A stretch of DNA of 64,000 bases from Candidatus Nomurabacteria bacterium. Lineage in GTDB: Bacteria; Patescibacteriota; Minisyncoccia; Phycocordibacterales; UBA9973. The position numbers were made by a program, and so were the translations under genes. How positions within the stretch are numbered: position 1 is the stretch's first letter; each line of letters opens with the position of its first letter. Positions 1-64,000 of this stretch are shown one piece after another. The stretch spans positions 66,327-130,326 of the forward strand of contig JACQGC010000013.1 of assembly GCA_016199805.1 (NCBI GenBank). The letters are read 5' to 3'. Below the pieces are notes generated by a model. The model was not told where the DNA came from, searched no databases, and saw nothing but the letters and a program-made list of their open reading frames with translations.

Positions 1-2
1 AG

Positions 3-662
3 GTGGAAATCACCAATCCCGAAAATATCAAGCAAATAAAGGGTGTTTTGCGGATGAAAAAAGGCGATGTAATTAGCCTTTCGGATGGCAAAGGCACCAG
101 TGCAGAGGTTATTATTGATTCCATATTTTCCGATAAAATTGCGTGTATTGTTAATAAAAAACCCCACTCCGCTAAAGCTTCGCGGGGTGAGTATAGAAAG
201 GTAAGTCTTTACCTTTCTATACTCAAAAAAGAAAACTTTGAACTGGCAGTGCAGAAAGCGGTTGAATGCGGAGTATCAAATATCACACCCGTCATCACCG
301 AGCGCACTATAAAAACCGGATTGAATATAAAGCGTCTGGAAAAAATAATTCTGGAAGCGAGCGAACAGTGTGGCCAAAGCATGGTACCCACCCTCTCCCC
401 TATTTTAAAATTCCAAGACGCACTAGCTGATGGCGATAAATCAGATCAAAAAATAATCTTTCACCTAGGTGGTATCGACTTTCCCACATACGGAGGCAAC
501 GCCTCCGTATGTATCTTTATAGGCCCGGAAGGCGGTTTTACCGATAATGAAATTAACCTAGCAGAAAAATCCGGCTATAAAGTGGCCTCCCTCGGCCCGC
601 TCGTCCTCCGAGGCGAAACCGCAGCCATTGTGGCGACATATCGTGCCGTGCAGGCGATTTAG
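3..662 (+). CDS. rsmE: 16S rRNA (uracil1498-N3)-methyltransferase RsmE, 5'-partial (ORF begins outside the window)
   Basis: ORF 3..662. C-terminal motifs 'IFIGPEGGFTDNEI' and 'LGPLVLRGETAAI' are typical of the RsmE/SPOUT family. Confidence 0.7.
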   Translation: MEITNPENIKQIKGVLRMKKGDVISLSDGKGTSAEVIIDSIFSDKIACIVNKKPHSAKASRGEYRKVSLYLSILKKENFELAVQKAVECGVSNITPVITERTIKTGLNIKRLEKIILEASEQCGQSMVPTLSPILKFQDALADGDKSDQKIIFHLGGIDFPTYGGNASVCIFIGPEGGFTDNEINLAEKSGYKVASLGPLVLRGETAAIVATYRAVQAI

Positions 663-707
663 CGAAATCGTGCCGCGCAATCGTCCATTAAAGCGCGGCT
701 TATTGTA

Positions 708-1289
708 TTAATTCAAAGTTATTATTTTTTCGCCTAATCTATTTTTAAGTATGGCTTGATATTTTTCTAAATATACAATCTTTTCATTACCCACGGTATT
801 AAATAAAATTCGTGTAGAATAATCACAATCAACAAAATACTTTTGTAGTGGATTTAATTCCAAATCTCCGGTAATAATAAAGGGGTATTTAGAAACAAAA
901 TTAAAAATTGGAATATTTATTGTTTCAATGTTTTTCACAAAAATAATTCTATCCTTAACCAAAGAAGAGTTTGAAATTGCTTTAGTAAACAAGTCAGCAT
1001 CTCCGCTCTTAACAAATATTGTTTGAAACTTTGTGGCTTTCTCAAAATCGTTTTCAGATTCCAAATAAAAAACTGTTTCCGGATTTTCAATTTGTTTTAA
1101 AAATTCCTCTTTTGCCATGGGATATGCGGTAAACATAAGCAATTTTTTATCACCAACATGCAACATGGAAGCAATTACAATAGAAAGCAGAGACGCACCA
1201 GAGTGTTCTTTCCCATGTACCATCATTGGTAAATCTCCCTTTGTGAATTTTACCTCCTCTTTTGTTGAAATATTAATAATTTTCTTCAT
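708..1289 (-). CDS. hypothetical protein (193 aa), last gene of the ATPase/Cys-rich operon
   Basis: ORF only. No family recognised. 'VHGKEHSGAS' is only a weak P-loop-like stretch. Confidence 0.4.
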   Translation of the reverse strand: MKKIINISTKEEVKFTKGDLPMMVHGKEHSGASLLSIVIASMLHVGDKKLLMFTAYPMAKEEFLKQIENPETVFYLESENDFEKATKFQTIFVKSGDADLFTKAISNSSLVKDRIIFVKNIETINIPIFNFVSKYPFIITGDLELNPLQKYFVDCDYSTRILFNTVGNEKIVYLEKYQAILKNRLGEKIITLN

Positions 1290-1337
1290 AACTATTTACC
1301 ACACCATTTTTAGACGGCCGTCTAAAAATGGTGTCAT

Positions 1338-3122
1338 TTAATAAACCTCCTGCTGATAACATTTTTCGCAATAGACTATTTCTCCAGAATCTGGACTATA
1401 CCCTGTCTTAAACTCTTCCCCGCACAGGGAATCTTTGTGTATGTGAGCTACGGTATTTTTGTATACCCCAGTTTCGTCGGTGTTTCCAACACACATGCAA
1501 GATCTTTCATACAATTTTATTCCAAGGCGCAATTTTAACCTTTCTGCTGTACGGCAAACGGGACATAATATGGGCAAGGGTGTATTGGTTTTTTTATAAA
1601 AATTAAGTTCATTATTTGTAACTCTAAAAGCCTTAGTGCAACCCTGATTGCATTTTACTTTGTGTGCACATTCAAAGACTTCACCAGTTATTGAATCATT
1701 AACATTGTGAATACTGTCAGGGATATCACCTACTAAAACTGTCGGGACATAGTTTTTCGTGTCCACATCCCTCCATCTATATCCTTTTGTGGTTGCTTCC
1801 TCTTTTGTCATCGGAAAATATTCTTGAGCGATGGTTTCGTTGTAAGCCCACGGACTGAATTCTATGGGAAAAAATTCTCCATATTTATATATTCTTCCTT
1901 TCTTGTCTACGTATGGCATTTCGTTCATATGTTTTTTAATTTTTTCAACCATATCAAAATATTCTTCCTTGGCATATTGCTTATTTAAAATACAATACTG
2001 ACTCTTTCTGAGAGAGACACATCCAAATATATTTTCACAACTTCGGCAACACACTGTGTACTCGGCATTGTGCGTGTTTTCTTGAGTTTGAACAGAAAAT
2101 TTTATATTTTGAACATTGGCTCCGCTTATCATTACCTCATACAGTAATTCTGCTCCTTCGCCCCAGTTGGAATAATCATAACTATCTTTTGCGCTTGGGG
2201 TAGCTTGTAAATACTGACAATAGCGTAGATTTTCTCCTTCCCTTACCAAGAAAGAATCTCTTACATTTTTTGAGTGGGTAATATATGAACCAGTGGAATT
2301 TATATTTTTAACACCTTGAATATTTTTATTTGGAAATTTTTTCCAAAAACTTAAAGCTTTCTCCCAAGCTTTTTCAACTCCCCCTCTGGTGTAAAGTTTA
2401 TACTCTTTTAATTTCTTTTCGTAATCTTCCTTGGTGCATTGTTCATTAAAAAAACAATAATTTTTATTGCGTAAGTTAACGCAGCCAAAACAATTCATAC
2501 ACCCTTGGCAATCCTTACAGAACCAGAGATCGCTTGATTCCGAACATTGTGAAGAATAGAACACTTTATAACTTGAAGTAATCCAAAAACTTTGGTAGCA
2601 CATTTCTGCCTTATCACAATGAGACATATCTACACAATCTTTTGAGTTATCAATTCCGTTAGAATACATGGAGTCCTCAGTCCAGTTGGAATTGAATATA
2701 AGATAAGAATTCTTGGGGTCGGTGGCATTATTTACATAATCACTATTTACACCCTTAATGACATTATTGCATCGGAGTGGCACTTCTCGCCACAAATCAA
2801 GCAATTGTGGCAAAAATGGCCTGGACCAATCAATATCTTTTCCATAATCCATCGGATTCCACACATCAGAGAGCCAAATATCTCGGTCATATACTTTTAC
2901 GGGAGAATCTGGAGCATACATAGAGAAAATTTCTTTGCCGGAAAAATCGCATTTTCTTTTATAGAGCCCCCGCTCATTGCGGAAAGCCCAACGTCTTTGC
3001 GCACGACATAGCGGGCAAAACGTCGGCGGAGGAACTTTCATCTTTTCGTAAAAGTTAAAATCTTCTTGGTCTATTACAAAGTCTTGCTTGCAGTTTTGGC
3101 ATGTTTTAGTTTCTTGGTTCAT
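1338..3122 (-). CDS. cysteine-rich repeat protein, paralog A (594 aa; terminal Zn-ribbon-like CxxC pairs at both ends)
   Basis: About 60 Cys residues. Repeated C-x-[DN]-C-x2-C-F-x-C-x2-L-R-N-K-x-Y-C-x2-N-x-Q-Y-x-K-E-E-Y modules. N- and C-terminal 'FYEK..P.P..CP.CR' motifs. Clear paralog of 9179..10837. Confidence 0.6.
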   Translation of the reverse strand: MNQETKTCQNCKQDFVIDQEDFNFYEKMKVPPPTFCPLCRAQRRWAFRNERGLYKRKCDFSGKEIFSMYAPDSPVKVYDRDIWLSDVWNPMDYGKDIDWSRPFLPQLLDLWREVPLRCNNVIKGVNSDYVNNATDPKNSYLIFNSNWTEDSMYSNGIDNSKDCVDMSHCDKAEMCYQSFWITSSYKVFYSSQCSESSDLWFCKDCQGCMNCFGCVNLRNKNYCFFNEQCTKEDYEKKLKEYKLYTRGGVEKAWEKALSFWKKFPNKNIQGVKNINSTGSYITHSKNVRDSFLVREGENLRYCQYLQATPSAKDSYDYSNWGEGAELLYEVMISGANVQNIKFSVQTQENTHNAEYTVCCRSCENIFGCVSLRKSQYCILNKQYAKEEYFDMVEKIKKHMNEMPYVDKKGRIYKYGEFFPIEFSPWAYNETIAQEYFPMTKEEATTKGYRWRDVDTKNYVPTVLVGDIPDSIHNVNDSITGEVFECAHKVKCNQGCTKAFRVTNNELNFYKKTNTPLPILCPVCRTAERLKLRLGIKLYERSCMCVGNTDETGVYKNTVAHIHKDSLCGEEFKTGYSPDSGEIVYCEKCYQQEVY

Positions 3123-3129
3123 CGTGAGG

Positions 3130-5316
3130 TCATTCTAAAATTTTAAGCAAAACATCTTCCGGCACTTCATTGGTGGGCTTCAGGGGCACTGGAGCTGGAG
3201 TAGGAATTGTTTCCTCCCCTCCTTTGGACCCAGTAGGTGATTTTGCTAAATCAGGATTGCTGCCAGCAGGCGGGGTGGTGATTTCTTTTTCTGGGGTGGT
3301 AATTTTTTCCGGTACAGAAATTTTTGTGGAAATCAAATCCTTTAATTTATTCATGTCTTCGGCGCTGGCAGCGCGGTCGCCTCGGGTAAATTGGTTTGCA
3401 GGTTTTGACGAAGCAACTTCTTTAATTTTATCTTTCAAGGAATCCAGCGAAATAGGGGCCGGAATAGGCGTCGGTACGGGTGCTGGTTTCTGAAGTGGCT
3501 CAATAATTTTCGCTTTTGGTTCAGCCATAACTTTATTCAAAACTTCTTTTAGAGCGGGATTTTCTTTTGGTTTTATCTGGGGTTTAATTGCCAAGCTCGG
3601 CGTAAAAGCTTTTTTAATAGTACCTATTATTCCGGGCTTGGGCGCCAAATTCACGAGTTTTGGCATTGTAACTACCGGTCTTACCGTCACAGGCGGTTTA
3701 CCTGTGTGGTCTTCTCTTTCATGATATCTTTCACCTTCTTCAACGCGACTTCTGTCTTTTTGCTCAAATTCAATACCTAGGTCTGCCAATGGCTTGTAAA
3801 ATTTCGTCTCATCGTACTTGATTTGGTCTTGACCCCTTTTTTCCACTTTCACTTCTCCGGATTTTATTTTAGCAATACAATCTTTGCAGTAAACCGGGCG
3901 TCCGGGCTCTGGTTTGAAAGGTACCGTCTTCTCCAAGCCACACAGAGAACACAGGATTTTAAACTTCTCCAAATTTCCACTGCTTATATCGCTGTCGTTG
4001 CCGAGAGACATTCCGCTCCAATTATTTATTTCTCTTTCGACTTCTTCCTTCGTTTTACAATAAAGCTTGCGCGAGGACTGTATCACTTCTTCTTCCACTT
4101 TTTTATCACCGGACTTTACCATCGGCGGCAAGGTCTTGGCTGAAAATGGGCGTGAGGTCACTCCGTCTATCATCAATTTCAAATAAACTTTGTAGTTCGG
4201 CAGATTCACGATGTCTCCTGGCGTAAACTCCGGGTCGAATTCGCTTTCCAAAAAGTCCGCGTCGTCGGAACCTACTCGGAAGACTATCATCGTGCCCACG
4301 TTGCCGAAAACCGCATCGCGCACCGCGGAGCTCTTGTCCATCACCAGCTGAGCCGTATACTGGTGCGCCACTGTGAGATTTAAGCGGTATTTTCGGGCCT
4401 CGGACAATATGCCGGCGAAAGCATCCGTCACGAAGTTTTGGAATTCATCCACATATAAATAAAAGTCTTTGCGGTGTTCCTCGGGTATGCGCACGCGTTC
4501 CATGGCGGCCAGCTGAATCTTGGTGATAATCATTCCGCCGAGTAAACTGGAATTGTCTTCACCGATACGCCCCTTGGAAACGTTGACCAAGAAAATCTTA
4601 CCGTCGTTCATGACGTCAAAAATATTGATGGTACTTACAGATTGGCCGACGACATTGCGAATGATACTGGTGGAAAGAAACTGCCCGACTTTGTTTTGAA
4701 TAGGCGCGATGGCTTCGTTTCGGAATTTATCCTGCCAAGCCTCGTATTCGTGCACCCAAAAAGCTTTGATGACCGGGTCTTTCAAATTACCGATTATTTT
4801 CTGGCGATAATCTTTGTCCACCAATAATCTCGGAATACCCAAAAGCGTCGTACCGGGAGTGTCGAGCAGAGCCAAAATACAATTGTTTAAAATATATTCC
4901 ATTCGGGCGCTCCAGGCATTGGCCCAAATCTTGGTGAAAATACCCATCAGCCCCGAGGCTACCAGGTGTTTGTATTGCGAGTCTACCAATTCGAGGACGT
5001 TGAAACCGACATGATACTCCGCATCGGCCGGGTTGAAATAAACCACGTCTTTGATGCGGTGCGGCGGTATGGCAGAGAGCACCCCTTCTACCAGCTCGCC
5101 GTGCGGGTCTACCACGCACACACCTTCGCCGTTTTGGATGTTCTGAATAATCATGTTGAACATCAGCACGGATTTACCGGTACCGGACTTTCCGAGGATG
5201 TAAACATGCTGGCGCCTGTCTTTGCGCTTGATGCCAAAAAGCTGATTGCGGTCGCGAAAAGTCGTCAAACCCAGGTAGGTAATGTCTTTATTTATAGGTA
5301 TTTCCGGGAGTTCCAT
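3130..5316 (-). CDS. TraD/VirD4/FtsK-HerA-superfamily P-loop ATPase (soluble, no N-terminal TM); C-terminal Zn-ribbon and Pro/Lys-rich low-complexity tail
   Basis: Walker A 'YILGKSGTGKS' followed by 'VVDPHGE'; Walker B 'LYVDEFQNF'; 'VAHQYTAQL' matches the coupling-protein Q..QL motif. 'CSLCG...PFKPEPGRPVYCKDC' forms a CxxC...CxxC ribbon. The last ~250 aa are P/K/E/T-rich. Confidence 0.6.
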   Translation of the reverse strand: MELPEIPINKDITYLGLTTFRDRNQLFGIKRKDRRQHVYILGKSGTGKSVLMFNMIIQNIQNGEGVCVVDPHGELVEGVLSAIPPHRIKDVVYFNPADAEYHVGFNVLELVDSQYKHLVASGLMGIFTKIWANAWSARMEYILNNCILALLDTPGTTLLGIPRLLVDKDYRQKIIGNLKDPVIKAFWVHEYEAWQDKFRNEAIAPIQNKVGQFLSTSIIRNVVGQSVSTINIFDVMNDGKIFLVNVSKGRIGEDNSSLLGGMIITKIQLAAMERVRIPEEHRKDFYLYVDEFQNFVTDAFAGILSEARKYRLNLTVAHQYTAQLVMDKSSAVRDAVFGNVGTMIVFRVGSDDADFLESEFDPEFTPGDIVNLPNYKVYLKLMIDGVTSRPFSAKTLPPMVKSGDKKVEEEVIQSSRKLYCKTKEEVEREINNWSGMSLGNDSDISSGNLEKFKILCSLCGLEKTVPFKPEPGRPVYCKDCIAKIKSGEVKVEKRGQDQIKYDETKFYKPLADLGIEFEQKDRSRVEEGERYHEREDHTGKPPVTVRPVVTMPKLVNLAPKPGIIGTIKKAFTPSLAIKPQIKPKENPALKEVLNKVMAEPKAKIIEPLQKPAPVPTPIPAPISLDSLKDKIKEVASSKPANQFTRGDRAASAEDMNKLKDLISTKISVPEKITTPEKEITTPPAGSNPDLAKSPTGSKGGEETIPTPAPVPLKPTNEVPEDVLLKILE

Positions 5317-5355
5317 ATGTTAAAGTATACCTCCAACTGAGTTTTTTTCAAAACA

Positions 5356-5916
5356 TTATTCCTCGGGTTCGGTGCCTTCTCTTATCAACCTATTCTGCCT
5401 ATCTCTCAGCGCTTTCCAAGCTGCCAGTCTTTCTGCTTTTTGTTTTTCTTTTCTATCTTTCGCTCTTTTTTCCGCTGCCATTTTTTGCAATTCTTTTTCT
5501 TTCAAATCCTCGTTGCCGCCTTCCATTATTTCTTTTCTCGTTAGTCTTTTATATTCTGGTTTTCGTGCCAATGGAATGTTGCTTGATTCCGGAGCATCGA
5601 CCAAAGTATCTTTTATCTCGGTTGGGATAGTAGGTAAAATATCTGGGTCAGTTTTTAAATAATCCAATGCACGCATAATTCCTCCTTGAATTGACAAACT
5701 GGGAGAATTTTTGCCACTCAACCAACCCTCAACTACACTTTGAACTGTTCCGCCTGTGTCATTTTCTATAAAGCTCATTACGGCTTTTTCTCCATGTCTT
5801 TCCACAAGAGAATCAAGTTTGTTTTTATATGCAACTATCTCTGGATTCAAAGGACGCGGTTCTTCTTTCCTGCCTTTCCTTTGCGGTATTCCACCAAAAT
5901 CTCCTTTTTCGTTCAT
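5356..5916 (-). CDS. hypothetical K/E-rich protein (186 aa), tandem paralog 1
   Basis: Shares 'GGIP', 'NDTGGTVQSVVEGWL' and 'RKEIMEGGNEDLKEKE' blocks with the adjacent ORF 5925..6425. C-terminal Lys/Glu/Arg-rich predicted helix. Confidence 0.5.
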   Translation of the reverse strand: MNEKGDFGGIPQRKGRKEEPRPLNPEIVAYKNKLDSLVERHGEKAVMSFIENDTGGTVQSVVEGWLSGKNSPSLSIQGGIMRALDYLKTDPDILPTIPTEIKDTLVDAPESSNIPLARKPEYKRLTRKEIMEGGNEDLKEKELQKMAAEKRAKDRKEKQKAERLAAWKALRDRQNRLIREGTEPEE

Positions 5917-5924
5917 AAATATAT

Positions 5925-6425
5925 TTAACTTTTATTTTGCTCTATTAAAGTTTTTAACTTTTCTGTTATTTTTTGTCTTGCCCTCGCTATGTCTTTTTCT
6001 GTTTTCATTCTTAATTTTTCCCGTTCAATAGTTTTTTTTGTTATCTTTTTTAACTCTTCATCGTCTCCTTCCATTATAGCCTGCCACCTATGTTCTCTTG
6101 TCAGTAATTTTGGTTTTGGTTTAAACGGTAAAACACTTTTTATATTTGGCCGAAAATTTTCCAGGACAGAAATAACATCTCTGCAAATTCCCGGACTTGG
6201 AGTATGTTCGTTATTTAACCACCTTTCAACCACTATTGGGAGTACACCTCCTATAGTATTATTTTTTATGTATTTTATTATAAAGTCTCTGCTGTGTTTT
6301 TCTAAAAGAGAATTAAATAAACCCAAAAATTTAACCGTTTCTGGATCTGTCCGACGTTCTTGTTTAAAACTACTTCTTGGTGGTGGTATTTTAGGTATTC
6401 CTCCAATTTGTTGTCCTGGATGCAT
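5925..6425 (-). CDS. hypothetical K/E-rich protein (166 aa), tandem paralog 2
   Basis: Paralogous to 5356..5916 ('NNTIGGVLPIVVERWL', 'REHRWQAIMEGDDEELKK'). First gene after the dnaK terminator. Confidence 0.5.
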   Translation of the reverse strand: MHPGQQIGGIPKIPPPRSSFKQERRTDPETVKFLGLFNSLLEKHSRDFIIKYIKNNTIGGVLPIVVERWLNNEHTPSPGICRDVISVLENFRPNIKSVLPFKPKPKLLTREHRWQAIMEGDDEELKKITKKTIEREKLRMKTEKDIARARQKITEKLKTLIEQNKS

Positions 6426-6452
6426 GTATTTATTATACCAAAAACTCTAAGA

Positions 6453-6482
6453 ACAAAAAAGCCCCAACTGGGGCTTTTTTGA
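6453..6482 (-). terminator. rho-independent terminator hairpin after dnaK (A-tract / GC stem / T-tract; bidirectional in form)
   Basis: 'aaaaaagccccaactggggcttttttg' lies 9 nt downstream of the dnaK stop. Confidence 0.6.
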
Positions 6483-6490
6483 TTTAATAA

Positions 6491-8404
6491 TTATGCTTTT
6501 GGTGCTTCGCCTTCCGGTGGTTTTTCTTTGAATTCTGCGTCTTTGGCATCCACGTGCTCTGCTTCTGATGCTCCGGCTGGGGCTTCTGTGCCGCCTGCTG
6601 GTGCACTTTTCGCCATCGCCTCGCCTATCTTGGACATTTCAGCAGACAGTTCTTCGGTGGCTTTCTTTATGGCTTCGCCGTCGGTACCATCTTTTACTCC
6701 TCGCACAGCTGTGATTTTTGCATTTACACTATCTTTCAGCTCGGCAGGAATTTTGGCTTCATTGTCTTTCAGCGCTTTTTCTGCGGTATAAATAATCATC
6801 TCCGCGGTGTTCTTTATATCCACAACTTCTTTTTTCTTTTTATCTTCTTCAGCATGTAGTTCCGCATCAGCCTGCATTTTCTTGATGTCTTCGTCTTTCA
6901 GGCCGGAGCTCGCTTCTATCTTTATCGATTGAGTCTTGCCGGAAGCTTTGTCTTTGGCGGCGACATTTAAAATACCATTTACATCCACATCAAAAGAAAC
7001 TTCGATTTGCGGCATACCGCGAGGTGCCGGCGGCACTCCGTCTAAAATGAATCGTCCGAGAGATTTATTGTCGGAAGCCATGGGCCTCTCCCCTTGCACG
7101 ATATGTATTTCCACAGAAGTTTGATTGTCGGCAGCCGTAGAAAATACTTGAGACTTACTGGATGGAATAGTGGTATTTCTTTCAATAAGTTTTGTCGCCA
7201 CGCCACCTAATGTTTCGATGCCCAAGGAAAGTGGAATAACATCTAGAAGCAAAACATCTCGCACGTCTCCTTGCAATACGCCAGCTTGAACCGCGGCGCC
7301 GAGAGCTACGACTTCATCCGGGTTGATAGTCAGATTTGGAGTCTTGCCAAAAACTTTTTTCACTTCTTCCACAATTTTAGGCATTCTCGTCTGCCCACCC
7401 ACCATGACTATTTCGTTTATGTCTTCAATCTTGATGCCGGAAGCCGCTAAGGCACGCTTGGTGATGTCTATGGAGCGGGACACATATTCGTCAGCTAGGG
7501 ATTCCAGTTGAGCACGGGTCATTTTGAGGAGCAAGTGTTGGGGACCCTGTGCCGTAGAGGTTATAAACGGAATATTGATTTCACTTTCCACAGCTGTAGA
7601 AAGTTCTATTTTTGCTTTTTCTGCCGCTTCATCCAGACGTTGCAAGGCCAACTTGTCTCCCCGCACATCTACACCAGAAGTCTTTTTGAATTCTTCGGCA
7701 ATCCAATTTATTATTTTGAAATCTATATCGCGGCCGCCCAAGTGACTGTCACCATCGGTGGACTTTACCTCTATGACATCGTCTCCAATTTCGAGCACGG
7801 AAACATCAAAAGTTCCGCCTCCGAAATCGTAGACAACTATCTTTTCGTTTTTCTTTTTGTTAAAACCATATGCGAGCGCCGCGGCCGTCGGCTCGTTGAT
7901 TATTCTTTTTACATCCAATCCGGCGATTTGTCCTGCGTCTTTGGTGGCCTTTCTCTGGGCATCATTAAAATATGCCGGAACGGTGATGATGGCTTCGGTG
8001 ATTTTTTCTCCGAGCTTGGTTTCCACGTCGGTTTTTATCTTGGATAAAATCATGGCCGAAATTTCTTCCGGGCGCATCCATTTGTCACCTATCATTATTT
8101 CCACTCCGCCATTTGCCCCTTTTTGTATTTTAAATGAGGAATTTTTTAAATCTTTTTGAACTTCCGGGTCGTCAAAATTGTGACCCATAAAACGCTTGAT
8201 ACCGTAGACAGTATTTTCCGGATTGGTCACTGCCTGCCTTTTGGCCAGCAAGCCGACGATTCTGTCGCCATTTTTAGCCACAGCTACGACAGATGGCGTA
8301 GTGCGGTTTCCCTCCACATTTTCAATAATTTTCGGCACACCGCCTTCAATGACAGCCACTGCCGAATTTGTTGTACCCAAATCTATACCTATTATTTTTG
8401 ACAT
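6491..8404 (-). CDS. dnaK: molecular chaperone DnaK (Hsp70)
   Basis: '[15 protein letters not shown]', '[10 protein letters not shown]', '[15 protein letters not shown]'; full-length 637 aa. Confidence 0.97.
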
Positions 8405-8516
8405 AATTAATTTTACTTATTTAGGCTTATAATCCCGACGTTTCAGTCGGGACCCGACCATAAAGCGTCGGATTTTACTAATGTTTCGCGACCACTGAAA
8501 ACTTGTATAAAGAGAG

Positions 8517-8544
8517 TATATATGATAAGTTGTAGGTATGTCAA
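8517..8544 (-). promoter_or_regulatory. near-consensus sigma70-type promoter for dnaK (TTGACA-16 nt-TATATA on the minus strand)
   Basis: Reverse complement of 8517-8544 reads 'TTGACAtacctacaacttatcaTATATA'. It lies ~105 nt upstream of the dnaK ATG and directly abuts the inverted-repeat element. Confidence 0.5.
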
Positions 8545-8615
8545 GCCCGAACACTTACTTTCAAGACGCGCCATAGGCGCATTGTACTCAATATCTTAAA
8601 AGTAAGTGTGCGGGC
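8545..8615 (+). repeat. 71-bp inverted-repeat/hairpin element, copy A (17-bp arms, 36-nt conserved loop)
   Basis: Arms 'gcccgaacacttacttt' / 'aaagtaagtgtgcgggc' pair at 16 of 17 positions. Loop 'gcgccataggcgcattgtactcaatatc'. The element ends 11 nt before the ATG of the regulator gene and is a homolog of 17236..17306. Confidence 0.7.
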
Positions 8616-8626
8616 AAGCAAAATTT

Positions 8627-9178
8627 ATGAACAATTCTTACACAAAGAAAATATTGGAGATATTGGGGAAGAAGCCAGCTGTTTCGGTGGAAGAAATACA
8701 GGAACAAATCATTTCACCCCACCTTAGTCCTCCCCTTCGCAGGGGAGGAGAAACTCGATCAAAATACGCTATCACTCGCTGCCTGAAAAATCTTAGCGAC
8801 GAAGGGCTGATAGAGCAGATTTCTTCTCCGCAAAATAAATACGCGCGTCTGACAAATGAGGGACGAAAAAAAATGCACAGTTTGGAATTGGATAACGATA
8901 CTGGCATAGTAAATACTTCTTGGGATGGACTTTGGAGAATTATTTTACTCGACCTGCCAGAGAACAGAAAAAACGAAAGAGAAAGCCTGCGTTACCTGCT
9001 TAAAAAAGCCGGTTTCGTCTGCCTGAAAAATTCCGCCTGGATATCCCCTTTCCCTTTTGAACATTTATTTATGAATATAAAAAAAGATTTAAATCTCACC
9101 ACCGAGATGATGATAATAGTCACCGAAAACATTGACCCGGAAAGTAAAAAAGTTTTGTTTGAGAATTTTGGGAAATAA
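8627..9178 (+). CDS. PaaX-like winged-helix transcriptional regulator (short form)
   Basis: N-terminal wHTH-like 'YAITRCLKNLSDEGLIEQ'. C-terminal 'WDGLWRIILLDLPENRKNERESLRYLLKKAGFVCLKNSAWISPFP' resembles PaaX_C. The ATG at 8627 is preferred over the in-stem GTG at 8606. Confidence 0.45.
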   Translation: MNNSYTKKILEILGKKPAVSVEEIQEQIISPHLSPPLRRGGETRSKYAITRCLKNLSDEGLIEQISSPQNKYARLTNEGRKKMHSLELDNDTGIVNTSWDGLWRIILLDLPENRKNERESLRYLLKKAGFVCLKNSAWISPFPFEHLFMNIKKDLNLTTEMMIIVTENIDPESKKVLFENFGK

Positions 9179-10837
9179 TTATGCGATATTTTGTTTATAA
9201 CACTCCTCACAGGCTATTTTTTTATAACCCCATTCAGGCGGATAATAGGCCATCATCTCTTTTTTACAGTAAAAACACTTATACGGGTAACCTTTTAGTA
9301 CTGCAGTCTTTCTGGCTTTTTTAAGCATTCTTAAGTCAAAATGGATTCTTGGCAAAGCAAAACCCTTCCTTTTGTGAAATTCATATTCAGCCGGAGAAAT
9401 ATTGAATCTGTATTTCGTCTCGGGGCAAATAAGAGCTTGGCTTGAAACATCAGCACCAGTATCCAAGATACTATCCGGCAACTCTAGCGAAGAAATCCCA
9501 TCTTGCGATGACAAGTCTTCTTCCGACCAGTACCCTCCTTTGCTTAAAATGAATTCCTTTTTTACTTCAGGGAAATAAACTATTGCGGTAGACAAATTAT
9601 AATCACAGATTCCCATTGAGTATGGTAAGAATTTACCGTATTCTCCCCTCTTTTCCATATCGGAAATAATTTTATTTTTCAAACTTTCATATTCTTCTTT
9701 GCTATATTCTTTATTTAAAATACAGTATTTTTTCTTTTTCAGCCCAACACACCCAAAACAATACTCGACTTCGTCGCAAATATCGAGATATTCGGAATAT
9801 CTGCCAAGAGACCATGATGAATGCTTCACATTATAGGAATAAAGCACACAACTGTTATTTCCAGAGTTTTCTACGGCGCCGAATATTCCCATCCCGTCTA
9901 TGCAATCTTTATTGCCAAGACCCCGAAGCTGGTTGCGGCAATTCTGCGAATCTTCGTAAGAAAAAACATTGATGCATTTATCGCAATTGGTCAAATAATT
10001 TCCGACAGAATTTGTGGTTTTTAGATTGAAATTTTCTCTATGTATTGCATCTTCTTTTAAAATGCTTTCAAATTCAGATTTTAGTGTTTCAATTTTTTTA
10101 TTTGAATTAAGCCCGATATTTTTCAGTTCTTTTTCGTAATCGTCTTTAGTATATTGTTGGTTGCGTATGCAATATTGTTTGTTGCGCAAGTTCCATGACA
10201 TAAAGCAGTTTTGGCAATTGCGACAATCAAAAAGAAAATACGAATCTATGCAGTCTTTACAATTTTCAGAATAATTTATGCCAAATGAGTTATGACAAGC
10301 AAAACAATCATAACAATTTTGCAAATTGAATGAATTTGCCACATCAAAGGAATCCTTGCATTCTATTACTCTATACCCATAGCTCAAATCCTCACATTTA
10401 AAAATTGACCGGGTAAGATAACAATTCTTTGAATACCAGACATCATCGCACCAATCGCAATTTTTATTGTCTTTACCGACTTGATGAGGACGCGGAACTT
10501 TTTCTTGAAGCTCTTTCAGTTGTTCAAAAAACGGCCTTGACGAATCATAGTCCTGCCCGAAAGACATCGGGTCCCAGGCATCGCTCCACCATTCGTGGGA
10601 TTTATAAATAGGATATCTGGGGCTGTTTGGTAATATCGTTATAATACTTTCACCGGATAAATCTGAAGTTCCTTTTCTAAATTTTCCAAACGGCCAAAAA
10701 GCAGAATATTGTTTCAGCCGGCAGAAAAAACATTGCTCTGGAATCTTCAAACCGACTTTTTCATACAAAAGCAAATCGCCCGAATCTATTTCAAATTCAT
10801 TTTCGCAATCTATGCATTTTTTAGTTTCAGTTTTCAT
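9179..10837 (-). CDS. cysteine-rich repeat protein, paralog B (552 aa)
   Basis: Same architecture and motifs as 1338..3122 ('NCYDCFACHNSFG', 'LRNKQYCIRNQQYTKDDYEKELK', terminal CxxC pairs). Inserted between grpE and dnaK. Confidence 0.6.
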   Translation of the reverse strand: MKTETKKCIDCENEFEIDSGDLLLYEKVGLKIPEQCFFCRLKQYSAFWPFGKFRKGTSDLSGESIITILPNSPRYPIYKSHEWWSDAWDPMSFGQDYDSSRPFFEQLKELQEKVPRPHQVGKDNKNCDWCDDVWYSKNCYLTRSIFKCEDLSYGYRVIECKDSFDVANSFNLQNCYDCFACHNSFGINYSENCKDCIDSYFLFDCRNCQNCFMSWNLRNKQYCIRNQQYTKDDYEKELKNIGLNSNKKIETLKSEFESILKEDAIHRENFNLKTTNSVGNYLTNCDKCINVFSYEDSQNCRNQLRGLGNKDCIDGMGIFGAVENSGNNSCVLYSYNVKHSSWSLGRYSEYLDICDEVEYCFGCVGLKKKKYCILNKEYSKEEYESLKNKIISDMEKRGEYGKFLPYSMGICDYNLSTAIVYFPEVKKEFILSKGGYWSEEDLSSQDGISSLELPDSILDTGADVSSQALICPETKYRFNISPAEYEFHKRKGFALPRIHFDLRMLKKARKTAVLKGYPYKCFYCKKEMMAYYPPEWGYKKIACEECYKQNIA

Positions 10838-10866
10838 TCTATAATTCTATAGAATATTAGAATAGA

Positions 10867-11481
10867 TTATTCAACCTTTTCTTTGAATTCATATACATTG
10901 ACTCTGGCTGGGCGGATGACTCTATCGCCGAGCTTGTAACCCTTTTGGATGACGTTGGCCACGGTGTGCTCAAGTTCTTTTTTGTCTGTCTCTACCACGT
11001 CTATGGATTGATGAACATTCGGGTCAAACGGTTCGCCAACTTCACCTATCGGCTTGACCCCGTATTCCTCAAAAATGTTGTTCATCTGCGTGTAGATGTA
11101 TTCCACCCCTTTGCGCCAAGAATCATCCACCTTTGCCCAAGCTTCTTTGTTGGCAAAAGCCATATTGAAACTGTCTACCACCGTCAAAAACCGGGTAAGC
11201 ATCCTCTCCCGCAAACCCTCGGAAAAAATAGCCCTTCTCTCATCTTCTTGTTTTTTGTAATTGATAAAATCCGCCCGCTCCTTCTGCCAGCCGGTAAGAT
11301 ATTCTTCTTTTTGTTTTTGCGCCTCTTTCAAATCCGCCCGAAATTTCTTTAAAGTTTTCTTTAAATCCTCTTCTCCGTCGTCATTGAATTCAAACTCCAA
11401 AACCTCCGACTCAGCAGAGTCGTCCCGAGCAGCCTCGAGGGGTATATTCGTATCTTCTTTTTTCTCTTCCTCGTCTGCCAT
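10867..11481 (-). CDS. grpE: nucleotide exchange factor GrpE
   Basis: 'RERADFINYKKQEDER', 'VVDSFNMA', 'VIQKGYKLGDRVIRPARV'. Confidence 0.9.
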   Translation of the reverse strand: MADEEEKKEDTNIPLEAARDDSAESEVLEFEFNDDGEEDLKKTLKKFRADLKEAQKQKEEYLTGWQKERADFINYKKQEDERRAIFSEGLRERMLTRFLTVVDSFNMAFANKEAWAKVDDSWRKGVEYIYTQMNNIFEEYGVKPIGEVGEPFDPNVHQSIDVVETDKKELEHTVANVIQKGYKLGDRVIRPARVNVYEFKEKVE

Positions 11482-11520
11482 TTATACAATATAGCATAAA
11501 AACAACCTCTTCCCAACCCT

Positions 11521-13221
11521 TTAGATTTTGTTTCTTTTTCTTTTATTAAAGAATAATACCGTCATGCCGAGCAATACGAGAATCGCAAGAATTTGTAGCA
11601 AAAACTTCCAAGTGAGTGAACTAATTCCAAAGATAACATTAGCCGTCAAATTATTTCCCTTATTTTCCGACGGAATTGTATTTTCGGAAACCGTATTCTG
11701 GTTTTTAACACCCAAATCTGGCAACTTACCTGAGCGTGTCACAATCGCGCCATTCTTTACATTTTCATTTACGTTATCTGCCACAACAATGTTATTTGTT
11801 GCAACGTCGCTATTTGTCACCACGCTTTCAACTAATGGCTCTGCTATTACCGTTGGAGTATTTATATCTACACTAGTTGCTGGTGAGACAAAACTTTCGG
11901 AAAGAAGTGGAGCTCCACCATTGACTACTGGAGGTATGTTTTCAGTTGGAACAACCGGGGATACTGTGTAGATTTCCGTCATAATCCCAGAGGAATTTCC
12001 AATTTTGTCAAAAGCCAAAGCTTTAAGCGTAAAACCTTTATCAACTAAAATTCCGGAGCTAGCAACATATAAAGTGGAAGAAATAGTCGGGTCCGACCCG
12101 TCTTCCGTATAATAAATCGCGTCTAAATTATCATCAACTGATGTCAAAAAAACATTTATATTATTTTTATAATCCCCTCCTTTTTGGTCAGCGATGGGAA
12201 TCGTCGGCACCGTGGTGTCTATTGGGATAGGTTCAATATATATTGCTTGCCCCCAAACTTCATCAGGCTCTCCGTAAACATCCAAATATGGTCTGACGTA
12301 TTTTTCATCACCAACAACAGTATAATTATTTCCTGTTCCACACACACTACCAGCCGTTTGGCGTCCGCAAATCCATTTTATTCCACGATTTGTGATTTCA
12401 GTCGCGTCCGTTTCACTGACTTGGAATCTAGCCGTCAAAGTATTACCATTTTGAGTAACTCGTAATGCACCCGCTATTCTATCAACCTGCCCTCCACACT
12501 GGGCTCCGTTGTAACAAACATTTGCACCATAAAAATTTCCAGCTTTAAAGTTGGCCATTATGTCAGAAAGAGAATCGGTCGGACTGTTCACAAACATTAC
12601 CGCAGCATATTCATGTTGCCAAGAATACATATCGTTTCCACCCACACCTAGCCATTTTCTACCATTGAATAATCCGTTATCCCACATATCCCAACCTATA
12701 TATCCTTGACCATTGTATGTTTCAATTCCATCAATATTTGTCAGTGAAGAAACATTAGACCATGTCATGTTTGTAAAGCTAGGGTGAGGAATGATAGAAA
12801 TACCACCCTGTGACTTAATCATGTCTAGACCATCTTGAATCGATGTACGAGCAGTCCACGAGGTGCATCCTATACAAATCAAATGTGGATTATCGGTTAC
12901 ATCTTCATAACCAGGCAGGTAATATTGACCGGGGTGATTTCCCGGGTCTGCCGTCACCACATCCTTATCGTTTATGGGAACAACTTTTACATTCAAAGCT
13001 GACGCTAAGGTAAATAATTGGTCGGGGGTAGCAGCATCTGCGCCAGTGACAGTCGTATGGGTATGACTAACTATGCCGTACCAATTTGAGTAAGGACCCG
13101 CGCCATCTGCCCCATTATATGGGTTTATAATTTTGAAATTAGGTTCAACTGCATTAGCAAATCTTGCCGAAAAAAAAGAGAGAATTAGAACCAAAACCAA
13201 AAATAAGTTTATTTTTTTCAT
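11521..13221 (-). CDS. secreted, C-terminally membrane-anchored PHP-like metallophosphoesterase with CHB_HEX_C/Fn3-like domain (tentative)
   Basis: Signal peptide 'MKKINLFLVLVLILSFFSARFANA'. His motifs 'VSHTHTT' and 'IPHP'. 'IYYTEDGSDPTISSTLY' is a CHB_HEX_C-like motif. C-terminal TM 'LLQILAILVLLGMTVLFF'. The start was moved to the internal Met because the upstream ATG lies in the terminator hairpin. Confidence 0.4.
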   Translation of the reverse strand: MKKINLFLVLVLILSFFSARFANAVEPNFKIINPYNGADGAGPYSNWYGIVSHTHTTVTGADAATPDQLFTLASALNVKVVPINDKDVVTADPGNHPGQYYLPGYEDVTDNPHLICIGCTSWTARTSIQDGLDMIKSQGGISIIPHPSFTNMTWSNVSSLTNIDGIETYNGQGYIGWDMWDNGLFNGRKWLGVGGNDMYSWQHEYAAVMFVNSPTDSLSDIMANFKAGNFYGANVCYNGAQCGGQVDRIAGALRVTQNGNTLTARFQVSETDATEITNRGIKWICGRQTAGSVCGTGNNYTVVGDEKYVRPYLDVYGEPDEVWGQAIYIEPIPIDTTVPTIPIADQKGGDYKNNINVFLTSVDDNLDAIYYTEDGSDPTISSTLYVASSGILVDKGFTLKALAFDKIGNSSGIMTEIYTVSPVVPTENIPPVVNGGAPLLSESFVSPATSVDINTPTVIAEPLVESVVTNSDVATNNIVVADNVNENVKNGAIVTRSGKLPDLGVKNQNTVSENTIPSENKGNNLTANVIFGISSLTWKFLLQILAILVLLGMTVLFFNKRKRNKI

Positions 13222-13263
13222 AAAATACATATTACATGATAATATGTATTTTGTCAATACACA

Positions 13264-13290
13264 AAAAAGCATCCATTTCTGGATGCTTTT
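13264..13290 (-). terminator. rho-independent terminator after rpsI
   Basis: Perfect hairpin 'aaaaagcatcca-tttc-tggatgcttttt'. Confidence 0.65.
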
Positions 13291-13295
13291 TAGAA

Positions 13296-13715
13296 TTAAC
13301 GTTTAGACCACTGTGGAGCTTTGCGGGCTTTTTTCAGACCGAATTTTCTGCGTTCTTTAGCTCTTGGGTCTCTTTTTAGGAAACCAAGGGTCTTCAAACC
13401 TCCGCGCAAAGTGATATCTGAAGCGACGAGAGCTCGGGCCACGCCGTGACGGATAGCTTCGGCTTGAGAGTGAATGCCTCCGCCCATAACGTGAACTTCC
13501 ACGCTCCATTTCTTGGCTGCTGTGCCGGGGGTGCCTTTGGTAATAGCGTCTAAAATCAAACGCTTCTGGTCTTCTGTTTTGAAATAATCTTTTACATCAC
13601 GTCCGTTTATTGTAAAGTGATTTTTACTAGCTTCGGTAAGACGCACGCGAGCAGTGGAAGTTTTGCGTCTTCCTACGGCTTCTATATATCTTCCTTTTGT
13701 TGTATCTTTATCCAT
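13296..13715 (-). CDS. rpsI: 30S ribosomal protein S9
   Basis: C-terminal 'GGGIHSQAEAIRHGVARAL...KRDPRAKERRKFGLKKARKAPQWSKR'. Confidence 0.95.
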   Translation of the reverse strand: MDKDTTKGRYIEAVGRRKTSTARVRLTEASKNHFTINGRDVKDYFKTEDQKRLILDAITKGTPGTAAKKWSVEVHVMGGGIHSQAEAIRHGVARALVASDITLRGGLKTLGFLKRDPRAKERRKFGLKKARKAPQWSKR

Positions 13716-13719
13716 AAAT

Positions 13720-14091
13720 TTAGTCTTGTATTTTTAAGTTCATCATCATGGTTCGGCGCAGTTTGTTGTCTGGAAGCATTTGGTAGGTTGCCAATTTTAT
13801 CAATTCTTTCAAACCTTTCTTCTCGGCTGTCTCGGTACCCTTCAATACTCGGCGTCCACCTCGCATCCCGGAATATCTCTGATGATAAATTTCATCAAGT
13901 TTCTTGGCGGTGATGCTAAGCTTTGAAGCATTGGTAACTGTCACCGGGAAACCGGAATAGACATTTCTTTCAAAAGTTGCTTTGGTCTTACCCATCAAGC
14001 TCATGGCCACTTCGGAAGCCACTCTGCCCAGGGTTCGGCCTGTCGCATCTATGGTCTTCATTTCTTTTTTGTTTTTTTCTATTTTTTTCAT
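13720..14091 (-). CDS. rplM: 50S ribosomal protein L13
   Basis: 'IDATGRTLGRVASEVA' and 'MLPDNKLRR' L13 signatures. Confidence 0.9.
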   Translation of the reverse strand: MKKIEKNKKEMKTIDATGRTLGRVASEVAMSLMGKTKATFERNVYSGFPVTVTNASKLSITAKKLDEIYHQRYSGMRGGRRVLKGTETAEKKGLKELIKLATYQMLPDNKLRRTMMMNLKIQD

Positions 14092-14120
14092 CTTAATTTC
14101 ATACTAACCTATTTTAAAAA

Positions 14121-14474
14121 TTACACAAACTCTATGACCGCCATCTTTGCGCCATCCGACTTTCGGGCTCCCAGTTTCAAAACTCTGGTATAACCGCCTT
14201 TCTTGTCGGCGTATTTCGGCGCGATGACATCAAAAAGCTTTTTTACTTCTCTGCCTTTATTGGAAAGCTTGGCGGCTATGGTGCGGCGTCCGGCTGGAGT
14301 ATTGGCTTTGGCTCGGGTAACCAGCTTCTCAATAAAAGGACGCAATTCTTTGGCTTTTGGCTCGGTTGTTTTTATTTTCTCTCGCACTATCAAATTGAGC
14401 GCCAAAGAATTTAGCAATGCGCGCTTTTGGGTCTTGTCCCGTCCGAATTTTCGTGTATTGTTGTGGTGTCTCAT
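14121..14474 (-). CDS. rplQ: 50S ribosomal protein L17
   Basis: 'MRHHNNTRKFGRDKTQKRALLNSLALNLIVREKIKTTEPKAKELRPFIEKLVT'. Confidence 0.95.
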   Translation of the reverse strand: MRHHNNTRKFGRDKTQKRALLNSLALNLIVREKIKTTEPKAKELRPFIEKLVTRAKANTPAGRRTIAAKLSNKGREVKKLFDVIAPKYADKKGGYTRVLKLGARKSDGAKMAVIEFV

Positions 14475-14517
14475 TTAAGTTATAAAGTTAAAAGTTATAA
14501 AGTTCATAAAGTAAAAC

Positions 14518-15495
14518 CTACTCTTTCAGATTCAGGCCGAATTTATTCAAAACTTTTTTAATTTCCGTGATTCCTTTTTCACCGATACCTTCGACTTCAA
14601 GCAAGTCTTCTCTTTTCTTGCGGGCCAGCCCCCCTAGGGTGCGGATATTCGCGCCAGTCAAAGCATTCAACGTTCTGGTCGAAAGATCCAGGCCGTCGGT
14701 GCGGGTCTTTAAGGCGTCGGCAAAGTCGGCTCCTTTCTTGTCGCCTTTTTCTTCTTCGTCGCTTTCCTTGGAAGCTTTCTTTTCAATTTTTACTTCTTCT
14801 TCGGGTTCTTTAAAATCAACAATGGCTTTGAGTTGATTGATCATTATTTCAATGGAGCGAGTCAAGGCTTCGCGGGGAGTCAAGGTGCCATCTGTCTCGA
14901 TAATCATACGTAGACGGTTGTGGTTGGTCTTGTCGCCGACACGCATGTTTTCGACTTCATAAGCCACACGGCGGATGGGAGCGAAAATAGCATCGACGGC
15001 AATGGTTCCGACATCGACTTTATCTTTCTGGAAAACGTCCTTGGAAATAAAACCAAGACCCTTTTCAATCTTCATTTCAATATTCAAATTTATCTTGCCG
15101 GTAACTTCAACAATGTGCAATTCGGGATTCAAAATTTCCACTTGGCCACCGGTCTTTATGTCGCCAGCGGTGACTTCCTTGGGACCTTTCACGGAAAGAG
15201 TTACAGTCTGAGGTTCGTCAGTGAGCATTTTAAAACGAGCTTTTTTCAGGTTCAAAATCATCACGATTACGTCTTCCTTGATTCCATCCATAGTCTGGAA
15301 TTCGTGAGACACGCCATCGATTTTCAGAGAAGTGATACTGGCGCCAGGAAGAGACGAGAGGATTATTCTCCTCAAGCTGTTCCCCAGGGTGTGGCCGTAC
15401 CCCGGGTATAGACCGTCTATTTCAAATATTCCCTTGTTATCGATTTCCTCAACAACTCGAGGCTTGGAAGGCATAATTATTTTATATTCAGGCAT
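14518..15495 (-). CDS. rpoA: DNA-directed RNA polymerase subunit alpha
   Basis: N-terminal domain '[35 protein letters not shown]' and C-terminal domain '[25 protein letters not shown]'. Confidence 0.95.
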   Translation of the reverse strand: [325 protein letters not shown]

Positions 15496-15539
15496 AGTTT
15501 TAAGTTAAAAGTTTATAATGTTAATAAAGTTATAAAGTT

Positions 15540-16142
15540 TTATCGACTATAAAATTCAAGCACAGCATTGATATCAAGGAAAGTTTCAATGTTTTTTGGT
15601 TTTGCTAAAATATGTCCTTCCAGGTTGCCCAAGTCAAACTTAATCCATGCCGGGCCGTTGTAGTCCTTTAGTCTGTCTGCTAAATTTTCAAAAAGTTTTG
15701 ATCCCTTGGAACCTTCGCGAATTTTTATTACATCTCCAAGTTTTAATTCATAGGAAGGGATGGTGACACGGTGATTGTTTACAATAAAATGTCCGTGCGA
15801 AACCATTTGCCTGGTGGCGCGGCGAGATGCTCCGAGACCCATGCGGTAGACAGCGTTGTCGAGGCGGGTTTCCAAACTCTCGTAAAGCTTCTCGGCTGTA
15901 CCGGCACCTTTGATGGCGGAGGCCTTTTTGACATAGTTGGAAAGCTGGCGTTCAGAGATACCGTAAGAAAAACGAATCTTTTGCTTCTCGACTAGCTGGG
16001 CGCCGTATTCCGTCAGAGCCTTTGGACGCTTGCCGCCCGGCAAGGTTTTGGTGGACGCTACGGAAAATTTAGGAGTCTGACATTTGTCATATACTCCCGG
16101 ACCGAGCCTTCTGCAGATTTTAAATTTTGGTTTGCTTATCAT
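15540..16142 (-). CDS. rpsD: 30S ribosomal protein S4
   Basis: 'KFKICRRLGPGVYDKC', 'RLDNAVYRMGLGASRRATRQMVSHGHFIVNNHRVTIPSY'. Confidence 0.95.
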   Translation of the reverse strand: MISKPKFKICRRLGPGVYDKCQTPKFSVASTKTLPGGKRPKALTEYGAQLVEKQKIRFSYGISERQLSNYVKKASAIKGAGTAEKLYESLETRLDNAVYRMGLGASRRATRQMVSHGHFIVNNHRVTIPSYELKLGDVIKIREGSKGSKLFENLADRLKDYNGPAWIKFDLGNLEGHILAKPKNIETFLDINAVLEFYSR

Positions 16143-16182
16143 GGATTTTATTTATACTTTATGAACTTTATAACTTTTTACT

Positions 16183-16614
16183 TTAAACTCTTCTAGGCTT
16201 CTTGGCTTTTGGTCCATTGTGGGGTACCGGAGTCGCATCCAAGATGGAGGTGATTTCAATACCATGAGCCATGAATGCTCGGATGGCCGGTTCACGTCCG
16301 GAACCTACACCCAGGACAACCACATCGGAATCTTTTACTCCGAGAACTGCGGCTTTGCCTCCGATGATATCTCCGACTTTTGAAGCCGCGAAGGGGGTTC
16401 CCTTTTTTGCTCCCTTGAATCCGAGTGACCCGGAACTTGACCAAAACAAAGTATTACCCAGCTTGTCTGAAAAAAGAACTTTGGTATTATTGAAGGTAGC
16501 CTCAACATGTAAAACACCCGAAACGATTTTCTTCTTTGGTGTTTTTGACGGAGCTTTTTTGACTTCTTCTCCTTCAGGCTTTACTTCTTCGGTTGTGGTT
16601 TTTGTTTTTCCCAT
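16183..16614 (-). CDS. rpsK: 30S ribosomal protein S11 (start placed at the internal Met to avoid overlap with rpsM)
   Basis: 'GVLHVEATFNNT', 'SSGSLGFKGAKKGTPFAA', 'GVKDSDVVVLGVGSGREPAIRA'. Confidence 0.9.
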   Translation of the reverse strand: MGKTKTTTEEVKPEGEEVKKAPSKTPKKKIVSGVLHVEATFNNTKVLFSDKLGNTLFWSSSGSLGFKGAKKGTPFAASKVGDIIGGKAAVLGVKDSDVVVLGVGSGREPAIRAFMAHGIEITSILDATPVPHNGPKAKKPRRV

Positions 16615-16627
16615 TTGATTTTGCGAA

Positions 16628-17008
16628 TTATGTCTTACTTTCTTTTCTCTTACCAGAGGCCATTGTCTTTCGGACATTACCACGAACGGTGCGAGAGTTT
16701 GTCTTGGTGCGTTGTCCGCGGACCGGCAGTCTCTTCATGTGGCGCACACCCCGGTAACTCTTTATGTCTTTCAATCTTTTAATGTTGGCGGATATTTCTC
16801 TTTTCAAATTTCCTTCGATTAGAATCTTTTCGACGATGGCGCGGATGCTGTTTTCTTCGGCATCGGTCAGGTCTTTGGCTTTTTTACCCGGATCAATGTT
16901 GACTTGTTTTAAAATTTTTCGGGCAGAAGAAATACCTACACCGTAGAGGCAAGTCAGCCCAATCTCCAGTCTCTTTTCATTTGGCACGGTGATTCCTAAT
17001 ATTCTCAT
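16628..17008 (-). CDS. rpsM: 30S ribosomal protein S13
   Basis: 'MRILGITVPNEKRLEIGLTCLYGVGISSARKIL', 'YRGVRHMKRLPVRGQRTKTNSRT'. Confidence 0.95.
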   Translation of the reverse strand: MRILGITVPNEKRLEIGLTCLYGVGISSARKILKQVNIDPGKKAKDLTDAEENSIRAIVEKILIEGNLKREISANIKRLKDIKSYRGVRHMKRLPVRGQRTKTNSRTVRGNVRKTMASGKRKESKT

Positions 17009-17024
17009 AAATTATTATTTTTGA

Positions 17025-17135
17025 TTATTGCTTTTGTTTATGTTTGGGGTTAGAGCAAATTATTCTTAAATGCCTGGCTCGTCTAACCATTTTGCAATTG
17101 TCACAAATTTTTTTAACGGATGATTTTATTTTCAT
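17025..17135 (-). CDS. rpmJ: 50S ribosomal protein L36 (36 aa; absent from the ORF track because it is under 60 aa)
   Basis: Manual translation of the minus strand: [36 protein letters not shown]. The L36 Cys/His Zn-binding pattern is present. It sits at the canonical position between infA and rpsM. Confidence 0.85.
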
Positions 17136-17206
17136 AATTACAGAAGAAAAACAAGGATAAAACCCTTATTTTTCAATACTCGAACTTATTAAAAATTACA
17201 TTTACT

Positions 17207-17235
17207 ATAATACACTATTACTAAATAAAACACAA
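17207..17235 (-). promoter_or_regulatory. candidate sigma70-like promoter (TTGTGT-17-TATTAT) for rpmJ-rpsM, directly following the hairpin element
   Basis: Minus-strand reading is 'TTGTGTtttatttagtaatagtgTATTAT'. Alternatively this is a U-rich tail of the hairpin acting as a terminator or attenuator. Confidence 0.3.
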
Positions 17236-17306
17236 GCCCACACACTTACTTTTATGATATTGAGTACAATGCGCCTTTGGCGCTTCATAAGAGTAAGTGT
17301 GTGGGC
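17236..17306 (-). repeat. 71-bp inverted-repeat/hairpin element, copy B (same orientation relative to downstream gene as copy A)
   Basis: Arms 'gcccacacacttacttt' / 'agagtaagtgtgtgggc'. The loop is 28 of 29 identical to copy A (as reverse complement). Located between the infA stop (17314) and rpmJ start (17135). Confidence 0.7.
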
Positions 17307-17313
17307 AAGCCCT

Positions 17314-17580
17314 TTACATTCTCTTGACTATTCTGCCTTTTCCCCCATAAGGATCGAGCACTACTTCCACGGAATCCCCTATCAAAACCTTGATTCTGTG
17401 CATCCGCATTTTGCCACCAAGATAAGCCAAAATTTCTTTCCCTTCTTCTCCTTTGTTGCCCCCGCCTGCTCCCGAACTATCGTGAGGGCGGGCAGGAATA
17501 TTGACCCTAAACAAAGTAGAAGGCAGGGCTTCGGTGACAACCCCACGCGCCGTTACAATTTTTTCTTTTGAATCACTCAT
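17314..17580 (-). CDS. infA: translation initiation factor IF-1 with a ~16-aa Gly-rich insertion
   Basis: 'GVVTEALPSTLFRV' and 'GKMRMHRIKVLIGDSVEVVLDPYGGKGRIV' align to the IF-1 S1-like fold. The insertion is 'PARPHDSSGAGGGNKGEE'. Confidence 0.8.
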   Translation of the reverse strand: MSDSKEKIVTARGVVTEALPSTLFRVNIPARPHDSSGAGGGNKGEEGKEILAYLGGKMRMHRIKVLIGDSVEVVLDPYGGKGRIVKRM

Positions 17581-17627
17581 GTATAGACAGTAATTATAAT
17601 AGAATTAAAGAAAAGAGTCAATGAAAA

Positions 17628-18941
17628 TTACTTGGCGTAATTTATGGTCATTTTTATGTTTTTAGCCTTATCGGGAATAAATGTCTTCCAGATGGGGCTG
17701 ATGGTGAGTGTGGCGGAATCTATGTTCGGGTACTCTGATAATATTTTAGTAAAGTCCCCTTTTGATTTGCCGAGCAGGTCAGCGACAAATTTATTTGTGT
17801 CCAACTTCCAGACGATTTTGGCCGGACCGGACAAATTAAAATTTATGGTTTGCAGATTATTAAAAGAAATATTGTCTTTATTGGTAAGTGTAAAAGCCAG
17901 ATCCCGGATATTCGGTATATAAACGTCGCTACCGTCATATTTATCAATATTGTCTTGCGCAACTTTTTGGGTTAATTTTTTTTCATTAAACAAAATGCCG
18001 TAAAGTGTGGCATTCAAAGAGAGCACGGTGGCGCTCGTTCCTTTGTCGAGCGTCGAAGTAATATTTGGCAGATTATTCGCGTCATTTGTATCGAGGAAGA
18101 CTGCATCCTTGAAAAGCACGAAGCCGGCCGGAATTTGATTCGTCGCCTGAGACAAAAGCTTTGCTTGTAATGCTGTCTTTAAATCGTTTACTGCCGACAC
18201 ATTGTCGGCTCCGGAAACATCAGGAACACTTCCGACAAATCCCCCGGTTATTTCTCCCTTAGATCTGCCATAAATTTTTGCGTATTTTGGAGTTCCCTTG
18301 AAACCAAAAATTTTAAAATCTAGCGGCCCACTGTTGTATTCCACTCCGGCTGCCGAACCATAAATTTTTACCTCGACGGACCCGGGAACCCCGCTTTTAC
18401 TCATGCCCGGCACAATTGTCCTCGTGAGTGTTTTGTATATTTTGCCGTTTGAACCTTCCAGCCGCGTATCTATGTCGAGTGCTTGGGAGGAGGAACTGAA
18501 AGCGTTGTAGATTACGGCAACACCGGTGGCTTTTACCGATACATTCTTTTCACCAAGTGTCTGAACTGTTGTACTTTCACTGCCTTCGATAACCACTAAA
18601 TCAAATGGTAAAGTGTCGGCACTAGTGTCTTTGCTGGCGGATAAGTTTTCGTTTAAAACCACACTTTTTGTTTTTTGGTTTACGACGACTTCGGCCTTTG
18701 AGAACAAAAAAGAAAAAGCAAAAAAGCAAAAAATTACGGAGACCAGAGCCACAAACCAAAGCATATACTTACTTCCTTTTTTATTTTCATTTGTGGCGGT
18801 TTTTCTAACTTCAAATATTACCCGTTCCTCATTTTGAAAAATCGGCTTTTCTTTTTCTTTTATATTTTCTCTTGGCTTTTCTATTATTTTTTTATTGATA
18901 TGTTTTACCTTCACCATATCTTTCAATAATTGTTTGGCCAT
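17628..18941 (-). CDS. hypothetical single-pass membrane protein (437 aa; K-rich N-terminus, TM ~60-80, large extracytoplasmic domain)
   Basis: ORF plus hydrophobic segment 'YMLWFVALVSVIFCFFAFSFLF'. No family recognised. Confidence 0.4.
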   Translation of the reverse strand: MAKQLLKDMVKVKHINKKIIEKPRENIKEKEKPIFQNEERVIFEVRKTATNENKKGSKYMLWFVALVSVIFCFFAFSFLFSKAEVVVNQKTKSVVLNENLSASKDTSADTLPFDLVVIEGSESTTVQTLGEKNVSVKATGVAVIYNAFSSSSQALDIDTRLEGSNGKIYKTLTRTIVPGMSKSGVPGSVEVKIYGSAAGVEYNSGPLDFKIFGFKGTPKYAKIYGRSKGEITGGFVGSVPDVSGADNVSAVNDLKTALQAKLLSQATNQIPAGFVLFKDAVFLDTNDANNLPNITSTLDKGTSATVLSLNATLYGILFNEKKLTQKVAQDNIDKYDGSDVYIPNIRDLAFTLTNKDNISFNNLQTINFNLSGPAKIVWKLDTNKFVADLLGKSKGDFTKILSEYPNIDSATLTISPIWKTFIPDKAKNIKMTINYAK

Positions 18942-18945
18942 ATGT

Positions 18946-20118
18946 TTATCTGTTTGCTAAAAAACGGCTGATATAAATAGAGTCGACAACGAGGCCGGAA
19001 TCGCGAACTACCGATTCTTCGAACACGGCTAGACCGTGAAGCATTTGGGTATCTAAAAATATGACCTCAAATTTTGATTCCGTTAGGCTGTATTGATTGA
19101 ATTGTTCTGTTTTAATTGTCTCTGAGAATAAATCGGCTATTTCTTTATCTATGGTTATATAAATAACCGACGGAATAGAAATGTCACCGGAGATGTTGGA
19201 CAGAGATTCCTGAAAACTTTTGAGCCATGTCTCCTTCAACTGGCCCGTAATCGGCATAATTTTTTTAGCCAAACTATCTTCCGCGTGACCATCTTTTAAA
19301 AGAGAAATTATTGAGTTCGCTTCATCTAAGGTAGCACCCAGTCCGGAAGCTACCCCGCGTGTCAAAAAATTGCGACCCAAAGGGAACGATATGGACTCGC
19401 GTAGGATGCTCTTCTTTATCATAAAAATATCCGTCACCTCTCCGCCGATATCAACCAAAATAAAACTTTCCTGTTCCGGGTGAATATCACGCAGAACGGC
19501 GAAAGAAGCCATGGCCAAAGAAGAAAATTTTATCAATTTAAAATGAAAGTGTTGGCTTATGGTGTCTTCAACTTTTTTCAAAAATTGTTCTCCACTTACA
19601 GAAATAAACACCGTCATTTGGAGCTCTTGTGCTTTTTGGTTGAGCGGGTTGCCGGTTTCATAACCGTTTAGCATCGTTTTTATATTCTTGAGTTCTATGA
19701 CGCGAGCTAATGGCCCATATTTTGCCAAGTTTTCTTCCTTAAAAATTTTTATTTCTTTCTGAACCAATTCATCGGCCAGCTTTGCAGTAAAAACAAAAGG
19801 TGTATTTTTCTTGAGATTAATCATCCGTGTCTGGGATGCATACCAAGGAGAAGAAAGAACGCAAAAAGTTTGACTGGGAGCCCCTAAATGAGCCTGATAA
19901 ACTTTATGAGAAACAATCTCCAGTGTTTGGATAGTCAAAGACTGCAACCGTTCAATGTCGGTTTTTTCTTCGAGAGGTATCGGTTCCGTAACAGAGAAGA
20001 TTATTTTTGGAGTCCCTGATTTTTGGATAAAAAAAAGCGCTCCTCCCACCGAGGAAGACCCAATATTAAAAACCAACATCAATTCATCTTTTTCTTTAGG
20101 TTTGGAAAAGATACTCAT
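18946..20118 (-). CDS. ASKHA (actin-like) fold protein, most consistent with Ppx/GppA-family phosphatase (alternative: FtsA/PilM-like)
   Basis: 'LVFNIGSSSVGGALF' resembles IDLGSNS. 'ILVDIGGEVTDIFMI' resembles DIGGGSTE. 'ISFPLGRNFLTRG' resembles the SLPLGAVRL motif. Confidence 0.45.
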   Translation of the reverse strand: MSIFSKPKEKDELMLVFNIGSSSVGGALFFIQKSGTPKIIFSVTEPIPLEEKTDIERLQSLTIQTLEIVSHKVYQAHLGAPSQTFCVLSSPWYASQTRMINLKKNTPFVFTAKLADELVQKEIKIFKEENLAKYGPLARVIELKNIKTMLNGYETGNPLNQKAQELQMTVFISVSGEQFLKKVEDTISQHFHFKLIKFSSLAMASFAVLRDIHPEQESFILVDIGGEVTDIFMIKKSILRESISFPLGRNFLTRGVASGLGATLDEANSIISLLKDGHAEDSLAKKIMPITGQLKETWLKSFQESLSNISGDISIPSVIYITIDKEIADLFSETIKTEQFNQYSLTESKFEVIFLDTQMLHGLAVFEESVVRDSGLVVDSIYISRFLANR

Positions 20119-20151
20119 GCAATAATTATAACATATATGGGAAGGAAAAAA

Positions 20152-21891
20152 CTACAAAAGTACTGCTTTTATACGCCTAATTCCCTGCGCCACTGCTTCT
20201 TCTTTTAAAATCTTAAAAGTGCCAAGCTCGCTGGTATTTTTCACATGCGGCCCGCCACAAAATTCCTTAGAAATGGGATTACCATCCTTGTCTTCAATAA
20301 AATACAGCGATACTACTTCCGGATATTTGGCGCCGAATTCCATTTCCGCGCCTACCTTTTGGGCTTCGGCCAAGGGCATTTCTTTGCGCACCACTTCCAG
20401 CCCCTGTTTTATTTTATCGTTTACCCAATCTTGAACTTTTTGTTTTTCTTCATCCGTCAGCTTGTGGTCGCACAAGAAGTCCATACGCAAGCGTTCTTTG
20501 GTGATATTACTTCCCCGCTGTTTGATGTTTTTGTCGACAATCGCCTGCAGTCCGGCCAAGAGTAAATGGTGTGCAGTGTGCAACCGAATAGTCTTTTCAT
20601 TATGGTTGGCCAAGCCGCCCTTGAACATACCGGCGCTCGATGTCTGAGAAAGTTTTTGATGTTCCGCCATTTTCTTTTTAAAATCTTCTAGGTCAACAGT
20701 CTGTCCTTTTTCCTTGGCAAGCTCAACCGTGAGTTCTATGGGAAAACCATAAGTCGTAAACAAAACAAACGGATCAATGCCTTTTTCAAATTCCTTTAAA
20801 CCTTGTAAAATAGTTTGATTAAATTTATTAGATTCAGCTATTATGACATCTTTTATGTGCTGAGATTTATCTTTTATATTTGTATATATATCACCATATT
20901 TGATTACAATCATGTCTACTAAAACTGATACTTCCTCATCTTTCATTCTATGATCAGAAAAACAAAATACAGCTCTACGTATTAACCTGCGAAGAACATA
21001 ACCTTGGTCTTTATTGGATGGAATTACACCATCAGAAATTAAAAAAACACTGGTTCTAATATGATCTGCAATAATTCTTTTTTTTCTAATGTCATGACCC
21101 ACGGGTATTAACACAGCACCAATGGAAGAAAACAAATCTGTATCATAAGCGGTTTGCTTGCCTTGCATTACGGCCGTGATGCGTTCTAGTCCAGCACCAG
21201 TGTCTACATTTTTTTGTTTTAATTTTCCAATTACTTTTCCATCTTTCTTTTCAAATTCCATAAAAACATCATTCCAGATTTCTATCACAGTTTCTTTTTT
21301 TAACGCTTCCAAAAATTTCTCTTTATTTAAATCTCCCACATTGCCGGACATGTCGTAAAACATTTCACTGCAAGGTCCACATGGACCATTGTCTCCTGGG
21401 CTCCACCAGTTGTCGTCTGCGGGCAGCGCATATATGCGGTTTTCGGGAATTCCGCAATTCACCCATATATCTTTTGATTCCTGGTCAAAAGGAGCATTTT
21501 CGTCACCTTCAAATATTGTAAAATATAAGCGATTCACATCGAGACCTAAGCCTTCTTCTTTGGAAGTCAAAAATTCATAGCTCCATTTGATAGCATCTTG
21601 TTTAAAATAATCTCCGAGAGACCAATTGCCCAACATTTCAAAAAAAGAAAAATGGCGATTGTCACCAATATCATCCAAATCGCCGGTTCTCACGCACTTT
21701 TGAACATCGACGATTCTCTTGCCCATGGGATGCTCTTGCCCCAAAAGGTATGGCACGAGAGGTTGCATACCCGCAGTATTAAAAAGCACCGAAGGATCAT
21801 TCTCAGGCACCAGCGAAGCCGAAGGAATAATTTTATGCCCCCGAGCTTCAAAAAACTTTAAAAATTTTGTTCTTATTTCGTCTGACTGCAT
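20152..21891 (-). CDS. alaS: alanine--tRNA ligase, compact form (579 aa; catalytic + editing motifs, no C-Ala domain)
   Basis: 'FLKFFEARGHKIIPSASLVPENDPSVLFNTAGM', 'WNDVFMEFEKK', editing-domain 'HTAHHLL' and 'CGGPHV'. Confidence 0.9.
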   Translation of the reverse strand: MQSDEIRTKFLKFFEARGHKIIPSASLVPENDPSVLFNTAGMQPLVPYLLGQEHPMGKRIVDVQKCVRTGDLDDIGDNRHFSFFEMLGNWSLGDYFKQDAIKWSYEFLTSKEEGLGLDVNRLYFTIFEGDENAPFDQESKDIWVNCGIPENRIYALPADDNWWSPGDNGPCGPCSEMFYDMSGNVGDLNKEKFLEALKKETVIEIWNDVFMEFEKKDGKVIGKLKQKNVDTGAGLERITAVMQGKQTAYDTDLFSSIGAVLIPVGHDIRKKRIIADHIRTSVFLISDGVIPSNKDQGYVLRRLIRRAVFCFSDHRMKDEEVSVLVDMIVIKYGDIYTNIKDKSQHIKDVIIAESNKFNQTILQGLKEFEKGIDPFVLFTTYGFPIELTVELAKEKGQTVDLEDFKKKMAEHQKLSQTSSAGMFKGGLANHNEKTIRLHTAHHLLLAGLQAIVDKNIKQRGSNITKERLRMDFLCDHKLTDEEKQKVQDWVNDKIKQGLEVVRKEMPLAEAQKVGAEMEFGAKYPEVVSLYFIEDKDGNPISKEFCGGPHVKNTSELGTFKILKEEAVAQGIRRIKAVLL

Positions 21892-21900
21892 TTTGTATTT

Positions 21901-22407
21901 TTATTCGGAAATTTTTCTAATTGGTCGCTCTAGTATGTTCACTAAAATCAATATAAGGAGGACAAGAATGGTAACGACAAAAGCCAAATCATAAAATCCC
22001 AAGCCCGCAGCCATGCCTATCCCCGCCGTAACCCAAAGCCCACCCGCCGTAGTCAGCCCTCGGAGCTGAGAACCATATACCATTATCGAACCGGCGCCTA
22101 AGAAACCAATGCCGACAATTATCTGGCCCGGAATCATAGTCGGGCTTAGCCCCGGGAGATTTATATATTTCTGTACCATCGCTTCCGAAATCAAAACAAA
22201 CACCGCTGAGCCCAAAGCGACAAGGGCGTGAGTTTTCATACCTGCGTCCTTATGCACAAAAAGTCTTTCCGCTCCTACGACAAGCCCGAGTCCCACAGCA
22301 ACCGTTAACCTCAAAACCATTTCACCGTTTTGTGCAAAAAATTGTTCCATGGTTAAATTATATCCCGAACTAAAATTTTTAGCAATATTTAGTACGGGAC
22401 TACGCAA
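21901..22407 (-). CDS. MgtC/SapB-family membrane protein (true start possibly at the internal 'MEQFF', ~22350)
   Basis: 'GAERLFVHKDAGMKTHALVALGSA', 'GIGFLGAGSIM', 'GLTTAGGLW'. Confidence 0.7.
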   Translation of the reverse strand: MRSPVLNIAKNFSSGYNLTMEQFFAQNGEMVLRLTVAVGLGLVVGAERLFVHKDAGMKTHALVALGSAVFVLISEAMVQKYINLPGLSPTMIPGQIIVGIGFLGAGSIMVYGSQLRGLTTAGGLWVTAGIGMAAGLGFYDLAFVVTILVLLILILVNILERPIRKISE

Positions 22408-22470
22408 CCACTCCGCCGCCTAGGCTATAATATTTGTTTTATAGTAATATAGTCTTTTAGTTATAGAGTA

Positions 22471-23280
22471 TTACGTACTTTTTTTGGTTATCGTAAAACC
22501 ATGCCTTTCACCCAAGGTATAAAACACTGCGCCGTCATGATAGCCTATCTCTTCTCCATTCTCATTTAACACTTTTCCTTTTTTTGATTTTATATAATGT
22601 TTTAAAAACTCTTTCAAATCAACCGCGCCCAAAAAGCATATTCCTTGACTGTCTTTTTTCTCCGCCACCGGCAAGTTAAATTTCTTCGCCAACTTGCGAA
22701 CTTCGGTCTTCTCCAAATTCCCAACCGGAAAAATAATTTTTTTTAATTGTTCTTGTCTGAGAGTCCAAAGAAAATATGCCTGATCTTTGGAAGGATCAAC
22801 GCCTTTAACTAAAAGCGTTTTCGGCGCAGAATTTCTCGGCATTACTCCACCCTTCGGGCGGAACCTTCCGCCTTCAAAATTCTGTGTCGAAAACGCTTTA
22901 GCATAGTGCCCCGTGGCCACATAGTCAGCCCCCATCGCTAGAGCTTTTTTGAGAAATGCTCCGAATTTCACTTCTTTGTTGCACATTACATCCGGGTTTG
23001 GCGTACGTCCCGCTTTGTACTCGCGTATCATATAGTCGGCCACTTCTTTTTTATAAACATCTACCAAATCAAAGGTGAAAAATGGAATATCCAAAAAAGC
23101 AGCCACCCGCATGGCGTCCAGGCGTTCTTCCTCTTCGTTGCAGACCAAGAAATCCGGATGCCAGGTTTTGATAAAAACCCCGACGACTTCATAGCCGGAT
23201 TTTTTCAAGAGCGCCACCGATACGGCGCTGTCTACGCCGCCGGAAAGCCCCACAAATACTGTTTTCTTCTTCATAAACAA
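22471..23280 (-). CDS. mnmA: tRNA-specific 2-thiouridylase MnmA, short form lacking the C-terminal domain (269 aa)
   Basis: PP-loop 'GLSGGVDSAV', 'TPNPDVMCNKEVKFG', 'YVATGHYA', 'QAYFLW'. Confidence 0.8.
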   Translation of the reverse strand: MFMKKKTVFVGLSGGVDSAVSVALLKKSGYEVVGVFIKTWHPDFLVCNEEEERLDAMRVAAFLDIPFFTFDLVDVYKKEVADYMIREYKAGRTPNPDVMCNKEVKFGAFLKKALAMGADYVATGHYAKAFSTQNFEGGRFRPKGGVMPRNSAPKTLLVKGVDPSKDQAYFLWTLRQEQLKKIIFPVGNLEKTEVRKLAKKFNLPVAEKKDSQGICFLGAVDLKEFLKHYIKSKKGKVLNENGEEIGYHDGAVFYTLGERHGFTITKKST

Positions 23281-23283
23281 ACT

Positions 23284-23829
23284 TTATAGTTCCATGAGCT
23301 TTTTGTAAAGCTCATAGGTCGCGCGGGCGTCGGAAAGAGCGGTGTGAGCTCGTTCGTTGTTTATGCCAAAAAGCAAGCACAACTCCCGCAGAGAAAAATG
23401 TTCGAGTTTTGGGTCATTGTGCATTTTTGCCCAAGCGATGGATACTGTGTCCAGCCGATGATAATGCATGGTATTTGATATTTTTGTTTTATTGAAAGCG
23501 TATTCCAAAAATCCGGCATCAAAAGCGACATTGTGCCCGACCATGATACAATTTTTTACTTTCTCTGAAAAAACCTTCATGGCCTCCTTTAAAGTGCCGG
23601 CAGATTCCCAATCCGTAGAATCATAATGACTTACTTTCAAAGCCACCGGGTCGGCGGTTTCTATGTGCTCCGGTTTTATTTTTAATTCAAATTCCTCAAC
23701 CACTTTGAGCGACTCCGTCGTAATCACACAGCCGATTTGAATAATCTCATTATCAAGCAGATTGAGTCCGGTGGTTTCTATATCAATAAATGCAAAATTA
23801 TGTTTTCTCATGATTGTTTTATTTTCCAA
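23284..23829 (-). CDS. DnaQ-like 3'-5' exonuclease (DEDDh family)
   Basis: Exo I 'FIDIETTGL', Exo II 'GHNVAFDAGFL', Exo III 'HTALSDARAT'. Confidence 0.8.
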   Translation of the reverse strand: MENKTIMRKHNFAFIDIETTGLNLLDNEIIQIGCVITTESLKVVEEFELKIKPEHIETADPVALKVSHYDSTDWESAGTLKEAMKVFSEKVKNCIMVGHNVAFDAGFLEYAFNKTKISNTMHYHRLDTVSIAWAKMHNDPKLEHFSLRELCLLFGINNERAHTALSDARATYELYKKLMEL

Positions 23830-24703
23830 GTAAATATTTTTTTATATTCTGATTATGCTCGGCAAAAGTTTTCGCATAGTGAATATTACCATTTTTATCA
23901 TGCAAGTAATAAAGATATGGTGAATTTTGAGGGCTAATAGCCGACTCGATAGCAAGTAAGCCCGGATTACCGATAGGATTTTTGGGCAAACCTTTTGTTT
24001 TGTAAGTCTCCGACGCCGCGTCTACCTGTAGCGGCATACCGATGGAAATTCTTTTCCACAAAATTCCGGCAATGACTGATCTGTCTGTGTCCCCTTTGGC
24101 TTCTCTTTCAATAACCGAGGCCATGGTTATAATATCTTTTTCGCTTTTACCGGACTGAACAATTACGGGAAGCAGAGGATATATTTTTTTATTAAAATTA
24201 TCGGTCATAGACTTTACCACGTCTTTGTCAGTCGTGTTGGTCAGGAAAAAATATGTATCGGGAAAAAGATACCCTTCCAAATCTTTTGTTTCCAGCAAAA
24301 ATTTCATTTTACTGAAATTTGCCAGCTTGGGAGCAGAGGCATCGGCAATCTGCTCTATATTGAAACCTTCTGGAATTGTCAGGGCTACGGGGGCCATATG
24401 GTGCTCCCCATTTGTGATACGGTAAGCCACTTGCCAGACAGGTATTTTATTTTCAAAAAAATAATTGGTGGAAATTATATGTTTTTCTCCTCTCATGGCT
24501 ATCATAAAAAATTCAAATACCACTCTCGAACGCACGATGTGCTCATTTTTCAAAAGAGCAGAAACACCGTGCAGACTCATGCCGGATTCTATGGAAATTA
24601 CCGTCTTTGGCGTAAAATCCGAAGGCGCGCTCAAAAAGAAAGAATAGAAAAATATCAAAAAAACAATCACGGAGAGCGTATAAAATATATTTTTATTCTT
24701 CAT
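23819..24703 (-). CDS. mltG: endolytic murein transglycosylase MltG (YceG-like)
   Basis: N-terminal TM, 'EGYLFPDTYF', 'MASVIEREA', 'GMPLQVDA', 'KGLPKNPIGNPG'. Confidence 0.8.
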   Translation of the reverse strand: MKNKNIFYTLSVIVFLIFFYSFFLSAPSDFTPKTVISIESGMSLHGVSALLKNEHIVRSRVVFEFFMIAMRGEKHIISTNYFFENKIPVWQVAYRITNGEHHMAPVALTIPEGFNIEQIADASAPKLANFSKMKFLLETKDLEGYLFPDTYFFLTNTTDKDVVKSMTDNFNKKIYPLLPVIVQSGKSEKDIITMASVIEREAKGDTDRSVIAGILWKRISIGMPLQVDAASETYKTKGLPKNPIGNPGLLAIESAISPQNSPYLYYLHDKNGNIHYAKTFAEHNQNIKKYLLGK

Positions 24704-24710
24704 AGTAAAA

Positions 24711-26108
24711 TTACGTAGGTAAATTTGTTGGTGGAGAAGCTTCTTTGGATTCGATACGTTCCAAGGTTGGAACTCGCATAATCTGACCCGGGAAGTGCCA
24801 CAATGTCGCCAACTCTTCGGTGTTTAAGACGAAAGTTTCAGGATGAAAATACGCTCTGACAAAGCCGGAAAATGGCCAAGGAATTCTGTGTTGATTAAAA
24901 AGATGATGCCTCAAAGGAAGATGAAAAAATGACCGTTCGCGATATTCATTCAGCATCCTGTTGGCTAAAAACATAACAGTCTCCGCGGATGCCGGAAATA
25001 CTCCACTGTATGCATCACCCTGGGTAGAGTTGTGACGAGATAAACCATTACAGTCCGGGGACTCATATTGACGAAAAATAAGACGAATGTCTTTCCGGCG
25101 ATTGACGGTGTAAACTTCTTTTTTGGCCGCGTAGAAAACACGGATACCTGTTTCAAAACCAAGCTTGGAAACTTTGGCAATCATGGCTTTTGAGACTCTG
25201 TCCAGATATGGCGGAACACGAACTTCAATTCTGGACGATTTAAGAAGTATGCCTGTATCTTGATCCTTTCTTTGGGAAGTGTAAGGAAGCATTAATTTAT
25301 GCCACTGCTCCCTAGCCTCTTCCGCCCAATCATGTTTACCAAACCAGGTATCTTTTGTCTTATATGTTTTTTTGGAAGGTGTGATAATAATTTGCGTCCA
25401 CGCCTGCTCGCCTTTTTGTAGTGACCCAAAAAATTCCACTAACGGAGAAATCGGGTCAACTTTGAATTCTTCTTTCGGATCTTTATCCAAACCGAAATCC
25501 ACATAGGTTTTGAGCGGGTAAGCTTCCGGTTTTGATAATTTAAATTCACAACCCCAGCCGTTCCAAGCGCTCTTGGGGGAAATCTCATCCACTCCCAAAG
25601 TGTAATCCTCTACCGCTTTGACTTGCGCCTGCGGGTACTGCGCATACATTTGGGTTTCGATGAGGCTACGCACACGCGTAGGCGTGCGGATGTAAAAATG
25701 CACTTGCCCGTCTATGGATGCAATCTCCAATGAAAACCAAAACCAAACGGCACCTTGCCAAAACTCTTCTTTGCCTCCCTTCATGCTGAAATGATAAAGA
25801 GCATTGGTGATAAAAAGCTCCATGGCTTTTGGGCTGCGCAAAACTTCACGCGGCGGAACTATTTCCAGTAAAACAAAATCTATCCCGGAAATGAAATCTT
25901 GCTGAATGTAATGCATCCACATAGCCCAAGCTATGCGACCGAGAACAATTACTCCGATTACCGGCAAGGCCCCTCTGATTATGGTGTATTGTAAATTGTA
26001 AACGAAAATAACGTAGACGATAATCGCTACCAATATCCACGCCCAATATTCTCTTATTCCCTCCTCGAGATTATCCCAAAAGCCCTTAGCTTCTTTTTTC
26101 TCAGCCAT
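24711..26108 (-). CDS. hypothetical membrane protein (465 aa; two N-terminal TM helices, large cytoplasmic domain, C-terminal 'FVLNTEELATLWHFPG' motif)
   Basis: ORF plus hydrophobic segments 'WAWILVAIIVYVIFVY' and 'LPVIGVIVLGRIAWAMW'. Family not recognised. Confidence 0.4.
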   Translation of the reverse strand: MAEKKEAKGFWDNLEEGIREYWAWILVAIIVYVIFVYNLQYTIIRGALPVIGVIVLGRIAWAMWMHYIQQDFISGIDFVLLEIVPPREVLRSPKAMELFITNALYHFSMKGGKEEFWQGAVWFWFSLEIASIDGQVHFYIRTPTRVRSLIETQMYAQYPQAQVKAVEDYTLGVDEISPKSAWNGWGCEFKLSKPEAYPLKTYVDFGLDKDPKEEFKVDPISPLVEFFGSLQKGEQAWTQIIITPSKKTYKTKDTWFGKHDWAEEAREQWHKLMLPYTSQRKDQDTGILLKSSRIEVRVPPYLDRVSKAMIAKVSKLGFETGIRVFYAAKKEVYTVNRRKDIRLIFRQYESPDCNGLSRHNSTQGDAYSGVFPASAETVMFLANRMLNEYRERSFFHLPLRHHLFNQHRIPWPFSGFVRAYFHPETFVLNTEELATLWHFPGQIMRVPTLERIESKEASPPTNLPT

Positions 26109-26240
26109 ACCTATATTTTAGTACAAAAACCAGAAAAATCAAAGCAAAATACAACCCCTCCCTAACCCTCCCCTTATCATGGGAAGGAAAATACGTAGGG
26201 TTAGAAGTCCCCCTGACAAGGGGGATTTAGGGGGTTGCAT

Positions 26241-27269
26241 CTATGCGAGCACGTAAAGCCCGGCTTTGTTCTTTTTGAAATATTTTGGGTTGGCTAGGTT
26301 TACCAAGATGGTGTTTTTTTTGAAATATCTTTCTTTCATGACCTTGGATACTACATCATCTTTGGTCATCGGTCCTTCTCTCTTTAAAATATCCTCGATA
26401 ACCTCGCGGGCGATACCGGTCTTATAACCCCATTCCGCCAAAGCATACATGCCTCTGCCTACCAAAACAAAACGGGAGTCTTTAATAAGCTCGTTGTGGC
26501 AAGTAGCATAGTGAGTCTTTTTGCCGAAAGTTTTAGAAATGGAATCGGCAACTTCTTTGAAATGCATAGGAGAACCATGACGTCTCATGACCAGGAAAGC
26601 ATAATCTTTCACTCCGCGGGTACGGACGTTTGGAGAAGAAGCCTTGCCCCATTCACCCAGGCCGTTCTTGGCAATGGTTTTAGACATCGACAGCCACCTC
26701 TTAGCCATCTCTTCATCTCTGTACTCTTCGGAAACATCCTTGAGTTGGTCAAAAAATCTCTTAATCATTTCTGTTTCCGGGATAAGGTCTTCATCTTTCA
26801 AGCCTCCGTAAAGTTTGCGTAAAGCATCATGAACTTTGTCGGCTATCTCGTCATCTACGCTGTAACGCGTATGGAAATGTTCATCTTCGCGATGTTTCTT
26901 GAAAGCATCGCTTAATACCAAAAAGAAATGAATATGGTTTTGAGTGGTTTTATCTTTTGAAATATAAGGCAACAGTTCGTGTTCGGCCACAACCGAACCC
27001 AATTTGTGCATCAATGATTTTAATTCGTTGAAGACCGCTTGTTCATTTTTATAAGCATCGGATTTTTTTATAAGACTGATAGCCGCATCTTCAACCTGAC
27101 GAACTCTTTCGCGTGTAATGTTGTATTTCTTGCCGATTTCTTCCAAAGTTTTCCTTTCTCCTAGCCCGGAGAGACCGAAGCGGTTCATGATCACATCCGT
27201 GGCTCGGGGAGACAAATTTGAAGTTATTTTTTTGGTAACTTTTTTTGGTTTGAAAGATATTGTTGTCAT
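26241..27269 (-). CDS. sigma-70 region-4 HTH + C-terminal HARE-HTH domain protein
   Basis: 'TLEEIGKKYNITRERVRQVEDAAISLIKK' is a sigma70 r4-type HTH. 'MHFKEVADSISKTFGKKTHYATCHNELIKDSRFVLVGRGMYALAEWGY' matches the HARE-HTH pattern. Confidence 0.5.
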   Translation of the reverse strand: MTTISFKPKKVTKKITSNLSPRATDVIMNRFGLSGLGERKTLEEIGKKYNITRERVRQVEDAAISLIKKSDAYKNEQAVFNELKSLMHKLGSVVAEHELLPYISKDKTTQNHIHFFLVLSDAFKKHREDEHFHTRYSVDDEIADKVHDALRKLYGGLKDEDLIPETEMIKRFFDQLKDVSEEYRDEEMAKRWLSMSKTIAKNGLGEWGKASSPNVRTRGVKDYAFLVMRRHGSPMHFKEVADSISKTFGKKTHYATCHNELIKDSRFVLVGRGMYALAEWGYKTGIAREVIEDILKREGPMTKDDVVSKVMKERYFKKNTILVNLANPKYFKKNKAGLYVLA

Positions 27270-27315
27270 AATAATTTAGTTGAAAGTTATAATGTTTTTA
27301 AAGTTATTAAAAGTG

Positions 27316-29130
27316 TTATCTCTTCGCTCTGGCCCGGTCAATTTCCGTTAAATATTTTTTGCGAAGCCGAACCGATTTCGGAGTGACTTCAAGATACTCA
27401 TCGTGATTCATGACCTCCAACCCCCTTTCAATACTCAAAGTAAAAATTGGGTTTAAGGTTATGGCTTCGTCCGTACCGGAAGCGCGCATGTTGGTAAGTT
27501 GTTTTCCTTTTGTGGGGTTCACTGCCATATCGTCCCCTTTCAAAACATTACCGACAACCATGCCTTCGTAAACTTCCGTACCATGACCTACATACAATAT
27601 ACCACGTTCTTGTAAATTTGCAAGTGAAAAGGCCACTGCCTTGCCGGCCACCATGGAAGTCATGGAACCATACTCACGCTTTTTGATAACTCCGGCATAC
27701 TCTCCAAAACCGGTAACTCTGGAAGACATTATGCCTTCCCCTTTGGTATCGATGATAAATTCTCCGCGATATCCCAAAAGTCCCCGGGTAGGTATATCGA
27801 AAACCACCCTTGCAATTCCTTCCTTTTCTACCATGTCTTTCATGATACCGCGTCTTTTTCCGATTTTCTCAATCACAGACCCGGAGAATTCCATCGGCAC
27901 ATCTATCACCAGTTCTTCGTAAGGCTCGGTTTTGATTCCGTCTTTTTCCTTAATGATAACTTCGGGCTGTGAGACCTGCATTTCAAATCCTTCGCGGCGC
28001 ATATTTTCGAGTAAAATGGCTATGTGCAATTCCCCACGTCCGTATACTTTGAAAAAAGATGGTCCTGATTTATCTACTCCTTGGTCCGGAGAAAAATCAA
28101 CTTTTAGTCCGACATTTATTTCGAGTTCTTTTTCCAACCTTTCTTTGATTTGCCTGGAAGTGACAAACTTCCCTTCCTTGCCGGCAAAAGGAGAATCGTT
28201 AACCAAAAAATTCAGCGACAATGTCGGCTCGTCTATGGCAATGTGTGGCAACGGCTCCACCGATTCATCTTCACATAATGTCTCCCCGATATAAATATCA
28301 GGAATTCCCGCCAAGAGCACAATGTCGCCAGAACTGGCTTCTTGTATTTCTTTTCTACTAATACCTTCAAACGAAAACAATTTCGTAATTTTTCCCTTAC
28401 GTGTTCCATCTTGACCTTCAATATTGCCTTTCACGAAAATCTGAGTGCCTGAATTCATTTTTCCGGAATAAATTCGTGCTACTGCCATTCTGCCCAAAAA
28501 ATTATCATAACCCAAGTTGAAGACTTGGGCGGACATTTTTTCATTTTCATTTTTGGAAGCCGGTAAAACTTTTTCCAAAATCAAATCTAGGAGAGGAGAA
28601 AGATCTGTGGAAGAGTCACCTAGGTGCCGGAAGGCCTTTCCTTCGCGCCCGATAGCATAAATAGTTTCAAAATTTGCCTGTTCTTCGTTGGCGCCCAATT
28701 CAAAAAATAAACCGAGGACTTCTTCGTGCACCCGGTGCGGGTCTGAAGCCGGCTTGTCTATCTTATTTATAACCACGATTGGCTTCAATCCCAATTCCAG
28801 AGATTTCTTTAAAACGAATCTAGTTTGCGGCATAGGCCCTTCTACGGCATCCACCAACAGAAGCACGGAATCGATGGCTCGCAAAACGCGTTCCACTTCG
28901 GAGCCAAAATCCGCGTGGCCGGGAGTGTCCACAATGTTTATTTTTGTATTTTTGTAAACGATTGAAGTATTTTTGGAATAAATAGTTATGCCGCGTTCCT
29001 TTTCCAGGTCGTTTGAATCCATGGATACTCCCTCGTCCTGCAATCCCCCATTTTGCTTCATTAAAGCATCGGTCAAGGTTGTCTTGCCGTGGTCCACGTG
29101 TGCTATTATCGCTATGTTTCTGATTTCCAT
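27316..29130 (-). CDS. typA: translational GTPase TypA/BipA
   Basis: '[22 protein letters not shown]', '[16 protein letters not shown]'; 604 aa with the characteristic C-terminal domain. Confidence 0.95.
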
Positions 29131-29205
29131 AAAAAAATGCCCAAAAGAGTTATGAGCTTGATTTTATAATAACATAGTTATTTGGAAACAACAAGCTTTT
29201 TGGCG

Positions 29206-31479
29206 CTAAGGCAGAGTAATATTGAAGAAATGTAAGATGAAAGGAATCTGTAAAACTGAACAGAGAAGACTAAATTGGAGTATTCCAAACAAAAAGAGCT
29301 GGTATTTTTCTTTTTTTGTCAGGATTCCGGAATACACCTTGGACGCAAGAATTAAAAACGCAAAACCGAACAATATAAATGAGAGCAAAATCAGAATATT
29401 GGAGGATGTGCTTTTAATATTCCACAGATACACCAACACTATTCCGATGGCCTCTACAATTGCCGAATAAAATACAAGAGGCATGACCCTATTTAAGAAC
29501 GGCTTTTCGTCCGTTCTCGGTATTTTGTGGGTAGGCCTTAGCGCCCAATAAGAGATAAGTAGAGTGGCGAAACCGACGGTAAAGTAATTTATAAAAGTAA
29601 TATTCAACGGAGTGAGCGGGTATGAATATCCAAAAAAGCTGATGATAATAAAAAACAGCAGTCCCACCAGACTCATGTTTACATAAATGCCGGAACTTAT
29701 TTCTATGCTGCGGATAAAATGGTCGGCCAATTCCACAGCCCCCGGTAAACTGGTAAAACTGTTGGTCATCAATATTACGTCGGCGAGCTGACGCGTCACT
29801 GGCGCGCCGTCAAACATGGCGACGCCAAGGTCCGCTTTTTTCATAGCTAGGGCATCGTTTACTCCGTCGCCCACCATAGCCGTAAAACCGTCTTTCCTAA
29901 ATGCTTCCACGAGTTTGACCTTGTGTTCCGGCAAAACTGGAGCAAAGATTGTGTAGTCGTGGGCCTTGGTATTAAAATCTTTTTCACTCCAATCTTTCAT
30001 ATCTTCCCCAGTTACAACACTTTCAGAACCAGCTATGCCAACACTTTTGGCCACCGCTTTTACCGTTTCATAATTATCTCCTGAAAGAACCCGTATTTTT
30101 ATTCCTCTGTCTTGGAAAAATTTTATCGCTTCGACTATGCCTTCACGCAAGGTATTACTGAATACAAACACGGCAACCACCGAAAGATGAGTTCCGTTTA
30201 AATCTTTTGGTAATCCTACCCCATTACTGCTAGCAATGCACAGTACCCGCTTGCCCAGTTTTGCATTTTCGTCAGAGATATTCTCTAGCCATTTTTTTTC
30301 TGCAACATTGGATACTCTCGGCGAAAAAATATCCGGGGCACCCACGAAGACAGACTGCAAAGTATTGCTTTCTTTTACTTCCACAGCTCCGTATCTTCGC
30401 CACGAGGAAAATGATAATCCTCTCTCGACTTTCAAGTTTTCAATATTTGGATTTGAATTATTATCTAAATATTTTTTTACAGCTAGAATAGTTTCTGATG
30501 TATCACTCAAACCATAAACACACATCTTGGTCAACAGAAAGGCTCTGTCCTTGCTAAAACCTTCTACTATATGCATATCCTCTACCACCAAAATGTTGTC
30601 CGTCAGTGTACCGGTTTTATCTATGCAAAGATTTTTTATTCTTCCAAGTTTTTCCGTCGCATTTATTTCCTGGAAAAGCACACTGCGCCTGGAATACGAA
30701 GCCGCGCCGATGGCAAAAAGCAGTGTAATGGCCACGACCAAACCTTGTGGCACTATCGTGCTGGCCAGGGCTCCGGCGTTCGTCACAATTTGGAGCCGTG
30801 GCGCATGAGTGAGAATTCCCCGCAAAATCACGAACAACAAAACCACGATTAAAATATAACTCGAATATTTTATAACTGTGTTGGTCGCGGTCTGAATAGA
30901 GCTCGGACTGGCCGCGTATTTTTTGGCTTCTCCGGCAATTTTAGCCATTCGGCTTTCACGAAAAAGTCCCTCTGCTTCCATCACACCATTACCAGAAGTG
31001 ACAATCGCCCCGGCAATGATTTCATCTCCTTCTTTTTTCCCAAATGAATCGGATTCTCCGGTGACCAGGGCTTCGGATATTTCCAGATTGTTTACGGAAA
31101 TCAGTTTACCTTCGCAAGGTGTCTGGTCTCCGAGTTTTAGTTTAATTAAATCTCCTTTCAATATTTTCTCGGCATATATTTTTGTTTCGGTATTGCCTGC
31201 CCCGTCCTGGCGTGGGTCTTTATTTATACGGGTCACCATGAGAGCCGTCAGCATCTGTAATCGCTCCAGGAGTACCCGTGCGTGGATGTCTTGCGCTGTT
31301 GTAATCAAAGTGTTCAACAAAAAAACAATACCCAAAAATAATGCAGCCTGGGTGCTGCCAAAAGCATAAAGTAAAATCACCACGACAAAAATAACCCCGT
31401 TCACCAAAAGAAAGAAGTTTCGAAAAATAATTGGCCCCAAAGAAGGCAAAACCCGACGGTATATTTCAAATTTCGGCAT
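29206..31479 (-). CDS. cation-transporting P-type ATPase (P2-like, compact 757 aa)
   Basis: 'TGESD', phosphorylation site 'CIDKTGTLT', 'VGDGVNDALAMKKADLGVAM', M4 'VPQGL'. Confidence 0.85.
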   Translation of the reverse strand: MPKFEIYRRVLPSLGPIIFRNFFLLVNGVIFVVVILLYAFGSTQAALFLGIVFLLNTLITTAQDIHARVLLERLQMLTALMVTRINKDPRQDGAGNTETKIYAEKILKGDLIKLKLGDQTPCEGKLISVNNLEISEALVTGESDSFGKKEGDEIIAGAIVTSGNGVMEAEGLFRESRMAKIAGEAKKYAASPSSIQTATNTVIKYSSYILIVVLLFVILRGILTHAPRLQIVTNAGALASTIVPQGLVVAITLLFAIGAASYSRRSVLFQEINATEKLGRIKNLCIDKTGTLTDNILVVEDMHIVEGFSKDRAFLLTKMCVYGLSDTSETILAVKKYLDNNSNPNIENLKVERGLSFSSWRRYGAVEVKESNTLQSVFVGAPDIFSPRVSNVAEKKWLENISDENAKLGKRVLCIASSNGVGLPKDLNGTHLSVVAVFVFSNTLREGIVEAIKFFQDRGIKIRVLSGDNYETVKAVAKSVGIAGSESVVTGEDMKDWSEKDFNTKAHDYTIFAPVLPEHKVKLVEAFRKDGFTAMVGDGVNDALAMKKADLGVAMFDGAPVTRQLADVILMTNSFTSLPGAVELADHFIRSIEISSGIYVNMSLVGLLFFIIISFFGYSYPLTPLNITFINYFTVGFATLLISYWALRPTHKIPRTDEKPFLNRVMPLVFYSAIVEAIGIVLVYLWNIKSTSSNILILLSFILFGFAFLILASKVYSGILTKKEKYQLFLFGILQFSLLCSVLQIPFILHFFNITLP

Positions 31480-31495
31480 AGCTTAGTATAGCAAT

Positions 31496-32902
31496 TTAAT
31501 CATTTAATTTAAATGGCGATTTAAAAAATCGGAAAATTCCTTTTAAAACAGAAGCTTCTATTTTCCCTTTTACGTTAACCTTATCGTATATATCCGGAAA
31601 AACTATTTCCGCATGATACTTTTTTCTCAATTCAGAATACCAAGACAAATCATATATTTTCCAAAACTCTTCGCGAGAATAATATGAGTGAGCATAAAGT
31701 GTTTTTCGTCCACCATATTGACCCAAAAGTGCCTCAAAATCTTTGTTGATTTTTATAAATTCTTCAAATTTGTGATTTACTTCTCCCCATACCCCTACGT
31801 TTATCACGAGACCAGTTTTAATAGCATTTGGAGATAATTTATCTTGTTTTCCGGGTTTTAGTGGACACAACCAGAGTGGGAAAATATGCCAACTATTGGA
31901 AGTAGATTTTATAAAATCTACTACTCGTTCCTCAGGTATACTAACGTCCTGAACCATAAAATATTGAGAAATTTTCATTGAATGAAGAAAACCGTAAAGT
32001 TCTTTTGCTTTTAAAATATTGTTAAAGATAAAACGTGTTAATTTAATAGAAGGCATTTTCAGCCAACCAAGTGCAACCCCCCCCATCCAGAAAGCCCCTC
32101 GGTCGTAACGAAAAAGATAATCTTTAATTGGAATCAACTCCTCATGTACCGAATTATTTTTAATCTTTTCTTTTGCGTGTAGATAAAACCAGTCGTCCCA
32201 AGCGCCAAGAAATTTTGAAACGGGAAGATTTTCTTCATCCGACAATTTACCTACCATAACAACACCGAAATTTTCGGAATACATTATTGAGTCAAGATAT
32301 TGAACATTACCGTCAGTTGAACATTTTTTTATTAAATCTATCGCCTCATCAAAATTATGGACAGAATTATATCTAAAGTGAACAAATTTTTTTGCTGGAA
32401 TAAGTTTAAATTTAATTGATGTAATAACCCCCAAGGAACCATAAGAACCAGCTGTCCCATAAAAAAGATCTGGGTTCTCATTTGGCGATGCTTTAAATAT
32501 TTCACCATTACCCAGAATGATTTCATATTCTATGCAGATATTGTGAAAAAGCCCCCATTTGAATGAACTACTTTCACCCGCCCCACCTTGAATTCCTCCA
32601 CCAACGGTTATTTCTGGAAACTCCATCACAACAGGTGGAATAAGATTATATTTTAAAGTTGCCTCAACAAGTTTCGCCATTCTTACGTTCGGCTCAACTA
32701 ACGCATATTGCTCATTAACGTTAATTTCTAAAACATTATTTAATTTACTAACATCAACAACCTCACCTTTTTTAAAATCAAAAGGACGAGTAGAATTTGT
32801 GCCACCGTGATATATTCTTGCTGGTTTCTTGGCTAAATAAAAAGCTTTTACTTGTTCTCTAACTTCTTCTACTAATATGTTGTGTTTTTCTAAGTCTGAC
32901 AT
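31496..32902 (-). CDS. FAD-linked oxidoreductase (FAD_binding_4/PCMH-type; DprE1 / arabinonolactone-oxidase-like)
   Basis: 'VGGGIQGGAGESSSFKWGLFHNICIEYEIILGNGEIFKASPNENPDLFYGTAGSYGSLGVITSIKFKL'. Confidence 0.6.
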   Translation of the reverse strand: MSDLEKHNILVEEVREQVKAFYLAKKPARIYHGGTNSTRPFDFKKGEVVDVSKLNNVLEINVNEQYALVEPNVRMAKLVEATLKYNLIPPVVMEFPEITVGGGIQGGAGESSSFKWGLFHNICIEYEIILGNGEIFKASPNENPDLFYGTAGSYGSLGVITSIKFKLIPAKKFVHFRYNSVHNFDEAIDLIKKCSTDGNVQYLDSIMYSENFGVVMVGKLSDEENLPVSKFLGAWDDWFYLHAKEKIKNNSVHEELIPIKDYLFRYDRGAFWMGGVALGWLKMPSIKLTRFIFNNILKAKELYGFLHSMKISQYFMVQDVSIPEERVVDFIKSTSNSWHIFPLWLCPLKPGKQDKLSPNAIKTGLVINVGVWGEVNHKFEEFIKINKDFEALLGQYGGRKTLYAHSYYSREEFWKIYDLSWYSELRKKYHAEIVFPDIYDKVNVKGKIEASVLKGIFRFFKSPFKLND

Positions 32903-32979
32903 TTTGTGCGCCGGGTTGGACTCGAACCAACGATGCCCGAAGGCCGGGGATTTACAGTCCCCTGGAATAGCCGCTATCC
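32898..32979 (-). tRNA. tRNA-Tyr (anticodon GTA), long variable arm, no encoded CCA
   Basis: Minus-strand cloverleaf. Acceptor GCGCCGG/CCGGCGC. Anticodon stem GGGGA/TCCCC with loop CTGTAAA. Variable arm GGCCTTCGGGCATC. T-arm GTTGG-TTCGAGT-CCAAC. Confidence 0.8.
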
Positions 32980-32988
32980 GACCGGCGC

Positions 32989-33017
32989 ATACAAAAAACT
33001 ATACACTTTTTTGTATA
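32989..33017 (-). promoter_or_regulatory. candidate promoter for tRNA-Tyr (TTGTAA-17-TATAGT, about 9 nt before the tRNA 5' end)
   Basis: Minus-strand reading is 'TTGTAAaaatatacaaaaaagtgTATAGT'. Confidence 0.4.
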
Positions 33018-33030
33018 TTTTTACAAATTA

Positions 33031-33309
33031 TTATATTTTTGCTTCGAGTTTTCCTATCCGTATATCTAGATTATCAATTCTCCTATCACAGGATAAACCA
33101 TCACTATTTAAACTAGAAATGCTTTGCCTGAAATACTTGTTTTCTTCATGCATCTGCTGAAGTTCTTTGAGAATATGGCCCATTACTTTTTCGTGTCGCT
33201 CAAAGGATTTTGCGATATTTGCCATATTTGTCTCAAAAGAACTTTCAAACTTTTTGAATCTCTCTTCCGTCACGTATTTTTCAGCTGTTTTTTTAACGAC
33301 TTTTTTCAT
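33031..33309 (-). CDS. hypothetical coiled-coil protein (92 aa)
   Basis: ORF only, K/E-rich. Confidence 0.35.
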   Translation of the reverse strand: MKKVVKKTAEKYVTEERFKKFESSFETNMANIAKSFERHEKVMGHILKELQQMHEENKYFRQSISSLNSDGLSCDRRIDNLDIRIGKLEAKI

Positions 33310-33345
33310 ATTTTCATTATACCAAATCTAAAAATAAAGCAAACT

Positions 33346-36012
33346 TTACGCTATTGATTTAGCTCGCACATGGATTGAGCTCTTCACTTTTCCTTTCTTG
33401 GCTTCAATCAGGAGCTCATTGCTTTTTACTGATACGGCTACCATATCTCCTTTTTTAACTCCATTTGAAATGATGAATGATGCTACGGGGTTTAATATTT
33501 TGTTTTGTATCAAGCGATTGATTGGGCGCGCTCCATAATGCGGGTCGTAGCCCTCCTTGGCCAAGTAGGCCAGAGCTTCTTTGGAAATTTCAAACTCAAT
33601 TCCCTTGCCGGAGAGCCTATCTACCACAACTTTTATTCTAAGCTTTACTATCTCGGCAATAGCTTCCGGTGAAAGCACATCAAAAACAATAGTTTCATCT
33701 AAGCGGTTCAAAAATTCCGGACGGAAATTGTCTTTCAACGCTTCCATTACTTTTTCTTTCATATTGCCATAATCGGCTTTCGGAGAATTATTGGAAAAGC
33801 CTATGGATTCCATTTTTTCCACAAACTGCGAGCCGATATTGCTGGTCAGTACAATGATGGTGTTTTTGAAATTCACCACTCTACCCTTGCCGTCGGTCAA
33901 CCGGCCTTCATCAATCACAGACAAAAGTATATTAAAAACTTCCGGATGGGCTTTTTCAATCTCGTCAAAAAGCACCACAGCATATGGCCTGTGGCGGACG
34001 GCTTCGGTCAATTGGCCCGCTTCGTCGTAACCCACATATCCCGGCGGAGAACCTACAAGTTTGGATACGGAATGGCGTTCCATGTATTCGGACATATCCA
34101 CGCGAATAATGGCATTGTCGTCGTTGAACATAAACTCCGAGAGCGCTTTGGTGAGCTCAGTCTTACCGACTCCGGTCGGACCCAAAAAGATAAATGAACC
34201 GATTGGGCGGTTTGGGTCTCCGATACCCGCACGTGAACGGCGGATGACATCTGAGACGCGTTTAATGGCCTCTTCTTGACCCACAACTCTTTTCTCCAAT
34301 TCGGACTCCATTTTTTCAAGCTTGGCGCGCTCTTCTTCGAGCATTTTGGTCAGCGGTATACCTGTCCAGCGCGCCACCACCTCGGCTATGTCTTCAGCGT
34401 TGATTTCTTCTTTCAGAATTCGGCGGGATTTTTGAAGTTTCTTCAGCTTGGTAAGCTTTACCTCAAGATCTTTTTTGAGAGTTGGAATTTTGCCGTAGCG
34501 TATTTCGGCCGCACGCGCGAGGTCAGCCCGCATTTCGGCATCTTCCGCTTCCAGACGGATACCTTCAAGCTCTTTTTTAACAGCACGAATTTCCATCACG
34601 GTTTCTTTTTCGTTTTTCCATTTTAACTCGAGCTCTTTTGTTTTTTCCGATAAATTTCCTATTTCTTTGTCTATTTCTTTAATTCTGCTTTTTATTTCAC
34701 TGGTAGAAATTTCTTTTTTCAAAGCTTCTTTCTCTATCTCTAGGCGCATTATTTTTCGGTGCGCATCCTCCAAGACCGGTGGCTTATTTTCAAGCATTAT
34801 TTTGAGTGACGAAGAAGCTTCGTCGATGAGATCCACCGCCTTGTCCGGCAAAAATCTGTTGGTGATATATCTGGAAGAAAGGTTGACTGCCGAAATTATT
34901 GCGTCATCAGTAATACGGATACCATGGAAAAGCTCGTATTTTTCTTTCAGCCCGCGAAGAATGGCAACAGTATCTTCAATACTCGGCTCGTCTATGTAGA
35001 CGGGCTGAAAACGCCTAGCTAAAGCAGGGTCTTTCTCTATATGTTTTTGATATTCCCGCAATGTTGTCGCGCCAATGGCCCGCAGTTCTCCGCGGGACAA
35101 TGCCGGCTTGAGCATGTTTGAAGCATCCATCGTGCCCTCTGCGCCTCCGGCGCCGACGATGGTGTGAATCTCGTCAATAAAAAGAATTATCTTGCCGTCA
35201 GACCTTTCAATTTCTTTCATTATACCCTTTAGTCTTTCTTCAAATTCTCCGCGATATTTTGTGCCGGCTACCAAGAGCCCCAAATCGAGCGAGACGATTT
35301 CTTTTTCTTTCAGAGATTCCGGCACATTGTTCTTGGCAATCATTTGCGCCAAGCCCTCTACTACGGCTGTCTTACCGGTACCCGCCTCGCCTATCAAAAT
35401 CGGATTGTTTTTGGTCCTACGCGAAAGTATCTGCATGATGCGAGTTATCTCGCCATCGCGGCCTATCACTGGGTCGAGCTTGTCTTCGTGGGCGAGCTTC
35501 GTCAAATTGCGGGTATATTTTAAAATCAATTTGTATTTTTTGGGTTCAGAGACATCGGTAATATTTTGACTGCGGAGTTCTTCCAGCACTTTCATCACTT
35601 GATCTTTGTGAATTCTAAACCGCGCCAAAGTCTCCCGCGCCTCGCTCCCAACCTCCAAAATAGCGACAAAGAGATGCTCTGTCGAAACAAAATCATCTTT
35701 CATGTATTCCGCGAGTTTAGCCGACTGTTCTATGACTTGCGCCAAATCCGGGTTCAAATAAATCTGATATGAAGGCGAAATGGTGTTGCGGGTTTCGGGC
35801 TGCTCAATCAATTCCAAAACGGAATCAGTCAGAAGCATGGTGTCGATTTCCAGTTTATCCAAAATGGAATTCACCATTGATTCATCTTGCAAGAGCAGTG
35901 CCGCAAGCAAGTGCAGTGCGGAAACATGATTTACCCCACGCTCAATAGCCAGCTCGTGGGCTTTTTTGATGGCATCTTTGGCTTTAGTTGTAAATTTATT
36001 TAATGGTGGCAT
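33346..36012 (-). CDS. clpB: ATP-dependent chaperone ClpB
   Basis: Two AAA+ modules ('[15 protein letters not shown]', '[18 protein letters not shown]'), long middle coiled-coil, Clp N-domain; 888 aa. Confidence 0.95.
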
Positions 36013-36108
36013 GATGTTTTAGTTAAAAGTTATAAAGTTTTTAAAGTTATAAATAATCTTACTTTACGAACTTTCTACTCTTGTTATTATACACTATGTG
36101 TCAAGAGG

Positions 36109-36909
36109 TTATTGAGCTTTGGCTGACGGAACAGTAGATGCTGCTAGAGCATCAGTGATAGATTTGATTGAAGCAAAAGAAGTAGTATCAAGAGAGAGTG
36201 CTATACCAAGAGCTTCCCCATCCAGATTGAGCACCAAGCCACCGGCACTGGATTTGGAAACATTCAGGTCTAAGCTTTTATTTGCGTTTAATCCTTCAAA
36301 AATAGAAGAGGACACAGAACTTCCTATAAGTATAATTTGCTGACCTATTTTCATTTTACTCAAATCTCCGAAAGCTGGCACTGTAAACACCACCTTATCT
36401 GTGCCGTTTACCGGAGCGCCTATCTTGAGGAGAGAAAATCCGTTCTTGTCGGTGGAAATAAAATCCGCTTTGAATTTCCCGCTGTCGTTTTTTATATAGT
36501 AAACTTCTTTGTCCGGCACCAATGCCGCATCGGAAACAACTACACCATCAGTAGAAATTGCAAAACCTCGTCCGGCGGAAACTTCAATTGTTTTAAAAGC
36601 CGCATCCTGAGTTTCTTTGGTTATGGAAAATACTGCTGTGGAATTTTTCGCGATGGCATCCACCACCAAATCTTCCTCTTTCACCACCACTGTCTGCGTG
36701 ACTGTCTTACCTTCCACTTGCTGAATTTTTTCAATCGTTTGTTGCACGACTCTATTCACTGGTGTAGTAAAAGAAGTCGGCGCTTGTTGCATCAGAGTCA
36801 CAGTGGTGATACCCGTCGCGATAGAAGTGACAAACGAAAGAAGTATAGCCAGCAGTATTAATTGGGTTTTGTTTAATTCCTTAATATCCATATTTATACA
36901 TTGTACCAT
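36109..36909 (-). CDS. trypsin/HtrA-like (S1C) domain protein predicted catalytically inactive (His and Ser of the triad replaced)
   Basis: 'GRGFAISTDGVVVSDAALV' corresponds to GSGF..DG.I.TNAHVV with His replaced by Ala. 'DKNGFSLLKIG' corresponds to the Asp motif. 'SSAGGLVLNLDGEALGIA' corresponds to GNSGGPL.N..GEVIGIN with Ser replaced by Ala. N-terminal TM anchor. Confidence 0.5.
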   Translation of the reverse strand: MVQCINMDIKELNKTQLILLAILLSFVTSIATGITTVTLMQQAPTSFTTPVNRVVQQTIEKIQQVEGKTVTQTVVVKEEDLVVDAIAKNSTAVFSITKETQDAAFKTIEVSAGRGFAISTDGVVVSDAALVPDKEVYYIKNDSGKFKADFISTDKNGFSLLKIGAPVNGTDKVVFTVPAFGDLSKMKIGQQIILIGSSVSSSIFEGLNANKSLDLNVSKSSAGGLVLNLDGEALGIALSLDTTSFASIKSITDALAASTVPSAKAQ

Positions 36910-38042
36910 TTTTTTAGTTTTTGCAAAATTTCGGATAGTGACTTAACTGTATAGTCAATATCGCTCTTTTTTGTATCTCTGCCCAAAGAGAAACGTATCC
37001 CACCAATGTTTCTGTTTGGCTTTTTGCAAATTGCTTTTATCACATACGAACCTCCCGCTTCCCCGCTTTTACAGGCAGACTTGGATGACGTCATGATACC
37101 TTTTGCTGAAAGTTCTACCACAATCAAGTCACTTGGAATTTTTGGGAAGGTAACATTTACATTATTCGGCAACCTGTTTTCCAAATCGCCGTTTATTGTC
37201 ATTCCAAAATTCGTTAGAATGTTAGAATGAGACAATTGGTCTAAAAAATAATTACGTAAAGTGGTTAATCTTTTTACTTCCTTTTCTTTTAGGTCTTGCG
37301 CCATTTTTAATGCTTGCGCGAATTTTACAATTTCCGGCAAATTTTCGGTTCCGGGACGCAAACCCATTTCCTGGTCTCCCCCGCCGAAAACATTTGCCAA
37401 CTGCACCGACGCTCTTTTGTGAAGCACGCCAACCCTCCCTGCGCCTTCAATCTTTGCTCCAGAGAGCGAGAGCAAATCTACACCAAGCCTTTCCACGTTT
37501 AAATCCAAATAACTCACAGCCTGTGTAGCATCGGTGTGGAAAAAAACTTTATTGGAATTTGTTTTATTATAAAATCTCACAACTTTACTGATTTCTTTTA
37601 TAGGTTGAATAGTTCCGATTTCGTTATTGGCATACATCACCGAAATGAGCACGGTATTTTTTCTGATTTCTTTTTTAATTTTTTTAGGATTCACTATTCC
37701 ATTAGTCTCTACAGGTATAATCGAAATTTCCGCGAATTTTCTTTTCTCTAAAAGTTTAAAGGTTTCTAATACTGACGGATGCTCTATATTGGTGGTAATA
37801 ATATGTGGAAGAAAATTTCTATCCGTTACCGCAAAAACTACCCCCTGTATTGCCAAGTTGTTACTTTCGGTGGCGCCACTGGTAAAAATTATTTCAGAAG
37901 TACGCGCACCCAAAACCCTTGCAACTATTTTTCGTGCTTCTTCCAGTTTCTTTTTCGCGTTTATTCCAGACACATGAATAGAGCTGGGGTTTGGCAAAGC
38001 TGAAGCCGCGTAGTCTAGATAAATTTCTTTTTTACTAACCAT
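36894..38042 (-). CDS. cysteine desulfurase (class V aminotransferase, IscS/NifS-like)
   Basis: 'IYLDYAAS', 'FTSGATESNNLAIQG', PLP-Lys region 'LSGAKIEGAGRVGVL', catalytic Cys 'SSKSACKSGE'. Confidence 0.8.
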   Translation of the reverse strand: MVSKKEIYLDYAASALPNPSSIHVSGINAKKKLEEARKIVARVLGARTSEIIFTSGATESNNLAIQGVVFAVTDRNFLPHIITTNIEHPSVLETFKLLEKRKFAEISIIPVETNGIVNPKKIKKEIRKNTVLISVMYANNEIGTIQPIKEISKVVRFYNKTNSNKVFFHTDATQAVSYLDLNVERLGVDLLSLSGAKIEGAGRVGVLHKRASVQLANVFGGGDQEMGLRPGTENLPEIVKFAQALKMAQDLKEKEVKRLTTLRNYFLDQLSHSNILTNFGMTINGDLENRLPNNVNVTFPKIPSDLIVVELSAKGIMTSSKSACKSGEAGGSYVIKAICKKPNRNIGGIRFSLGRDTKKSDIDYTVKSLSEILQKLKKWYNV

Positions 38043-38144
38043 GAAAATAGTATACCCAGTTAGTAGATTTTAGCAATGTAATTTTGAAAAATTACGCGCT
38101 TCACGCCTTGCTAAAACTCACTACTGGGTATATATTAAAAATAT

Positions 38145-38624
38145 ATGAACACAAAGCTCGATGGTACTTTTGGGTTGATTTTTTTTATCTTGAACGGAAT
38201 TACCATATTCCTAGTTTTTTTGGGCATCGTCTGGGTTATCATTACCGAAAAACGCTTAAAAAGATTTTTCTTGGGTAAAAAAGCAAAGGACCTGGAAGAC
38301 ACTATCGTTGTGTTGGAAAACAATATTACAAAATTGTGCAAAGCCAGAGACAACACCGAAAAGGAAGTAGCTTTGATAAATTGCAAACTCAAGAAAAGCA
38401 TTCGTGGACTTGAAACGATACGCTTCAATCCGTTTCCGGACCAAGGCAGTAATCAGAGTTTTGCTATTGGCATGCTAAACGAAGAAGGTGACGGCTTGGT
38501 AATCTCCAGCCTGTATTCGAGGGAGAGAATGAGCATCTTTGCCAAACCGGTGAAAAATGGAAAATCTGAATATGAGCTTTCGGACGAAGAAAGAAGGGCT
38601 TTGGATAAAGCAGAAGTGAAGTAA
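38145..38624 (+). CDS. DUF4446-family membrane protein
   Basis: N-terminal TM; 'RFNPFPDQGSNQSFAIGMLNEEGDGLVISSLYSRERMSIFAKPVKNGKSEYELSDEE' matches DUF4446 conserved blocks. Confidence 0.55.
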   Translation: MNTKLDGTFGLIFFILNGITIFLVFLGIVWVIITEKRLKRFFLGKKAKDLEDTIVVLENNITKLCKARDNTEKEVALINCKLKKSIRGLETIRFNPFPDQGSNQSFAIGMLNEEGDGLVISSLYSRERMSIFAKPVKNGKSEYELSDEERRALDKAEVK

Positions 38625-38658
38625 GTTACAAAGTAGAAAGTTATAAAGTTAAACAAAA

Positions 38659-40179
38659 ATGCCAGAAAATAAAATAAACAAAATAATATCACGCCCGCCT
38701 GTGGTGGTAGTCATGGGCCATGTGGACCACGGCAAGTCTACGCTTTTGGATTATATCCGAAAAACCAACGTGGTGGAATGTGAAGCCGGAGGCATAACCC
38801 AGTGCATTTCCGCTTATGAAGTCGTGCATAAAAACGAGGAAGGTATTGATAAAAAAATAACCTTTCTGGATACTCCCGGACATGAAGCATTTTCAAAAAT
38901 GCGCGAACGCGGGGCGGAAGTAGCCGATATTGCCATTCTAGTGGTCTCGGCAGCCGATGGAGTAAAACCTCAGACTATAGAAGCTTGGAAAACCATCGTG
39001 GAATCCAAAATCCCCTGCCTGGTGGCCATAAACAAAATAGACAAACCGGGTGCCAATATAGAAAAAACAAAAACGGAACTGGCTGAGCATGAGATTTATT
39101 TGGAAAACTATGGCGGTAAAATTCCGTTTGTGGAAATTTCCGCAAAGATAGGCACCGGCGTAGACAATTTACTCTCACTTATTTTGATTATTGCCGAGAT
39201 GGAAAACTTGACCGGTGATTCCGGTGAAGATGCTTCCGGGTTTGTAATCGAAGTGAACTTGGATTCCAGGCGTGGAATAATGGCAACCCTGCTCATAAAA
39301 AATGGCTCAATCAAGAAAGGGATGACTGTCGCTGTGGAAAATGCAGTTTGTTCCACCCGCATAATCGAGAATTTTATGGGGAAAACGATAGATAATGCCA
39401 CTTTCTCTTCTCCTGTCCGTATCATGGGCTTTGATAAAATGCCGAGAGTGGGAGCGCAGTTCAAATCTTTTGCGAAAAAATCTGACGCGGAAGAATATGC
39501 GGAAAACTGGAAAAGTTTAGAAGTCCTGCCTCTAAGTGGAAGCAAAACCTCTAAGTCAGATAAAAAAATTATCCCGATAATTTTGAAAGCCGATGTTTCC
39601 GGCTCGCTCGAAGCCATCGAGAAAGAAATAGCTAAAATAAAAAATAAAACGGGTGTGGACAACGCCGAGTTTAGAATCATATCAAAAGGAGTGGGGCCTA
39701 TTTCCGAATCGGACATAAAAGGAGTGACTTCGGGAGAAGATGTATTGGTCATAGGGTTCAACGTGAAGGCCGACCGTAGCGCCGTAGAAATAGCCCAAAC
39801 GAGAGGTATAGTAATTTCTCACTTTGAAATTATTTATAAAATGACGGAATGGCTGGAAGAACAAATGGAAGAAAAGAGACCAAAAGTCGAAACCATTGAA
39901 ACGACCGGGCAAGCCAAGATTATCCGAGCCTTCAGCCGCACCAAGGAACGCCAAATAATAGGCGGCAAGGTGACCAGCGGAGAAATAAAATTGAATTCGA
40001 CTGTCAGAATAATGCGCCGGGAATTTGAAATTGGCCGCGGGAAAATTGTAAACTTGGAAAAGAGTAAAACAAAAGTAAGTAGTGTGGAGGAAGGTACAGA
40101 ATTCGGGATGATGCTGGAATCCAAAGTGGAAGTCGTAGCTGGAGATGTCCTCGAATCGTTTGCCATAACTCAAAAATAA
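38659..40179 (+). CDS. infB: translation initiation factor IF-2, short form (506 aa)
   Basis: '[20 protein letters not shown]', '[16 protein letters not shown]', 'NKIDKPGA'. Confidence 0.95.
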
Positions 40180-40227
40180 TTCACCTCACTCTAGCCCTCT
40201 CCTTGTAAAGGAGAGGGGAAATAAATT

Positions 40228-40551
40228 ATGAATCAAAGAAACGAAAAAGTTGCGAATAATATAAAAGAACTCACGGCGCAGTACCTGGGACGTGAGAATA
40301 ATAAAAGCTCTCTCATCACTGTCACCGGTTGCACCGTCTCCCCTGACCTAAAAAGGGCAACTATTTTTATCACTGTCCTGCCGGATTCCAAACAAGACGC
40401 CGCTCTGTTTTTCGTAAAAAGAAATCTGAAAGACGTCCGGGAGTTTCTGAAGGAAAATCTGGCAATAAAAATAATTCCTTTCCTGGATGTGGAGATAGAT
40501 TTGGGCGAAAAGAACCGCCAGAAAATTGACGAACTGCTGCGAAAAACGTAA
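40228..40551 (+). CDS. rbfA: ribosome-binding factor A
   Basis: 'RATIFITVLPDSKQDAALFFVKRNLKDVREFLKENLAIKIIPFLDVEID'. Confidence 0.85.
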   Translation: MNQRNEKVANNIKELTAQYLGRENNKSSLITVTGCTVSPDLKRATIFITVLPDSKQDAALFFVKRNLKDVREFLKENLAIKIIPFLDVEIDLGEKNRQKIDELLRKT

Positions 40552-40584
40552 ACTGAATTTGACCCCCTCTTTGATTCTCCCCCT

Positions 40585-40612
40585 TGGCAGGGGGAGTTTG
40601 GTGGAAAGCTTA
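40585..40612 (+). terminator. rho-independent terminator after rbfA
   Basis: 'ctccccc-ttggca-gggggag' followed by 'tttggtgg'. Confidence 0.5.
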
Positions 40613-40626
40613 GGCTTTCTGTAGTT

Positions 40627-40698
40627 GGCCTGGTAGCCAAGTGGTAAGGCATTCCTCTGCAAAAGGAATATACGGCGGTTCAATTCCGCCCCAGGCCT
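40627..40698 (+). tRNA. tRNA-Cys (GCA)
   Basis: Acceptor GGCCTGG/CCAGGCC. Anticodon stem TTCCT/AGGAA with loop CTGCAAA. T-arm GGCGG-TTCAATT-CCGCC. Confidence 0.85.
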
Positions 40699-40814
40699 CA
40701 AAAAATTAAATAATTTTAATTTTTTGCTGGTTCGCCGGAGGCGAAATTGCCGATGCGAGACAAGGTCGAGCAGGCAATAGGAAAAGAAGTATGTTAGAAT
40801 ATTTTAGGATTATT

Positions 40815-40896
40815 GCTCGGGTGGCGGAATTGGTATACGCGTTCGACTTAAAATCGAATCTCGCAAGAGGTATGGGTTCGACTCCCATCCCGAGCA
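40815..40896 (+). tRNA. tRNA-Leu (TAA), long variable arm
   Basis: Acceptor GCTCGGG/CCCGAGC. Anticodon stem TTCGA/TCGAA with loop CTTAAAA. T-arm ATGGG-TTCGACT-CCCAT. Confidence 0.85.
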
Positions 40897-40918
40897 CCGG
40901 TGTTTTTTAAAAAAATAT

Positions 40919-40991
40919 GCGCCCATAGCTCAGCTGGTAGAGCAGATCCCTCTTAAGGATAAGGTCGTTGGTTCGATCCCAACTGGGCGCA
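40919..40991 (+). tRNA. tRNA-Lys (CTT)
   Basis: Acceptor GCGCCCA/TGGGCGC. D-arm GCTC-AGCTGGTA-GAGC. Anticodon loop CTCTTAA. T-arm GTTGG-TTCGATC-CCAAC. Confidence 0.85.
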
Positions 40992-41026
40992 CATTGACTA
41001 GGAAAGGCCTAGCATTAAATAATTTT

Positions 41027-41108
41027 GGGCGAGTGGTGTAATTGGTAAACACGCCAGTCTTAGGAACTGGTGGCGCAAGCCGTGAGGGTTCAAGTCCCTC
41101 CTCGCCCA
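41027..41108 (+). tRNA. tRNA-Leu (TAG), long variable arm
   Basis: Acceptor GGGCGAG/CTCGCCC. Anticodon stem CCAGT/ACTGG with loop CTTAGGA. T-arm GAGGG-TTCAAGT-CCCTC. Confidence 0.85.
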
Positions 41109-41166
41109 CAAAATAGTGGAATATAGCAGACTTGACATTTATGGCACAATATGCTATACTTCACAC

Positions 41167-41928
41167 ATGAAGAAAATAAATAACAAATCAATAAATTTGA
41201 GCTTGAAAGTGCTGACTATTTTGGCTTTTGGCCTGATTTTTATCCCTTTTAACAAGGTTTCCGCTCAATCTGCCGGCTACAATTATGTTTACAGTAGCAA
41301 TACCGGACAGCAAGTCTACAACCCGGTGGATATAAACAATCCGAGTCCATCTATCGACGCCATCAGCCCAAAATCCAGCAACTTGGGTGTAGGTACAAAG
41401 ACTATCACCATTACCGGTAGTGGCTTTGTACCCAGCTCTGTCGCCAGAATAAATTCTGCCAACCGTACTACGACATTCATAGACCGCTCTCACCTCTTGG
41501 TGCAGATTACCGGCAATGACACTTATGCGTACAAAACCAACGGAGGATTTTATATCACTGTGTACAACGGTGCGCCGGGTGGAGGATTTTCCAACGCAGT
41601 TTTCTTTATTGTAAATAGCAACACCTCAGTAGCGGCTACAAACAATGCCAACAACTACAATTACGGCTCTGCCACAACCAACTACACTGACACGAACACA
41701 AACCAAAACACAAACGATACATTTACCGATACACCAAACGATGCAACCAATCCTGACAGCGGAAACGCCCTCGCCTCCAATGCCATCTTCGGGTCAAATA
41801 GTTTCTTACCTTCCGGCTTGATACAATGGATTCTGTTTGCGATATTTGTCCTCATCATAGTCATCTTAGCCAGAAGGATTTTCGGAGCCAAAGAGAACTA
41901 CGAGACTTCGCCTTTGAAACACGAGTAA
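41167..41928 (+). CDS. cell-surface protein with IPT/TIG domain, signal peptide and C-terminal TM anchor
   Basis: Start at 'MKKINNKSINLSLKVLTILAFGLIFIPF'. 'PSIDAISPKSSNLGVGTKTITITGSGFVPSSVARIN' is IPT-like. N/T-rich linker. C-terminal TM 'IQWILFAIFVLIIVILA'. Confidence 0.5.
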   Translation: MKKINNKSINLSLKVLTILAFGLIFIPFNKVSAQSAGYNYVYSSNTGQQVYNPVDINNPSPSIDAISPKSSNLGVGTKTITITGSGFVPSSVARINSANRTTTFIDRSHLLVQITGNDTYAYKTNGGFYITVYNGAPGGGFSNAVFFIVNSNTSVAATNNANNYNYGSATTNYTDTNTNQNTNDTFTDTPNDATNPDSGNALASNAIFGSNSFLPSGLIQWILFAIFVLIIVILARRIFGAKENYETSPLKHE

Positions 41929-42023
41929 TGGAATTATTCTCCTCTTGAGGAGTACCCTTTAGGGGGAGGTGGATGCATTTCCACCCCGGCGCAAGCGCCA
42001 CCCCTCAACGAGGGGAATCATAC

Positions 42024-42060
42024 GAAAAAGTCAGCCCGAAGGGGTTGACTTTTTCGTTTT
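42024..42060 (+). terminator. rho-independent terminator after the IPT/TIG gene
   Basis: 'aaaaagtcagccc-gaag-gggttgac-tttttcgtttt'. Confidence 0.6.
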
Positions 42061-42145
42061 GTTGTGATACAATGAGTAGGCACTAGTTATTCGAAATCAG
42101 AATAAGTTTTAGGTTTTGCGCTTACGGGCGCGAGGAGAAAAACAT

Positions 42146-43042
42146 ATGACTAGTAGAATCCTGGGCGCGGTGTGTGCCCTTTTCGTGCTCGCAAGCGCCT
42201 ACATGGTGTTCAGCGAGTTTTCTTGGTCATGGTCTTGGCTACTCCTAGTAGTCTGGACCATCGTCCTTAGTAGTTGGTACATGGGCGGATGGAAGAAAAT
42301 CGGGGGAGATGAGCTTGGCTGGAGAGCAGCCATTCTCTTACTCGGACAACGAACTTCCGGAGAAGTTGGTGAAGGTTGGCAATGGGTGCCGTTCCCTTTC
42401 GGGATAAAGCCGGTAGATTGTCGTGAGACAATCATAAAGCTTGACGCACTGGATGTTTTCACATCAGACACAGTGCCGGTAAAAATCGACGGTAGTATTG
42501 CAATAGAAATCGTCGACATAAACCTGTACCTTAGCGTTAATCCAGCCGGTCTTAAACAGGGATTGGACGATCTTTGGGACGAAGCGATTCGTAATAAGGT
42601 CGCAACAATTGCCTTGGATCAATTGCTACTGTCAAAAGAAACCCTAGAAAAACACGCACACATTGTTCTCAACCCTGAGGATGAGGAAAAAAAGCCACGT
42701 AATCGCTGGGGTTTTAAGGTGACAGGAGTTATTGTCTCCAAAATCTCGCCCGATCAAAAGATGACTGACGACTTAGAACTTGCCGCGCGTGAAGAACGCC
42801 AGCGTAAAGGTCAGCGAGTGCAGGCCAAACACCAGGCGGAATTGATCAAATTCTTTTCGGGTCATGAAAAGCTAGGAACCGATGGACCTGAAGGACCTGG
42901 ACTTTCCGCCGAGCTGGCCTATGAGGCATCGCTGATCCACATGGACAAGGCCGAACCGAAGAAACTTTCTTCGAGCACGTTTGGGCTTGATCCGGCAATT
43001 GTCACTGCGATTGTCGACGAATTGAGAAGGAGGAGACCATGA
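42146..43042 (+). CDS. SPFH/band-7 (stomatin/prohibitin/HflK-like) membrane protein, in a GC-rich island
   Basis: Two N-terminal TM helices. 'PVKIDGSIAIEIVD' and 'WGFKVTGVIVSKISPDQKMTDDLELAAREERQRKGQRVQAKHQAE' are SPFH signatures. Strong SD 'gaggag' 8 nt before the ATG. Local GC ~55% versus ~35% in flanking regions. Confidence 0.6.
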   Translation: MTSRILGAVCALFVLASAYMVFSEFSWSWSWLLLVVWTIVLSSWYMGGWKKIGGDELGWRAAILLLGQRTSGEVGEGWQWVPFPFGIKPVDCRETIIKLDALDVFTSDTVPVKIDGSIAIEIVDINLYLSVNPAGLKQGLDDLWDEAIRNKVATIALDQLLLSKETLEKHAHIVLNPEDEEKKPRNRWGFKVTGVIVSKISPDQKMTDDLELAAREERQRKGQRVQAKHQAELIKFFSGHEKLGTDGPEGPGLSAELAYEASLIHMDKAEPKKLSSSTFGLDPAIVTAIVDELRRRRP

Positions 43043-43527
43043 CACCATCTTCACCAACGACGCCAACCCAAAAACCCATTCGCCTCGGGACTTGGATAGG
43101 GGTAATCGGGGTTTTAATCTTTATTGTAATGGTAGTTGTTTTCTCTCTAGCTAGCTCATCAAGAACAACAGTAGAAAATAAAGCCGAAGCGGAAAATGCA
43201 GCTGCACAAGAAATAGCTGCCGCGTACGCCCGCAGTCTGGCTGCCCAGGAAGCCGCGCAGGTGATTCCCGAAGTACCGGGATTCCCTCGCGCTGGCGACG
43301 GATACCCAACCAAGGACAAGCCTACTAAGGCTTGGATTGACCCCAACAAGACCCACACTCGGGCTACGGCGGCAGTACAATACTGCGTCGCTGATCCCGA
43401 AAACAGCGAGATGTGCTGGACCGACCATATGGACGGTCATGATGTAGGGTTTCGTAATTTCCCGGCTGGACCATACCTCGTCTCCCCGCTTGGAGATGGC
43501 AAGGTTTTCTTCCACTGGTGGCAGTAA
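43039..43527 (+). CDS. hypothetical membrane-anchored protein (162 aa), translationally coupled to the SPFH gene (ATGA overlap)
   Basis: P/T-rich N-terminus, TM 'WIGVIGVLIFIVMVVVFSLA', Ala-rich segment, Cys pair 'YCVADPENSEMCW'. Same elevated GC as the SPFH gene. Confidence 0.45.
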   Translation: MTPSSPTTPTQKPIRLGTWIGVIGVLIFIVMVVVFSLASSSRTTVENKAEAENAAAQEIAAAYARSLAAQEAAQVIPEVPGFPRAGDGYPTKDKPTKAWIDPNKTHTRATAAVQYCVADPENSEMCWTDHMDGHDVGFRNFPAGPYLVSPLGDGKVFFHWWQ

Positions 43528-43634
43528 TTCTTCGCTAGTAGTAATGGCCGTAATCACGTTGGCCACGTAACACAAAAGGGGCGCTCGTTTACGAGACGCC
43601 CCTTTAGCATTTCTATTTAGTATTTTCCCCTTAC

Positions 43635-43973
43635 TTACTCGCTTAGATGCACTTCCCCTGTCTCCGGAGTCACTCCCTTTATGCCAAAAGTATTTATAAC
43701 TATGTTGAGTATCGTAAAGACTCCGAGCATAATAGTAATCCCGATGACACCCCAGAGCATGTGGCTTTTGCCTGAAGTTTTTTTCTCTTCGTTTTCTTGA
43801 TTCATTATAAACTCGAGAACGCCATAGAGAAAATAAACCACAGCTAGCGCAAATAAAAGTCCAATCAGCGGGTTGATAATCAGATTATCAACATTGGCGA
43901 TGAATCCGTTCAGGCTCGTGCTGGGTGCAGCATAGGCTATCTTTGTGCTAAAAAAACTAAGCAGTAAATCCAT
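43635..43973 (-). CDS. small two-TM pilin-like protein (VirB2/TrbC-like topology), array member 6 (112 aa)
   Basis: 'LIGLLFALAVVYFLYGVLEFIMNQENEEKKTSGKSHMLWGVIGITIMLGVFTILNIVINTF' fits the family pattern TM1 - charged loop - TM2. Confidence 0.45.
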   Translation of the reverse strand: MDLLLSFFSTKIAYAAPSTSLNGFIANVDNLIINPLIGLLFALAVVYFLYGVLEFIMNQENEEKKTSGKSHMLWGVIGITIMLGVFTILNIVINTFGIKGVTPETGEVHLSE

Positions 43974-43977
43974 ATTT

Positions 43978-44415
43978 TTATTGAACTACGGGTACTGTAG
44001 GAAGCGTAATGTTTGCACTGTTACCGACATTGAAAAATGTGTTTTTCAAAACATTTACAAGTCCCCACATACCGATAATCACAGCCAAACCGATGATGCC
44101 GTAAATAATTCTGTCTCGTCCTCTTGTCTTTGCCTCTTCGTCATTGGCAACAACGAAGGTAATGACTCCCCAGACAAAGTAAACGACTCCTAGGGCTATC
44201 AACACAGGAACTACAGCATTTAGAAATACTCCGATTCTGCATAGTAATCCAAACAAAGTTGCGTTTTGTCCGGCATAGGCTGCAGGATCGCAAGATGTAG
44301 TACTACCATTTATAGTAACCTGCGCGAATGCGACGATAGGCGCTAAAGCGAAAAACACACCCGACAATACCATTAAATTCTTTTTCATACGATTTTGCGA
44401 AATCGTGTCGCGCAA
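43978..44415 (-). CDS. small two-TM pilin-like protein, array member 5 (145 aa)
   Basis: Signal peptide. 'VPVLIALGVVYFVWGVITFVVANDEEAKTRGRDRIIYGIIGLAVIIGMWGLVNVLKNTF'. Confidence 0.45.
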   Translation of the reverse strand: MRDTISQNRMKKNLMVLSGVFFALAPIVAFAQVTINGSTTSCDPAAYAGQNATLFGLLCRIGVFLNAVVPVLIALGVVYFVWGVITFVVANDEEAKTRGRDRIIYGIIGLAVIIGMWGLVNVLKNTFFNVGNSANITLPTVPVVQ

Positions 44416-44525
44416 CCGTCCTTTAAGCGCGACGCAATTAACGAACTTATAATAAATGCGACCTAATAATAATTAAACTAATAATGTTACTTAATTATAC
44501 CCCTTGCCCAAATATGAAGCAAATT

Positions 44526-45233
44526 CTACTTTTGAGGCGGAACCACAGTAGGAAGCACAGAACTCCCTGTCTTGATTGCAAAAGTAGTCTGTAGAATATT
44601 AACCAAACCCCAAACCGAAAGCATGACCGCTAGGGCAATTATCCCCCAAATCATAAACTGCTTACCTTGCGCCCTTTTGGCTTCCTCGTCGGCATCAAGA
44701 ATGAGAAACTTTACCACTCCCCAAATAAACATAACCACAGCCAGCGCAAAAATGAATGGAATGATCGAGTTGCCTATGATACAGGTAAAGAAATCAAGAT
44801 AGTCGGAAAGTTTTGGTTTTCCTGCACCCAAGTCAGGACAACCGGAACCGGAATTTTTTGTAGTGGTCACTAAATTACCAAGGTCGGGAGTTTGACCGAC
44901 TCCCAAGCCGGTTGTTCCGCCTAAGCCGAATGTCTGATTTAGGATAGCTACCAATCCCCAGATGCTGACTATGACCGCCAAACCGATGATGCCGTAAATA
45001 ATTCTGTCGCGGCCATTCTTTTTAGCTTCCTCTCCATCAGCAATGAAATATTGCACCATTCCCCAGATAAAATATAAGACGCCAAATGCAACCAAAACCG
45101 GTAAAATAGCTTTAAAAAGATCGCTAATCTTGGTAATCACATCCGTCAAACCAGTGGCTTGAGCGGAAGCAATAAACGGTACAAAAACTGCAAGTAAAAG
45201 TATTGTAATAAATTTTAATAAATTTTTTTTCAT
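44526..45233 (-). CDS. tandemly duplicated two-TM pilin-like protein, array member 4 (235 aa; two modules)
   Basis: Module 1 '...YFIWGMVQYFIADGEEAKKNGRDRIIYGIIGLAVIVSIWGLVAILNQTF'. Module 2 '...MFIWGVVKFLILDADEEAKRAQGKQFMIWGIIALAVMLSVWGLVNILQTTF'. Confidence 0.45.
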   Translation of the reverse strand: MKKNLLKFITILLLAVFVPFIASAQATGLTDVITKISDLFKAILPVLVAFGVLYFIWGMVQYFIADGEEAKKNGRDRIIYGIIGLAVIVSIWGLVAILNQTFGLGGTTGLGVGQTPDLGNLVTTTKNSGSGCPDLGAGKPKLSDYLDFFTCIIGNSIIPFIFALAVVMFIWGVVKFLILDADEEAKRAQGKQFMIWGIIALAVMLSVWGLVNILQTTFAIKTGSSVLPTVVPPQK

Positions 45234-45234
45234 G

Positions 45235-45537
45235 TTATTTAGGTAATAATTTATTAAGGTCAGAGTTATTTATGTAGTTGTTGTCGTCCAAATTAAAAGT
45301 ATTAACAAGAATAAATACAAGTCCCCATACACTAATAATCACAGTCAGACCGATAATGCCATAGATAATCCCGTCTTTCCCTTTCTTTTTTGCTTCTTCG
45401 CTATCACCAATCATATATTGCACTATACCCCAAACAAGATAAACCACACCCAGAGCAACCAAGACAGGAATAACAGCTCCAAATATCTCATTTATTTTAC
45501 ACAACACACTAAGTATACCGGGATTACATGTACTCAT
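45235..45537 (-). CDS. small two-TM pilin-like protein, array member 3 (100 aa)
   Basis: 'IPVLVALGVVYLVWGIVQYMIGDSEEAKKKGKDGIIYGIIGLTVIISVWGLVFILVNTF'. Confidence 0.45.
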   Translation of the reverse strand: MSTCNPGILSVLCKINEIFGAVIPVLVALGVVYLVWGIVQYMIGDSEEAKKKGKDGIIYGIIGLTVIISVWGLVFILVNTFNLDDNNYINNSDLNKLLPK

Positions 45538-45563
45538 AACAAATTAAGTTAAATTAATAATAT

Positions 45564-45932
45564 TTACAAAGCCAAAACGGTGGCAGATATCATCTGCGCT
45601 ATCGCCCACGCACCCAATAATATCGCCGCACCTATCATTGTATAGAGCAAGGCGTCTTTGGCGTGAGTAATCTTTTCCGAGTTTCCTCTGGCAAAAACAA
45701 ACAGAAAACCGCAGTAAATGACGGCCAGCGCCACGACGGGAATTCCTATTTTGAGCATACCTTCCAGGATGCTTTGAATGAGTCCGGGTAAAGTGTTGTT
45801 GGTATTTAGTGGGTTACATATGACTCCCTTGGAAGGATCACAAGCGGGGTCATTGGCAAGAGAAATAACAGGTAAAACAGAAACATACGCGAGTACCGCC
45901 AACTTCTGCCAATTTTTTTGAATGAAATTCAT
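45564..45932 (-). CDS. small secreted two-TM pilin-like protein with Cys pair, array member 2 (122 aa)
   Basis: Signal peptide, 'ACDPSKGVIC', TM1, loop 'ARGNSEKITHAKD', TM2. Confidence 0.4.
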   Translation of the reverse strand: MNFIQKNWQKLAVLAYVSVLPVISLANDPACDPSKGVICNPLNTNNTLPGLIQSILEGMLKIGIPVVALAVIYCGFLFVFARGNSEKITHAKDALLYTMIGAAILLGAWAIAQMISATVLAL

Positions 45933-45960
45933 TGTTCTTTAATTATATACCTTTTTTCTG

Positions 45961-46371
45961 CTAAAAACCAATCCAGGCGCCACTATAGCCCAAAATCGAT
46001 AATAATGTCTTGACTATAAGCCAGGCCGCGGCGGCGAGGATGAGGCCAATCACCGCGTTGGTAAAGACTTTTTTGGCTATACCCCTCTTCTCGGTGCTGC
46101 CTCCGGAGCTTACCAGCTCGAATCCGGCATACACAAACATTATGGCCGCAATCGGTATGGCCATGAAATAAAGGGCAAAATTTATGAGCGTGTTTACCAG
46201 GGTCATCAGCGCATTAAAATCACAGGGGCCGGGATTGCTTTTTGTTAAACATGGCACCAGTCCGGAAGTCGGAGGAGTGTTCGCCAGAGAAAAAGCCGGA
46301 ACGGCCAGCAACACAGCAAGCACAATTACGAATGTATAATTACGAATTACGAATTTTTTTACTTTTTGCAT
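45961..46371 (-). CDS. small secreted two-TM pilin-like protein with Cys pair, array member 1 (136 aa)
   Basis: Signal peptide, 'PCLTKSNPGPC', TM1, loop 'SSGGSTEKRGIAKK', TM2. Confidence 0.4.
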   Translation of the reverse strand: MQKVKKFVIRNYTFVIVLAVLLAVPAFSLANTPPTSGLVPCLTKSNPGPCDFNALMTLVNTLINFALYFMAIPIAAIMFVYAGFELVSSGGSTEKRGIAKKVFTNAVIGLILAAAAWLIVKTLLSILGYSGAWIGF

Positions 46372-46394
46372 TTTATTACTTTACGAACTTTTTA

Positions 46395-47684
46395 CTATCT
46401 CGAGAAGAGCAGACTCATTTTGGCACTCGCATCTTTGATGGAGTCCCCGACCGACATGTTATTGGAAAGCACATTATTAATCATACCACTAAAAATATTA
46501 TCTGTGTCTTTCGAAGATGGGTCCACCCAGCTTTTGGCGTATAGAGCGGAGCTGTAAAAAATCGGTGAATAGGCATCTGTGGGCTTGATGGCAAGCAAAT
46601 CTCGCCTGGCCGGAGCCACACCCGTAGCCAGGGCAAACTTGGCCGCAAAATCACTAGTAGCCATACGGCTCGCGGCCACAAAGGCCGTATTGATGTTCTT
46701 GGAAAAAGCCGAGATGGCCAGCCCGGTGACTCTGGCGCTGGTAAGTTTAAAATTCGCATTCTTCATCTGGGGAAACGGGGCTATAAAAAAGTTTTGATTT
46801 GGATTTCTATTTACGAGAGTTTGTAGCTCGGAAGCAAAGCCAAAATAAAGTGCCGAATTTTCCGATGAAAAAACATCCAGAGAACTTGGAAAGGACGCAT
46901 TCCAGGAATACGTGGCGACATTGTTTGGGTCGGCAAAATCCGTATAAAATTTTAGCACGCCGGGAAGATTGGTATTCCCTGCCGATGAATCCAAGGTTGA
47001 GCTGAAAATACCGCCTGATTCCGCGACGATAGGATTTCCGGCTTGCATAAACAAGGCGGCCAAAATATCTTTGGCATTATTCACATTTGAATAGTGTCCG
47101 AGTGCTACTTCCGGTTTTACTATTTTATTTGAACTGTCTTTTTTGACCAGGGTCGGCACAAGAGCTACTAAATCATCCCAGGTGGCGGGTGGATACACTA
47201 CTCCGCTCGCATCCAAAATACTTCGGTTGTAGTACATCATGAGCGGGTCTACAGACATTGGAAAAGCCAAGATGCCCTTCCCTGTCAGAAATACTTCCCC
47301 TGCTCCGGCAAAAACATTTTTAAAAGAAGAGAGCGGGTAGCTGGAATACGGAATGGCCAAAATTTTGTTGGCATAATGAAAGGCCAAATCGTCCGGTAAG
47401 AAAAAAATATCTGGGCCGGAACCGGTAGCCAGGGCTTCAAGTAAATCTTGGTCAAAAGTATCTGAAGACTTTTGCACATATTTCACCACAAAAGTCGGGT
47501 TGGCATTATTAAAATCCTCGAGCGGAGCGTTTATCATACTCGTAGGCACTGTGCCCCATAGAGTAACCGTGCCCAGACTGGCTGTATTGTCACTCCCCAA
47601 TTTTATCGCTCCGGAAAAAACCAAAATACCGAAAATAGCGGCGGCAATGAATACGATTAAAATAATAAGTTGAAAATTTTTCAT
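46395..47684 (-). CDS. membrane-anchored extracellular solute-binding-protein-like protein (SBP family 1-like)
   Basis: N-terminal TM. 'TFVVKYVQKSSDTFDQDLLEALATGSGPDIFFLPDD' is typical of SBP_bac_1. Its stop is 24 nt upstream of array member 1. Confidence 0.5.
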   Translation of the reverse strand: MKNFQLIILIVFIAAAIFGILVFSGAIKLGSDNTASLGTVTLWGTVPTSMINAPLEDFNNANPTFVVKYVQKSSDTFDQDLLEALATGSGPDIFFLPDDLAFHYANKILAIPYSSYPLSSFKNVFAGAGEVFLTGKGILAFPMSVDPLMMYYNRSILDASGVVYPPATWDDLVALVPTLVKKDSSNKIVKPEVALGHYSNVNNAKDILAALFMQAGNPIVAESGGIFSSTLDSSAGNTNLPGVLKFYTDFADPNNVATYSWNASFPSSLDVFSSENSALYFGFASELQTLVNRNPNQNFFIAPFPQMKNANFKLTSARVTGLAISAFSKNINTAFVAASRMATSDFAAKFALATGVAPARRDLLAIKPTDAYSPIFYSSALYAKSWVDPSSKDTDNIFSGMINNVLSNNMSVGDSIKDASAKMSLLFSR

Positions 47685-47715
47685 TTTTACTTTACGAACT
47701 TTATAACTTTCTACT

Positions 47716-48231
47716 TTATAACTTCCTTAAGATTATACCATAATGGTGCGCTCCGGCATCAATATCGCGAACCCAGGCAAAACCTTTTTTTTCAAACATC
47801 GTCCGCGCTTTTTCCCTGGGTACAATTCCGCCCCCTTTCATGATAGACTCCTCCGACCAATCAACCAAAAGCACCTTGCCGTTTGGCTTCAATATCCTTT
47901 TTATCTCCTCGATAAATTTTTCTTTGTCTTCAACCTGGAAGAGTACATTTGAAGCTATGGCTACATCCACTACTGTGTCGGCAATTTTCGTGCCACCCAG
48001 TTTTTCAATATTTCCCCAGATAATTTCCACGTTCGAGAGATGCGCTTCTTTTACCTTATGTTTGATGGTATCCAGAAAATCTTTCTGTAATTCAACGGCG
48101 TAAACTTTTCCCCGGGGCACGACAGCTCCGGCCGCCACGGAATAAAATCCGGTCCCAGCGCCCAAATCAGCCACGATATCATTTTCAGCAAGTCCCAAAG
48201 TTTTTAAATTTTTTACCGGGTCGGTAAACAT
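47716..48231 (-). CDS. class I SAM-dependent methyltransferase
   Basis: Motif I 'VADLGAGTGFYS'. 'LKPNGKVLLVDW'. Confidence 0.7.
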   Translation of the reverse strand: MFTDPVKNLKTLGLAENDIVADLGAGTGFYSVAAGAVVPRGKVYAVELQKDFLDTIKHKVKEAHLSNVEIIWGNIEKLGGTKIADTVVDVAIASNVLFQVEDKEKFIEEIKRILKPNGKVLLVDWSEESIMKGGGIVPREKARTMFEKKGFAWVRDIDAGAHHYGIILRKL

Positions 48232-48247
48232 ATTTATATTGTACCAT

Positions 48248-50707
48248 TTATATGCAAGCGAGCGAGGCTATACCGTCTCCTCCGCGCAGGCGCATGACTG
48301 TCACGCCTTGAGTCTGACGCCCCAATGAAGAAATATCTTTGAGGGGTGTGCGGATGACCTGTCCTTTTTTGGACATGGCTATGAGCTCGGCTTCTTCGCC
48401 ACTGAGTACTTTGGCCACAATAAGCTTGCCTGTTTTTGGAGTCACTTTGGCTGTCTTTACGCCGGAGCCGCCGCGCTTTTGAACTTTGTATTCTTTCAAG
48501 TCGGTTTTCTTACCAAAACCGTTTGCGCTCATGGTCAGGAAGGCCGCCTTTTCACTGGTCTTCTTTATGACATCCACGCCGATGACTTGGTCACTTTTAC
48601 CAAGTCTGATGCCACTCACCCCGCCGGCAGTTCGTCCCATTTCGCGAACATCCGATTCTTTAAATCTGATGGATTGTCCGTCGGCAGTAGCTATCATCAC
48701 TTCGTCTCCTTTTTCAGTTACCAGCGCGGAAATAAGTTGGTCGTCTTTGTCGAGCCGAATAGCAATGATACCGCTACGGCGAACATCTTTGAAACCGGAG
48801 CTGGCCATTTTCTTGGCTGTGCCGCTTTTGGTGACAAGCATCAAAGAAGAAGGCGTCGTGCCCAAATCTTTTGGCATAGCCAAAATAGACGTGACTTTTT
48901 CATCTCCGGAAAGAGCCAAGAAATTCATGATGGATTTACCACGTGTGGCTCTACGACCTTCGGGAATATCGTACATTTTCATTTGGTAAACTTTTCCGAG
49001 GTTGGTAAAGAACAAGAGGTTGCTGTGCGTGGAACCGGAAACCAACATGGTCACAAAGTCTTCTTCTTTGGTTTCGAGGTCTATCACCCCCACTCCGCCG
49101 CGTTTCTGCGCGTGATATTCCGCAGGATCGGTGCATTTCACATATCCGCCGGCAGTCAGCACCAGCATGGTTTCTTTCTCCGGAACCAAATCTTCGTCGG
49201 AAATTTCTTTGACTCCGCCTTTGACTATCCTGGTTCTTCTTTCGTCGGAATATTTTTCCCGGATTTCTTTCAGTTCATCTGCGATGGTCTTCAGTATTTT
49301 CTTTGGGCTCGAGAGTAAGTCTTTCATCATGGCAATAAATTTCTGCTTCTCGGCAAGTTCATCTTCCACCGCTTTGCGCTCCAGTCCGGCCAGTTTTGCC
49401 AGCTTCATTTCCAAAATAGCCGTGGCCTGCAGGTCCGAAAACTTAAATTCCTTCATCAGGTTTAGTTTAGCCAGCTGGGAATTTTTTGAACCACGGATGA
49501 CGGTGATGACCCGGTCTATCTTATCCAGGGCTTTCTTTAAGCCGAGTAAAATGTGTTCCCGTTCTTCAGCTTTACGCAAGTCATAAGCGCTTCGGCGTTT
49601 GACAACTTCTTTTCTATGCTCAATAAATAAGGCTAAAATGGATTTTAGGGATAAAGTTTGAGGCACTCCGTCCACCAAGGCTACCATGTTGAAATTGAAA
49701 TTTGATTCAAGCTGGGTATTTTTGTAAATATAATTTAAAACTTTCTCGGGGTGCGCGCTCCCTTTCAAATCAATAACGATGCGAATGTCTTTGGTGGATT
49801 CATCTCGCAGACCCTTGATACCTTCCAGCTTTTTTTCCTGCACCAATTCCGCGATACTGACAATCAAATTGGCTTTGTTTACCCGGAAAGGAATGGAAGT
49901 TATAATGATAGAGAAATTCCCATCTTTTTGCTCGACTATTTCCGCTTCTCCTCGGCAAACCACTCCGCCGCGGCCAGAACCGTATGCATGAAGCATGTCT
50001 TTGTAGCCATAGGCAATGCCACCCGTAGGGAAATCCGGACCTTTTACAAATTGCATCAGGTCTTCGGTAGTGGCTTCATCGTTTTCAATTAAATAATTTG
50101 TCGCGTCCAAAACTTCCGCAAGATTGTGTGAAGGAATGTTTGTTGCCATACCAACGGCGATACCCAAAGTACCATTCAAGAGAAGTGCGGGCACGTTGGC
50201 TGGTAAAACTATCGGTTCTTTGCGGGTTTGGTCATAGTTTGGACGGAAATCCACTGTTTCCTTTTCCAAATCTTTCAGCAGTTCATTTGAAATTTTAGAC
50301 ATTTTTGCTTCGGTATAACGCATAGCCGCGGCATTGTCTCCATCTATAGAACCGAAGTTTCCTTGCCCGATAACCAGCGGATAACGATAAGAAAATTCCT
50401 GGGCCATACCCACCATGGAATCATAGACTGCTGTGTCGCCATGTGGATGATATTTTCCAAGCACATCTCCGACAATGGCCGCGGACTTGCGAAAACGCGC
50501 CGTGGAAGTGAGCCCCATTTCATTCATACCAAAAAGAATTCGGCGGTGCACTGGTTTGAGCCCATCCCGAACATCCGGCAGAGCGCGCGAAGTGATGACC
50601 GACATGGCATAGGCCAAGTATGACTCTTTCATTTCAGCAACGACATCCACTTGCAGAATTTCGTCTCTGGGTTTTTCTTCAATTGTTTCTACGTTCTTCT
50701 TCGCCAT
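48248..50707 (-). CDS. gyrA: DNA gyrase subunit A
   Basis: '[18 protein letters not shown]', '[26 protein letters not shown]', C-terminal beta-pinwheel repeats; 819 aa. Confidence 0.95.
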
Positions 50708-50933
50708 CCCATTAAAAAATTAAATTGATAAACTTTATTTTTTTACAAGTCCGCTGATTTTCTAACGGGACAAGTAAATTATTTATTTCATTAAAGTAAC
50801 TCCCAATGAATAAATCCATAGCAGAATTAAAATAACACCGCACACCACCACGAGAACATGCAAAACATGCCTTCTTACGTGTTGCGGTTGTCGTCTTATT
50901 CGTCTGATGTGATGAAAAATTTTTTCCATATAA

Positions 50934-51560
50934 TTACATTTCCTTTAAAACCACCACTTCTCCTTCTTTACCCTCTAAGTCTTTTCTCTTTAAGGTTAGC
51001 TTATCTACTGTTTCTGCTTTTTCTTCTCCCATCTCTTTCAGGAATGCTTTGAGCGTTTTGTCGTCGTAGTCCATAGGAATTATCATCTTTGGTTCAAGCG
51101 ATGAAGCCAGCTTAGCGGAAGATTTTGCATCGAGCATGCCGTTTCCGCCAACCGGAACAAAAAGAATATCCGGGCCATCGATAGCTTCACGGGTCTCTTT
51201 GGAAAGTTCCCCTTCTCCGAGCGCTCCCAAGAAAGCAATATTGATGCCATCCACAGAAAAAACATAGATAGTGTTTATATATTTTTTGCCGGTAAGTTCG
51301 GCGGGTGACATTACTCCTTTCACAAAAATTTCTTTGATTTCGTAGTCTCCCGGACCGTTGATGACAAAGGGTGCCCTGTCGCCATGAGAAAGTTGGTCTA
51401 CGCCGTTGTAATCCGGATGATTTGTCGTTACCAGCGCAATATCCGCGCCAAAATGTGCCGAAATGCCCGTCTTGGAGCTCTTGCTAACAGGATTAAAAGC
51501 TAAGACCAAGTCTCCTTGGCCAATCTTAAAAAACTGCTTGCCGAAATATGTGATAATCAT
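50934..51560 (-). CDS. metal-dependent hydrolase of the beta-lactamase fold (UPF0173-like); start placed at the internal Met
   Basis: 'MIITYFGKQFFKIGQGDLVLAFNP', 'TTNHPDYNGVD', 'DILFVPVGGNGMLD'. Confidence 0.6.
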   Translation of the reverse strand: MIITYFGKQFFKIGQGDLVLAFNPVSKSSKTGISAHFGADIALVTTNHPDYNGVDQLSHGDRAPFVINGPGDYEIKEIFVKGVMSPAELTGKKYINTIYVFSVDGINIAFLGALGEGELSKETREAIDGPDILFVPVGGNGMLDAKSSAKLASSLEPKMIIPMDYDDKTLKAFLKEMGEEKAETVDKLTLKRKDLEGKEGEVVVLKEM

Positions 51561-51597
51561 TAGGTGTATTATAGCAGAAAAATTCTGAAAACAAAAG

Positions 51598-51660
51598 AGA
51601 GAATTCAGGCAATTCAGCCTCACCCCCTACCCCCTCTCCAGAGTACTGGCGAGGGGAAAA
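51598..51660 (+). repeat. GC-rich imperfect palindromic repeat, copy 1 ('cctcaccccctaccccctctccagagtactggcgaggggaaaa')
   Basis: About 92% identical direct repeat of 51862..51925. Internal hairpin CCCCTC-U-CCAG-AGUA-CUGG-C-GAGGGG. Confidence 0.7.
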
Positions 51661-51715
51661 CTCACAACATAAATTTTTACTGGCGGTGCTCCTTGAAGGT
51701 GCGACCGCCAGCGTT

Positions 51716-51826
51716 CTAGTGGGACCATTCGGCTCCCACTACGACTCCCGCAACAAATATTGCAAGGAGGAGAGTGAAAACTCCCATCGTTCTCACTACT
51801 ATCCTCAATTTCTCGACGTAGGACAT
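51716..51826 (-). CDS. candidate 36-aa hydrophobic small protein (MSYVEKLRIVVRTMGVFTLLLAIFVAGVVVGAEWSH) with strong SD
   Basis: Manual translation. 'ggagg' lies 5 nt upstream of the ATG. Single predicted TM. GC-rich segment flanked by the two direct repeats. Confidence 0.3.
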   Translation of the reverse strand: MSYVEKLRIVVRTMGVFTLLLAIFVAGVVVGAEWSH

Positions 51827-51861
51827 GGCGCCTCCAAATAAGATATTACAACTATGGAATA

Positions 51862-51925
51862 TTTAGTCAATTCCGCCTCACCCCTTATCCCCTCTCCAGA
51901 GTACTGGCGAGGGGAAAATACAAAA
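51862..51925 (+). repeat. GC-rich imperfect palindromic repeat, copy 2
   Basis: 'caattccgcctcaccccttatcccctctccagagtactggcgaggggaaaa'. Confidence 0.7.
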
Positions 51926-52282
51926 TCAATTACTTGATAATTCTTTTATTTTATTCCTGATCTTGCCTATGGCATTCTCTAGGTTGCTTTCAATTTCTGA
52001 ATTCCAGAATCTCAAAACGTCTATATTTTTCCGGTTTAGGTAGTCCGTTCTATCTTTATCCCATTCTTTGTTTTCCTTTTCTTTGTGTGGAGAGCCATCA
52101 AGTTCAATGGCGAGTTTTAAGTCTGAAGCATAGAAGTCCAGAATATACATATCAACTGGATGCTGTCTTCTGAACTTTATGCCTAGTTTTTTATTTCTTA
52201 GTTTTTGCCACAAAATCTTTTCTGCTTTAGTCTCTTCTTGCCTTAAAACTCTTGCTTTGAGTATTGTTTTTAGTACTGGCAT
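51926..52282 (-). CDS. DUF559 (Vsr/very-short-patch-repair-like) endonuclease-domain protein
   Basis: 'GIKFRRQHPVDMYILDFYASDLKLAIELDGSPH...DVLRFWNSEI'. Confidence 0.7.
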   Translation of the reverse strand: MPVLKTILKARVLRQEETKAEKILWQKLRNKKLGIKFRRQHPVDMYILDFYASDLKLAIELDGSPHKEKENKEWDKDRTDYLNRKNIDVLRFWNSEIESNLENAIGKIRNKIKELSSN

Positions 52283-52304
52283 GAAAATAGTTTTTTAATC
52301 AGCG

Positions 52305-52826
52305 CTAAACCTTGATATATTTATAAATCTCATCAATAACTTCCATGAGGGGACGGTCTGCATTTATTGGAATAGCTCCTTCTTCCAATACTTCCTTTTC
52401 AAAATTTTTATACCAACTTAAAATATTTTCTTGATCTAAGGGATGTTTGCCGAAATCATGACTTTCTCTGTCTATGATTCTTTTCATAAAAGTTTCTTCT
52501 TTACACTTAAGCAAGAAAACCTTATCAAATAAACCTCTCAACTCGGAACGGTTATTAAATAGCCCCGCAACAGCTACAATATCTTTTGGACTATTTTTTA
52601 TCAGATTAGTTAATTTTTCTTTGTCACAAACATATTGATGCTTCCAATACCAATCTTTGGTCATCCCAGGGTGCCACTCTACTACTTCTTTTGTTTCTTT
52701 ATCTATCCAATGAGTTAAACCTTTAACTGAGTCTGCGTCAATAGGAAAAACACTCTTTTCGGCCAATTTTTCCACAACTGTAGATTTTCCTGTACCAGCA
52801 TTACCCGTTATATAAAATACTTTCAT
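52305..52826 (-). CDS. P-loop NTPase / small-molecule-kinase-like protein (start at internal 'MKVFYITG')
   Basis: Walker A 'GNAGTGKST'. Size and layout resemble adenylate/shikimate-kinase-like enzymes. Confidence 0.5.
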   Translation of the reverse strand: MKVFYITGNAGTGKSTVVEKLAEKSVFPIDADSVKGLTHWIDKETKEVVEWHPGMTKDWYWKHQYVCDKEKLTNLIKNSPKDIVAVAGLFNNRSELRGLFDKVFLLKCKEETFMKRIIDRESHDFGKHPLDQENILSWYKNFEKEVLEEGAIPINADRPLMEVIDEIYKYIKV

Positions 52827-52844
52827 AAACCAATAATACCACAT

Positions 52845-52960
52845 TCCCCTCGCCAGACCTCACCCTGCCCTCTCCGAAGTACCAGAGAGGGTTCGAACTC
52901 CTTCTCCAGTAATCTGGGGAAGGTTGGGATGGGGCTGGAGAGGGGTCAGGGGTGAGGCTT
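52845..52960 (+). repeat. degenerate inverted/nested copy of the GC-rich palindromic repeat
   Basis: 'cccctcgccag...cctcaccctgccctctccgaagtaccagagaggg...ctggagaggggtcaggggtgagg'. Confidence 0.55.
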
Positions 52961-53109
52961 GTGTTTTGGATTATTTCATAGTACTATCTGTTTAGTTGAA
53001 TATATATTAAAAGCAGGATTTGGGGTAACCCTCCCGGCATGAGTACGCCCCGAGAACCTAAACCTTATATCCGCTTTCATGCGGATGTTTTAATTTAATA
53101 AAGAATATT

Positions 53110-54204
53110 ATGAATGTAGATATAAAAGATACGGAAGAAATAGTGCCTGAAAATTTGGTTTTGAGTTCTATCACTGAACGCAGTGTAAACAAGCCGGAAG
53201 TTGATTCCCTGGTGGAAGGTCCGGTTATTTTAGTGGAAAAATCTTCCGTCTATGTAGATTTGAGCCCCTATGGCACAGGTATCATTTACGGACGGGAATT
53301 TATCAACGCCAAAGACGTAATCAAAAAGATAAGCTTGGGCGACATCGTCAAAGCGAAAATCGTCGACGCGGAAAATGAAGACGGCTACATAGAGCTTTCT
53401 CTAAAAGAAGCAAAGCAAGCCCTCACCTGGAGTGAAGCCGAAAAAGCTATTAAGGCAAAAACAATTTTGGACTTGGAGGTAAAAGACGCAAACAAAGGTG
53501 GTTTGATTTTGGAATGGCAAGGTATTCAGGGATTCTTGCCCGCTTCCCAACTCAAAGCCGACCATTATCCAAGAGTTCTGGATTCCGATAAAGATAAAAT
53601 TTTGAAAGAATTAAAAAAGCTCGTCGGCACGCGTATTTCTGTGATGATTATTTCCACCCTTCCAAAAGAAGGAAAACTAATTTTCTCCGAGAAAGACAAC
53701 AATCCTGAAGAGAAAAAAGAAGTTTTGAGTAAATACAACATCGGCGACACGGTAGACTGCACCGTCGCCGGCATAGTGGACTTCGGAGTATTCCTTAAGC
53801 TGGAAGAAGGGCTGGAAGGACTCGTGCATATCTCCGAGCTCGACTGGGGCCTGGTAGAAGACCCACGCAATCTGTTTAAAATCGGAGATAAAGTGGCAGC
53901 CAAAGTTATTGAAATCAAAGACGGAAAAATATCCCTTTCCTTAAAAGCTTTGAAGGAAAACCCTTGGAAAGAATTCGAGGGTAAATTGAAGAAAGGAGAC
54001 ATCATCAAAGGTGTCGTCATCAAGTACAACAAACACGGCGCGTTGGTATCCATCAAGGAAGGCGTAGCCGGACTGGTGCACAATTCCACCTTCCCTTCTG
54101 AAACCGCGCTTCGGACAAAATTGGAACTTGGCAAGAATTATAATTTTCAAATTACACTATTTGAACCTAGAGACCAGAAGATGACTTTGATTTACTTGGA
54201 ATAA
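53110..54204 (+). CDS. S1-domain RNA-binding protein (ribosomal protein S1-like, 4 S1 repeats)
   Basis: Repeated 'G..V.G.V..I...GAFV.L..G..GL.HIS' S1 units (e.g. 'GDTVDCTVAGIVDFGVFLKLEEGLEGLVHISEL'). Confidence 0.8.
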   Translation: MNVDIKDTEEIVPENLVLSSITERSVNKPEVDSLVEGPVILVEKSSVYVDLSPYGTGIIYGREFINAKDVIKKISLGDIVKAKIVDAENEDGYIELSLKEAKQALTWSEAEKAIKAKTILDLEVKDANKGGLILEWQGIQGFLPASQLKADHYPRVLDSDKDKILKELKKLVGTRISVMIISTLPKEGKLIFSEKDNNPEEKKEVLSKYNIGDTVDCTVAGIVDFGVFLKLEEGLEGLVHISELDWGLVEDPRNLFKIGDKVAAKVIEIKDGKISLSLKALKENPWKEFEGKLKKGDIIKGVVIKYNKHGALVSIKEGVAGLVHNSTFPSETALRTKLELGKNYNFQITLFEPRDQKMTLIYLE

Positions 54205-54212
54205 AACTAAAT

Positions 54213-54262
54213 CAAGCACAAAAAAAAGAACGCCTAAGCGTTCTTTTTTTTGTGCTTGATAT
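54213..54262. terminator. bidirectional rho-independent terminator between convergent genes
   Basis: 20-bp perfect inverted repeat 'aagcacaaaaaaaagaacgc-ctaa-gcgttcttttttttgtgctt'. Confidence 0.75.
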
Positions 54263-54271
54263 CAGTATTTT

Positions 54272-54892
54272 TTATATATTCGCCGCAACAGTAGACGAGA
54301 TAGCTGCCATATCTTCCCTACCTATGTCTTTCATTATAGCCAACACTTGTTCGGCATAACGAGGCACGATAGACGGCGGATTGTATGCGTTCAAAATCTG
54401 CTTGGTGGTTTTGTTGTCATAATGTCTGGCCGTGTTTGGATTGTTACCACCCAGATTTTTGGCCACAGTCTCGATAGTCTCATCTAGGGTTTTAAAGCTA
54501 ATCTTGCATGAGCCCCAACCGAATGGATTATTTTCCGCTTTTTTACAGTCGAACTTTCCACCTGTAGACTCTCGCACAGCAATAGCCGGCAACAATCTCC
54601 AGTCCAGGTCGTTAGCCTCTGCTTCTTCCGCCATCTTCAGTCCCATGCCTTCGAGTGGCATATCATGGGCCGCAAAGTAAGCATCGATGGCGTCTGCTTC
54701 CAATTTAAGGGTTGGGTCGACAGAAACCGCTGGAGAAATAAACGCAACTTGAGGCTGGTTTATAGCACTGATACTACCCGGAATATTCCCGAGAGGTATC
54801 GTCATGGTCATTATTGGTAAGATAATAAACGACTCCACGAACCTTATTGTTTTTGTTTTTTTCATAATGGGCGGTTGTGCTCCGCCAAACAA
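54272..54892 (-). CDS. secreted GH73-like (FlgJ/glucosaminidase-type) peptidoglycan hydrolase (tentative)
   Basis: 'LPAIAVRESTGGKFDCKKAENNPFGWG' resembles the GH73 'ESGWG....NN.FGIK' motif. N-terminal hydrophobic segment. Confidence 0.4.
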   Translation of the reverse strand: MFGGAQPPIMKKTKTIRFVESFIILPIMTMTIPLGNIPGSISAINQPQVAFISPAVSVDPTLKLEADAIDAYFAAHDMPLEGMGLKMAEEAEANDLDWRLLPAIAVRESTGGKFDCKKAENNPFGWGSCKISFKTLDETIETVAKNLGGNNPNTARHYDNKTTKQILNAYNPPSIVPRYAEQVLAIMKDIGREDMAAISSTVAANI

Positions 54893-55197
54893 AGGAATGA
54901 AATGACTATTGTTTGCGAGAGTGCAGGGCTACTTGTTGCTGCCTCCGCCAAGCCAATTAAGGTGAAAACTAAAAAACCCTTATTTAATAAGACAGATAAG
55001 TCATCTGGCCTATACAATAAGGATGTACTTTAATACTAGCATATTTAAATAAAAAAGTCAAGAGTTATGCAACACTTTTATCATCTGTCAAACCAAAAAA
55101 ACCTTATAAAATAAGGGCGGATTGGAATATACCCATTGACAAATTGTGTCTAAAATTGAACAATTAAGGGCCTGTGAACAACTTTTTTGCCCCGACC

Positions 55198-56520
55198 CTA
55201 TTCTCGGGGTCCCGACTCAAGGTCGGGAAAGACTTTTTCGGCAACCTTATAAGCTTCCCCTGCTCCCATCGTTACAAATACGTCTTTGGGACCCAGCTTC
55301 ATCTTGGAAATCCAGTCTTCGGCCACCGTGAAGTCCTCAAAAGCCACAGCTTCACCCCTATGCGCCCGTATTGCCTCGGCCAATTTCGTACTTGAAACCT
55401 CCGGGTCCGGGTTTTCTCGGGCAAAGTATATGGGCAGCAGGAAAACATTGTCCGCTTGGTCGAAACAGGTCACGAACTCATCAAACAGCGCTTTGGTTCT
55501 ACTATAGAGGTGTGGCTGGAAGAGAACCGTGATATTTTTTGTACCTTTGGGGTAAACCTCCCGCAAAGCTTCCAAGCTAGCCCGAACTTCCGTCGGATGA
55601 TGGGCATAGTCGTCGTAAACAATAGTGCCTTCCCTCGTCATCCCCTTTTTCTCGAGCCGGCGCCAGGTGCCTTCAAAACCAGCCAAGGAAATACTGGCCT
55701 GATCTGCCGGAATATTTAAAATTTCAGCTAAAGCCATGGCGCAAGCTGCGTTCATCCTGTTGTGAATACCTGGCACGGACAATTTTGGAACCTTATCCAA
55801 ATAAGCCGTGTAATCCATAATCTTTATATTCTCCCCATAGGTCTGACCTATGGGTAAATCTTTCGGGTTGCAAATCACAAAACTCTTTGTCTGGTTTATG
55901 AGACTACTAAAAGCACTTTGTATGTCTGCTAAGTCTTTATAATAGTCCAAATGGTCTGGCTCCATATTCGTAATAACCAAAACTGTCGGATTTATATTTA
56001 AAAATGATCTTTCATATTCGCAGGCCTCCACCACGAAGTAATTCCCCTTACCCACGACTAAGTTGGATTTGGATTCTTTTAAAAGACTGCCAACGATTAT
56101 CGATGGATCAAGTTTTGCATCCATTAGCATTTTGCCAATCATGGCTGTAGTTGTCGTCTTTCCATGGGTACCCGAAACAGCAATTGTATATTTGTTGTCC
56201 GTCACATAGTGCAACATTTGCGGGTAGCTTTTATATGGAATACTGGAATTTTTAATTTGCTCAAAAAGTTTCGGGTCATAGTGCGGAATGGCAATCGTGT
56301 AAACAATCAAATCCACACCAGCAGGTATTAATTCAAAACCCTGGCCGATAGTTATCTTTATTCCAAGGCCCATCAACTCGCGAGTCAATTCTCCTTCCGA
56401 CATATCAGAACCGGAAACCTCTTTACCCTCCAAAAACATCAACCGGGCAATAGCCGAGATACCAATTCCACCAATCCCCACAAAGAAAACTTTTTTAATT
56501 TTTGATAAATCTAAATTCAT
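55198..56520 (-). CDS. murC: UDP-N-acetylmuramate--L-alanine ligase
   Basis: 'VFFVGIGGIGISAIARLM', 'IAVSGTHGKTTTTAMIG', 'DYAHHPTE'. Confidence 0.9.
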   Translation of the reverse strand: MNLDLSKIKKVFFVGIGGIGISAIARLMFLEGKEVSGSDMSEGELTRELMGLGIKITIGQGFELIPAGVDLIVYTIAIPHYDPKLFEQIKNSSIPYKSYPQMLHYVTDNKYTIAVSGTHGKTTTTAMIGKMLMDAKLDPSIIVGSLLKESKSNLVVGKGNYFVVEACEYERSFLNINPTVLVITNMEPDHLDYYKDLADIQSAFSSLINQTKSFVICNPKDLPIGQTYGENIKIMDYTAYLDKVPKLSVPGIHNRMNAACAMALAEILNIPADQASISLAGFEGTWRRLEKKGMTREGTIVYDDYAHHPTEVRASLEALREVYPKGTKNITVLFQPHLYSRTKALFDEFVTCFDQADNVFLLPIYFARENPDPEVSSTKLAEAIRAHRGEAVAFEDFTVAEDWISKMKLGPKDVFVTMGAGEAYKVAEKVFPDLESGPRE

Positions 56521-57041
56521 AAATTTCTTATTTCTTTTAAAATACGATTCGCTATTTGTTCTGGAGCCAGTTCTTCTGAATTAAAAATTGGAACATTTAG
56601 ATGCTTATTTTTAGTATGGATACGATAATTTCTTTCTATGCGAGTTTTGGTAATTTTTGGTTTTCCAATTAGTCCTGGTCTTGCCAAAACCCTTTCCTGA
56701 AGTAAAGACTTCGACGCATATAATTGATATATAAAAATATCAGCACAATATTTTTTAGCTATTTTTTTAAAAGTTTCTATTTGCTCCTTTTTCATTCCTT
56801 GTTCTATAATCACGTTAATACCTTGTTTTAAATATTCCTGTGTCATTGCCAATACTACATTGCGACTAATTTCGTTGTCTGCGGGATTTCTTTTAAAATC
56901 TGACAGAAAACGCTTTATTTTGTCGAGACCAATACAAGATGTACGTTTTAATTTTAAATGTAAAATATTTGCTACGGTGGTTTTTCCTGAACCCATGGGG
57001 CCATCAATTAAAATTATAAAAGATTTATTTTTTAACTTCAT
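56517..57041 (-). CDS. P-loop kinase-like protein (AAA/zeta-toxin-like fold), unknown substrate
   Basis: Walker A 'IDGPMGSGKTTV'. Confidence 0.45.
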   Translation of the reverse strand: MKLKNKSFIILIDGPMGSGKTTVANILHLKLKRTSCIGLDKIKRFLSDFKRNPADNEISRNVVLAMTQEYLKQGINVIIEQGMKKEQIETFKKIAKKYCADIFIYQLYASKSLLQERVLARPGLIGKPKITKTRIERNYRIHTKNKHLNVPIFNSEELAPEQIANRILKEIRNL

Positions 57042-57643
57042 ATTTTTATATTTAATTTTTTAAGCTCATTTTTTAGTTGTTCGACTGATTTAAAGACAAT
57101 TCCGCTTAAACCATACTCTATAGCTTTTTTAATATTATTCTCCCCATCATCTATGAAAATAGCTTCTTCTGGATTAATATTAAACTTTTCTAGCGTTATA
57201 TCAAAGATTTCCTTATTTGGTTTTTTTAATCCAAGCTCCCAAGAAAACGAAACAACATCAAAAATGTTTCTTATATCCCAATTGTCCAACACGACCGATT
57301 CAAAAACTGTAGTGTTTGAAATAAAACCCAATTTGTAATTTTCCTTTAGTTTAAGTAGTAAATCTTTCATACCTGAGAATATTGTTGCTTTTTCAATTCC
57401 TTGTCTCAATAAATTAATAACATATTTTATATTTTCTTCATTTCGTTCAATTTTAAATTCTTTGAGAAAATTTTGAGCCATTTCTTTTTCGGATTTCCAC
57501 TCCTTAAGTTGAATACTAGTTTCATATAAATGCATAAAGTCAGATGTTTTTTCAATTCCAAATTTATCTTGCAGGGATTTAGAAATACTTATGTTTTTTG
57601 TACCTAATGTCTCCCATAAATCAAAAATAATCATCTTTATCAT
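57038..57643 (-). CDS. HAD-superfamily hydrolase (subfamily IA-like)
   Basis: Motif I 'IIFDLWETL', 'FISNT', 'KKPNKEIF', 'FIDDGENN'. Confidence 0.7.
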   Translation of the reverse strand: MIKMIIFDLWETLGTKNISISKSLQDKFGIEKTSDFMHLYETSIQLKEWKSEKEMAQNFLKEFKIERNEENIKYVINLLRQGIEKATIFSGMKDLLLKLKENYKLGFISNTTVFESVVLDNWDIRNIFDVVSFSWELGLKKPNKEIFDITLEKFNINPEEAIFIDDGENNIKKAIEYGLSGIVFKSVEQLKNELKKLNIKI

Positions 57644-57650
57644 ATTATTG

Positions 57651-58223
57651 TTATTTAAAACTAATTACTGTAATCAATCTTTCGGATGTCTTATCTCTGC
57701 GAAAACTCGGTAACGATGTGTCTTCGTATGTATTTCTCGAGTCAAATTCTACACCCTGTGGCAATAAAGACATAATAGCATCTTTAAATAAAAAGGTTAT
57801 TTTTTCTTCATTATACGTGAAGTATTTTTCTCCGAATTTTTCTTGTATTTTATCAAAACAAAAATCTTTCTTGATTTCAAATGAATGCATAAAAGGACCC
57901 ACGAAAACATGTAAATTTTCTTGATTGAATTCCTTGGACATCTTTTCAACTAACCCCAAACAAAGCCCCCGCCAGCCGATATGGGCAATTCCGATTTTCT
58001 CTCCATCGTTGAAACAAATAGGCGCGCAATCGGCTGTTCTCATACCTAGTGAAAACTTTATATTTTTTGTAATTAAAGCGTCACAATTTTTAACATCTTC
58101 TTTGCCTGTAATAATTTCCACTATATTATCACCATGAATTTGCCTAGGTAAAATTATGTCCCTTGGAGCATTTTGTGATTTTGTATAGATAGAAACATTG
58201 ATTTTGTCCATTTTATTTTTCAA
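57651..58223 (-). CDS. YfiH/PgeF-family (DUF152, laccase-domain) purine nucleoside / peptidoglycan-editing enzyme
   Basis: 'QIHGDNIV', 'DALIT', 'LGMRTADCAPI', 'GIAHIGWRG', 'PSFRRD'. Confidence 0.75.
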   Translation of the reverse strand: MKNKMDKINVSIYTKSQNAPRDIILPRQIHGDNIVEIITGKEDVKNCDALITKNIKFSLGMRTADCAPICFNDGEKIGIAHIGWRGLCLGLVEKMSKEFNQENLHVFVGPFMHSFEIKKDFCFDKIQEKFGEKYFTYNEEKITFLFKDAIMSLLPQGVEFDSRNTYEDTSLPSFRRDKTSERLITVISFK

Positions 58224-58788
58224 TTATTTTAAACTCTCCCTCTGCAAGAGCAAAAATTGGCAAATCTTCTTTGTATTTTTTTAATTCCGTAAGAGCTTTC
58301 TTCCATTCGACTTTGTAGTTGGGTGATTGAAAATGAACTATGACCTTAGTGTCAGTCAGACCCAGTCCTTCCTTTATGCAAAGGGATTCAATATCATAAT
58401 AATATTTCGACAGCATATAAGCTCCAGCCGAAGAACCAGCAATGTTTTTACCTTCTAATAATTTCTCCCATCCTTTGTGTTTTAAAAGCCTTTCCAGTAA
58501 AAGTTTCGTTTCCCCACCTCTAAAATAGATTGCATCTGCCCATTTTAATTCCTCAATAAAATTTTCTTCAGTGGCACACTTCATATCTATTTTTGTTTCC
58601 GTTATGTTTGTTTCCATATAGTTTTTATCTTGTAAAAATGACTTCTCCCAATTTTCTCTCGGTCTTGAGAAAAGACATTCTAATAATTTTACCGGTCCTG
58701 GTTTGTTTTCAATTAGAGACATAAAAAATGCCTTTCCTCCATCTTTTGCTTTGTGTGGATATCCACCAGCTAAAATATATTTAATCAT
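58213..58788 (-). CDS. S51-family peptidase (PepE/cyanophycinase-like, class I glutamine amidotransferase-like fold)
   Basis: 'AIYFRGGETKLLLERL', nucleophile region 'IAGSSAGA'. Confidence 0.6.
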   Translation of the reverse strand: MIKYILAGGYPHKAKDGGKAFFMSLIENKPGPVKLLECLFSRPRENWEKSFLQDKNYMETNITETKIDMKCATEENFIEELKWADAIYFRGGETKLLLERLLKHKGWEKLLEGKNIAGSSAGAYMLSKYYYDIESLCIKEGLGLTDTKVIVHFQSPNYKVEWKKALTELKKYKEDLPIFALAEGEFKIIEK

Positions 58789-58789
58789 T

Positions 58790-60154
58790 TTATTTCAAAC
58801 TCTTGATTATTTTCATAAATTGGTCGCCGCGGTCGTATTCGTTTTGAAACATACCAAAAGACGCAAAGGCCAGGGAAAAGAGAATAATATCTTCGCGTGA
58901 GGCAAGACCTAACGCAGTCTTTACTGCATCTTTTAAATCTTTTGCCTTTTCATTCATAATTCGTAATTTATAATTCGTAATTAATTTATCCGTTCCCGTT
59001 CCCGGAATCATTACAACTGCTTTGCAGTATTTATTTACATCCTTCACAAAACCAGCTAAATCCAGCTTTTTGTCTGCCCCACCACAAATTAGGATAATAT
59101 TTTTACCACTGAGGTCTTGCCTCAGTGCCTCAATGCCTGCCATCGTGGCTTCTGGGGTGGTGGCGTTGTTATCATTGTATATTTTTACTCCTTTGACTGT
59201 CTTTATGTATTGTAATCTGCCTTCCAATCCTTTGAAATTTTCTACAGCTTTCCTTATTTTTTCAGCAGGAATTTTAAAAAGCTTTCCTACTTCCACCGCA
59301 CAGGCCAGATTTTCTCTTTGGAATTCTCCGGGAACAATAAATTTGAAATTGCTTACATTCTTTGAATTTGCCATTATTAATTTACTTTTTAAATTTTTTG
59401 GAATTAACTTCTTGACTCCAGAACGGATTATTAACACGTCTCTCTTTTTCTGGTACTTAAAAATATTTGCCTTGTCGGCAAAATAATCTCCCAGGCTATT
59501 TTTATAGTAATTCATATGGTCCGGCATGAAAGATGTGAAAACGGAAATATGCGGAGAAATTTTTGCCTCACCAAATCCTTGCAGCTGCCAGGAGTCCAGC
59601 TCGCATACCAAAATATCACCTTTCTTTACTTTTTTAAGGAGAGGAAGAGTTGCCAGTCCTCTTACGTTTCCGCCAAGATATACTTTTCTTCCCAAGGACT
59701 TCTCGTTTTGCTTTAAAATCTCATAGATTAAGGCTGTGGTCATTGATTTCCCCCTGGTACCCGTTATCCCAATGATTTTTATTTCCGGCGCGCATTTTGC
59801 AAACAAAGACACGTCCATCTCTATCGGAATTTTGTGTTTTTTTGCTTCACTTATATAAATAGAATCAAACGGCACTCCGGCCGCTTTCAAAACCATATCG
59901 CAATTCTGAAAATCTTCCAGCCGGTGCTCACCCAATACATATTTTATATTTTTAAACTTTTTTAATTTATTTAAAGATTCTTTGAGTTGTTCATTTGTTT
60001 TCAAATCGGTAATAGTCAATTTCGCTCCGCATTCAGCCAGAAAAACAGCATCCCCAATACCCCGTCCGAGCAAACCCAACCCCATTATGGTTATCTTTTT
60101 GTTTTTGAAAAAATTTTTATTCATAAAGTTTTTTGAATTCTTCCATATCGTCAA
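58790..60154 (-). CDS. murD: UDP-N-acetylmuramoylalanine--D-glutamate ligase
   Basis: 'ITIMGLGLLGRG', 'IIGITGTRGKSMTTALI', C-terminal Mur ligase domain. Confidence 0.9.
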   Translation of the reverse strand: MTIWKNSKNFMNKNFFKNKKITIMGLGLLGRGIGDAVFLAECGAKLTITDLKTNEQLKESLNKLKKFKNIKYVLGEHRLEDFQNCDMVLKAAGVPFDSIYISEAKKHKIPIEMDVSLFAKCAPEIKIIGITGTRGKSMTTALIYEILKQNEKSLGRKVYLGGNVRGLATLPLLKKVKKGDILVCELDSWQLQGFGEAKISPHISVFTSFMPDHMNYYKNSLGDYFADKANIFKYQKKRDVLIIRSGVKKLIPKNLKSKLIMANSKNVSNFKFIVPGEFQRENLACAVEVGKLFKIPAEKIRKAVENFKGLEGRLQYIKTVKGVKIYNDNNATTPEATMAGIEALRQDLSGKNIILICGGADKKLDLAGFVKDVNKYCKAVVMIPGTGTDKLITNYKLRIMNEKAKDLKDAVKTALGLASREDIILFSLAFASFGMFQNEYDRGDQFMKIIKSLK

Positions 60155-61364
60155 AATGATGCTTTACACCTTTGATTTCCTGATAGTCTTCGTGGCCTTT
60201 GCCGGCGCAGAGTATTATGTCCCCTTTTTGCGCGAGCTTTACGGCTTCGGCTATAGCTTCATACCTGTTGGCATTTGTTTTAACTTTTTTGAAATCTTCT
60301 ATGGATAATCCTTCTTTCATCTGTTCAATTATCTTCTCCGGGTCTTCGCTGCGCGGATTGTCGGAGGTAAAAATAGCAAAGTCCGAAAGGGTTGCTCCTA
60401 TTTTCCCCATGATTTTTCTTTTCATCGGGTCGCGGTCACCCCCACAGCCAAAAACAGAAATTATTTTACTGTTTTCTTTTCTAATCTCCCTTATTGCTAA
60501 AAGAATTTTCTCCAAAGCATCCGGCGTATGCGCGTAATCCACCACTACCAAAACTCCGCTCTCCGAAGTAAAGTGCTGAAATCTGCCCGCCGGGGGTTCT
60601 ATGGTTTCCAAAATCTTATTTACTTTATCCATATCAAAACCCAAGAGCGAGCATGCGCTCCAGACAGAGAGCAGATTGTAAGCGTTAAACTTGCCCAAAA
60701 GTTTCGATTTGATTGGTATATCATTGAAAGAAAGTTCCAGCCCATCAAAATCCAGCTTTTTGATTTCCCCTTGAAACAACACCTCTTCCCCTATCCCAAG
60801 GATAGGGGAAAATCCGTAAGAAAATTTATTGGCTTGTATGCCTTGCAGCATTTTTAGACCGTATTCATCGTCGGCGTTTGTAAGCGCAAAAGCCGGTCTC
60901 GGCAACATTTGAAAAAATTTCTTTTTGGCGGCAAAATAATTCTCGAAGTTTTTGTGATAATCCAGGTGGTCGTGCGTCAGATTGGTAAAAATACCGCCAA
61001 CAAAATTCACTCCCCGAACTCTGCCTTGGTCTAGGGCATGACTGGAGACTTCCATAAAAACATATTCACAACCATTTTCCACCATCTCACTAAAAAGCCT
61101 GGTGAGAGTTATAGAATCGGGAGTGGTGTGTATAGCCGGCTTGGCTTCTTTGACGATAATATTTTCAACAGTGCTCACCAATCCTGCTTTATAGCCGAGC
61201 GCAGTAGCAATCCTATAGAGCAAAGTAGCTGTAGTAGTCTTGCCATTGGTTCCCGTCACACCAACGATTTTCAACTTGCGAGTCGGATGACCGTAATAAT
61301 ACATAGCCCCGACGGATTTACCTCTCCACCAGATTGTTTTCAGTTTTTTGGATATGGATTTCAA
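60117..61364 (-). CDS. murE: UDP-N-acetylmuramoyl-tripeptide synthetase MurE (meso-DAP type, N-terminally short 415 aa)
   Basis: 'IVGVTGTNGKTTTATLL', 'MEVSSHAL', 'NLTHDHLDYH', 'DNPR' specificity motif. ATGA overlap with the upstream gene. Confidence 0.85.
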   Translation of the reverse strand: MKSISKKLKTIWWRGKSVGAMYYYGHPTRKLKIVGVTGTNGKTTTATLLYRIATALGYKAGLVSTVENIIVKEAKPAIHTTPDSITLTRLFSEMVENGCEYVFMEVSSHALDQGRVRGVNFVGGIFTNLTHDHLDYHKNFENYFAAKKKFFQMLPRPAFALTNADDEYGLKMLQGIQANKFSYGFSPILGIGEEVLFQGEIKKLDFDGLELSFNDIPIKSKLLGKFNAYNLLSVWSACSLLGFDMDKVNKILETIEPPAGRFQHFTSESGVLVVVDYAHTPDALEKILLAIREIRKENSKIISVFGCGGDRDPMKRKIMGKIGATLSDFAIFTSDNPRSEDPEKIIEQMKEGLSIEDFKKVKTNANRYEAIAEAVKLAQKGDIILCAGKGHEDYQEIKGVKHHFDDMEEFKKLYE

Positions 61365-61906
61365 TTTAGTTTTTCTAAAAATTCTTTTAATTGCAAAATG
61401 GGTTTTATTTTTAAATACACGACTTTATGGTCTTCGGCATTTTGTTCCGCCCTAGTCACATTATAACCTTCGGGAATAAATATCCTATCGAAACCATAAC
61501 CCCCATCCCCAGCCGGTTTTTCAGGGATTGTGCCATCCATGCTGCCTTCAAAATAAGCTTCTTTTTCTCCGTCAAAATAGCCAAATACACACCTAGCTGT
61601 CGCAGTTCTGTCTTTGCCATTCAGCAACGAGCAAATATCTTCTTCGGACATCTGCTCCAAAAAATATCTAATGAAAGGGCCCGGCAATCCGCCCAACCCT
61701 TTGAATTCCAGATTGGTATCTTCTACCACCACCGGCTTTTTTATTAAATCATAGGCTTGTCTGACTTTATGTTTTACTATTTTTTTTAAATCAAGAGACT
61801 GAATTTCGTCCAGGTCCACTTTTTGGTGTAAAATCGGAAAATCCAAAAGATTGGCCAAGTATTCTGCCTTTTTCGGGTTCCCGGTAATGTAAGTAATCTC
61901 CTTCAT
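61361..61906 (-). CDS. rdgB: non-canonical purine NTP pyrophosphatase (RdgB/Ham1 family)
   Basis: 'ITGNPKKAEY', 'EDTNLEFKGLGGLPGPFIRYF', 'GYGFDRIFIPEG'. Confidence 0.85.
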   Translation of the reverse strand: MKEITYITGNPKKAEYLANLLDFPILHQKVDLDEIQSLDLKKIVKHKVRQAYDLIKKPVVVEDTNLEFKGLGGLPGPFIRYFLEQMSEEDICSLLNGKDRTATARCVFGYFDGEKEAYFEGSMDGTIPEKPAGDGGYGFDRIFIPEGYNVTRAEQNAEDHKVVYLKIKPILQLKEFLEKLN

Positions 61907-61911
61907 AGTAT

Positions 61912-62136
61912 CTACTCTCCCAAGTATTCAAACCTCGGAACTTTTTTGCCGTTTACTTCCACGTCTTCTACGAACATGGCATATGGACGCACCTGCAGAG
62001 AATAGTCGTCATAAAGTTTCTTGTAAACAACCATTTCCTCGCCTGTTTCCGAATGCCTGGCCACACCCAGAACTTGATATTCCTTTTCTTCACCCTTGAA
62101 ATGTCTATATTTACCCAATTTTATTTGATTTATCAT
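61912..62136 (-). CDS. DUF1653-domain protein
   Basis: 'YRHFKGEEKEYQVLGVARHSETGEEMVVYKKLYDD' is the typical DUF1653 pattern. Confidence 0.6.
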   Translation of the reverse strand: MINQIKLGKYRHFKGEEKEYQVLGVARHSETGEEMVVYKKLYDDYSLQVRPYAMFVEDVEVNGKKVPRFEYLGE

Positions 62137-62153
62137 ACAAATTTACAAAATCG

Positions 62154-64000
62154 TTAATTGATAAGCGACTTTCTGTGCTGTGGGGCATTAATCATCCCGC
62201 ACTTTTTCCATTTATATACTTCCCCTGTCGCTGGATTTATGGCTCCGCACGGGCACGGGTCATTTCGGCCGATTTCCTTTCCATTGACCAGGTCTTTCTG
62301 CCCGCCGAGTTCGGTCGGTTCGGTATGACTAGTTACTAAAGTTTCCCCGGAGGAGCTAGCATCTGTTTGTTGCATGTTTGCAACATTGTCGGTATTGATA
62401 GTGGTGATAAAAGAGAAAACTTGTTCTTTGAAATTCTCTTCCATTTCTTTGAACATCATCAGTCCGTCTTTTTTGTATTCTACGATTGGTTCACGCTGTC
62501 CATAGGCGCGTAGATTCACCGAACTGCGCAAGTAATCCATGGCTTCCAGGTGTTCCATCCACAAGGTGTCAGTGGTATACAGAGCGATGCGGCGCACGGT
62601 TTCCAGGAAAGCCTCTTCGCCTATTTTTGTTCTTTTTTCTTCTATTATTTTTTCGGCATTTTCGTGGTCGGCCGAAACCTGGACTAAAAGATTTTCAATC
62701 TCTTCCTTATCTGCGCGGAGCATTTTCTGCCTTCTCTCGTAGATAATCTTACGCTGATGGTTCATGACATCGTCGTATTCCAGCGTGTTTTTACGGGCGT
62801 CAAAATGAAACCCTTCTATTTTGGCCTGCGCGCTTTCCAGGGTGCTGTTTATAAATCTGTTCTCAATCGGCTGGTCTTCCGGTATGCCAAAGCGCCCCAT
62901 CATGTTTTTTATTTTCTCCGAACCGAAAACCCGCATCAGGTCATCGTCCAGCGAAACATAAAACTGCGTGGCTCCCGGGTCGCCCTGCCTACCCGCGCGT
63001 CCGCGGAGCTGGTTGTCTATTCTTCTGGCTTCATGCCTCTCGGTGCCGAGCACAAAAAGCCCGCCGACGGATTTTACAAATTCGTATTCTTCTTTTACGG
63101 TCGGATTGCCGCCGAGCTTTATATCTATTCCGCGGCCAGCCATGTTGGTGGCGATGGTCACTGCCCCGCGCCTGCCTGCTTGCGCGATAATCTCGCCTTC
63201 CTTTTCGTGGTTCTTGGCATTCAATATTACATGCTGCACACCTTCTTGCCTCAAATAAACGGACAGAAGTTCGTTTTTCTCAATAGAAATGGTACCTATG
63301 AGCACAGGCGTGCCGGCTGTGTTTAATTCTTTTACCTTTTTAGCGATAGCTTGAAACTTTCCTTTTTCAGTTTGGAAAATCAAATCTGTCTGGTCGTTGC
63401 GGACCACGGGGCGGTTGGTGGGAATTACAATTACATCCAGCCCGTAAACTTTCAAAAACTCTTCCGCCGAAGTGGCGGCCGTACCGGTCATGCCCGAGAG
63501 CTTTTTATAAAATCGAAAATAGTTTTGGAAAGTAATAGAGCCACTCGAGCGGGATTCTTTTTCAATCTTCACACCTTCTTTGGCTTCTATGGCTTGGTGG
63601 ATACCCTCACTCCAGCGGCGGCCCGGCTGCAGGCGCCCGGTAAACGGGTCAACAATGATAACCTCTCCTTCTTTGACCACATAGTCCCGGTCACGTTCAA
63701 AAATGGCTTGAGCTTTCACGGCTGTTTCCAGGTGATGCACATATTTGATGCCTTTTTCGGTGTAGATGTTTTGAATACCCAAAAGAGACTCCGCTTTGGT
63801 GATGCCTTCATCGGTCAGAGATATGGCTTTCAGCTTTTCATCCACCTCATAGTCAGTATCCCGCTTTAATTGTTTGGCTATTTGGTGAAATCGTACGTAA
63901 AAATCCTCGGAATCCCCGGCTTGCGAGGAAATGATAAGCGGGGTGCGCGCTTCGTCTATCAAAATAGAGTCCACTTCATCCACGACTGCGAAGCTGTGCC
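62154..64000 (-). CDS. secA: preprotein translocase ATPase SecA, 3'-proximal part (N-terminus lies beyond the window end)
   Basis: 'ILIDEARTPLIIS', 'TNMAGRGIDIKLGGN', C-terminal Zn motif 'CPCGAINPATGEVYKWKKC'. No start codon inside the window. Confidence 0.9.
   Translation of the reverse strand, partial: HSFAVVDEVDSILIDEARTPLIISSQAGDSEDFYVRFHQIAKQLKRDTDYEVDEKLKAISLTDEGITKAESLLGIQNIYTEKGIKYVHHLETAVKAQAIFERDRDYVVKEGEVIIVDPFTGRLQPGRRWSEGIHQAIEAKEGVKIEKESRSSGSITFQNYFRFYKKLSGMTGTAATSAEEFLKVYGLDVIVIPTNRPVVRNDQTDLIFQTEKGKFQAIAKKVKELNTAGTPVLIGTISIEKNELLSVYLRQEGVQHVILNAKNHEKEGEIIAQAGRRGAVTIATNMAGRGIDIKLGGNPTVKEEYEFVKSVGGLFVLGTERHEARRIDNQLRGRAGRQGDPGATQFYVSLDDDLMRVFGSEKIKNMMGRFGIPEDQPIENRFINSTLESAQAKIEGFHFDARKNTLEYDDVMNHQRKIIYERRQKMLRADKEEIENLLVQVSADHENAEKIIEEKRTKIGEEAFLETVRRIALYTTDTLWMEHLEAMDYLRSSVNLRAYGQREPIVEYKKDGLMMFKEMEENFKEQVFSFITTINTDNVANMQQTDASSSGETLVTSHTEPTELGGQKDLVNGKEIGRNDPCPCGAINPATGEVYKWKKCGMINAPQHRKSLIN

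Follow-up and report, generated by a model that had tools for sequence, protein, structure and literature searches.

The SPFH/Band-7 gene and its coupled neighbour at positions 42146-43527 of the analysed window (64,000 nucleotides of a Candidatus Nomurabacteria genome, contig JACQGC010000013.1, positions 66,327 to 130,326 of the forward strand) probably constitute a self-contained operon that has long resided in a fixed slot of Paceibacteria genomes, a slot reshuffled by recombination, and their products would combine an SPFH cage with a surface-displayed partner. This region had originally been predicted to be a recent horizontal acquisition. Our results argue against that prediction: the slot is filled in at least nine related loci, which have kept the Shine-Dalgarno (SD) sites, the promoter and the 3' hairpin, and amino-acid composition accounts for ~73% of the GC excess. 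Horizontal exchange is part of the history of the family, without recent insertion of an island in this genome.

An SPFH protein coupled to a single-pass membrane protein

The first gene (42146-43042, plus strand) encodes a 298-aa SPFH/Band-7 protein, stomatin/QmcA-like, which matches Pfam PF01145 (Band_7) over residues 67-231 (51.3 bits, above the cut-off of 23.6; E 1.9e-13) and shares 100% identity with an NCBI entry labelled 'Candidatus Nomurabacteria'. In a profile search against the PDB, QmcA was the best match among solved structures (9.5e-13), followed by stomatin. The AlphaFold2 model, of moderate confidence (pLDDT 69), has strands at residues 78-122 and 190-202 and a long helix at 204-238, with the SPFH domain at approximately residues 78-202; its two N-terminal hydrophobic helices (residues 2-24 and 27-53) form a predicted membrane hairpin. 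Foldseek searches with this model retrieved HflK/C, stomatin, QmcA or QmcA-YbbJ, and prohibitin at E-values of 3e-9 to 1e-6, those of HflK/C, stomatin and QmcA-YbbJ lying between 3e-9 and 2e-7. By analogy with such proteins, the product could assemble into a homo-oligomeric ring or cage.

The second gene (43039-43527, plus strand) is coupled to the first by an ATGA overlap (43039-43042). It encodes a partner of 162 aa with a brief Pro/Thr-rich N-terminal tail, a single helix at residues 16-73 (transmembrane segment and stalk) and a seven-stranded β-domain at residues 86-161, modelled by AlphaFold2 with a pLDDT of 90. The original description of an SPFH/band-7 gene followed by an ATGA-coupled 162-aa membrane partner with a Cys pair was accurate: the Band_7 match, the one transmembrane helix and the two cysteines, C116 and C126, were all recovered. 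The partner matches no Pfam, NCBIfam or PADLOC family, with just weak sub-threshold matches to transmembrane or linker regions, and its β-domain has no significant fold match; NCBIfam and PADLOC contain no family for the SPFH protein either. An identification as NfeD was rejected, as there was no match to Pfam NfeD (PF01957) at E<=0.1 and no NfeD or OB fold among the top Foldseek matches. Among 1.84 billion representatives, 67 relatives of the C-terminal domain were found at E<1e-3 (clusters at 50% identity). In every case the domain lies on the C-terminal side of transmembrane helices or signal peptides, and it comes after signal peptides or extracytoplasmic domains. From this sequence context, the domain is predicted to be extracytoplasmic; both cysteines lie within it, and C116 and C126 probably form a disulfide in this ectodomain.

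Signals and structured elements around the pair

The TIG-like gene upstream ends in an intrinsic terminator (42022-42057, plus strand; 16-bp stem, then a T-run) that keeps 80-87% nucleotide identity in the related loci L003, L012 and L017. Between its stop codon and this terminator lies an 83-nt GC-rich multi-hairpin with terminal inverted repeats (element X; 41936-42018, plus strand), and the sequence 41929-42062 folds at -70.5 kcal/mol (z -7.5). Element X is single-copy within the window. Its relatives are located downstream of the pair, as an 83%-identical copy in L018 and an X-like copy in L001, and we treat it as context rather than as a proven member of the operon. A promoter-like sequence, TTGACT-17-TACAAT with a TG extension (42045-42073, plus strand; 10/12 match), lies inside the 3' arm of the terminator. 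The identical sequence recurs upstream of SPFH in L003, L012, L005 (twice), L016, L017 and L019, and it presumably acts as a promoter.

A 5'-UTR hairpin with a GCGC-loop-GCGC core follows (42114-42135, plus strand; fold z -2.4), its 3' arm overlapping the first bases of the SD site. In L001, L005, L012, L016, L017, L019 and L023, the position immediately before the SD is taken by a GC-rich hairpin of differing sequence. The SD of the SPFH gene is GAGGAG N8 ATG (42132-42137, plus strand), and that of the partner, AAGGAGGAG N3 ATG (43027-43035, plus strand), lies within Arg codons of the SPFH C-terminus; the strong sites of both genes are retained across all orthologous loci. It had been proposed that both genes use strong SD sites (gaggag N8 ATG) that are rare in the host. 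Both sites are indeed strong and GGAG-type motifs precede only ~10 of the 64 ORFs of the window, but the N8 spacing is confined to the SPFH gene. Strong SD sites are also found on ordinary genes of the window (RbfA, Ham1 and the T4 coupling protein).

Downstream of the partner, a conserved, operon-specific 3'-UTR motif, GGCC-N-ATC-[RYG(N)-TGGCCA-(N)CRY] (43545-43570, plus strand), has a single copy in each slot of every CPR locus (two copies in L005, with its two slots), and the window contains no further one. In a hand-registered alignment, compensatory changes were seen at three of its five stem pairs, with 97.6% of cells paired. A GC-rich hairpin (43575-43605) is then shared between the SPFH operon (plus strand) and a convergent pilin array (minus strand); its position is kept in all loci, its 98-nt fold has a z of -4.6, its T-run is on the minus strand, and it is likely a bidirectional terminator. 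The hairpins reported on both sides of the pair were confirmed, as was the nearby four-tRNA cluster (40627-41109). An Rfam search at E<=1 over 40500-44500 returned tRNAs only, the UTR elements and element X matching no known family.

GC content and codon usage

The pair has a GC content of ~50.7-50.8% against 41.4% for the window (SPFH CDS 49.3%, partner CDS 53.0%; 50.2% for the span 42100-43620). It is the top 1.4-kb stretch of the window for GC (1.4-kb windows: mean 41.3%, sd 3.7%; 0.06% reach that level). The peak noticed originally is therefore real, but the proposed contrast of 53-60% inside with ~30-35% outside is overstated: the genes alongside have 41-43% (TIG-like 43.4%, pilin 41.3%), GC across 60-nt blocks ranges from 37% to 67%, and the two 'outside' blocks used for the comparison (27% and 32%) were chosen low spots.

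The GC excess sits at GC1 and GC2, and GC3 is 0.49/0.50 in the pair, compared with 0.41 on average across the window (sd 0.087; z ~1). The two proteins are Ala/Pro/Trp-rich and Lys/Asn/Ile-poor. Starting from 41.6% for the CDSs of the window, the amino acids of the pair lead to an expected 48.3%, compared with 50.8% observed. Amino-acid composition accounts for ~73% of the excess, and this largely compositional origin of the GC shift counts against a recent foreign source. The residual excess stems from a bias toward codons ending in C and toward AAG. In synonymous codon usage, SPFH and its partner rank as the two most atypical of the 64 ORFs (z -4.6 and -3.8). The compositional scan suggested along with the prediction accordingly had a mixed outcome, with a GC peak and atypical synonymous codons on one side, and an unremarkable GC3 and ordinary tetranucleotide and dinucleotide signatures on the other. 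Strand bias was ruled out as a source of the odd codon usage, since IF2 and RbfA on the same strand are not atypical. The codon bias of the pair has the same direction as that of the ribosomal-protein, S1 and RpoA genes, with only moderate likeness to this highly expressed set (ranks 11 and 14 of 64 by codon log-likelihood ratio toward the ribosomal-protein/S1 set). An ancient transfer, ameliorated only in part, may also fit the atypical synonymous codon usage.

A fixed slot in related genomes

In at least nine related Paceibacteria loci, an SPFH-partner pair occupies the same slot (L001, L003, L012/L014, L005-7, L015/16, L023 and L025-27), and one side of the same arrangement is visible on the short contigs L017, L018 and L019. 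The shared gene order is IF2-RbfA-tRNAs-TIG-[SPFH-partner]-pilin array-SBP-MTase-GyrA, and the tRNA cluster is syntenic too (conserved in L003 and L012). Two comparisons on which a foreign origin had been staked turned out against a recent acquisition: the relatives of the pair are CPR genes that keep the synteny and fill the corresponding slot, and this slot was occupied in every related locus recovered from the databases, none being empty. Neither an integrase nor flanking direct repeats of >=14 nt were found at the locus, the neighbours being TIG-like and pilin genes. Integration targeted to the tRNAs was rejected on the basis of the syntenic cluster and the absence of flanking repeats. A scan of genome contigs with a four-sequence alignment returned two species representatives and the metagenome scan one locus, so that either the SPFH-partner family is rare or peptide patterns capture it poorly; L023 and L025 were recovered by the partner-domain search.

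Compared with L001, L003 and L012, the window shows amino-acid identities of 91% for GyrA, 86-88% for ClpB, 75-78% for IF2, 70-72% for SBP and 64-74% for the first pilin. SPFH, by comparison, has 40-43%, and BLAST does not detect the partner. Divergence is fairly high in the flanking TIG and pilin genes, too. In the nearest locus, L018, the pair region has 73% nucleotide identity and the flanks 80-83%; as the pair is present there at this level of identity, it is older than the split from L018. The closest relatives, L018 and L019, are both CPR loci, and the divergence of the pair roughly tracks that of the flanks. In all the related loci, the pair is richer in GC than its flanks, with differences reaching 20 GC points. 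In L016 and L025, GC3 is 0.66-0.71 in the pair versus 0.32-0.42, and such gaps, beyond the reach of composition or expression, would call for continuing import or biased gene conversion.

Recombination and sharing across phyla

The partner of L001 is a chimera, its N-terminal 60 aa being 65% identical to L003 and its C-terminal domain 51% identical to L016, and GC along the gene climbs from 0.40 to 0.65. Partner types 1, 3 and 6 are each paired with differing SPFH types. L005 contains two slots in tandem, and its promoter and 3' elements are present in duplicate; the first gene of the second slot has an hhalign probability of 0.24 against SPFH and no Pfam match, and BLAST-matches SPFH-like ORFs of L024. 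The SPFH protein of the window has a mosaic pattern (residues 1-150 nearest to clade C, 251-298 nearest to clade A) that hints at recombination, a pattern explained equally well by lineage-specific divergence of the termini. Judging from these sequences, the slot appears to be a recombination-prone, hypervariable cassette position whose alleles are richer in GC than their hosts.

The SPFH of L008 is 82% identical in amino acids to that of L005. The partner protein of L008 (P0048) is also encoded on contig L020, whose GltD shares 84-85% identity with proteins of Bryobacteraceae; GC3 in L020 is 0.62-0.67 in the pair versus 0.74-0.89 in the core. One SPFH clade has apparently been exchanged between CPR and a Bryobacteraceae-like Acidobacterium. 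The Acidobacterial pair neighbours PIN and UPF0175/DUF3368 toxin-antitoxin modules as well as RhuM, and the L001 pair is flanked by a Fic/RhuM gene and an IS element.

The units resemble integron-type cassettes in being compact, in their conserved structured 3' element and in the tandem slots of L005, and a 35-bp direct repeat that includes a hairpin stands on both sides of the Acidobacterial pair. In contrast to integron cassettes, the CPR unit brings its own promoter. Integron-like attC sites were rejected, as neither an integrase nor an attI or attC consensus turned up and the 35-bp repeats occur only in Acidobacterial contigs. Exchange looks like homologous recombination via the conserved flanks.

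Discussion

A purely vertical history, in which a fast-evolving housekeeping SPFH operon was shaped by composition, high expression and relaxed or diversifying selection without gene flow, is unlikely. It would agree with the conserved synteny, the strong promoter and SD sites, the codon bias directed like that of ribosomal-protein, S1 and RpoA genes, and the divergence of the TIG and pilin flanks. However, it does not account for the chimeric L001 partner with its GC step, the varied combinations of SPFH and partner types or the tandem slots of L005. The 82% identity between CPR and Acidobacterial SPFH proteins, in a pair that is compositionally foreign in the Acidobacterium, also argues against it, as do GC3 gaps of up to 0.3 (L016, L025), which exceed expression bias. 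A patchy, HGT-prone distribution has been described for the SPFH family (PMC2636767, PMC13086221).

If the pair is a long-standing, recombining operon, as we favour, its products might function as follows. SPFH would be anchored through its transmembrane hairpin and, like QmcA and stomatin, oligomerize into a ring or cage at the cytoplasmic side of the membrane. The cage would surround a membrane patch containing the single-pass partner, whose stalk helix would display the variable, probably disulfide-bonded β-domain on the cell exterior. We infer the contact between SPFH and partner, their topology and their expression level. The pair could work as an SPFH-NfeD pair does, with the NfeD OB-fold swapped for an exchangeable ectodomain. 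In QmcA(YbbK)-YbbJ and the SPFH1/stomatin-NfeD operons, the SPFH gene is likewise followed by a co-oriented, coupled gene for a membrane protein of ~150 aa (Hinderhofer et al., 2009, PMC2636767; PDB 8z5g), an arrangement of adjacent co-oriented genes that is kept in all our loci. QmcA-YbbJ is described as a cytoplasmic-side cage of 26 heterodimers (Tan et al., 2024, as cited in PMC13086221), and a cytoplasm-facing SPFH domain is predicted in the pair of the window as well. Unlike the SPFH-NfeD pairs, our partner lacks an NfeD domain and has a seven-stranded β-domain, predicted to be extracytoplasmic, that is exchangeable among loci, and SPFH is anchored by two helices that form a hairpin, with the Trp-rich sequence 'FSWSWSW' at the turn.

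The pair can also be compared with the VirB2-like pilin arrays of Patescibacteria (PMC12102498), to which it is always convergent, with a terminator common to it and 4-6 PF18895 pilin-like genes. Like these arrays, it is a variable envelope gene set in CPR genomes; unlike them, it is neither a pilin nor a T4SS component, and Acidobacterial contigs carry the pair without pilins. The functional link between the pair and the pilin array is only positional.

The variability of the ectodomain suggests a role in recognition or conflict at the cell surface. One could go further and propose an anti-phage, abortive-infection or exclusion module, in which an invader would be sensed or blocked through the variable ectodomain, with the SPFH cage gating an effect at the membrane. 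Such a module would fit the hypervariability and horizontal exchange of the slot, the toxin-antitoxin and RhuM neighbours of the Acidobacterial copy and the Fic/RhuM gene and IS element beside the L001 pair, but we consider it rather improbable. PADLOC-DB 2.0 contains no family matching either protein at E<=1, no copy of the pair was found on IMG/VR viral contigs, no effector domain is recognizable, and the CPR flanks consist of surface and pilin genes, not defence genes. Within the literature library searched, nothing relevant tied SPFH to Patescibacteria or to defence islands. Equally speculative is a broader scheme in which a combinatorial cassette of SPFH scaffold and exchangeable ectodomain, kept rich in GC by continual inter-lineage recombination, would be shared by Paceibacteria episymbionts and Acidobacteria (maybe their hosts) and, next to the pilins, determine recognition or immunity at the cell surface, the conserved 5' and 3' RNA hairpins being regulators or recombination anchors.

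A recent foreign island beside the tRNA cluster, retaining the GC content and SD usage of a donor, is very improbable and largely refuted: the GC maximum, the most atypical synonymous codons among the 64 ORFs, the rarity of strong SD sites and the movement of the family across phyla speak for it, but the slot is occupied in all related loci next to a syntenic tRNA cluster, integrase, att-like repeat and empty site were all looked for and none was found, the CPR loci have kept SD sites and UTR elements, GC3 and oligonucleotide signatures are unremarkable with the GC excess mostly amino-acid-driven, and the nearest relatives are CPR loci with divergence similar to that of the flanks. The intuition behind the original prediction nevertheless retains some merit, since atypical codons, GC above the flanks, extra divergence, recombination and crossing between CPR and Acidobacteria were all observed; what does not survive is the recent insertion.

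For genome scanning, this case indicates that contrasts in GC and SD usage are by themselves insufficient to call a recent island. Here, the GC signal derives mostly from the composition of the proteins, and the SD sites, conserved across loci, are an ancient feature of the operon. The pair represents a two-gene SPFH module with a non-NfeD partner, whose domain belongs to an unannotated ectodomain family of 67 clusters (50% identity). To our knowledge, there is hardly any experimental handle on the interactions of CPR cells with their hosts and phages. A hypervariable, recombining surface module at a fixed site by VirB2-like pilins, with one clade common to a Bryobacteraceae-like Acidobacterium, is a candidate determinant of specificity or conflict in CPR.

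A conserved operon and its expression signals

The gene content put forward in the original prediction was borne out: a Band_7 (SPFH) gene (42146-43042; Pfam E 1.9e-13) shares an ATGA overlap with a gene (43039-43527) encoding a 162-aa membrane partner with one transmembrane helix and a cysteine pair (C116 and C126). Each protein has a 100% identical NCBI counterpart on a 135-kb 'Candidatus Nomurabacteria' contig. The bounding hairpins, an upstream terminator at 42022-42057 (16-bp stem) and a downstream hairpin at 43575-43605, were also recovered, as was the nearby four-tRNA cluster (40627-41109). The strong Shine-Dalgarno (SD) sequence ascribed to both genes is present as GAGGAG N8 ATG before the SPFH gene, but the partner has AAGGAGGAG N3 ATG. 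Most of the 64 ORFs indeed have A/T-rich leaders that lack an SD; about 10 carry a GGAG-type motif.

The SD sites are kept in every locus compared, and both the promoter embedded in the upstream terminator and a GC-rich hairpin directly abutting the SD are conserved among loci. A 3'-UTR motif (43545-43570, with an equivalent position in all CPR loci) was found solely after SPFH-partner pairs; it consists of a short covarying stem around an invariant TGGCCA, with compensatory changes in 3/5 pairs of a hand-registered alignment. The invariant hexamer is itself a palindrome of the restriction-site kind, and pairing of an upstream GGCC with the loop could give a pseudoknot-like arrangement. Upstream of the pair, at 41936-42018 of the window, is an 83-nt GC-rich element bounded by terminal inverted repeats and containing three internal hairpins (fold z -7.5); its counterparts in the related loci L018 (696-792, 83% nucleotide identity) and L001 (9508-9546) are downstream of the pair. 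It has no Rfam match and occurs once in the 64 kb, and might represent either a structured RNA or a MITE-like small mobile element.

Composition of the pair

The earlier observation of a GC-rich SPFH pair is partly confirmed. The pair (50.7% GC; SPFH CDS 49.3%, partner CDS 53.0%) has the highest GC of all 1.4-kb windows of the stretch (mean 41.3%, sd 3.7%), and the span 42100-43620 reaches 50.2% against 41.4% for the whole window. The values first quoted (53-60% inside, 30-35% outside) were exaggerated: inside blocks span 37%-67%, and the outside blocks cited (27% and 32%) are local minima in genes averaging 43.4% and 41.3%. GC3 of the SPFH and partner genes (0.49/0.50) is above the mean of 0.41 (sd 0.087; z ~1), and GC1 and GC2 are raised by about 2 sd. 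When the amino-acid sequence of the pair was re-coded with the synonymous usage of the window, the predicted GC was 48.3%, compared with 41.6% for the window CDSs and 50.8% observed in the pair; amino-acid composition (Ala, Pro and Trp up; Lys, Asn and Ile down) therefore accounts for ~73% of the excess. The rest is a preference for TTC, TAC, ATC, CAC, GAC and AAG, as a result of which no other gene among the 64 is as atypical in synonymous usage as these two (z -4.6 and -3.8). This preference points in the same direction as the ribosomal-protein/RpoA cluster and S1, and the pair ranks 11 and 14 of 64 by log-likelihood ratio towards that set. Promoter, SD sites and codon bias together suggest that the pair is highly expressed. 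Neither its tetranucleotide nor its dinucleotide signature stands out. In composition, the most extreme part of the window is a low-GC block (56250-58800, ~30% GC) containing ORFs 56517-57041 and 57038-57643 (GC3 0.20-0.22, z ~-2.3), next to a Cu-oxidase_4 family protein (57651-58223).

The pair occupies a conserved slot

Word-indexed searches recovered few homologs (SPFH n=9, partner n=2). The gene order of the window, IF2-RbfA-tRNA(Cys, Leu, Lys, Leu)-TIG-like-SPFH-partner-pilins-SBP_bac_1-methyltransferase-GyrA, with 4 to 6 PF18895 pilin genes, is repeated in L003 (Paceibacterota), L012/L014 (Patescibacteria, Hainich groundwater) and L001 (Pacebacteria). The TIG-pair-pilin arrangement is also found on the shorter contigs L005-7, L015/16, L017, L018, L023 and L025-27. 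In the window, the array comprises six small minus-strand genes (43635-46371), which converge on the SPFH operon and keep their order among relatives; three scanned genes match PF18895 (T4SS_pilin/VirB2-like) and the other three resemble them in having a two-TM pilin-like sequence. Elsewhere in the window, positions 3130-5316 hold a gene resembling that for the VirD4/T4 coupling protein.

The original prediction of a recent horizontal acquisition by this genome is not supported by this comparison, as the slot is occupied in all related loci recovered, the tRNA cluster is syntenic and neither flanking repeats nor an integrase were found around the pair in the window. For the latter two reasons the tRNA cluster is conserved backbone, and we reject it as an integration site. 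The cluster is inverted in L003 (6640-7017), and in L012 a 216-aa ORF (8273-8923) lies between tRNA-Lys and tRNA-Leu(tag). The borders of the slot are insertion-prone, since L001 carries an rve-family transposase between the TIG-like gene and SPFH (6479-7739) and a Fic/RhuM gene between partner and pilins (9553-10539).

Variability and recombination within the slot

The slot is hypervariable and recombining. Between the window and L001/L003/L012, amino-acid identity is 91% for GyrA, 86-88% for ClpB, 75-78% for IF2, 78-79% for RbfA, 70-72% for SBP and 64-74% for pilin1, but 40-43% for SPFH, and partner similarity is undetectable by BLAST. In the closest locus, L018, nucleotide identity is 73% over the pair region and 80-83% in the flanks; the pair of the window is therefore older than the split from L018.

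At least six types of partner C-domain can be distinguished, all with a common layout (transmembrane helix, charged linker, small β-domain), and these pair with differing SPFH types across loci. Type 1 accompanies SPFH clade B in the window, a BLAST-unrelated Band_7 protein in L023 and a clade C-like SPFH in L025; type 2 accompanies clade A in L001 and clade C in L016; type 3 accompanies clade A in L003 and L012. The L001 partner is chimeric, its N-terminal 60 aa being 65% identical to L003 and its C-domain 51% identical to L016, with a GC step from 0.40 to 0.65 along the gene. L005 (1522-4930) contains two tandem slots, with a 55-nt fragment of a pilin 3' end duplicated along with the promoter, the 3' motif and the terminator; the second slot holds a divergent SPFH-like 329-aa gene and a 163-aa type 6 partner, whose C-domain is 61% identical to that of L017. 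Partner modules can evidently be arrayed, as in the 57% GC contig L024 (1-2384), where a split SPFH-like gene precedes two tandem partner-type genes with type 3 and type 1 C-domains, respectively. The second is 40% identical to the partner of the window overall and 49% over the C-domain.

Compositional anomaly and sharing between phyla

In every CPR locus examined the pair exceeds its flanks in GC, and the window shows the mildest anomaly. GC3 (SPFH/partner) is 0.67/0.71 in L025 (flanks 0.33-0.41), 0.66/0.67 in L016 (0.32-0.42), 0.59/0.69 in L017 (0.33), 0.49/0.60 in L005 (0.21-0.41), 0.37/0.42 in L012 (0.19-0.32), 0.38/0.37 in L003 (0.20-0.38) and 0.34/0.52 in L001 (0.25-0.39). Clade C SPFH also occurs on the ~60% GC contigs L008-L011 and L020-22 (45 sample blocks). 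L020, which has the partner protein P0048 in common with L008, encodes a GltD 84-85% identical to Bryobacteraceae (Acidobacteriota) proteins, and the SPFH genes of L008 and the CPR locus L005 share 82% identity at the amino-acid and 75% at the nucleotide level. On these contigs the pair neighbours PIN, UPF0175/DUF3368 toxin-antitoxin and RhuM genes. A 35-bp direct repeat, GTTCCCAGTATYGCTATTCTGGGAAGTCCCGGAAA, exactly brackets it in L008 (1003-1037 and 2373-2407), and also in L009 and L010; the copies are 97% identical, contain a 7-bp stem and 10-nt loop, and may represent either an att-like site or an RNA element common to the 5' and 3' sides. Here the GC3 of the pair (0.62-0.67) is lower than that of core genes (0.74-0.89). 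In composition, then, the pair appears foreign to both phyla, a pattern that would fit continuing exchange, GC-biased gene conversion at a putative recombination hot spot, or both.

Family, fold and possible role

In profile searches against PDB sequences, the SPFH protein matched QmcA first (9.5e-13), then stomatins and, weakly, HflC. In its AlphaFold2 model (pLDDT 69), two hydrophobic helices at the N-terminus are followed by an α/β SPFH domain and a 35-residue helix, with Foldseek matches to HflK/C, stomatin, QmcA-YbbJ and prohibitin (E 3e-9 to 1e-6). The charge distribution would place the N-terminus and SPFH domain in the cytoplasm. The partner model (pLDDT 90) comprises one helix over residues 16-73 and a 7-strand β-domain (86-161), without a significant match in PDB or BFVD (best E 0.1-0.2, cupin or jelly-roll-like) and without a Pfam model for the C-domain. 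An NfeD identity was rejected, as no NfeD OB-fold appeared among the fold matches. An exhaustive HMMER search with residues 68-162 retrieved representatives of 67 clusters (E<1e-3). All of these carry the domain at the C-terminus, behind transmembrane helices or signal peptides, so that an extracytoplasmic location is most likely; in one protein the preceding domain is an FGE-sulfatase domain and in another a DUF4852 domain. Sampled short single-TM members adjoin Band_7 genes in the CPR slot (L023, L025-27) or SPFH-like ORFs (L024).

A defence role is speculative: there was no PADLOC match, viral copy or effector domain. VirB2-like pilin arrays are abundant in Patescibacteria (PMC12102498), and the fixed position of the pair beside one may be functionally relevant; on the acidobacterial contigs, however, the pair is present without pilins. 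Horizontal transfer is an already known tendency of SPFH operons (PMC2636767; PMC13086221), and recombination and transfer between phyla do belong to the history of the present family. The pair is an SPFH two-gene module with a non-NfeD partner. By analogy with stomatin and with QmcA-YbbJ (Tan et al. 2024, as cited in PMC13086221), the SPFH protein may form a membrane-anchored ring enclosing the transmembrane helices of the partner, whose stalk would present an exchangeable ectodomain at the cell surface.

Follow-up and report, generated by a model that had tools for sequence, protein, structure and literature searches.

A conserved chromosomal array of six predicted VirB2/TrbC-superfamily pilins in Candidatus Nomurabacteria

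Six consecutive minus-strand ORFs (p1 to p6, positions 43635–46371) were identified in a 64-kb window, that is, the whole stretch of DNA analysed, from the chromosome of a Candidatus Nomurabacteria bacterium (Patescibacteria/CPR). They probably form a conserved chromosomal operon encoding six non-redundant type IV secretion system (T4SS) pilins of the VirB2/TrbC superfamily, which would build a heteromeric pilus or conduit via a distantly encoded VirB4-type T4SS. The CPR setting assumed in the original prediction, which had been made from the letters of the window, agrees with the source organism, and 80 of 80 genome loci with related arrays belong to Nomurabacteria/Paceibacteria. All six ORFs were recovered with the lengths reported there. 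They are true paralogues and are separated by 28, 26, 1, 110, and 4 bp (p1 to p6). The SBP-like gene and the SAM methyltransferase gene described as lying directly upstream on the same strand were also found. The genes are:

45961–46371, minus strand: p1, 136 amino acids (aa), with a predicted signal peptide, a conserved Cys pair, and two helices; PF18895 40.3 bits
45564–45932, minus strand: p2, 122 aa; PF18895 35.5 bits and PF04956 34.8 bits
45235–45537, minus strand: p3, 100 aa, an optional member without signal peptide; PF18895 47.3 bits
44526–45233, minus strand: p4, 235 aa, a tandem double pilin; PF18895 in two stretches, 72.8 bits in total
43978–44388, minus strand: p5, 136 aa from ATG (ORF with TTG start to 44415, 145 aa); PF18895 33.3 bits
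43635–43973, minus strand: p6, 112 aa, with a short atypical N-terminus and without Cys pair; PF18895 27.8 bits
46395–47684, minus strand: membrane-anchored orphan SBP (SBP_bac_1, MalE-like N-lobe); PF01547, E 6.6e-24
47716–48231, minus strand: small class I SAM methyltransferase; matches to Methyltransf_31/11/25

The proposed assignment to the VirB2/TrbC pilins was confirmed by HMM searches against the Pfam T4SS pilin families. All six proteins passed the gathering cut-off of PF18895 (T4SS_pilin, 26.6 bits) with 27.8–72.8 bits, and PF18895 was the top match in each case. The only other family above its own cut-off was PF04956 (TrbC/VirB2, 27.9 bits), which was passed by p2 alone; p6 reached 15.4 bits and the remaining proteins had no match. 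When the p5-type core family was compared with the p1/p2-type TrbC-like pair using hhalign, a probability of 96.5% (E 8e-10) was obtained, and as judged from such profiles the relationship of the members other than p2 to PF04956 is one at the superfamily level. The best NCBIfam match of all six proteins was NF045849 (Mbov_0395 pilin-like conjugal transfer protein), which covered the two-helix core (model positions about 8–79 of 80); five proteins stayed below its cut-off of 40 bits (16.9–34.9 bits), and p4 exceeded it (42.4 bits) only when the scores of its two modules were added together. Homologues carry the source annotations pilin or T4SS pilin. The seven modules of the six proteins align on common motifs, among them the core motifs quoted in the original prediction. 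A lineage-specific module HMM matched these six ORFs only in the whole window (E 1e-22 to 3e-60), and chance is therefore excluded. Tandem arrays of VirB2-like pilins have been published for Patescibacteria (441 arrays of 2–11 genes in 383 assemblies, PMC12102498). By the definition used there (at least two PF18895/PF04956 genes in Patescibacteria, in tandem or one gene apart), the six adjacent genes form such an array, and the locus is a new example of this known kind.

Hydropathy analysis revealed that every module of the six proteins has two hydrophobic segments. A signal peptide had been predicted for every one of these proteins; inspection of the N-termini agrees with this for p1, p2, p4, and p5, whose n-h-c regions are canonical and end in an AxA-like site (SLA, ASA, or AFA). 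The p3 protein has none: it starts straight at the Cys pair (MSTCNPGILSVLC...) and comprises two hydrophobic helices only, as do its orthologues. For p6 a signal peptide is doubtful, the N-terminal stretch being short, uncharged (MDLLLSFFSTKIAYA), and not a canonical Sec signal. The Cys pair, which had been thought peculiar to the first two genes, is also found in p3, in the second module of p4, and in p5; it is missing in the first module of p4 and in p6. In p5 (C33/C50) both residues are invariant or nearly so among 65 homologues, and in p2 the pair is missing from the orthologues in two related loci (L004 and L006). The loop between the helices (DxEEAKxxGRDR) is of mixed charge and roughly neutral overall, not basic as described previously. 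AlphaFold2 models of p4 and p5 predict helical hairpins of two ~35-residue helices each, with only moderate confidence (pLDDT 63 and 68 in the two models). One hairpin is predicted for p5 (H45-80/H84-118) and two for p4 (H29-64/H68-102 and H142-178/H183-218), the latter joined by a linker (residues 105–129) with pLDDT <50. In Foldseek searches against the PDB, solved VirB2/TraA pilins were not matched significantly (best conjugative-pilus match 8dft_A, E=5), and nothing was found in PDB sequence and profile searches with the pilins. According to reviews, no T4SS filament or pilus of Patescibacteria has been visualised.

The presence of two tandem modules in p4 was corroborated by the module HMM, which detected two separate domains at aa 26–106 and 139–222. 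Module a corresponds to positions 44916–45158 and module b to 44568–44819, with a Gly/Thr-rich linker of ~30 aa between them. Of the 83 related loci, 69 contain the fused gene. About 7,900 cluster representatives matched in a search with p4; some 40–50 of these span both modules, and three have three matched stretches. The nearest relative of p3 within the window is p4 module a (62% identity). The p3 gene is optional, being found in about a quarter to a third of the related arrays and missing, for example, from L001 and L005. The p5 protein is 100% identical to a database protein (P0001) and has more than 1000 homologues. Because its length from the ATG at 44388 (136 aa) equals that of P0001 and orthologues start with MKKK, this start codon is the most likely one; of the 145-aa gene originally predicted, the ORF stands, whereas its start probably does not. 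Among the six, p5 is the most constrained and conserved member (orthologue identity 72%, dN/dS 0.041). Variation within its family falls mainly on the external N-terminal segment and on the C-terminal tail, and the helices and the loop are nearly invariant.

Three non-coding elements were located in or next to the array:

44458–44522, minus strand: promoter-like element in the p4–p5 spacer, from an alignment of five genomes
44383–44441, minus strand: two-hairpin leader directly adjoining the start codon of p5; in the consensus structure, 6 of 13 pairs show changes on both sides
43573–43602, minus strand: intrinsic terminator 3' of p6, formed by a GC-rich stem and then UUUUG

The promoter-like element consists of TTGCTT (44517–44522) and, after 17 nt, TATAAT (44494–44499), followed by ATTATTAG..ATTATTAGGTCGC (44458–44485), and the motif is unique within the window. 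In the related loci, the median length is 113 bp for the gap ahead of p5 and 11 bp for the other gaps; TAYAAT occurs in 69 and ATTATTAG in 54 of the 83 p5 spacers. The two-hairpin leader is sporadic and in some genomes also precedes other genes of the cluster; its covariance model gave 23 matches in 1.36 Mb. The RNA fold of the terminator (−25.4 kcal/mol, z −6.1) was not equalled in stability by any of 200 shuffled sequences. Since a conserved promoter-like spacer of its own precedes p5 and the gene is under the strongest constraint, p5 is likely the major subunit, a proposal drawn from conservation and the promoter-like motif.

Across the 83 related loci, the arrays comprise five or six genes in the fixed order p1, p2, (p3), p4 (double), p5, p6, with p6 as the last gene wherever the array is complete. 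Orthologue groups show an average identity of 58–72% in five genomes (p1 58%), compared with mostly 24–50% for pairs of paralogues; only p3 versus p4a or p5 (56–58%) overlaps the low end of the orthologue range. Every gene is under purifying selection (dN/dS 0.04–0.13). Within the window, the members are 20–62% identical, p3 and p4a being the closest pair. The longest DNA repeat between members (115 nt) has 70–72% identity, and neither long identical repeats nor invertible segments or flanking inverted repeats were found at the array. These comparisons indicate a stable set of distinct subunits instead of a fast-varying repertoire, contrary to the diversified repertoire suggested originally. 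The strongest competitor of the preferred reading is nevertheless a repertoire of this kind, in which paralogues would be swapped or alternatively expressed to alter the exposed surface and thus to escape recognition or to match host strains. Such surface variation has been proposed for the VirB2 paralogues of Bartonella and Anaplasma and suggested for Patescibacteria (PMC12102498). The low identity within the array, the concentration of the p5-family variation in external segments, the gene number of five or six, and local duplications at differing positions are in line with it. However, the same five orthologue groups are kept in the same order in 83 species-level loci, orthologues are mostly more similar than paralogues, and gene-wide dN/dS values are low. 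The 115-nt repeat is too diverged for frequent gene conversion, and inverted repeats of the invertible-switch type do not flank the array. In addition, the six pilin genes of Southlakia epibionticum were individually classed as essential, which points to non-redundant roles. We therefore consider a variable repertoire unlikely.

The neighbourhood of the array is conserved as well. The SBP gene lies directly upstream of the first pilin gene in 80 of the 83 related loci, and the methyltransferase gene directly upstream of the SBP gene in 76 (80 when additional SBP-like ORF calls are disregarded). This methyltransferase–SBP–pilin block is intact even where the linkage to gyrA is lost. The PDB matches of the SBP are MalE and sugar SBPs. 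No ABC ATPase gene was detected near it, neither in the window nor within 10 kb in the related loci. A functional connection of the methyltransferase to the SBP or the pilins is putative; it is the linkage that is conserved. The neighbouring VirB4 and VirB6 genes for which the original prediction advised looking were not found: genes for VirB4, VirB6, or PrgI were absent from the scanned ORFs of the window and from the 10 kb around the array in the 83 related loci. Likewise, no unannotated Walker-A protein of at least 500 aa was encoded within 10 kb in 86 loci.

These observations fit a reading without any filament, in which the two-helix proteins would stay in the membrane and form, with the SBP, a new VirB4-independent complex for SBP-dependent uptake or sensing. 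The tight linkage to an orphan SBP and the lack of a VirB4-sized ATPase within 10 kb are in its favour, but the family is homologous to TrbC/VirB2 pilins, PF18895 proteins occur inside T4SS clusters in other Patescibacteria, and the Pfam/NCBIfam scans gave no transporter-like family match for the pilins. Synteny within one lineage may also reflect inheritance and not function. Moreover, orphan SBPs occur frequently, and the matching permease genes often lie at other loci. This reading is accordingly rather improbable. Slightly less probable still is that, in the Nomurabacteria lineage, the block constitutes a self-contained surface apparatus uncoupled from the VirB4 cluster. The VirB2-like hairpins, with the covalently fused dimer among them, would then build a heteromeric tube or a complex in the membrane, and the anchored SBP would capture host-derived sugars at or near this structure. 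If so, the block would be a pilin-based device for nutrient acquisition and not a secretion or conjugation pilus.

The original prediction had tentatively paired the array with a VirD4-like ATPase. The protein in question (positions 3130–5316), a VirD4/TraD-like P-loop protein, matches PF10412, PF02534, and PF12696. Together with the origin of the nearest NCBIfam family in Mycoplasma integrative and conjugative elements (ICEs), this could speak for an integrated conjugative element whose mating pilus serves DNA transfer. The pairing is not supported, however: the gene lies 38 kb from the array with housekeeping genes in between, and its product has neither membrane helices nor an N-terminal anchor. 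It contains a zinc finger and ends in a long tail of low complexity. In Patescibacteria, T4CP homologues occur almost everywhere (5,713 in 2,918 genomes) and are mostly unlinked to virB4, with 148 of them near it; that of Southlakia is dispensable, and relaxases are rare (109 in 103 genomes; PMC12102498). The array itself is set between gyrA and IF-2/ClpB-type housekeeping genes, a position conserved in 83 related genomes, which largely refutes a conjugative element. Its GC content is unremarkable, and a scan covering nearly all window ORFs of at least 150 aa turned up neither a relaxase nor an integrase. A conjugative element is thus highly improbable. Equally so are unrelated small membrane proteins, holin-like or PspC-like, that match the pilin model through hydrophobic composition: p6 (27.8 bits) and p5 (33.3 bits) score close to the cut-off, many weak matches to other two-helix membrane families exist (E >0.001), and the fold search was non-specific, but the family matches and source annotations described above, the absence of any holin or PspC family match, and a loop motif and helix spacing conserved beyond composition all argue against them.

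For the heteromeric pilus or conduit favoured here, the following mechanism is proposed. In the cytoplasmic membrane, the inserted pilins would have their N- and C-termini on the outer side and the charged DxEEAKxxGRDR loop on the inner side; insertion of four of them would involve a Sec signal peptide that is cleaved off. From the membrane pool, the pilins would be extracted by a VirB4-type T4SS whose genes lie elsewhere in the genome. This partner is assumed because VirB4, VirB6, and PrgI genes are missing from the window and from the surroundings of the relatives' arrays; a pilin gene is near virB4 in only 1,135 of 1,948 assemblies (PMC12102498). The extracted pilins may then assemble into a heteromeric pilus or an envelope-spanning conduit, with p5 as the abundant major subunit and p1, p2, p4, p6, and the optional p3 as minor or specialised ones. 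In p4, the flexible linker would connect the C-terminus of hairpin a with the N-terminus of hairpin b, both of them external, so that p4 could be built into the polymer as a ready-made dimer. If Southlakia epibionticum is taken as an analogue, the structure would most likely serve host-cell contact or exchange rather than conjugation.

The closest counterpart is the array of Southlakia epibionticum ML1 (SEML1_0014–0019), six consecutive genes, each of which was classed as essential (Wang et al. 2023, PMC10633639 supplement). Both arrays consist of six consecutive small genes of the PF18895 type (in Southlakia at least five carry this annotation), some also of the PF04956 type. Both are located on the chromosome of a monoderm member of the Patescibacteria without relaxase, and in both the members are divergent in sequence and alike in structure. 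In contrast, the Southlakia array, which is essential for epibiotic growth, lies inside a T4SS cluster with VirB4-, VirB6-, and PrgI-like genes, of which nothing was seen in our window or within 10 kb in the relatives. The array described here follows a methyltransferase and an orphan SBP, and it includes one fused double pilin and one gene without signal peptide. The two organisms also belong to different classes (Paceibacteria/Nomurabacteria here, Saccharimonadia for Southlakia), and the essentiality data come from Southlakia only.

The published Patescibacteria arrays (Quinonero-Coronel et al. 2025, PMC12102498) share the PF18895/PF04956 criteria and the tandem arrangement with ours. Strong divergence within the array is common to both (identity 25% on average and 54% at most there, 20–62% here), and the location of the pilins away from virB4 is also seen in about 40% of those assemblies. 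Such arrays are most abundant in Microgenomatia and Saccharimonadia and were read as possible host-range or antigenic variation (PMC12102498), whereas the data presented here speak for subunits that are fixed and non-redundant. The main text of that study mentions neither SBP linkage nor pilin fusions nor a p5 promoter; what the present locus adds to the known kind is the fixed layout, the linkage to SBP and methyltransferase, and the p5 spacer and constraint.

With the TrbC/VirB2/TraA pilins of diderm bacteria (PF04956; T-pilus, F-pilus), the proteins have two long hydrophobic helices and a short charged loop between them in common, preceded in four members by a predicted signal peptide; p2 passes the PF04956 cut-off, and the others are tied to it by profile comparison. 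They differ in lacking adjacent VirB3-B11 machinery and VirB5, in their monoderm host, in the presence of six paralogues instead of one major pilin, in the mixed-charge loop and the Cys pairs of the external N-terminal segment, and in having no significant fold match to solved pilins. Mbov_0395 and MMCAP2_0565 of the Mycoplasma ICEs (NF045849) provide the best NCBIfam match and likewise stem from a monoderm system, but these genes are ICE-borne, single-copy, and located next to a VirB4-like ATPase, unlike the array reported here. Several tandem virB2-like genes in a host-associated bacterium are also known from the T4SS of Bartonella and Anaplasma phagocytophilum, where the paralogues are thought to serve antigenic variation (PMC12102498); in the array of Candidatus Nomurabacteria, by contrast, the orthologues remain stable from species to species, and purifying selection acts on them.

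The array consists of six consecutive ORFs on the minus strand, designated p1 (transcribed first) to p6 (transcribed last).

43635-46371, minus strand: ORFs p1 to p6, consecutive, encoding 136, 122, 100, 235, 145, and 112 amino acids

The intergenic gaps from p1 to p6 measure 28, 26, 1, 110, and 4 bp. The 145-aa ORF of p5 starts at a TTG codon; translation from the in-frame ATG at 44388 yields a protein of 136 aa, which is identical to the database protein P0001 and whose start agrees with the MKKK starts of the orthologues. The annotation of P0001 names a Candidatus Nomurabacteria bacterium as its source. Including the two modules of p4 (p4a and p4b), all seven modules could be aligned across the loop and both helices. 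An HMM derived from the modules and their relatives matched only these six ORFs in the entire window and resolved p4 into two clean domains (amino acids 26 to 106 and 139 to 222). The six-gene array of the original prediction is therefore real, judged by its ORFs, the module alignment, and the HMM, but two details needed correction. Hydropathy revealed a leader and two hydrophobic segments in p1, p2, and p5 and a leader and four segments in p4; since p3 lacks a leader and the N-terminus of p6 is merely a short uncharged stretch, not every member carries a signal peptide. The external N-terminal Cys pair, which had been assigned to the first two genes only, also occurs in p3, p4 module b, and p5.

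The assignment to the VirB2/TrbC-type pilins was confirmed and agrees with the published kind of array. PF18895 (T4SS_pilin) was the best match of all six proteins and exceeded the curated cut-off in each case, and p2 additionally passed PF04956 (TrbC/VirB2; 34.8 bits, cut-off 27.9). The best NCBIfam model for p1 to p6 was the Mbov_0395 pilin-like conjugal-transfer family of Mycoplasma ICEs, with scores below the cut-off except for the two-module p4. The pilins matched neither holin nor PspC nor other unrelated families. A profile of 65 p5 homologues aligned with that of the p1/p2 orthologues (96.5% probability, E 8e-10), which places the conserved core group in the same superfamily as the TrbC-like pair. 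AlphaFold2, run with alignments, predicted hairpins of two helices with approximately 35 residues each (pLDDT 68 for p5 and 63 for p4, the two hairpins of which are connected by a linker with pLDDT <50). When the PDB was searched by sequence and by profile, neither p2 nor the p5 and p1/p2 families retrieved a pilin. Foldseek searches of the PDB with both AlphaFold2 models returned only generic helical hairpins (for example, CopM and EncB; all E >0.7). At a pLDDT of 60 to 69, a hairpin of two helices offers too little structure for a fold search to discriminate. Such uninformative results, by sequence and by fold, are what a bare hairpin predicted with moderate confidence would be expected to give. 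A tblastn search of 72,556 plasmids with p2 gave no match. Exact look-ups of p4 and P0001 returned nothing on record, so the context was taken from homologues.

Four contigs identified via p5 homologues carried gyrA, the methyltransferase gene, the gene of a solute-binding protein (SBP), and then five or six pilin genes that correspond in size. Scanning a single genome from each species added 80 further loci, all in Nomurabacteria/Paceibacteria-type MAGs. Among the resulting 87 sequences (86 loci and the window), 52 arrays contain five genes and 30 contain six. The most common order is p1 p2 p4a+p4b p5 p6 (35 loci), and the form seen in the window, with the extra p3, occurs in 11. Same-position orthologues average 58% to 72% identity, whereas most paralogue comparisons average 24% to 50%; exceptions are p3 versus p4a and p5, which at 56% to 58% reach the low end of the orthologue range. 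The paralogues fall into three groups, namely p1/p2 (TrbC-like), p3/p4a/p4b/p5 (core), and p6. With p4a as its nearest relative (62%), p3 looks like a later duplicate.

Compared with the closest relative (L004), the dN/dS of the pilin genes ranged from 0.04 to 0.13, with the lowest value for p5 (0.041); the corresponding values were 0.016 (gyrA) and 0.05 (SBP and methyltransferase genes). All of these ratios are rough, as dS is near saturation. The sole DNA repeat between members spans 115 nt at 70% to 72% identity, and no switch-like inverted repeats were found in the array. The orthologue and paralogue identities, the dN/dS values, and the lack of long identical repeats or switches argue for a stable set of distinct subunits. 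The diversified repertoire that had been proposed is at odds with the position-specific orthologues, the low dN/dS, and the lack of switch-like inverted repeats.

The fused double pilin was present in 69 of 83 loci. Its halves in p4 are only 44% to 51% identical, which indicates that the fusion is old. A library-wide search with p4 yielded approximately 7,900 related cluster representatives, some 40 to 50 of which cover both modules and three of which have three matched stretches. The latter are the double-pilin relatives P0142, P0149, and P0150 (317 to 357 aa); triple-module pilin fusions may thus exist. In this lineage, tandem pilin fusions are a common feature.

The spacer preceding p5 is long in nearly all loci (median 113 bp, compared to 11 bp at the other junctions) and contains a promoter-like element, whose motif is unique in the window.

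44458-44522, minus strand: p5 promoter-like element, TTGCTT-17-TATAAT, then ATTATTAG..ATTATTAGGTCGC; conserved in most of 83 loci

The ATTATTAG..ATTATTAGGTCGC part forms a direct repeat just downstream of the −10 box and may serve as an operator or mark where the 5' UTR begins. Because of its own promoter-like element and the highest conservation, p5 is probably the best candidate for an abundant major subunit. A strong intrinsic terminator (−25.4 kcal/mol, z −6.1) was found after p6 by reading the sequence and subsequent folding. A generic scan performed no better than with shuffled sequences (promoter-like sites, 19 versus 15.3 expected; terminator-like sites, 10 versus 9.4) and overlooked this terminator because of a bulged base. 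No Rfam family matched between 43400 and 48400. An internal SBP promoter, TGGTATAAT, at the 3' end of the methyltransferase gene was rejected, since this DNA encodes the conserved C-terminal HHYGII motif, which explains its conservation. The short motif AAGTTCGTAAAGTAA was likewise dismissed as an array-specific signal, as it also precedes ClpB and is found elsewhere in the window.

36059-36073, 46376-46390, and 47687-47701, all minus strand: AAGTTCGTAAAGTAA, short dispersed motif; near-copies at 14500 and 16154

It closely precedes the start codons of ClpB, p1, and SBP, and its five matches in the window (up to 2 mismatches) compare to 0.26 expected. Similar ATAAAGT units stand ahead of SBP or p1 in some relatives.

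A further element comprises two successive hairpins.

44383-44441 and 648-707, both minus strand: two-hairpin element, approximately 59 nt, GUCGCGC-N14-GCGCGAC, then UGAUUU-CGYA-AAAUCA

It was also detected in related loci (L005, L014, L020, L022, L034, L041, L048, L050, L054, L056, L057, L065, L067, L069, L070, L074, L077, and L078), in every case on the gene strand. Most inspected copies end 0 to 4 nt ahead of a start codon, and no Shine–Dalgarno sequence is visible between the element and the AUG. The genes that follow are mostly pilin genes and in one case probably a methyltransferase gene. Both-sided changes were observed at 6 of 13 pairs, and the element had no match in Rfam. It is not always a leader, because the second copy in the window lies between convergent genes. 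In total, 23 copies were counted in 1.36 Mb, confined to about one-fifth of the genomes.

Directly upstream of the array, the same strand encodes GyrA, a 171-aa class I SAM methyltransferase (47716..48231), and the 429-aa SBP (46395..47684), a membrane-anchored SBP_bac_1 protein with a MalE-like N-lobe. SBP is the immediate upstream neighbor in 80 of 83 loci, and the methyltransferase gene directly precedes it in 76 (80 when additional SBP-like ORF calls are disregarded). Among loci with a readable third upstream gene, 50 had gyrA at this position and about 25 had an inserted gene without annotation. The junction between gyrA and the methyltransferase gene is a recurrent insertion site; it carries a Y1 transposase in L005 (3542-4198) and insertions in about 18 to 25 other loci, many with an opposite-strand gene of approximately 208 aa. 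The block of methyltransferase, SBP, and pilin genes is interrupted in no locus. As no ABC ATPase is encoded within 10 kb of the array in any locus, SBP is an orphan. An unannotated Walker-A protein of at least 500 aa was also absent from this range in every locus, so the array never adjoins VirB4 in these loci. It is thus separable from the ATPase cluster yet still tied to an orphan sugar-type binding protein. This strict linkage lends support to a less likely alternative, in which the pilins together with SBP would act as a device for capturing nutrients.

A pairing of the array with the VirD4-like ATPase gene (3130-5316, minus strand), as originally suggested, is not supported. The gene is 38 kb away, and its product has P-loop/TraD-type domains, no membrane helices or anchor, a treble-clef zinc finger (amino acids 451 to 483), and a low-complexity tail of approximately 250 aa. 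It is followed by a gene for a very CxxC-rich 594-aa protein (1338-3122, minus strand) and preceded by a paralogous pair of approximately 170 to 186 aa (5356-5916 and 5925-6425), all three without a family match. A mobile-element origin of the array was rejected because housekeeping synteny is conserved; the window is ordinary chromosome (DnaK/GrpE, RpoA, ribosomal proteins, AlaRS, BipA, ClpB, IF-2, GyrA, Mur ligases, SecA, and tRNAs), and the GC content of the array is unremarkable. In many related assemblies, the contig begins about 20 to 25 kb upstream of the array (L001, L018, L019, L025, L050, L054, L056, L062, L073, and L081), which suggests a shared assembly-breaking repeat, perhaps an rRNA operon.

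The family assignment, the hairpin prediction, the conservation of the operon structure, and the purifying selection are established; beyond these, the preferred reading is that the proteins serve as pilins. In the membrane, both termini would face outward and the charged loop would face the cytoplasm. A machine of the VirB4 type whose genes lie elsewhere, in Paceibacteria in a cluster typically near dnaA, would pull them from the membrane, and they would polymerize into a heteromeric pilus or conduit for host contact. The double pilin could enter the polymer as a preformed dimer; the topology allows this, since hairpin a has its C-terminus and hairpin b its N-terminus on the outside, where the two are linked. 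The paralogues thus behave as a fixed subunit set, one of them probably major. Together with the tandem fusions and the separation of the array from the ATPase cluster, this yields specific hypotheses that can guide structural modelling as well as metatranscriptomic and proteomic checks in groundwater communities.

Patescibacteria comprise a large share of bacterial diversity and apparently live attached to host cells, and no T4SS other than theirs, which has VirB2-like pilins, is known to be essential for the bacterium that carries it (PMC10633639, PMC12857230). According to a 2025 review, the T4SSs of Patescibacteria are the only pilin-bearing T4SSs of monoderms. The T4SS cluster of Southlakia contains a series of essential predicted pilins (Wang et al. 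2023, PMC10633639); SEML1_0014-0019 are six consecutive genes, each classed as essential, and at least five of the six carry PF18895. Quinonero-Coronel et al. (2025, PMC12102498) used PF04956 and PF18895 to screen 3,035 genomes of Patescibacteria and described 441 VirB2 arrays of 2 to 11 genes in 383 assemblies (mean identity 25%). A pilin gene was located near virB4 in 1,135 of 1,948 assemblies, and T4CP homologues were ubiquitous and seldom near virB4. The main text of that study mentions neither solute-binding proteins nor fused pilins. The kind of feature is therefore already published, and the locus described here is a genuine, well-conserved further example, a VirB2-like pilin array of a Nomurabacteria chromosome. 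It opens no new category but gives a clearer view of a second class, which is uncultivated; what it adds is position-specific orthology, the fused pilin, the linkage to SBP and the methyltransferase away from VirB4, and the p5 promoter-like element.

Follow-up and report, generated by a model that had tools for sequence, protein, structure and literature searches.

The question raised by this locus is why GC-rich palindromic repeats flank a small ORF, a DUF559 endonuclease gene and a P-loop kinase gene in a Candidatus Nomurabacteria genome. The initial annotation of the 64-kb stretch of DNA analysed here, referred to as the window, had offered two readings: a mobile cassette bounded by REP/MITE-like repeats, or a set of bidirectional terminator or insulator hairpins.

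Direct repeats of about 51 bp and about 92% identity had been described. A repeat search of the window recovered a 65-nt direct repeat (51603-51667 versus 51861-51925) with 57 of 65 identical positions (88%), including a 45-nt core that is 93% identical (42 of 45) between unit A (51616-51660) and unit B (51874-51918). Both units are on the plus strand, taken as the strand of the C-rich reading, and score 56.5 and 54.2 bits, respectively, with a covariance model that had 40 related units as input. They have in common an exact 26-mer, CCCCTCTCCAGAGTACTGGCGAGGGG, which matches twice in the window and in none of 100 shuffles; for the exact and 3-mismatch repeat patterns, 0 matches are expected by chance in the shuffled window. 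The imperfect palindrome noticed earlier in each repeat was confirmed, the 26-mer folding into a 10-bp hairpin with a single internal mismatch (-18.9 and -20.1 kcal/mol for A and B; z = -3.0 and -3.9 versus shuffles). Each unit has three parts, the head CCTCACCCC, a C-stem and a G-stem, and in unit A the head is followed by a 3-nt spacer, the hairpin CCCCTC-T-CCAG/AGTA/CTGG-C-GAGGGG (51631-51656) and an AAAA tail. Unit B is the inverted terminal repeat on the right-hand, downstream side of the DUF559 element: read in the sense of the gene, its hairpin, which begins 11 nt past the DUF559 stop codon, precedes the head, and its position is matched in L003, L005, L216 and about 20 other loci.

The third, nested and inverted copy placed at 52845-52960 is real, and is better resolved as a split unit around a pair of further units. 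The outer unit of this composite C (52844-52960) is inverted, on the minus strand, and consists of one half with the G-stem (plus-strand sequence TTCCCCTCGCCA; 52844-52855) and another with the C-stem and head (plus-strand sequence CTGGAGAGGGGTCAGGGGTGAGGCT; 52935-52959), which jointly form the cassette's left-hand inverted terminal repeat, on its upstream side. In place of the AGTAC loop found in a relative's intact copy, the outer unit has a 79-nt insert with no strand (52856-52934) made up of unit alpha (52856-52891, plus strand; 27.3 bits), TTCGAA and unit beta (52898-52934, minus strand; 23.4 bits). Since these are arranged as head-hairpin and hairpin-head with nothing between, the insert is an empty inverted-repeat pair, and each of its halves recurs as a flank of DUF559 genes (L139, L188, L201, L216, L234, L247). 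A solitary, more divergent unit (CCTCACTCTAGCCCTCTCCTTGTAAAGGAGAGGGGAAA; 40181-40221, plus strand; 26.2 bits, E = 2.7e-5) is located between a 506-aa ORF ending at 40179 and an ORF starting at 40228, and the covariance model also gave weak, degenerate units at 60779-60811 and 26152-26232. All clear units of the window are intergenic; C with B and alpha with beta form inverted pairs, and A, B and the 40181 unit lie directly past stop codons. Stem pairing is retained by covariation in 85% of cells versus 48-61% with the partners slid. An Rfam covariance-model scan of 50500-54500, with E-values up to 1, yielded no match on the repeats.

Both genes reported between the repeats were recovered. The DUF559 gene (51926-52282, minus strand) encodes a YcjD-like, Vsr-fold PD-(D/E)XK protein of 118 aa that matches Pfam PF04480 (E = 4.9e-33; 113.7 bits, cut-off 20.6) and has a solved relative, 3HRL (E = 6e-36). 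The acidic residues D49, E60 and D62 are invariant in an alignment of 15 diverse DUF559 sequences, and on family membership and these residues the protein is a predicted endonuclease. The P-loop kinase-like gene (52305-52826, minus strand, alternative start 52844; 173 aa; AAA_18, E = 7.5e-9) lies between the left repeat and the DUF559 gene, and its product shows weak similarity to dephospho-CoA and nucleoside kinases. The GC contents of the two genes, 0.342 for DUF559 and 0.333 for the kinase versus 0.414 for the window, and a divergence above that of the flanking genes (78-90% identity for cassette genes versus 93-97%; the kinase is 78% identical to L003/L005, as compared with 94-96% for the flanking genes) are signs that the cassette genes are foreign. 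Because the kinase gene is confined to close relatives (L003-L006, L157, L194, L210), its membership in the conserved unit was rejected, and it looks like a passenger. The recurrent unit is DUF559 with its two flanking units, and DUF559 is its core.

The spacer between units B and A, described earlier as GC-rich and about 200 bp long, spans 213 bp (51661-51873) with a GC content of 0.46 versus 0.414 for the window, and contains an orphan 36-aa ORF (51716-51826), both read on the minus strand. The ORF is preceded by a promoter-like site, TTGACT-16-TAATAT (51870-51843), and a ribosome-binding site, GGAGG, and is followed by a stem-loop (51680-51711). No homologue was found among 1.84 billion representative proteins, nor any match in Pfam, NCBIfam or PADLOC, and we do not claim the ORF as a gene despite the good promoter-like site and ribosome-binding site.

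Judging from their block sequences, the repeats are a variant of the BoxC/PIT (potential intrastrand triplex)/TMECO family of intrastrand-triplex motifs (Bachellier et al. 1990s; Hoyne & Maher 2000, 2002; Holder et al. 2015, PMC4666352), here in a CPR genome. The G-rich strand carries three mirror-related blocks, the C-stem CCCCTCGCC, the G-stem GGAGAGGGG and the G-head GGGGTGAGG, and on the minus strand unit B reads CCCCTCGCC..GGAGAGGGG-ATAA-GGGGTGAGG. The mirror image of the G-stem, GGGGAGAGG, differs from the head solely by a change of A to T, and the mirror relation also holds in variant units, such as CCTTCCCC with the head CCCCATCC, and in the L258 and L271 types. The three blocks of the family, C-stem, complementary G-stem and mirror G-block (with A allowed to become T), were thus all present. 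The literal pattern published in 2015, CCCTCNCCC-N3-6-GGGNGAGGG-N3-GGGNGAGGG (PMC4666352), did not match units A and B because the stem runs on as CCAG/CTGG, with a one-base shift of the blocks; in the units, the ninth and first positions read CCCTCGCCA and TGGAGAGGG, and the second loop is 3 nt in unit A and 4 nt in unit B. They are therefore filed as a variant rather than as canonical TMECO.

For this family, 3,610 copies have been reported from 262 proteobacterial genomes. E. coli TMECO oligonucleotides adopt a very stable intrastrand triplex in vitro according to CD and NMR, in living E. coli no stable triplex was observed, and Holder et al. found the motif on no phage, plasmid or transposon (PMC4666352). 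A G-quadruplex was considered for the four G-tracts of the G-rich strand and set aside, having been excluded by NMR for TMECO (Holder et al., PMC4666352). For the window units, folding covered the hairpin part. A relaxed motif pattern retrieved at least 120 stretches from genomes of many phyla, and the motif-retrieved loci contained 390 units versus 0 after block shuffling. Plasmids were nearly free of the motif (29 of 79,466 motif places), which is unlike ordinary transposons and a counterpoint to a selfish-element reading of the repeats.

The association of DUF559 with flanking units is strong, bidirectional and cross-phylum. In 840 kb from 120 motif-sampled genome loci, all 6 DUF559 genes, located with a profile built from trimmed domains, were within 300 bp of a unit and had units on both sides; 10.7% of the bases lie that close to a unit, which gives a probability of 0.107^6 = 1.5e-6. 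Among the metagenome loci, 27 of 28 DUF559 genes were likewise beside inverted triplex-motif units, with a rate (27 of 120) that is inflated because the sampling sub-pattern came from a DUF559 flank. Over the 240 motif-centred loci, DUF559 was the top real protein family beside units, with 28 loci versus 6 or fewer for the next families. Sampling from the protein side, with a narrower CPR alignment as the query, revealed significant flanking inverted repeats (z = 9-35) at 13 of 18 testable viral-contig DUF559 loci; most of these flanks have other sequences built on the same plan of C-stem, G-stem and mirror G-block. All five DUF559 loci examined from other metagenomes and genomes had triplex-type units as flanks. 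The units lie -11 to 152 nt from both gene ends, always as an inverted pair and often overlapping the 3' end of DUF559. They occur in two opposite arrangements, with heads outside or heads inside, a duality that a selfish-element model leaves unexplained. 'DUF559 domain-containing protein' has also been found enriched, with an odds ratio of 14, among predicted inversion targets (PMC9881135).

We also compared the S1-MBL intergenic site, where the cassette resides in the window, among relatives. The repeats there resemble their family, and the locus has an inverted-repeat architecture and is polymorphic in presence, absence and orientation. The kinase and DUF559 genes are present in L003 and L005, and the cassette and units are absent from L008/L009/L010, a relative with 92% MBL identity. 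In L005, a 94% relative, the two genes are located between simple inverted units, left and right, of about 42 nt; the composite C outer unit is uninterrupted there, and the 79-nt insert is absent from L005 and present in L003/L004. Unit A and the orphan segment are found in the window only among the compared relatives, being absent from L003 and L005. The S1-MBL site of L146 is occupied by an empty repeat pair, its DUF559 element being located after gyrA instead, and in the more distant L152 and L187 the site carries a truncated DUF559 that is oppositely oriented. A DUF559 88% identical to that of the window, with the same ends and without the kinase, occurs in a PAP2/SecD/SecF neighbourhood in L216, where, as in L284, the inverted repeats are tight. 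Decayed copies (L152, L187, L201, L209) are common, and assemblies break at the repeats. In other phyla, DUF559 is inserted in frame in metG and leuS, relatives without the insertions exist, and among Burkholderiales-like relatives metG occurs both with and without the insert.

No target-site duplication abutted the ends in L005, L003 or the window when compared with the empty L008 site. No clean empty site is definable, since a simple insertion does not account for all the differences of the L008 intergenic region, which has a different AT-rich hairpin where the cassette would be. In L209 and L228 the end of the host gene is present a second time as a diverged copy of roughly 70 nt, which is not a short duplication. 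The enzymes of the cassette interior are the small nuclease and the kinase-like protein, with no recognisable transposase.

In E. coli, a partial unit lies at the stop codon of ycjD, with TMECO #9 about 170 bp downstream; the gene is situated at the fabI-sapF site, where other E. coli have eefRABCD (PMC12817139). In an evenly spaced sample of complete genomes, ycjD-positive E. coli contained 11-27 motif places (median 19) and ycjD-negative E. coli 1-16 (median 5), a relation that is confounded by phylogroup. Units far outnumber DUF559 genes (23 units per gene in E. coli K-12, at least 6 per gene in the window), and E. coli without ycjD keep up to 16 motif places; both observations are counterpoints to a selfish-element reading.

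We consider it probable that the repeats in the window are the ends, in the form of terminal inverted repeats, and the empty remains of a selfish element that is centred on DUF559 and carries the kinase as a passenger. The nuclease would recognise the hairpin or the three-block structure of its cognate repeat, with the conserved single mismatch that arises on stem formation as a possible recognition feature. A nick or break at the repeat would then be repaired by recombination, which may copy or move the element, or let it home to empty repeat pairs or to conserved sites; solitary and paired repeats would be left behind in the process. The S1-MBL site would have been struck repeatedly, the 79-nt empty pair in the loop of the left repeat would be an element minus its gene, and the extra right-hand unit and the 213-bp orphan segment would have been gained in the window strain alone. 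We know of no strand-transfer activity for DUF559, a nuclease of roughly 118 aa. More tentatively, and short of an even bet, BoxC/PIT/TMECO repeats throughout bacteria could be the ends and gene-less relics of selfish elements whose sole constant gene is a YcjD-like DUF559, each subfamily recognising its own repeat type and driving its copying. Copying would proceed by nick- or break-induced recombination, including homing into conserved genes, and repeats inside metG and leuS would be translated as Pro/Ser/Gly linkers.

Alternatively, the units might be passive hot spots, at which non-B DNA stalls replication and provokes breaks, with foreign genes accumulating there and the nuclease functionally unlinked. 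Holder et al. proposed that triplex-motif sites are recombination-prone, and TMECO loci are rearranged more among E. coli strains than control sites (PMC4666352). The many states of the S1-MBL site, the unrelated orphan segment and kinase that also lie between units in the window, and the occupation of one E. coli site by ycjD in place of eefRABCD fit this proposal as well. A passive site should gather many gene families, however, and DUF559 alone is strongly recurrent; its units are tight on both gene ends, always as an inverted pair, and subfamilies with quite different flanks keep the three-block plan, so we regard the proposal as unlikely. We give only a small chance to a domesticated caretaker, a host DUF559 that processes or resolves triplex-motif structures and is kept beside a pair of its substrates, as proposed for domesticated RAYTs, with repeats that spread otherwise and a cassette that is not mobile. 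Such a role would agree with a motif that is chromosomal and nearly absent from plasmids and mobile elements, with the usually single DUF559 copy versus many units, and with the higher number of units in ycjD-positive E. coli. Nevertheless, because near-identical DUF559 genes and ends occur in unrelated neighbourhoods, DUF559 varies in presence and orientation among close relatives, its copies are commonly decayed and some are inserted in frame into metG and leuS, which relatives have without them, it looks selfish rather than housekeeping. The sporadic, selfish-like insertion ascribed to DUF559 genes in the initial annotation is borne out in this more specific form.

The second of its two readings, in which the hairpins serve as terminators, insulators or mRNA-stabilising stem-loops at gene ends and flank the cassette as mere operon punctuation, is very improbable and was rejected. 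Stable hairpins (-19 to -20 kcal/mol), the location of units A, B and the 40181 unit directly past stop codons and the covariation of the stems would all suit a terminator, but neither strand has a T-run after the stem (the plus strand continues with AAAA and the minus strand with the G-rich head), 0 units were called in a terminator scan, and composite C is located between divergently oriented genes, on the upstream side of the kinase. The conserved head block would have no role, the specific link to DUF559 would be left unexplained, and PIT elements in E. coli are described, in the account given by PMC4666352, as having no promoter or terminator activity (Hoyne & Maher 2002). A generic terminator family would combine a ubiquitous repeat with a cassette that every relative retains; the first is the case for this repeat family, and the second is not. 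We attach next to no credence to a mobilisation of REP-like units in trans by a Y1 (IS200/RAYT-like) transposase. The units do resemble REPs and REPINs in being hairpin repeats with a conserved 5' block that occur as singlets and inverted doublets, and Y1 genes lie about 4 kb from the cassette in L005 (Y1_Tnp) and about 2 kb from DUF559 in L209 and L228 (Y1-like). Yet the window has no Y1 transposase (best tblastn E-value 0.42), the L005 gene has its own, different hairpins (TGTCAAGG...CCTTGACA), and a Y1 gene is present in only 3 of about 250 loci and adjoins a unit in none. With no Y1 gene flanked by the repeats, this reading is largely refuted here. The mobile cassette proposed by the initial annotation is upheld in that the cassette is variable and its repeats are inverted and dispersed, but these are a variant of BoxC/PIT/TMECO and not a private REP/MITE family.

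In three decades of work, BoxC/PIT/TMECO repeats have been assigned no partner protein, function or mechanism of spread, and the present scan extends them to many more phyla. DUF559 is among the commonest nuclease domains of 'unknown function'. We found no paper linking the two; their robust physical link provides a directly testable explanation for both. It would add an enzyme-plus-repeat pairing to a short bacterial list (REP/RAYT, IS/MITE), if true as an analogue of the REP/RAYT system whose enzyme has another fold, and it would explain 'methionine--tRNA ligase subunit beta' annotations that start with a DUF559 domain. Taken alone, the window presents a CPR genome with recently active copies of the DUF559-repeat system.

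Compared with known systems, the cassette shares with REP/RAYT a single-copy nuclease-type gene inside an inverted pair of cognate hairpin repeats, gene-less singlets and doublets scattered intergenically, repeat sequences specific to enzyme subfamilies and a chromosomal rather than plasmid-borne location. It differs in its enzyme, a Vsr-fold PD-(D/E)XK nuclease rather than an HUH Y1 transposase, in the third, mirror block of the repeat and in the lack of an associated Y1 gene. MITEs and small insertion sequences likewise have terminal inverted repeats, here of about 45 nt, gene-less inverted-repeat pairs (the 79-nt insert, the L146 doublet), nested insertions and repeats at which assemblies break, whereas the cassette has no recognisable transposase and no target-site duplication, and its units also occur singly. 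Rickettsia palindromic elements are palindromic repeats located in frame inside protein-coding genes and translated; to our knowledge they carry no gene and are restricted to Rickettsia. They resemble the units that flank DUF559 inside metG and leuS and have no bearing on the window locus.

Homing endonuclease genes, among them PD-(D/E)XK and Vsr-like examples, resemble DUF559 in the presence/absence polymorphism at one site among close relatives, in the location by or in conserved essential genes (S1, MBL and gyrA; in frame in metG and leuS) and in the frequent decayed copies, and one homing endonuclease of a group I intron belongs to the Vsr/DUF559 group (PMC3424549). DUF559 differs in having no intron or intein vehicle and in being flanked by structured inverted repeats with many gene-less copies. 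To BoxC/PIT/TMECO itself the window units are linked by the block sequences CCCTCNCC / GGNGAGGG / GGGTGAGG, by the CTCGCC/GGAGAG stem mismatch of the E. coli 'type A mm' units, and by intergenic location in either orientation, singlets, locus variability and inverted pairs, the last also seen for E. coli TMECO (PMC4666352). They are set apart by a stem lengthened by the CCAG/CTGG helix with its AGTA loop, by a low-GC CPR host, the 2015 survey having reported the motif from proteobacteria and cyanobacteria (PMC4666352), and by their position as the two ends of a nuclease gene cassette.

The locus lies in a low-GC window (0.414) and comprises, on the minus strand, the genes for GyrA (48248-50707), an MBL-fold hydrolase (50934-51560), a 36-aa ORF (51716-51826), a DUF559 protein (51926-52282) and a P-loop kinase-like protein (52305-52826), with the gene for an S1-domain protein (53110-54204, plus strand) divergent from them. 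The MBL-fold hydrolase matches a protein from a Candidatus Nomurabacteria (CPR) assembly at 100% identity. The two direct repeats reported in the initial annotation were confirmed (65 nt, 88% identity, core identical at 42 of 45 positions), as was the imperfect palindrome, which is 26 nt long, identical in both repeats and absent from shuffled versions of the window. Units A (51616-51660) and B (51874-51918) consist of a conserved head, CCTCACCCC, followed after 3-4 nt by a 10-bp hairpin with one mismatch, in which CCCCTC-T-CCAG and CTGG-C-GAGGGG enclose the loop AGTA, and then by AAAA (-19 to -20 kcal/mol, z about -3 to -4). The nested, inverted third copy is likewise real: 52844-52960, here composite C, is a single unit opposite in orientation to A and B, the loop of which is replaced by 79 nt made up of two facing units, alpha and beta (head-hairpin, then hairpin-head). 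With a covariance model derived from 40 related units, the scores were 56.5 bits for A, 54.2 for B, 27.3 for alpha, 23.4 for beta and 26.2 for a solitary unit at 40181-40221 (plus strand); the model detected only part of the outer unit of composite C, and 60779-60811 and 26152-26232 were faint and degenerate. By these scores, five of the six clear units are located within 1.4 kb around the DUF559 gene.

The solitary unit is situated between a 506-aa ORF ending at 40179 and an ORF starting at 40228, and its G-stem, GGAGAGGGG, falls about 10 nt 5' of the ATG, so that it could double as a ribosome-binding site. Degenerate unit-like sequences form an inverted pair in the intergenic region 26109-26240, and one member of the weak set at 60779-60811 and 26152-26232 (17 bits) is apparently inside a long ORF. 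The segment between A and B (51661-51873, minus strand), found in this strain only, carries the hydrophobic 36-aa ORF with a near-consensus promoter-like TTGACT-16-TAATAT, a GGAGG ribosome-binding site and a stem-loop after the ORF, for which no homologue was found among 1.84 billion representative proteins. The 5' leader of the S1-domain gene (52976-53100, plus strand) is kept in five relatives (L003, L005, L008, L146, L152), includes both the hairpin ATCCGC-N-GCGGAT and a segment of the GGGTAACCC type, had no Rfam match and may be autoregulatory.

Neighbourhoods of relatives were fetched by exact-protein look-up and their junctions read. At 92% MBL identity (L008, L009, L010), the kinase, DUF559 and these units are all absent from the S1-MBL site; at 94% (L005), the two genes are enclosed by a pair of simple, inverted units, each about 42 nt long; at 96% (L003, L004), the left unit in addition carries the 79-nt insert; and the window and a same-strain Logan contig (100%) show the L003 state plus unit A and a 213-bp orphan segment. 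Among relatives at about 77%, L146 has an empty inverted unit pair at this site and a unit-flanked DUF559 element after gyrA instead, while L152 and L187 have a truncated DUF559, which in L152 faces S1, opposite to the window orientation. In L216 a DUF559 gene 88% identical to that of the window sits tightly between window-type units, adjoining PAP2, SecD, SecF and LemA genes and without the kinase. Among close relatives, elements of this kind have been gained, lost and inverted at the locus; the kinase is a passenger specific to the lineage, and gene-less unit pairs and singlets exist. Each half of the 79-nt insert is found elsewhere as a DUF559 flank, and the insert therefore looks like an element that no longer has its gene. 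The cassette genes have a GC content of 0.33-0.34 versus 0.414 for the window, and identities to L003/L005 are 78% for the kinase and 87-90% for DUF559 versus 93-97% for the flanking genes. The suggestion of a small mobile cassette was largely right, in that presence or absence and orientation vary among relatives, but no target-site duplication was found at the cassette junctions of the window and its relatives; we consider this reading of the window locus rather likely.

The same-strain short-read assembly (L001, L002; Logan SRR12113408) has a break exactly at composite C, which fits with the units being repetitive in the genome or community concerned. L005 has, adjoining gyrA (9281-10560), an additional gene for Maf and one for a Y1 (IS200/RAYT-like) transposase, both missing from the window and bracketed by hairpins TGTCAAGG-N5-CCTTGACA unrelated to the triplex-motif units. 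L209 and L228 also have Y1-like genes, some 2 kb away from DUF559. In both loci the DUF559 element (L209:2800-3300, L228:7050-7650) lies between two diverged copies (about 90% identity) of the final ~70 nt of the host gene upstream (...KKVKIPMM*), as though it had carried in a gene-end copy of its own in the manner of integrating or homing elements.

The association of the repeats with DUF559 was first seen on searching motif-sampled loci with the window proteins, and DUF559 genes were counted with a 117-position profile on six-frame ORFs. In 120 genome loci from diverse phyla (840 kb) there were six such genes, all within 300 bp of a unit, a position occupied by 10.7% of bases (0.107^6 = 1.5e-6), and all flanked on both sides. 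Another 28 were present in 120 metagenome loci, and for 27 of these a unit lay no more than 300 bp away, a rate inflated because the scan pattern was derived from a DUF559 flank. When ORFs within 300 bp of units were clustered, DUF559 (28 loci) was the sole strongly recurrent real family, the next reaching at most 6. The units form inverted ends around DUF559: an inverted pair was seen in every case, most commonly with the upstream unit 23-126 nt before the gene and the downstream unit -11 to 28 nt from its end, often encoding the last DUF559 residues (...PSP). Heads point outside in CPR-like and some other loci, and inside in Gemmataceae, Variovorax, Acinetobacter and others.

When loci were instead sampled by protein, without regard to the motif, viral contigs yielded 22 DUF559 loci. 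Highly significant flanking inverted repeats (23-68 nt, z 9-35) were found in 13 of the 18 testable loci; one of the 13 had the canonical sequence, and most others had different GC-rich sequences with the same plan of C-stem, G-stem, sometimes an extra small hairpin, and a G block mirroring the G-stem. Five DUF559 proteins from other metagenomes and genomes were examined, and triplex-type units flank every one of their loci (two CPR, one from a 3.5-Mb genome, one Acinetobacter and one on an Anaerolineaceae contig, where two tandem genes are both flanked). The E. coli K-12 DUF559 gene ycjD (L251, NC_000913.3 1349500-1352500; 1700-2264) is accompanied by a partial triplex-motif hairpin that covers the stop codon and by the remnant of a second DUF559 3' end, and TMECO #9 lies about 170 bp downstream. 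The ycjD locus is present in 3,377 of 5,426 complete E. coli genomes and coincides with the eefRABCD site of other phylogroups (PMC12817139). Among 60 evenly spaced complete genomes, motif places numbered 11-27 (median 19) with ycjD and 1-16 (median 5) without it (Mann-Whitney p = 7e-10), a comparison confounded by phylogroup. Predicted inversion targets have been reported to be enriched in DUF559 proteins (odds ratio 14; PMC9881135). We regard the association as very probably real.

Many small, high-GC 'viral' contigs from IMG/VR (L252-L266; 4-9 kb, GC about 0.72) end about 39 nt past DUF559, exactly inside its flanking inverted repeat, and these repeats may have set the predicted provirus or contig boundaries. 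Unit-DUF559-unit blocks also occur in frame and without stop codons (L044:1777-4515, minus; L014:2-2161, plus; L080:5682-8000, plus): in a betaproteobacterial and a Variovorax MAG in the MetRS linker between the core and the C-terminal tRNA-binding domain, and in a Cytophagales MAG within LeuRS directly before the TTRPDT motif. Translation turns the units into PSP...GEG linkers, and close relatives are without the insert. About 40 of the 120 protein clusters listed combine DUF559 with the MetRS tRNA-binding domain, some also with the MetRS core, and many bear the name 'methionine--tRNA ligase subunit beta'.

A relaxed pattern scan of one genome per species returned at least 120 stretches, those listed including Planctomycetota, Bacteroidota, Chloroflexota, Cyanobacteria, Verrucomicrobiota, Proteobacteria, Actinobacteria and others; chance matches in the whole collection were roughly estimated at 1 to 100. 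A metagenome contig scan for the CCAG...CTGG subtype gave at least 120 loci, and among the matches listed the AGTA/ATTA-loop version was restricted to low-GC, CPR-like contigs. All fetched loci together contained 390 units versus none after block-shuffling. Compensatory changes keep the stem in CPR-type units, with 85% of cells paired versus 48-61% with slid partners, and 22 double-change cells versus 6.4 in shuffles. A distinct high-GC subfamily, GGCCTCACCCCC..CCCCTCTCCAGTGCGCTGGCGAGGGGCGATCC.. (L133, L136, L137, L140, L149, L150 and some 15 further loci; GC about 0.70), recurs many times in contigs from soil metagenomes, frequently in inverted pairs spaced about 100 nt, and accounts for 76 spurious ORFs that fall into one cluster.

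DUF559 falls within the Vsr group of PD-(D/E)XK nucleases, among whose members are a nicking enzyme specific for mismatches and a homing endonuclease of a group I intron (PMC3424549). The acidic residues of DUF559 are invariant, and a related structure is available (PDB 3HRL). Since the three-block structure rather than the sequence is conserved across flank types, and many units have one conserved mismatch on stem formation, we propose that this Vsr-type nuclease recognises the folded repeat, for example when single-stranded during replication or as a cruciform. It would nick the repeat, and recombinational repair would then copy or move the element, leaving singlets and empty pairs behind. 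That the nuclease acts on the repeats is a tentative suggestion, somewhat short of probable. The protein is very small and lacks a strand-transfer domain, no target-site duplication was seen, units far outnumber DUF559 genes, up to 16 of them persist in E. coli without ycjD, motif places are nearly absent from plasmids (29 of 79,466), and the two opposite flank arrangements are not explained; all of this counts against the model.

The variability of the loci could also be accounted for by a passive hot spot of non-B DNA, which however leaves unexplained why DUF559 alone recurs and gives no account of the tight symmetric flanking or the subfamily-specific repeats. If DUF559 were instead a domesticated caretaker enzyme, its chromosomal, single-copy pattern would agree, but the sporadic, decaying and context-hopping copies would not. 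The terminator or insulator alternative of the initial annotation did not hold, as the hairpins lack a T-run, one of the repeats is positioned upstream of a gene, and neither promoter nor terminator activity was detected for the E. coli repeat (PMC4666352).

Searching the full-text literature with the stem sequences brought up Holder et al. 2015 (PMC4666352), according to whom the BoxC repeat, known in E. coli from the 1990s, was found again as 'potential intrastrand triplex' (PIT) and later TMECO, with the pattern CCCTCNCCC-N3-6-GGGNGAGGG-N3-GGGNGAGGG. K-12 has 23 copies, all intergenic, five being inverted pairs; the loci are unusually variable among strains, links to phages, plasmids or transposons were not seen, and no function or mechanism of spread is known (PMC4666352). 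The REP/RAYT system was rejected as a candidate on the enzyme test. In the literature searched on DUF559/ycjD and BoxC/PIT/TMECO, with incomplete coverage, no paper joins the nuclease and the repeats; an earlier description is possible, and their pairing appears to be undescribed and general. On the minus strand the window unit reads CCCCTCGCC(AG)-TACT-(CT)GGAGAGGGG-ATAA-GGGGTGAGG. It shares with the E. coli repeat the three blocks, the mirror relation of the two G blocks and the CTCGCC/GGAGAG mismatch of the commonest E. coli type, but its stem is longer by CCAG/CTGG, because of which the literal 2015 pattern is unmatched. We therefore call it a variant member: judged by sequence, the window repeats belong to an already known family, of the BoxC/PIT/TMECO type.
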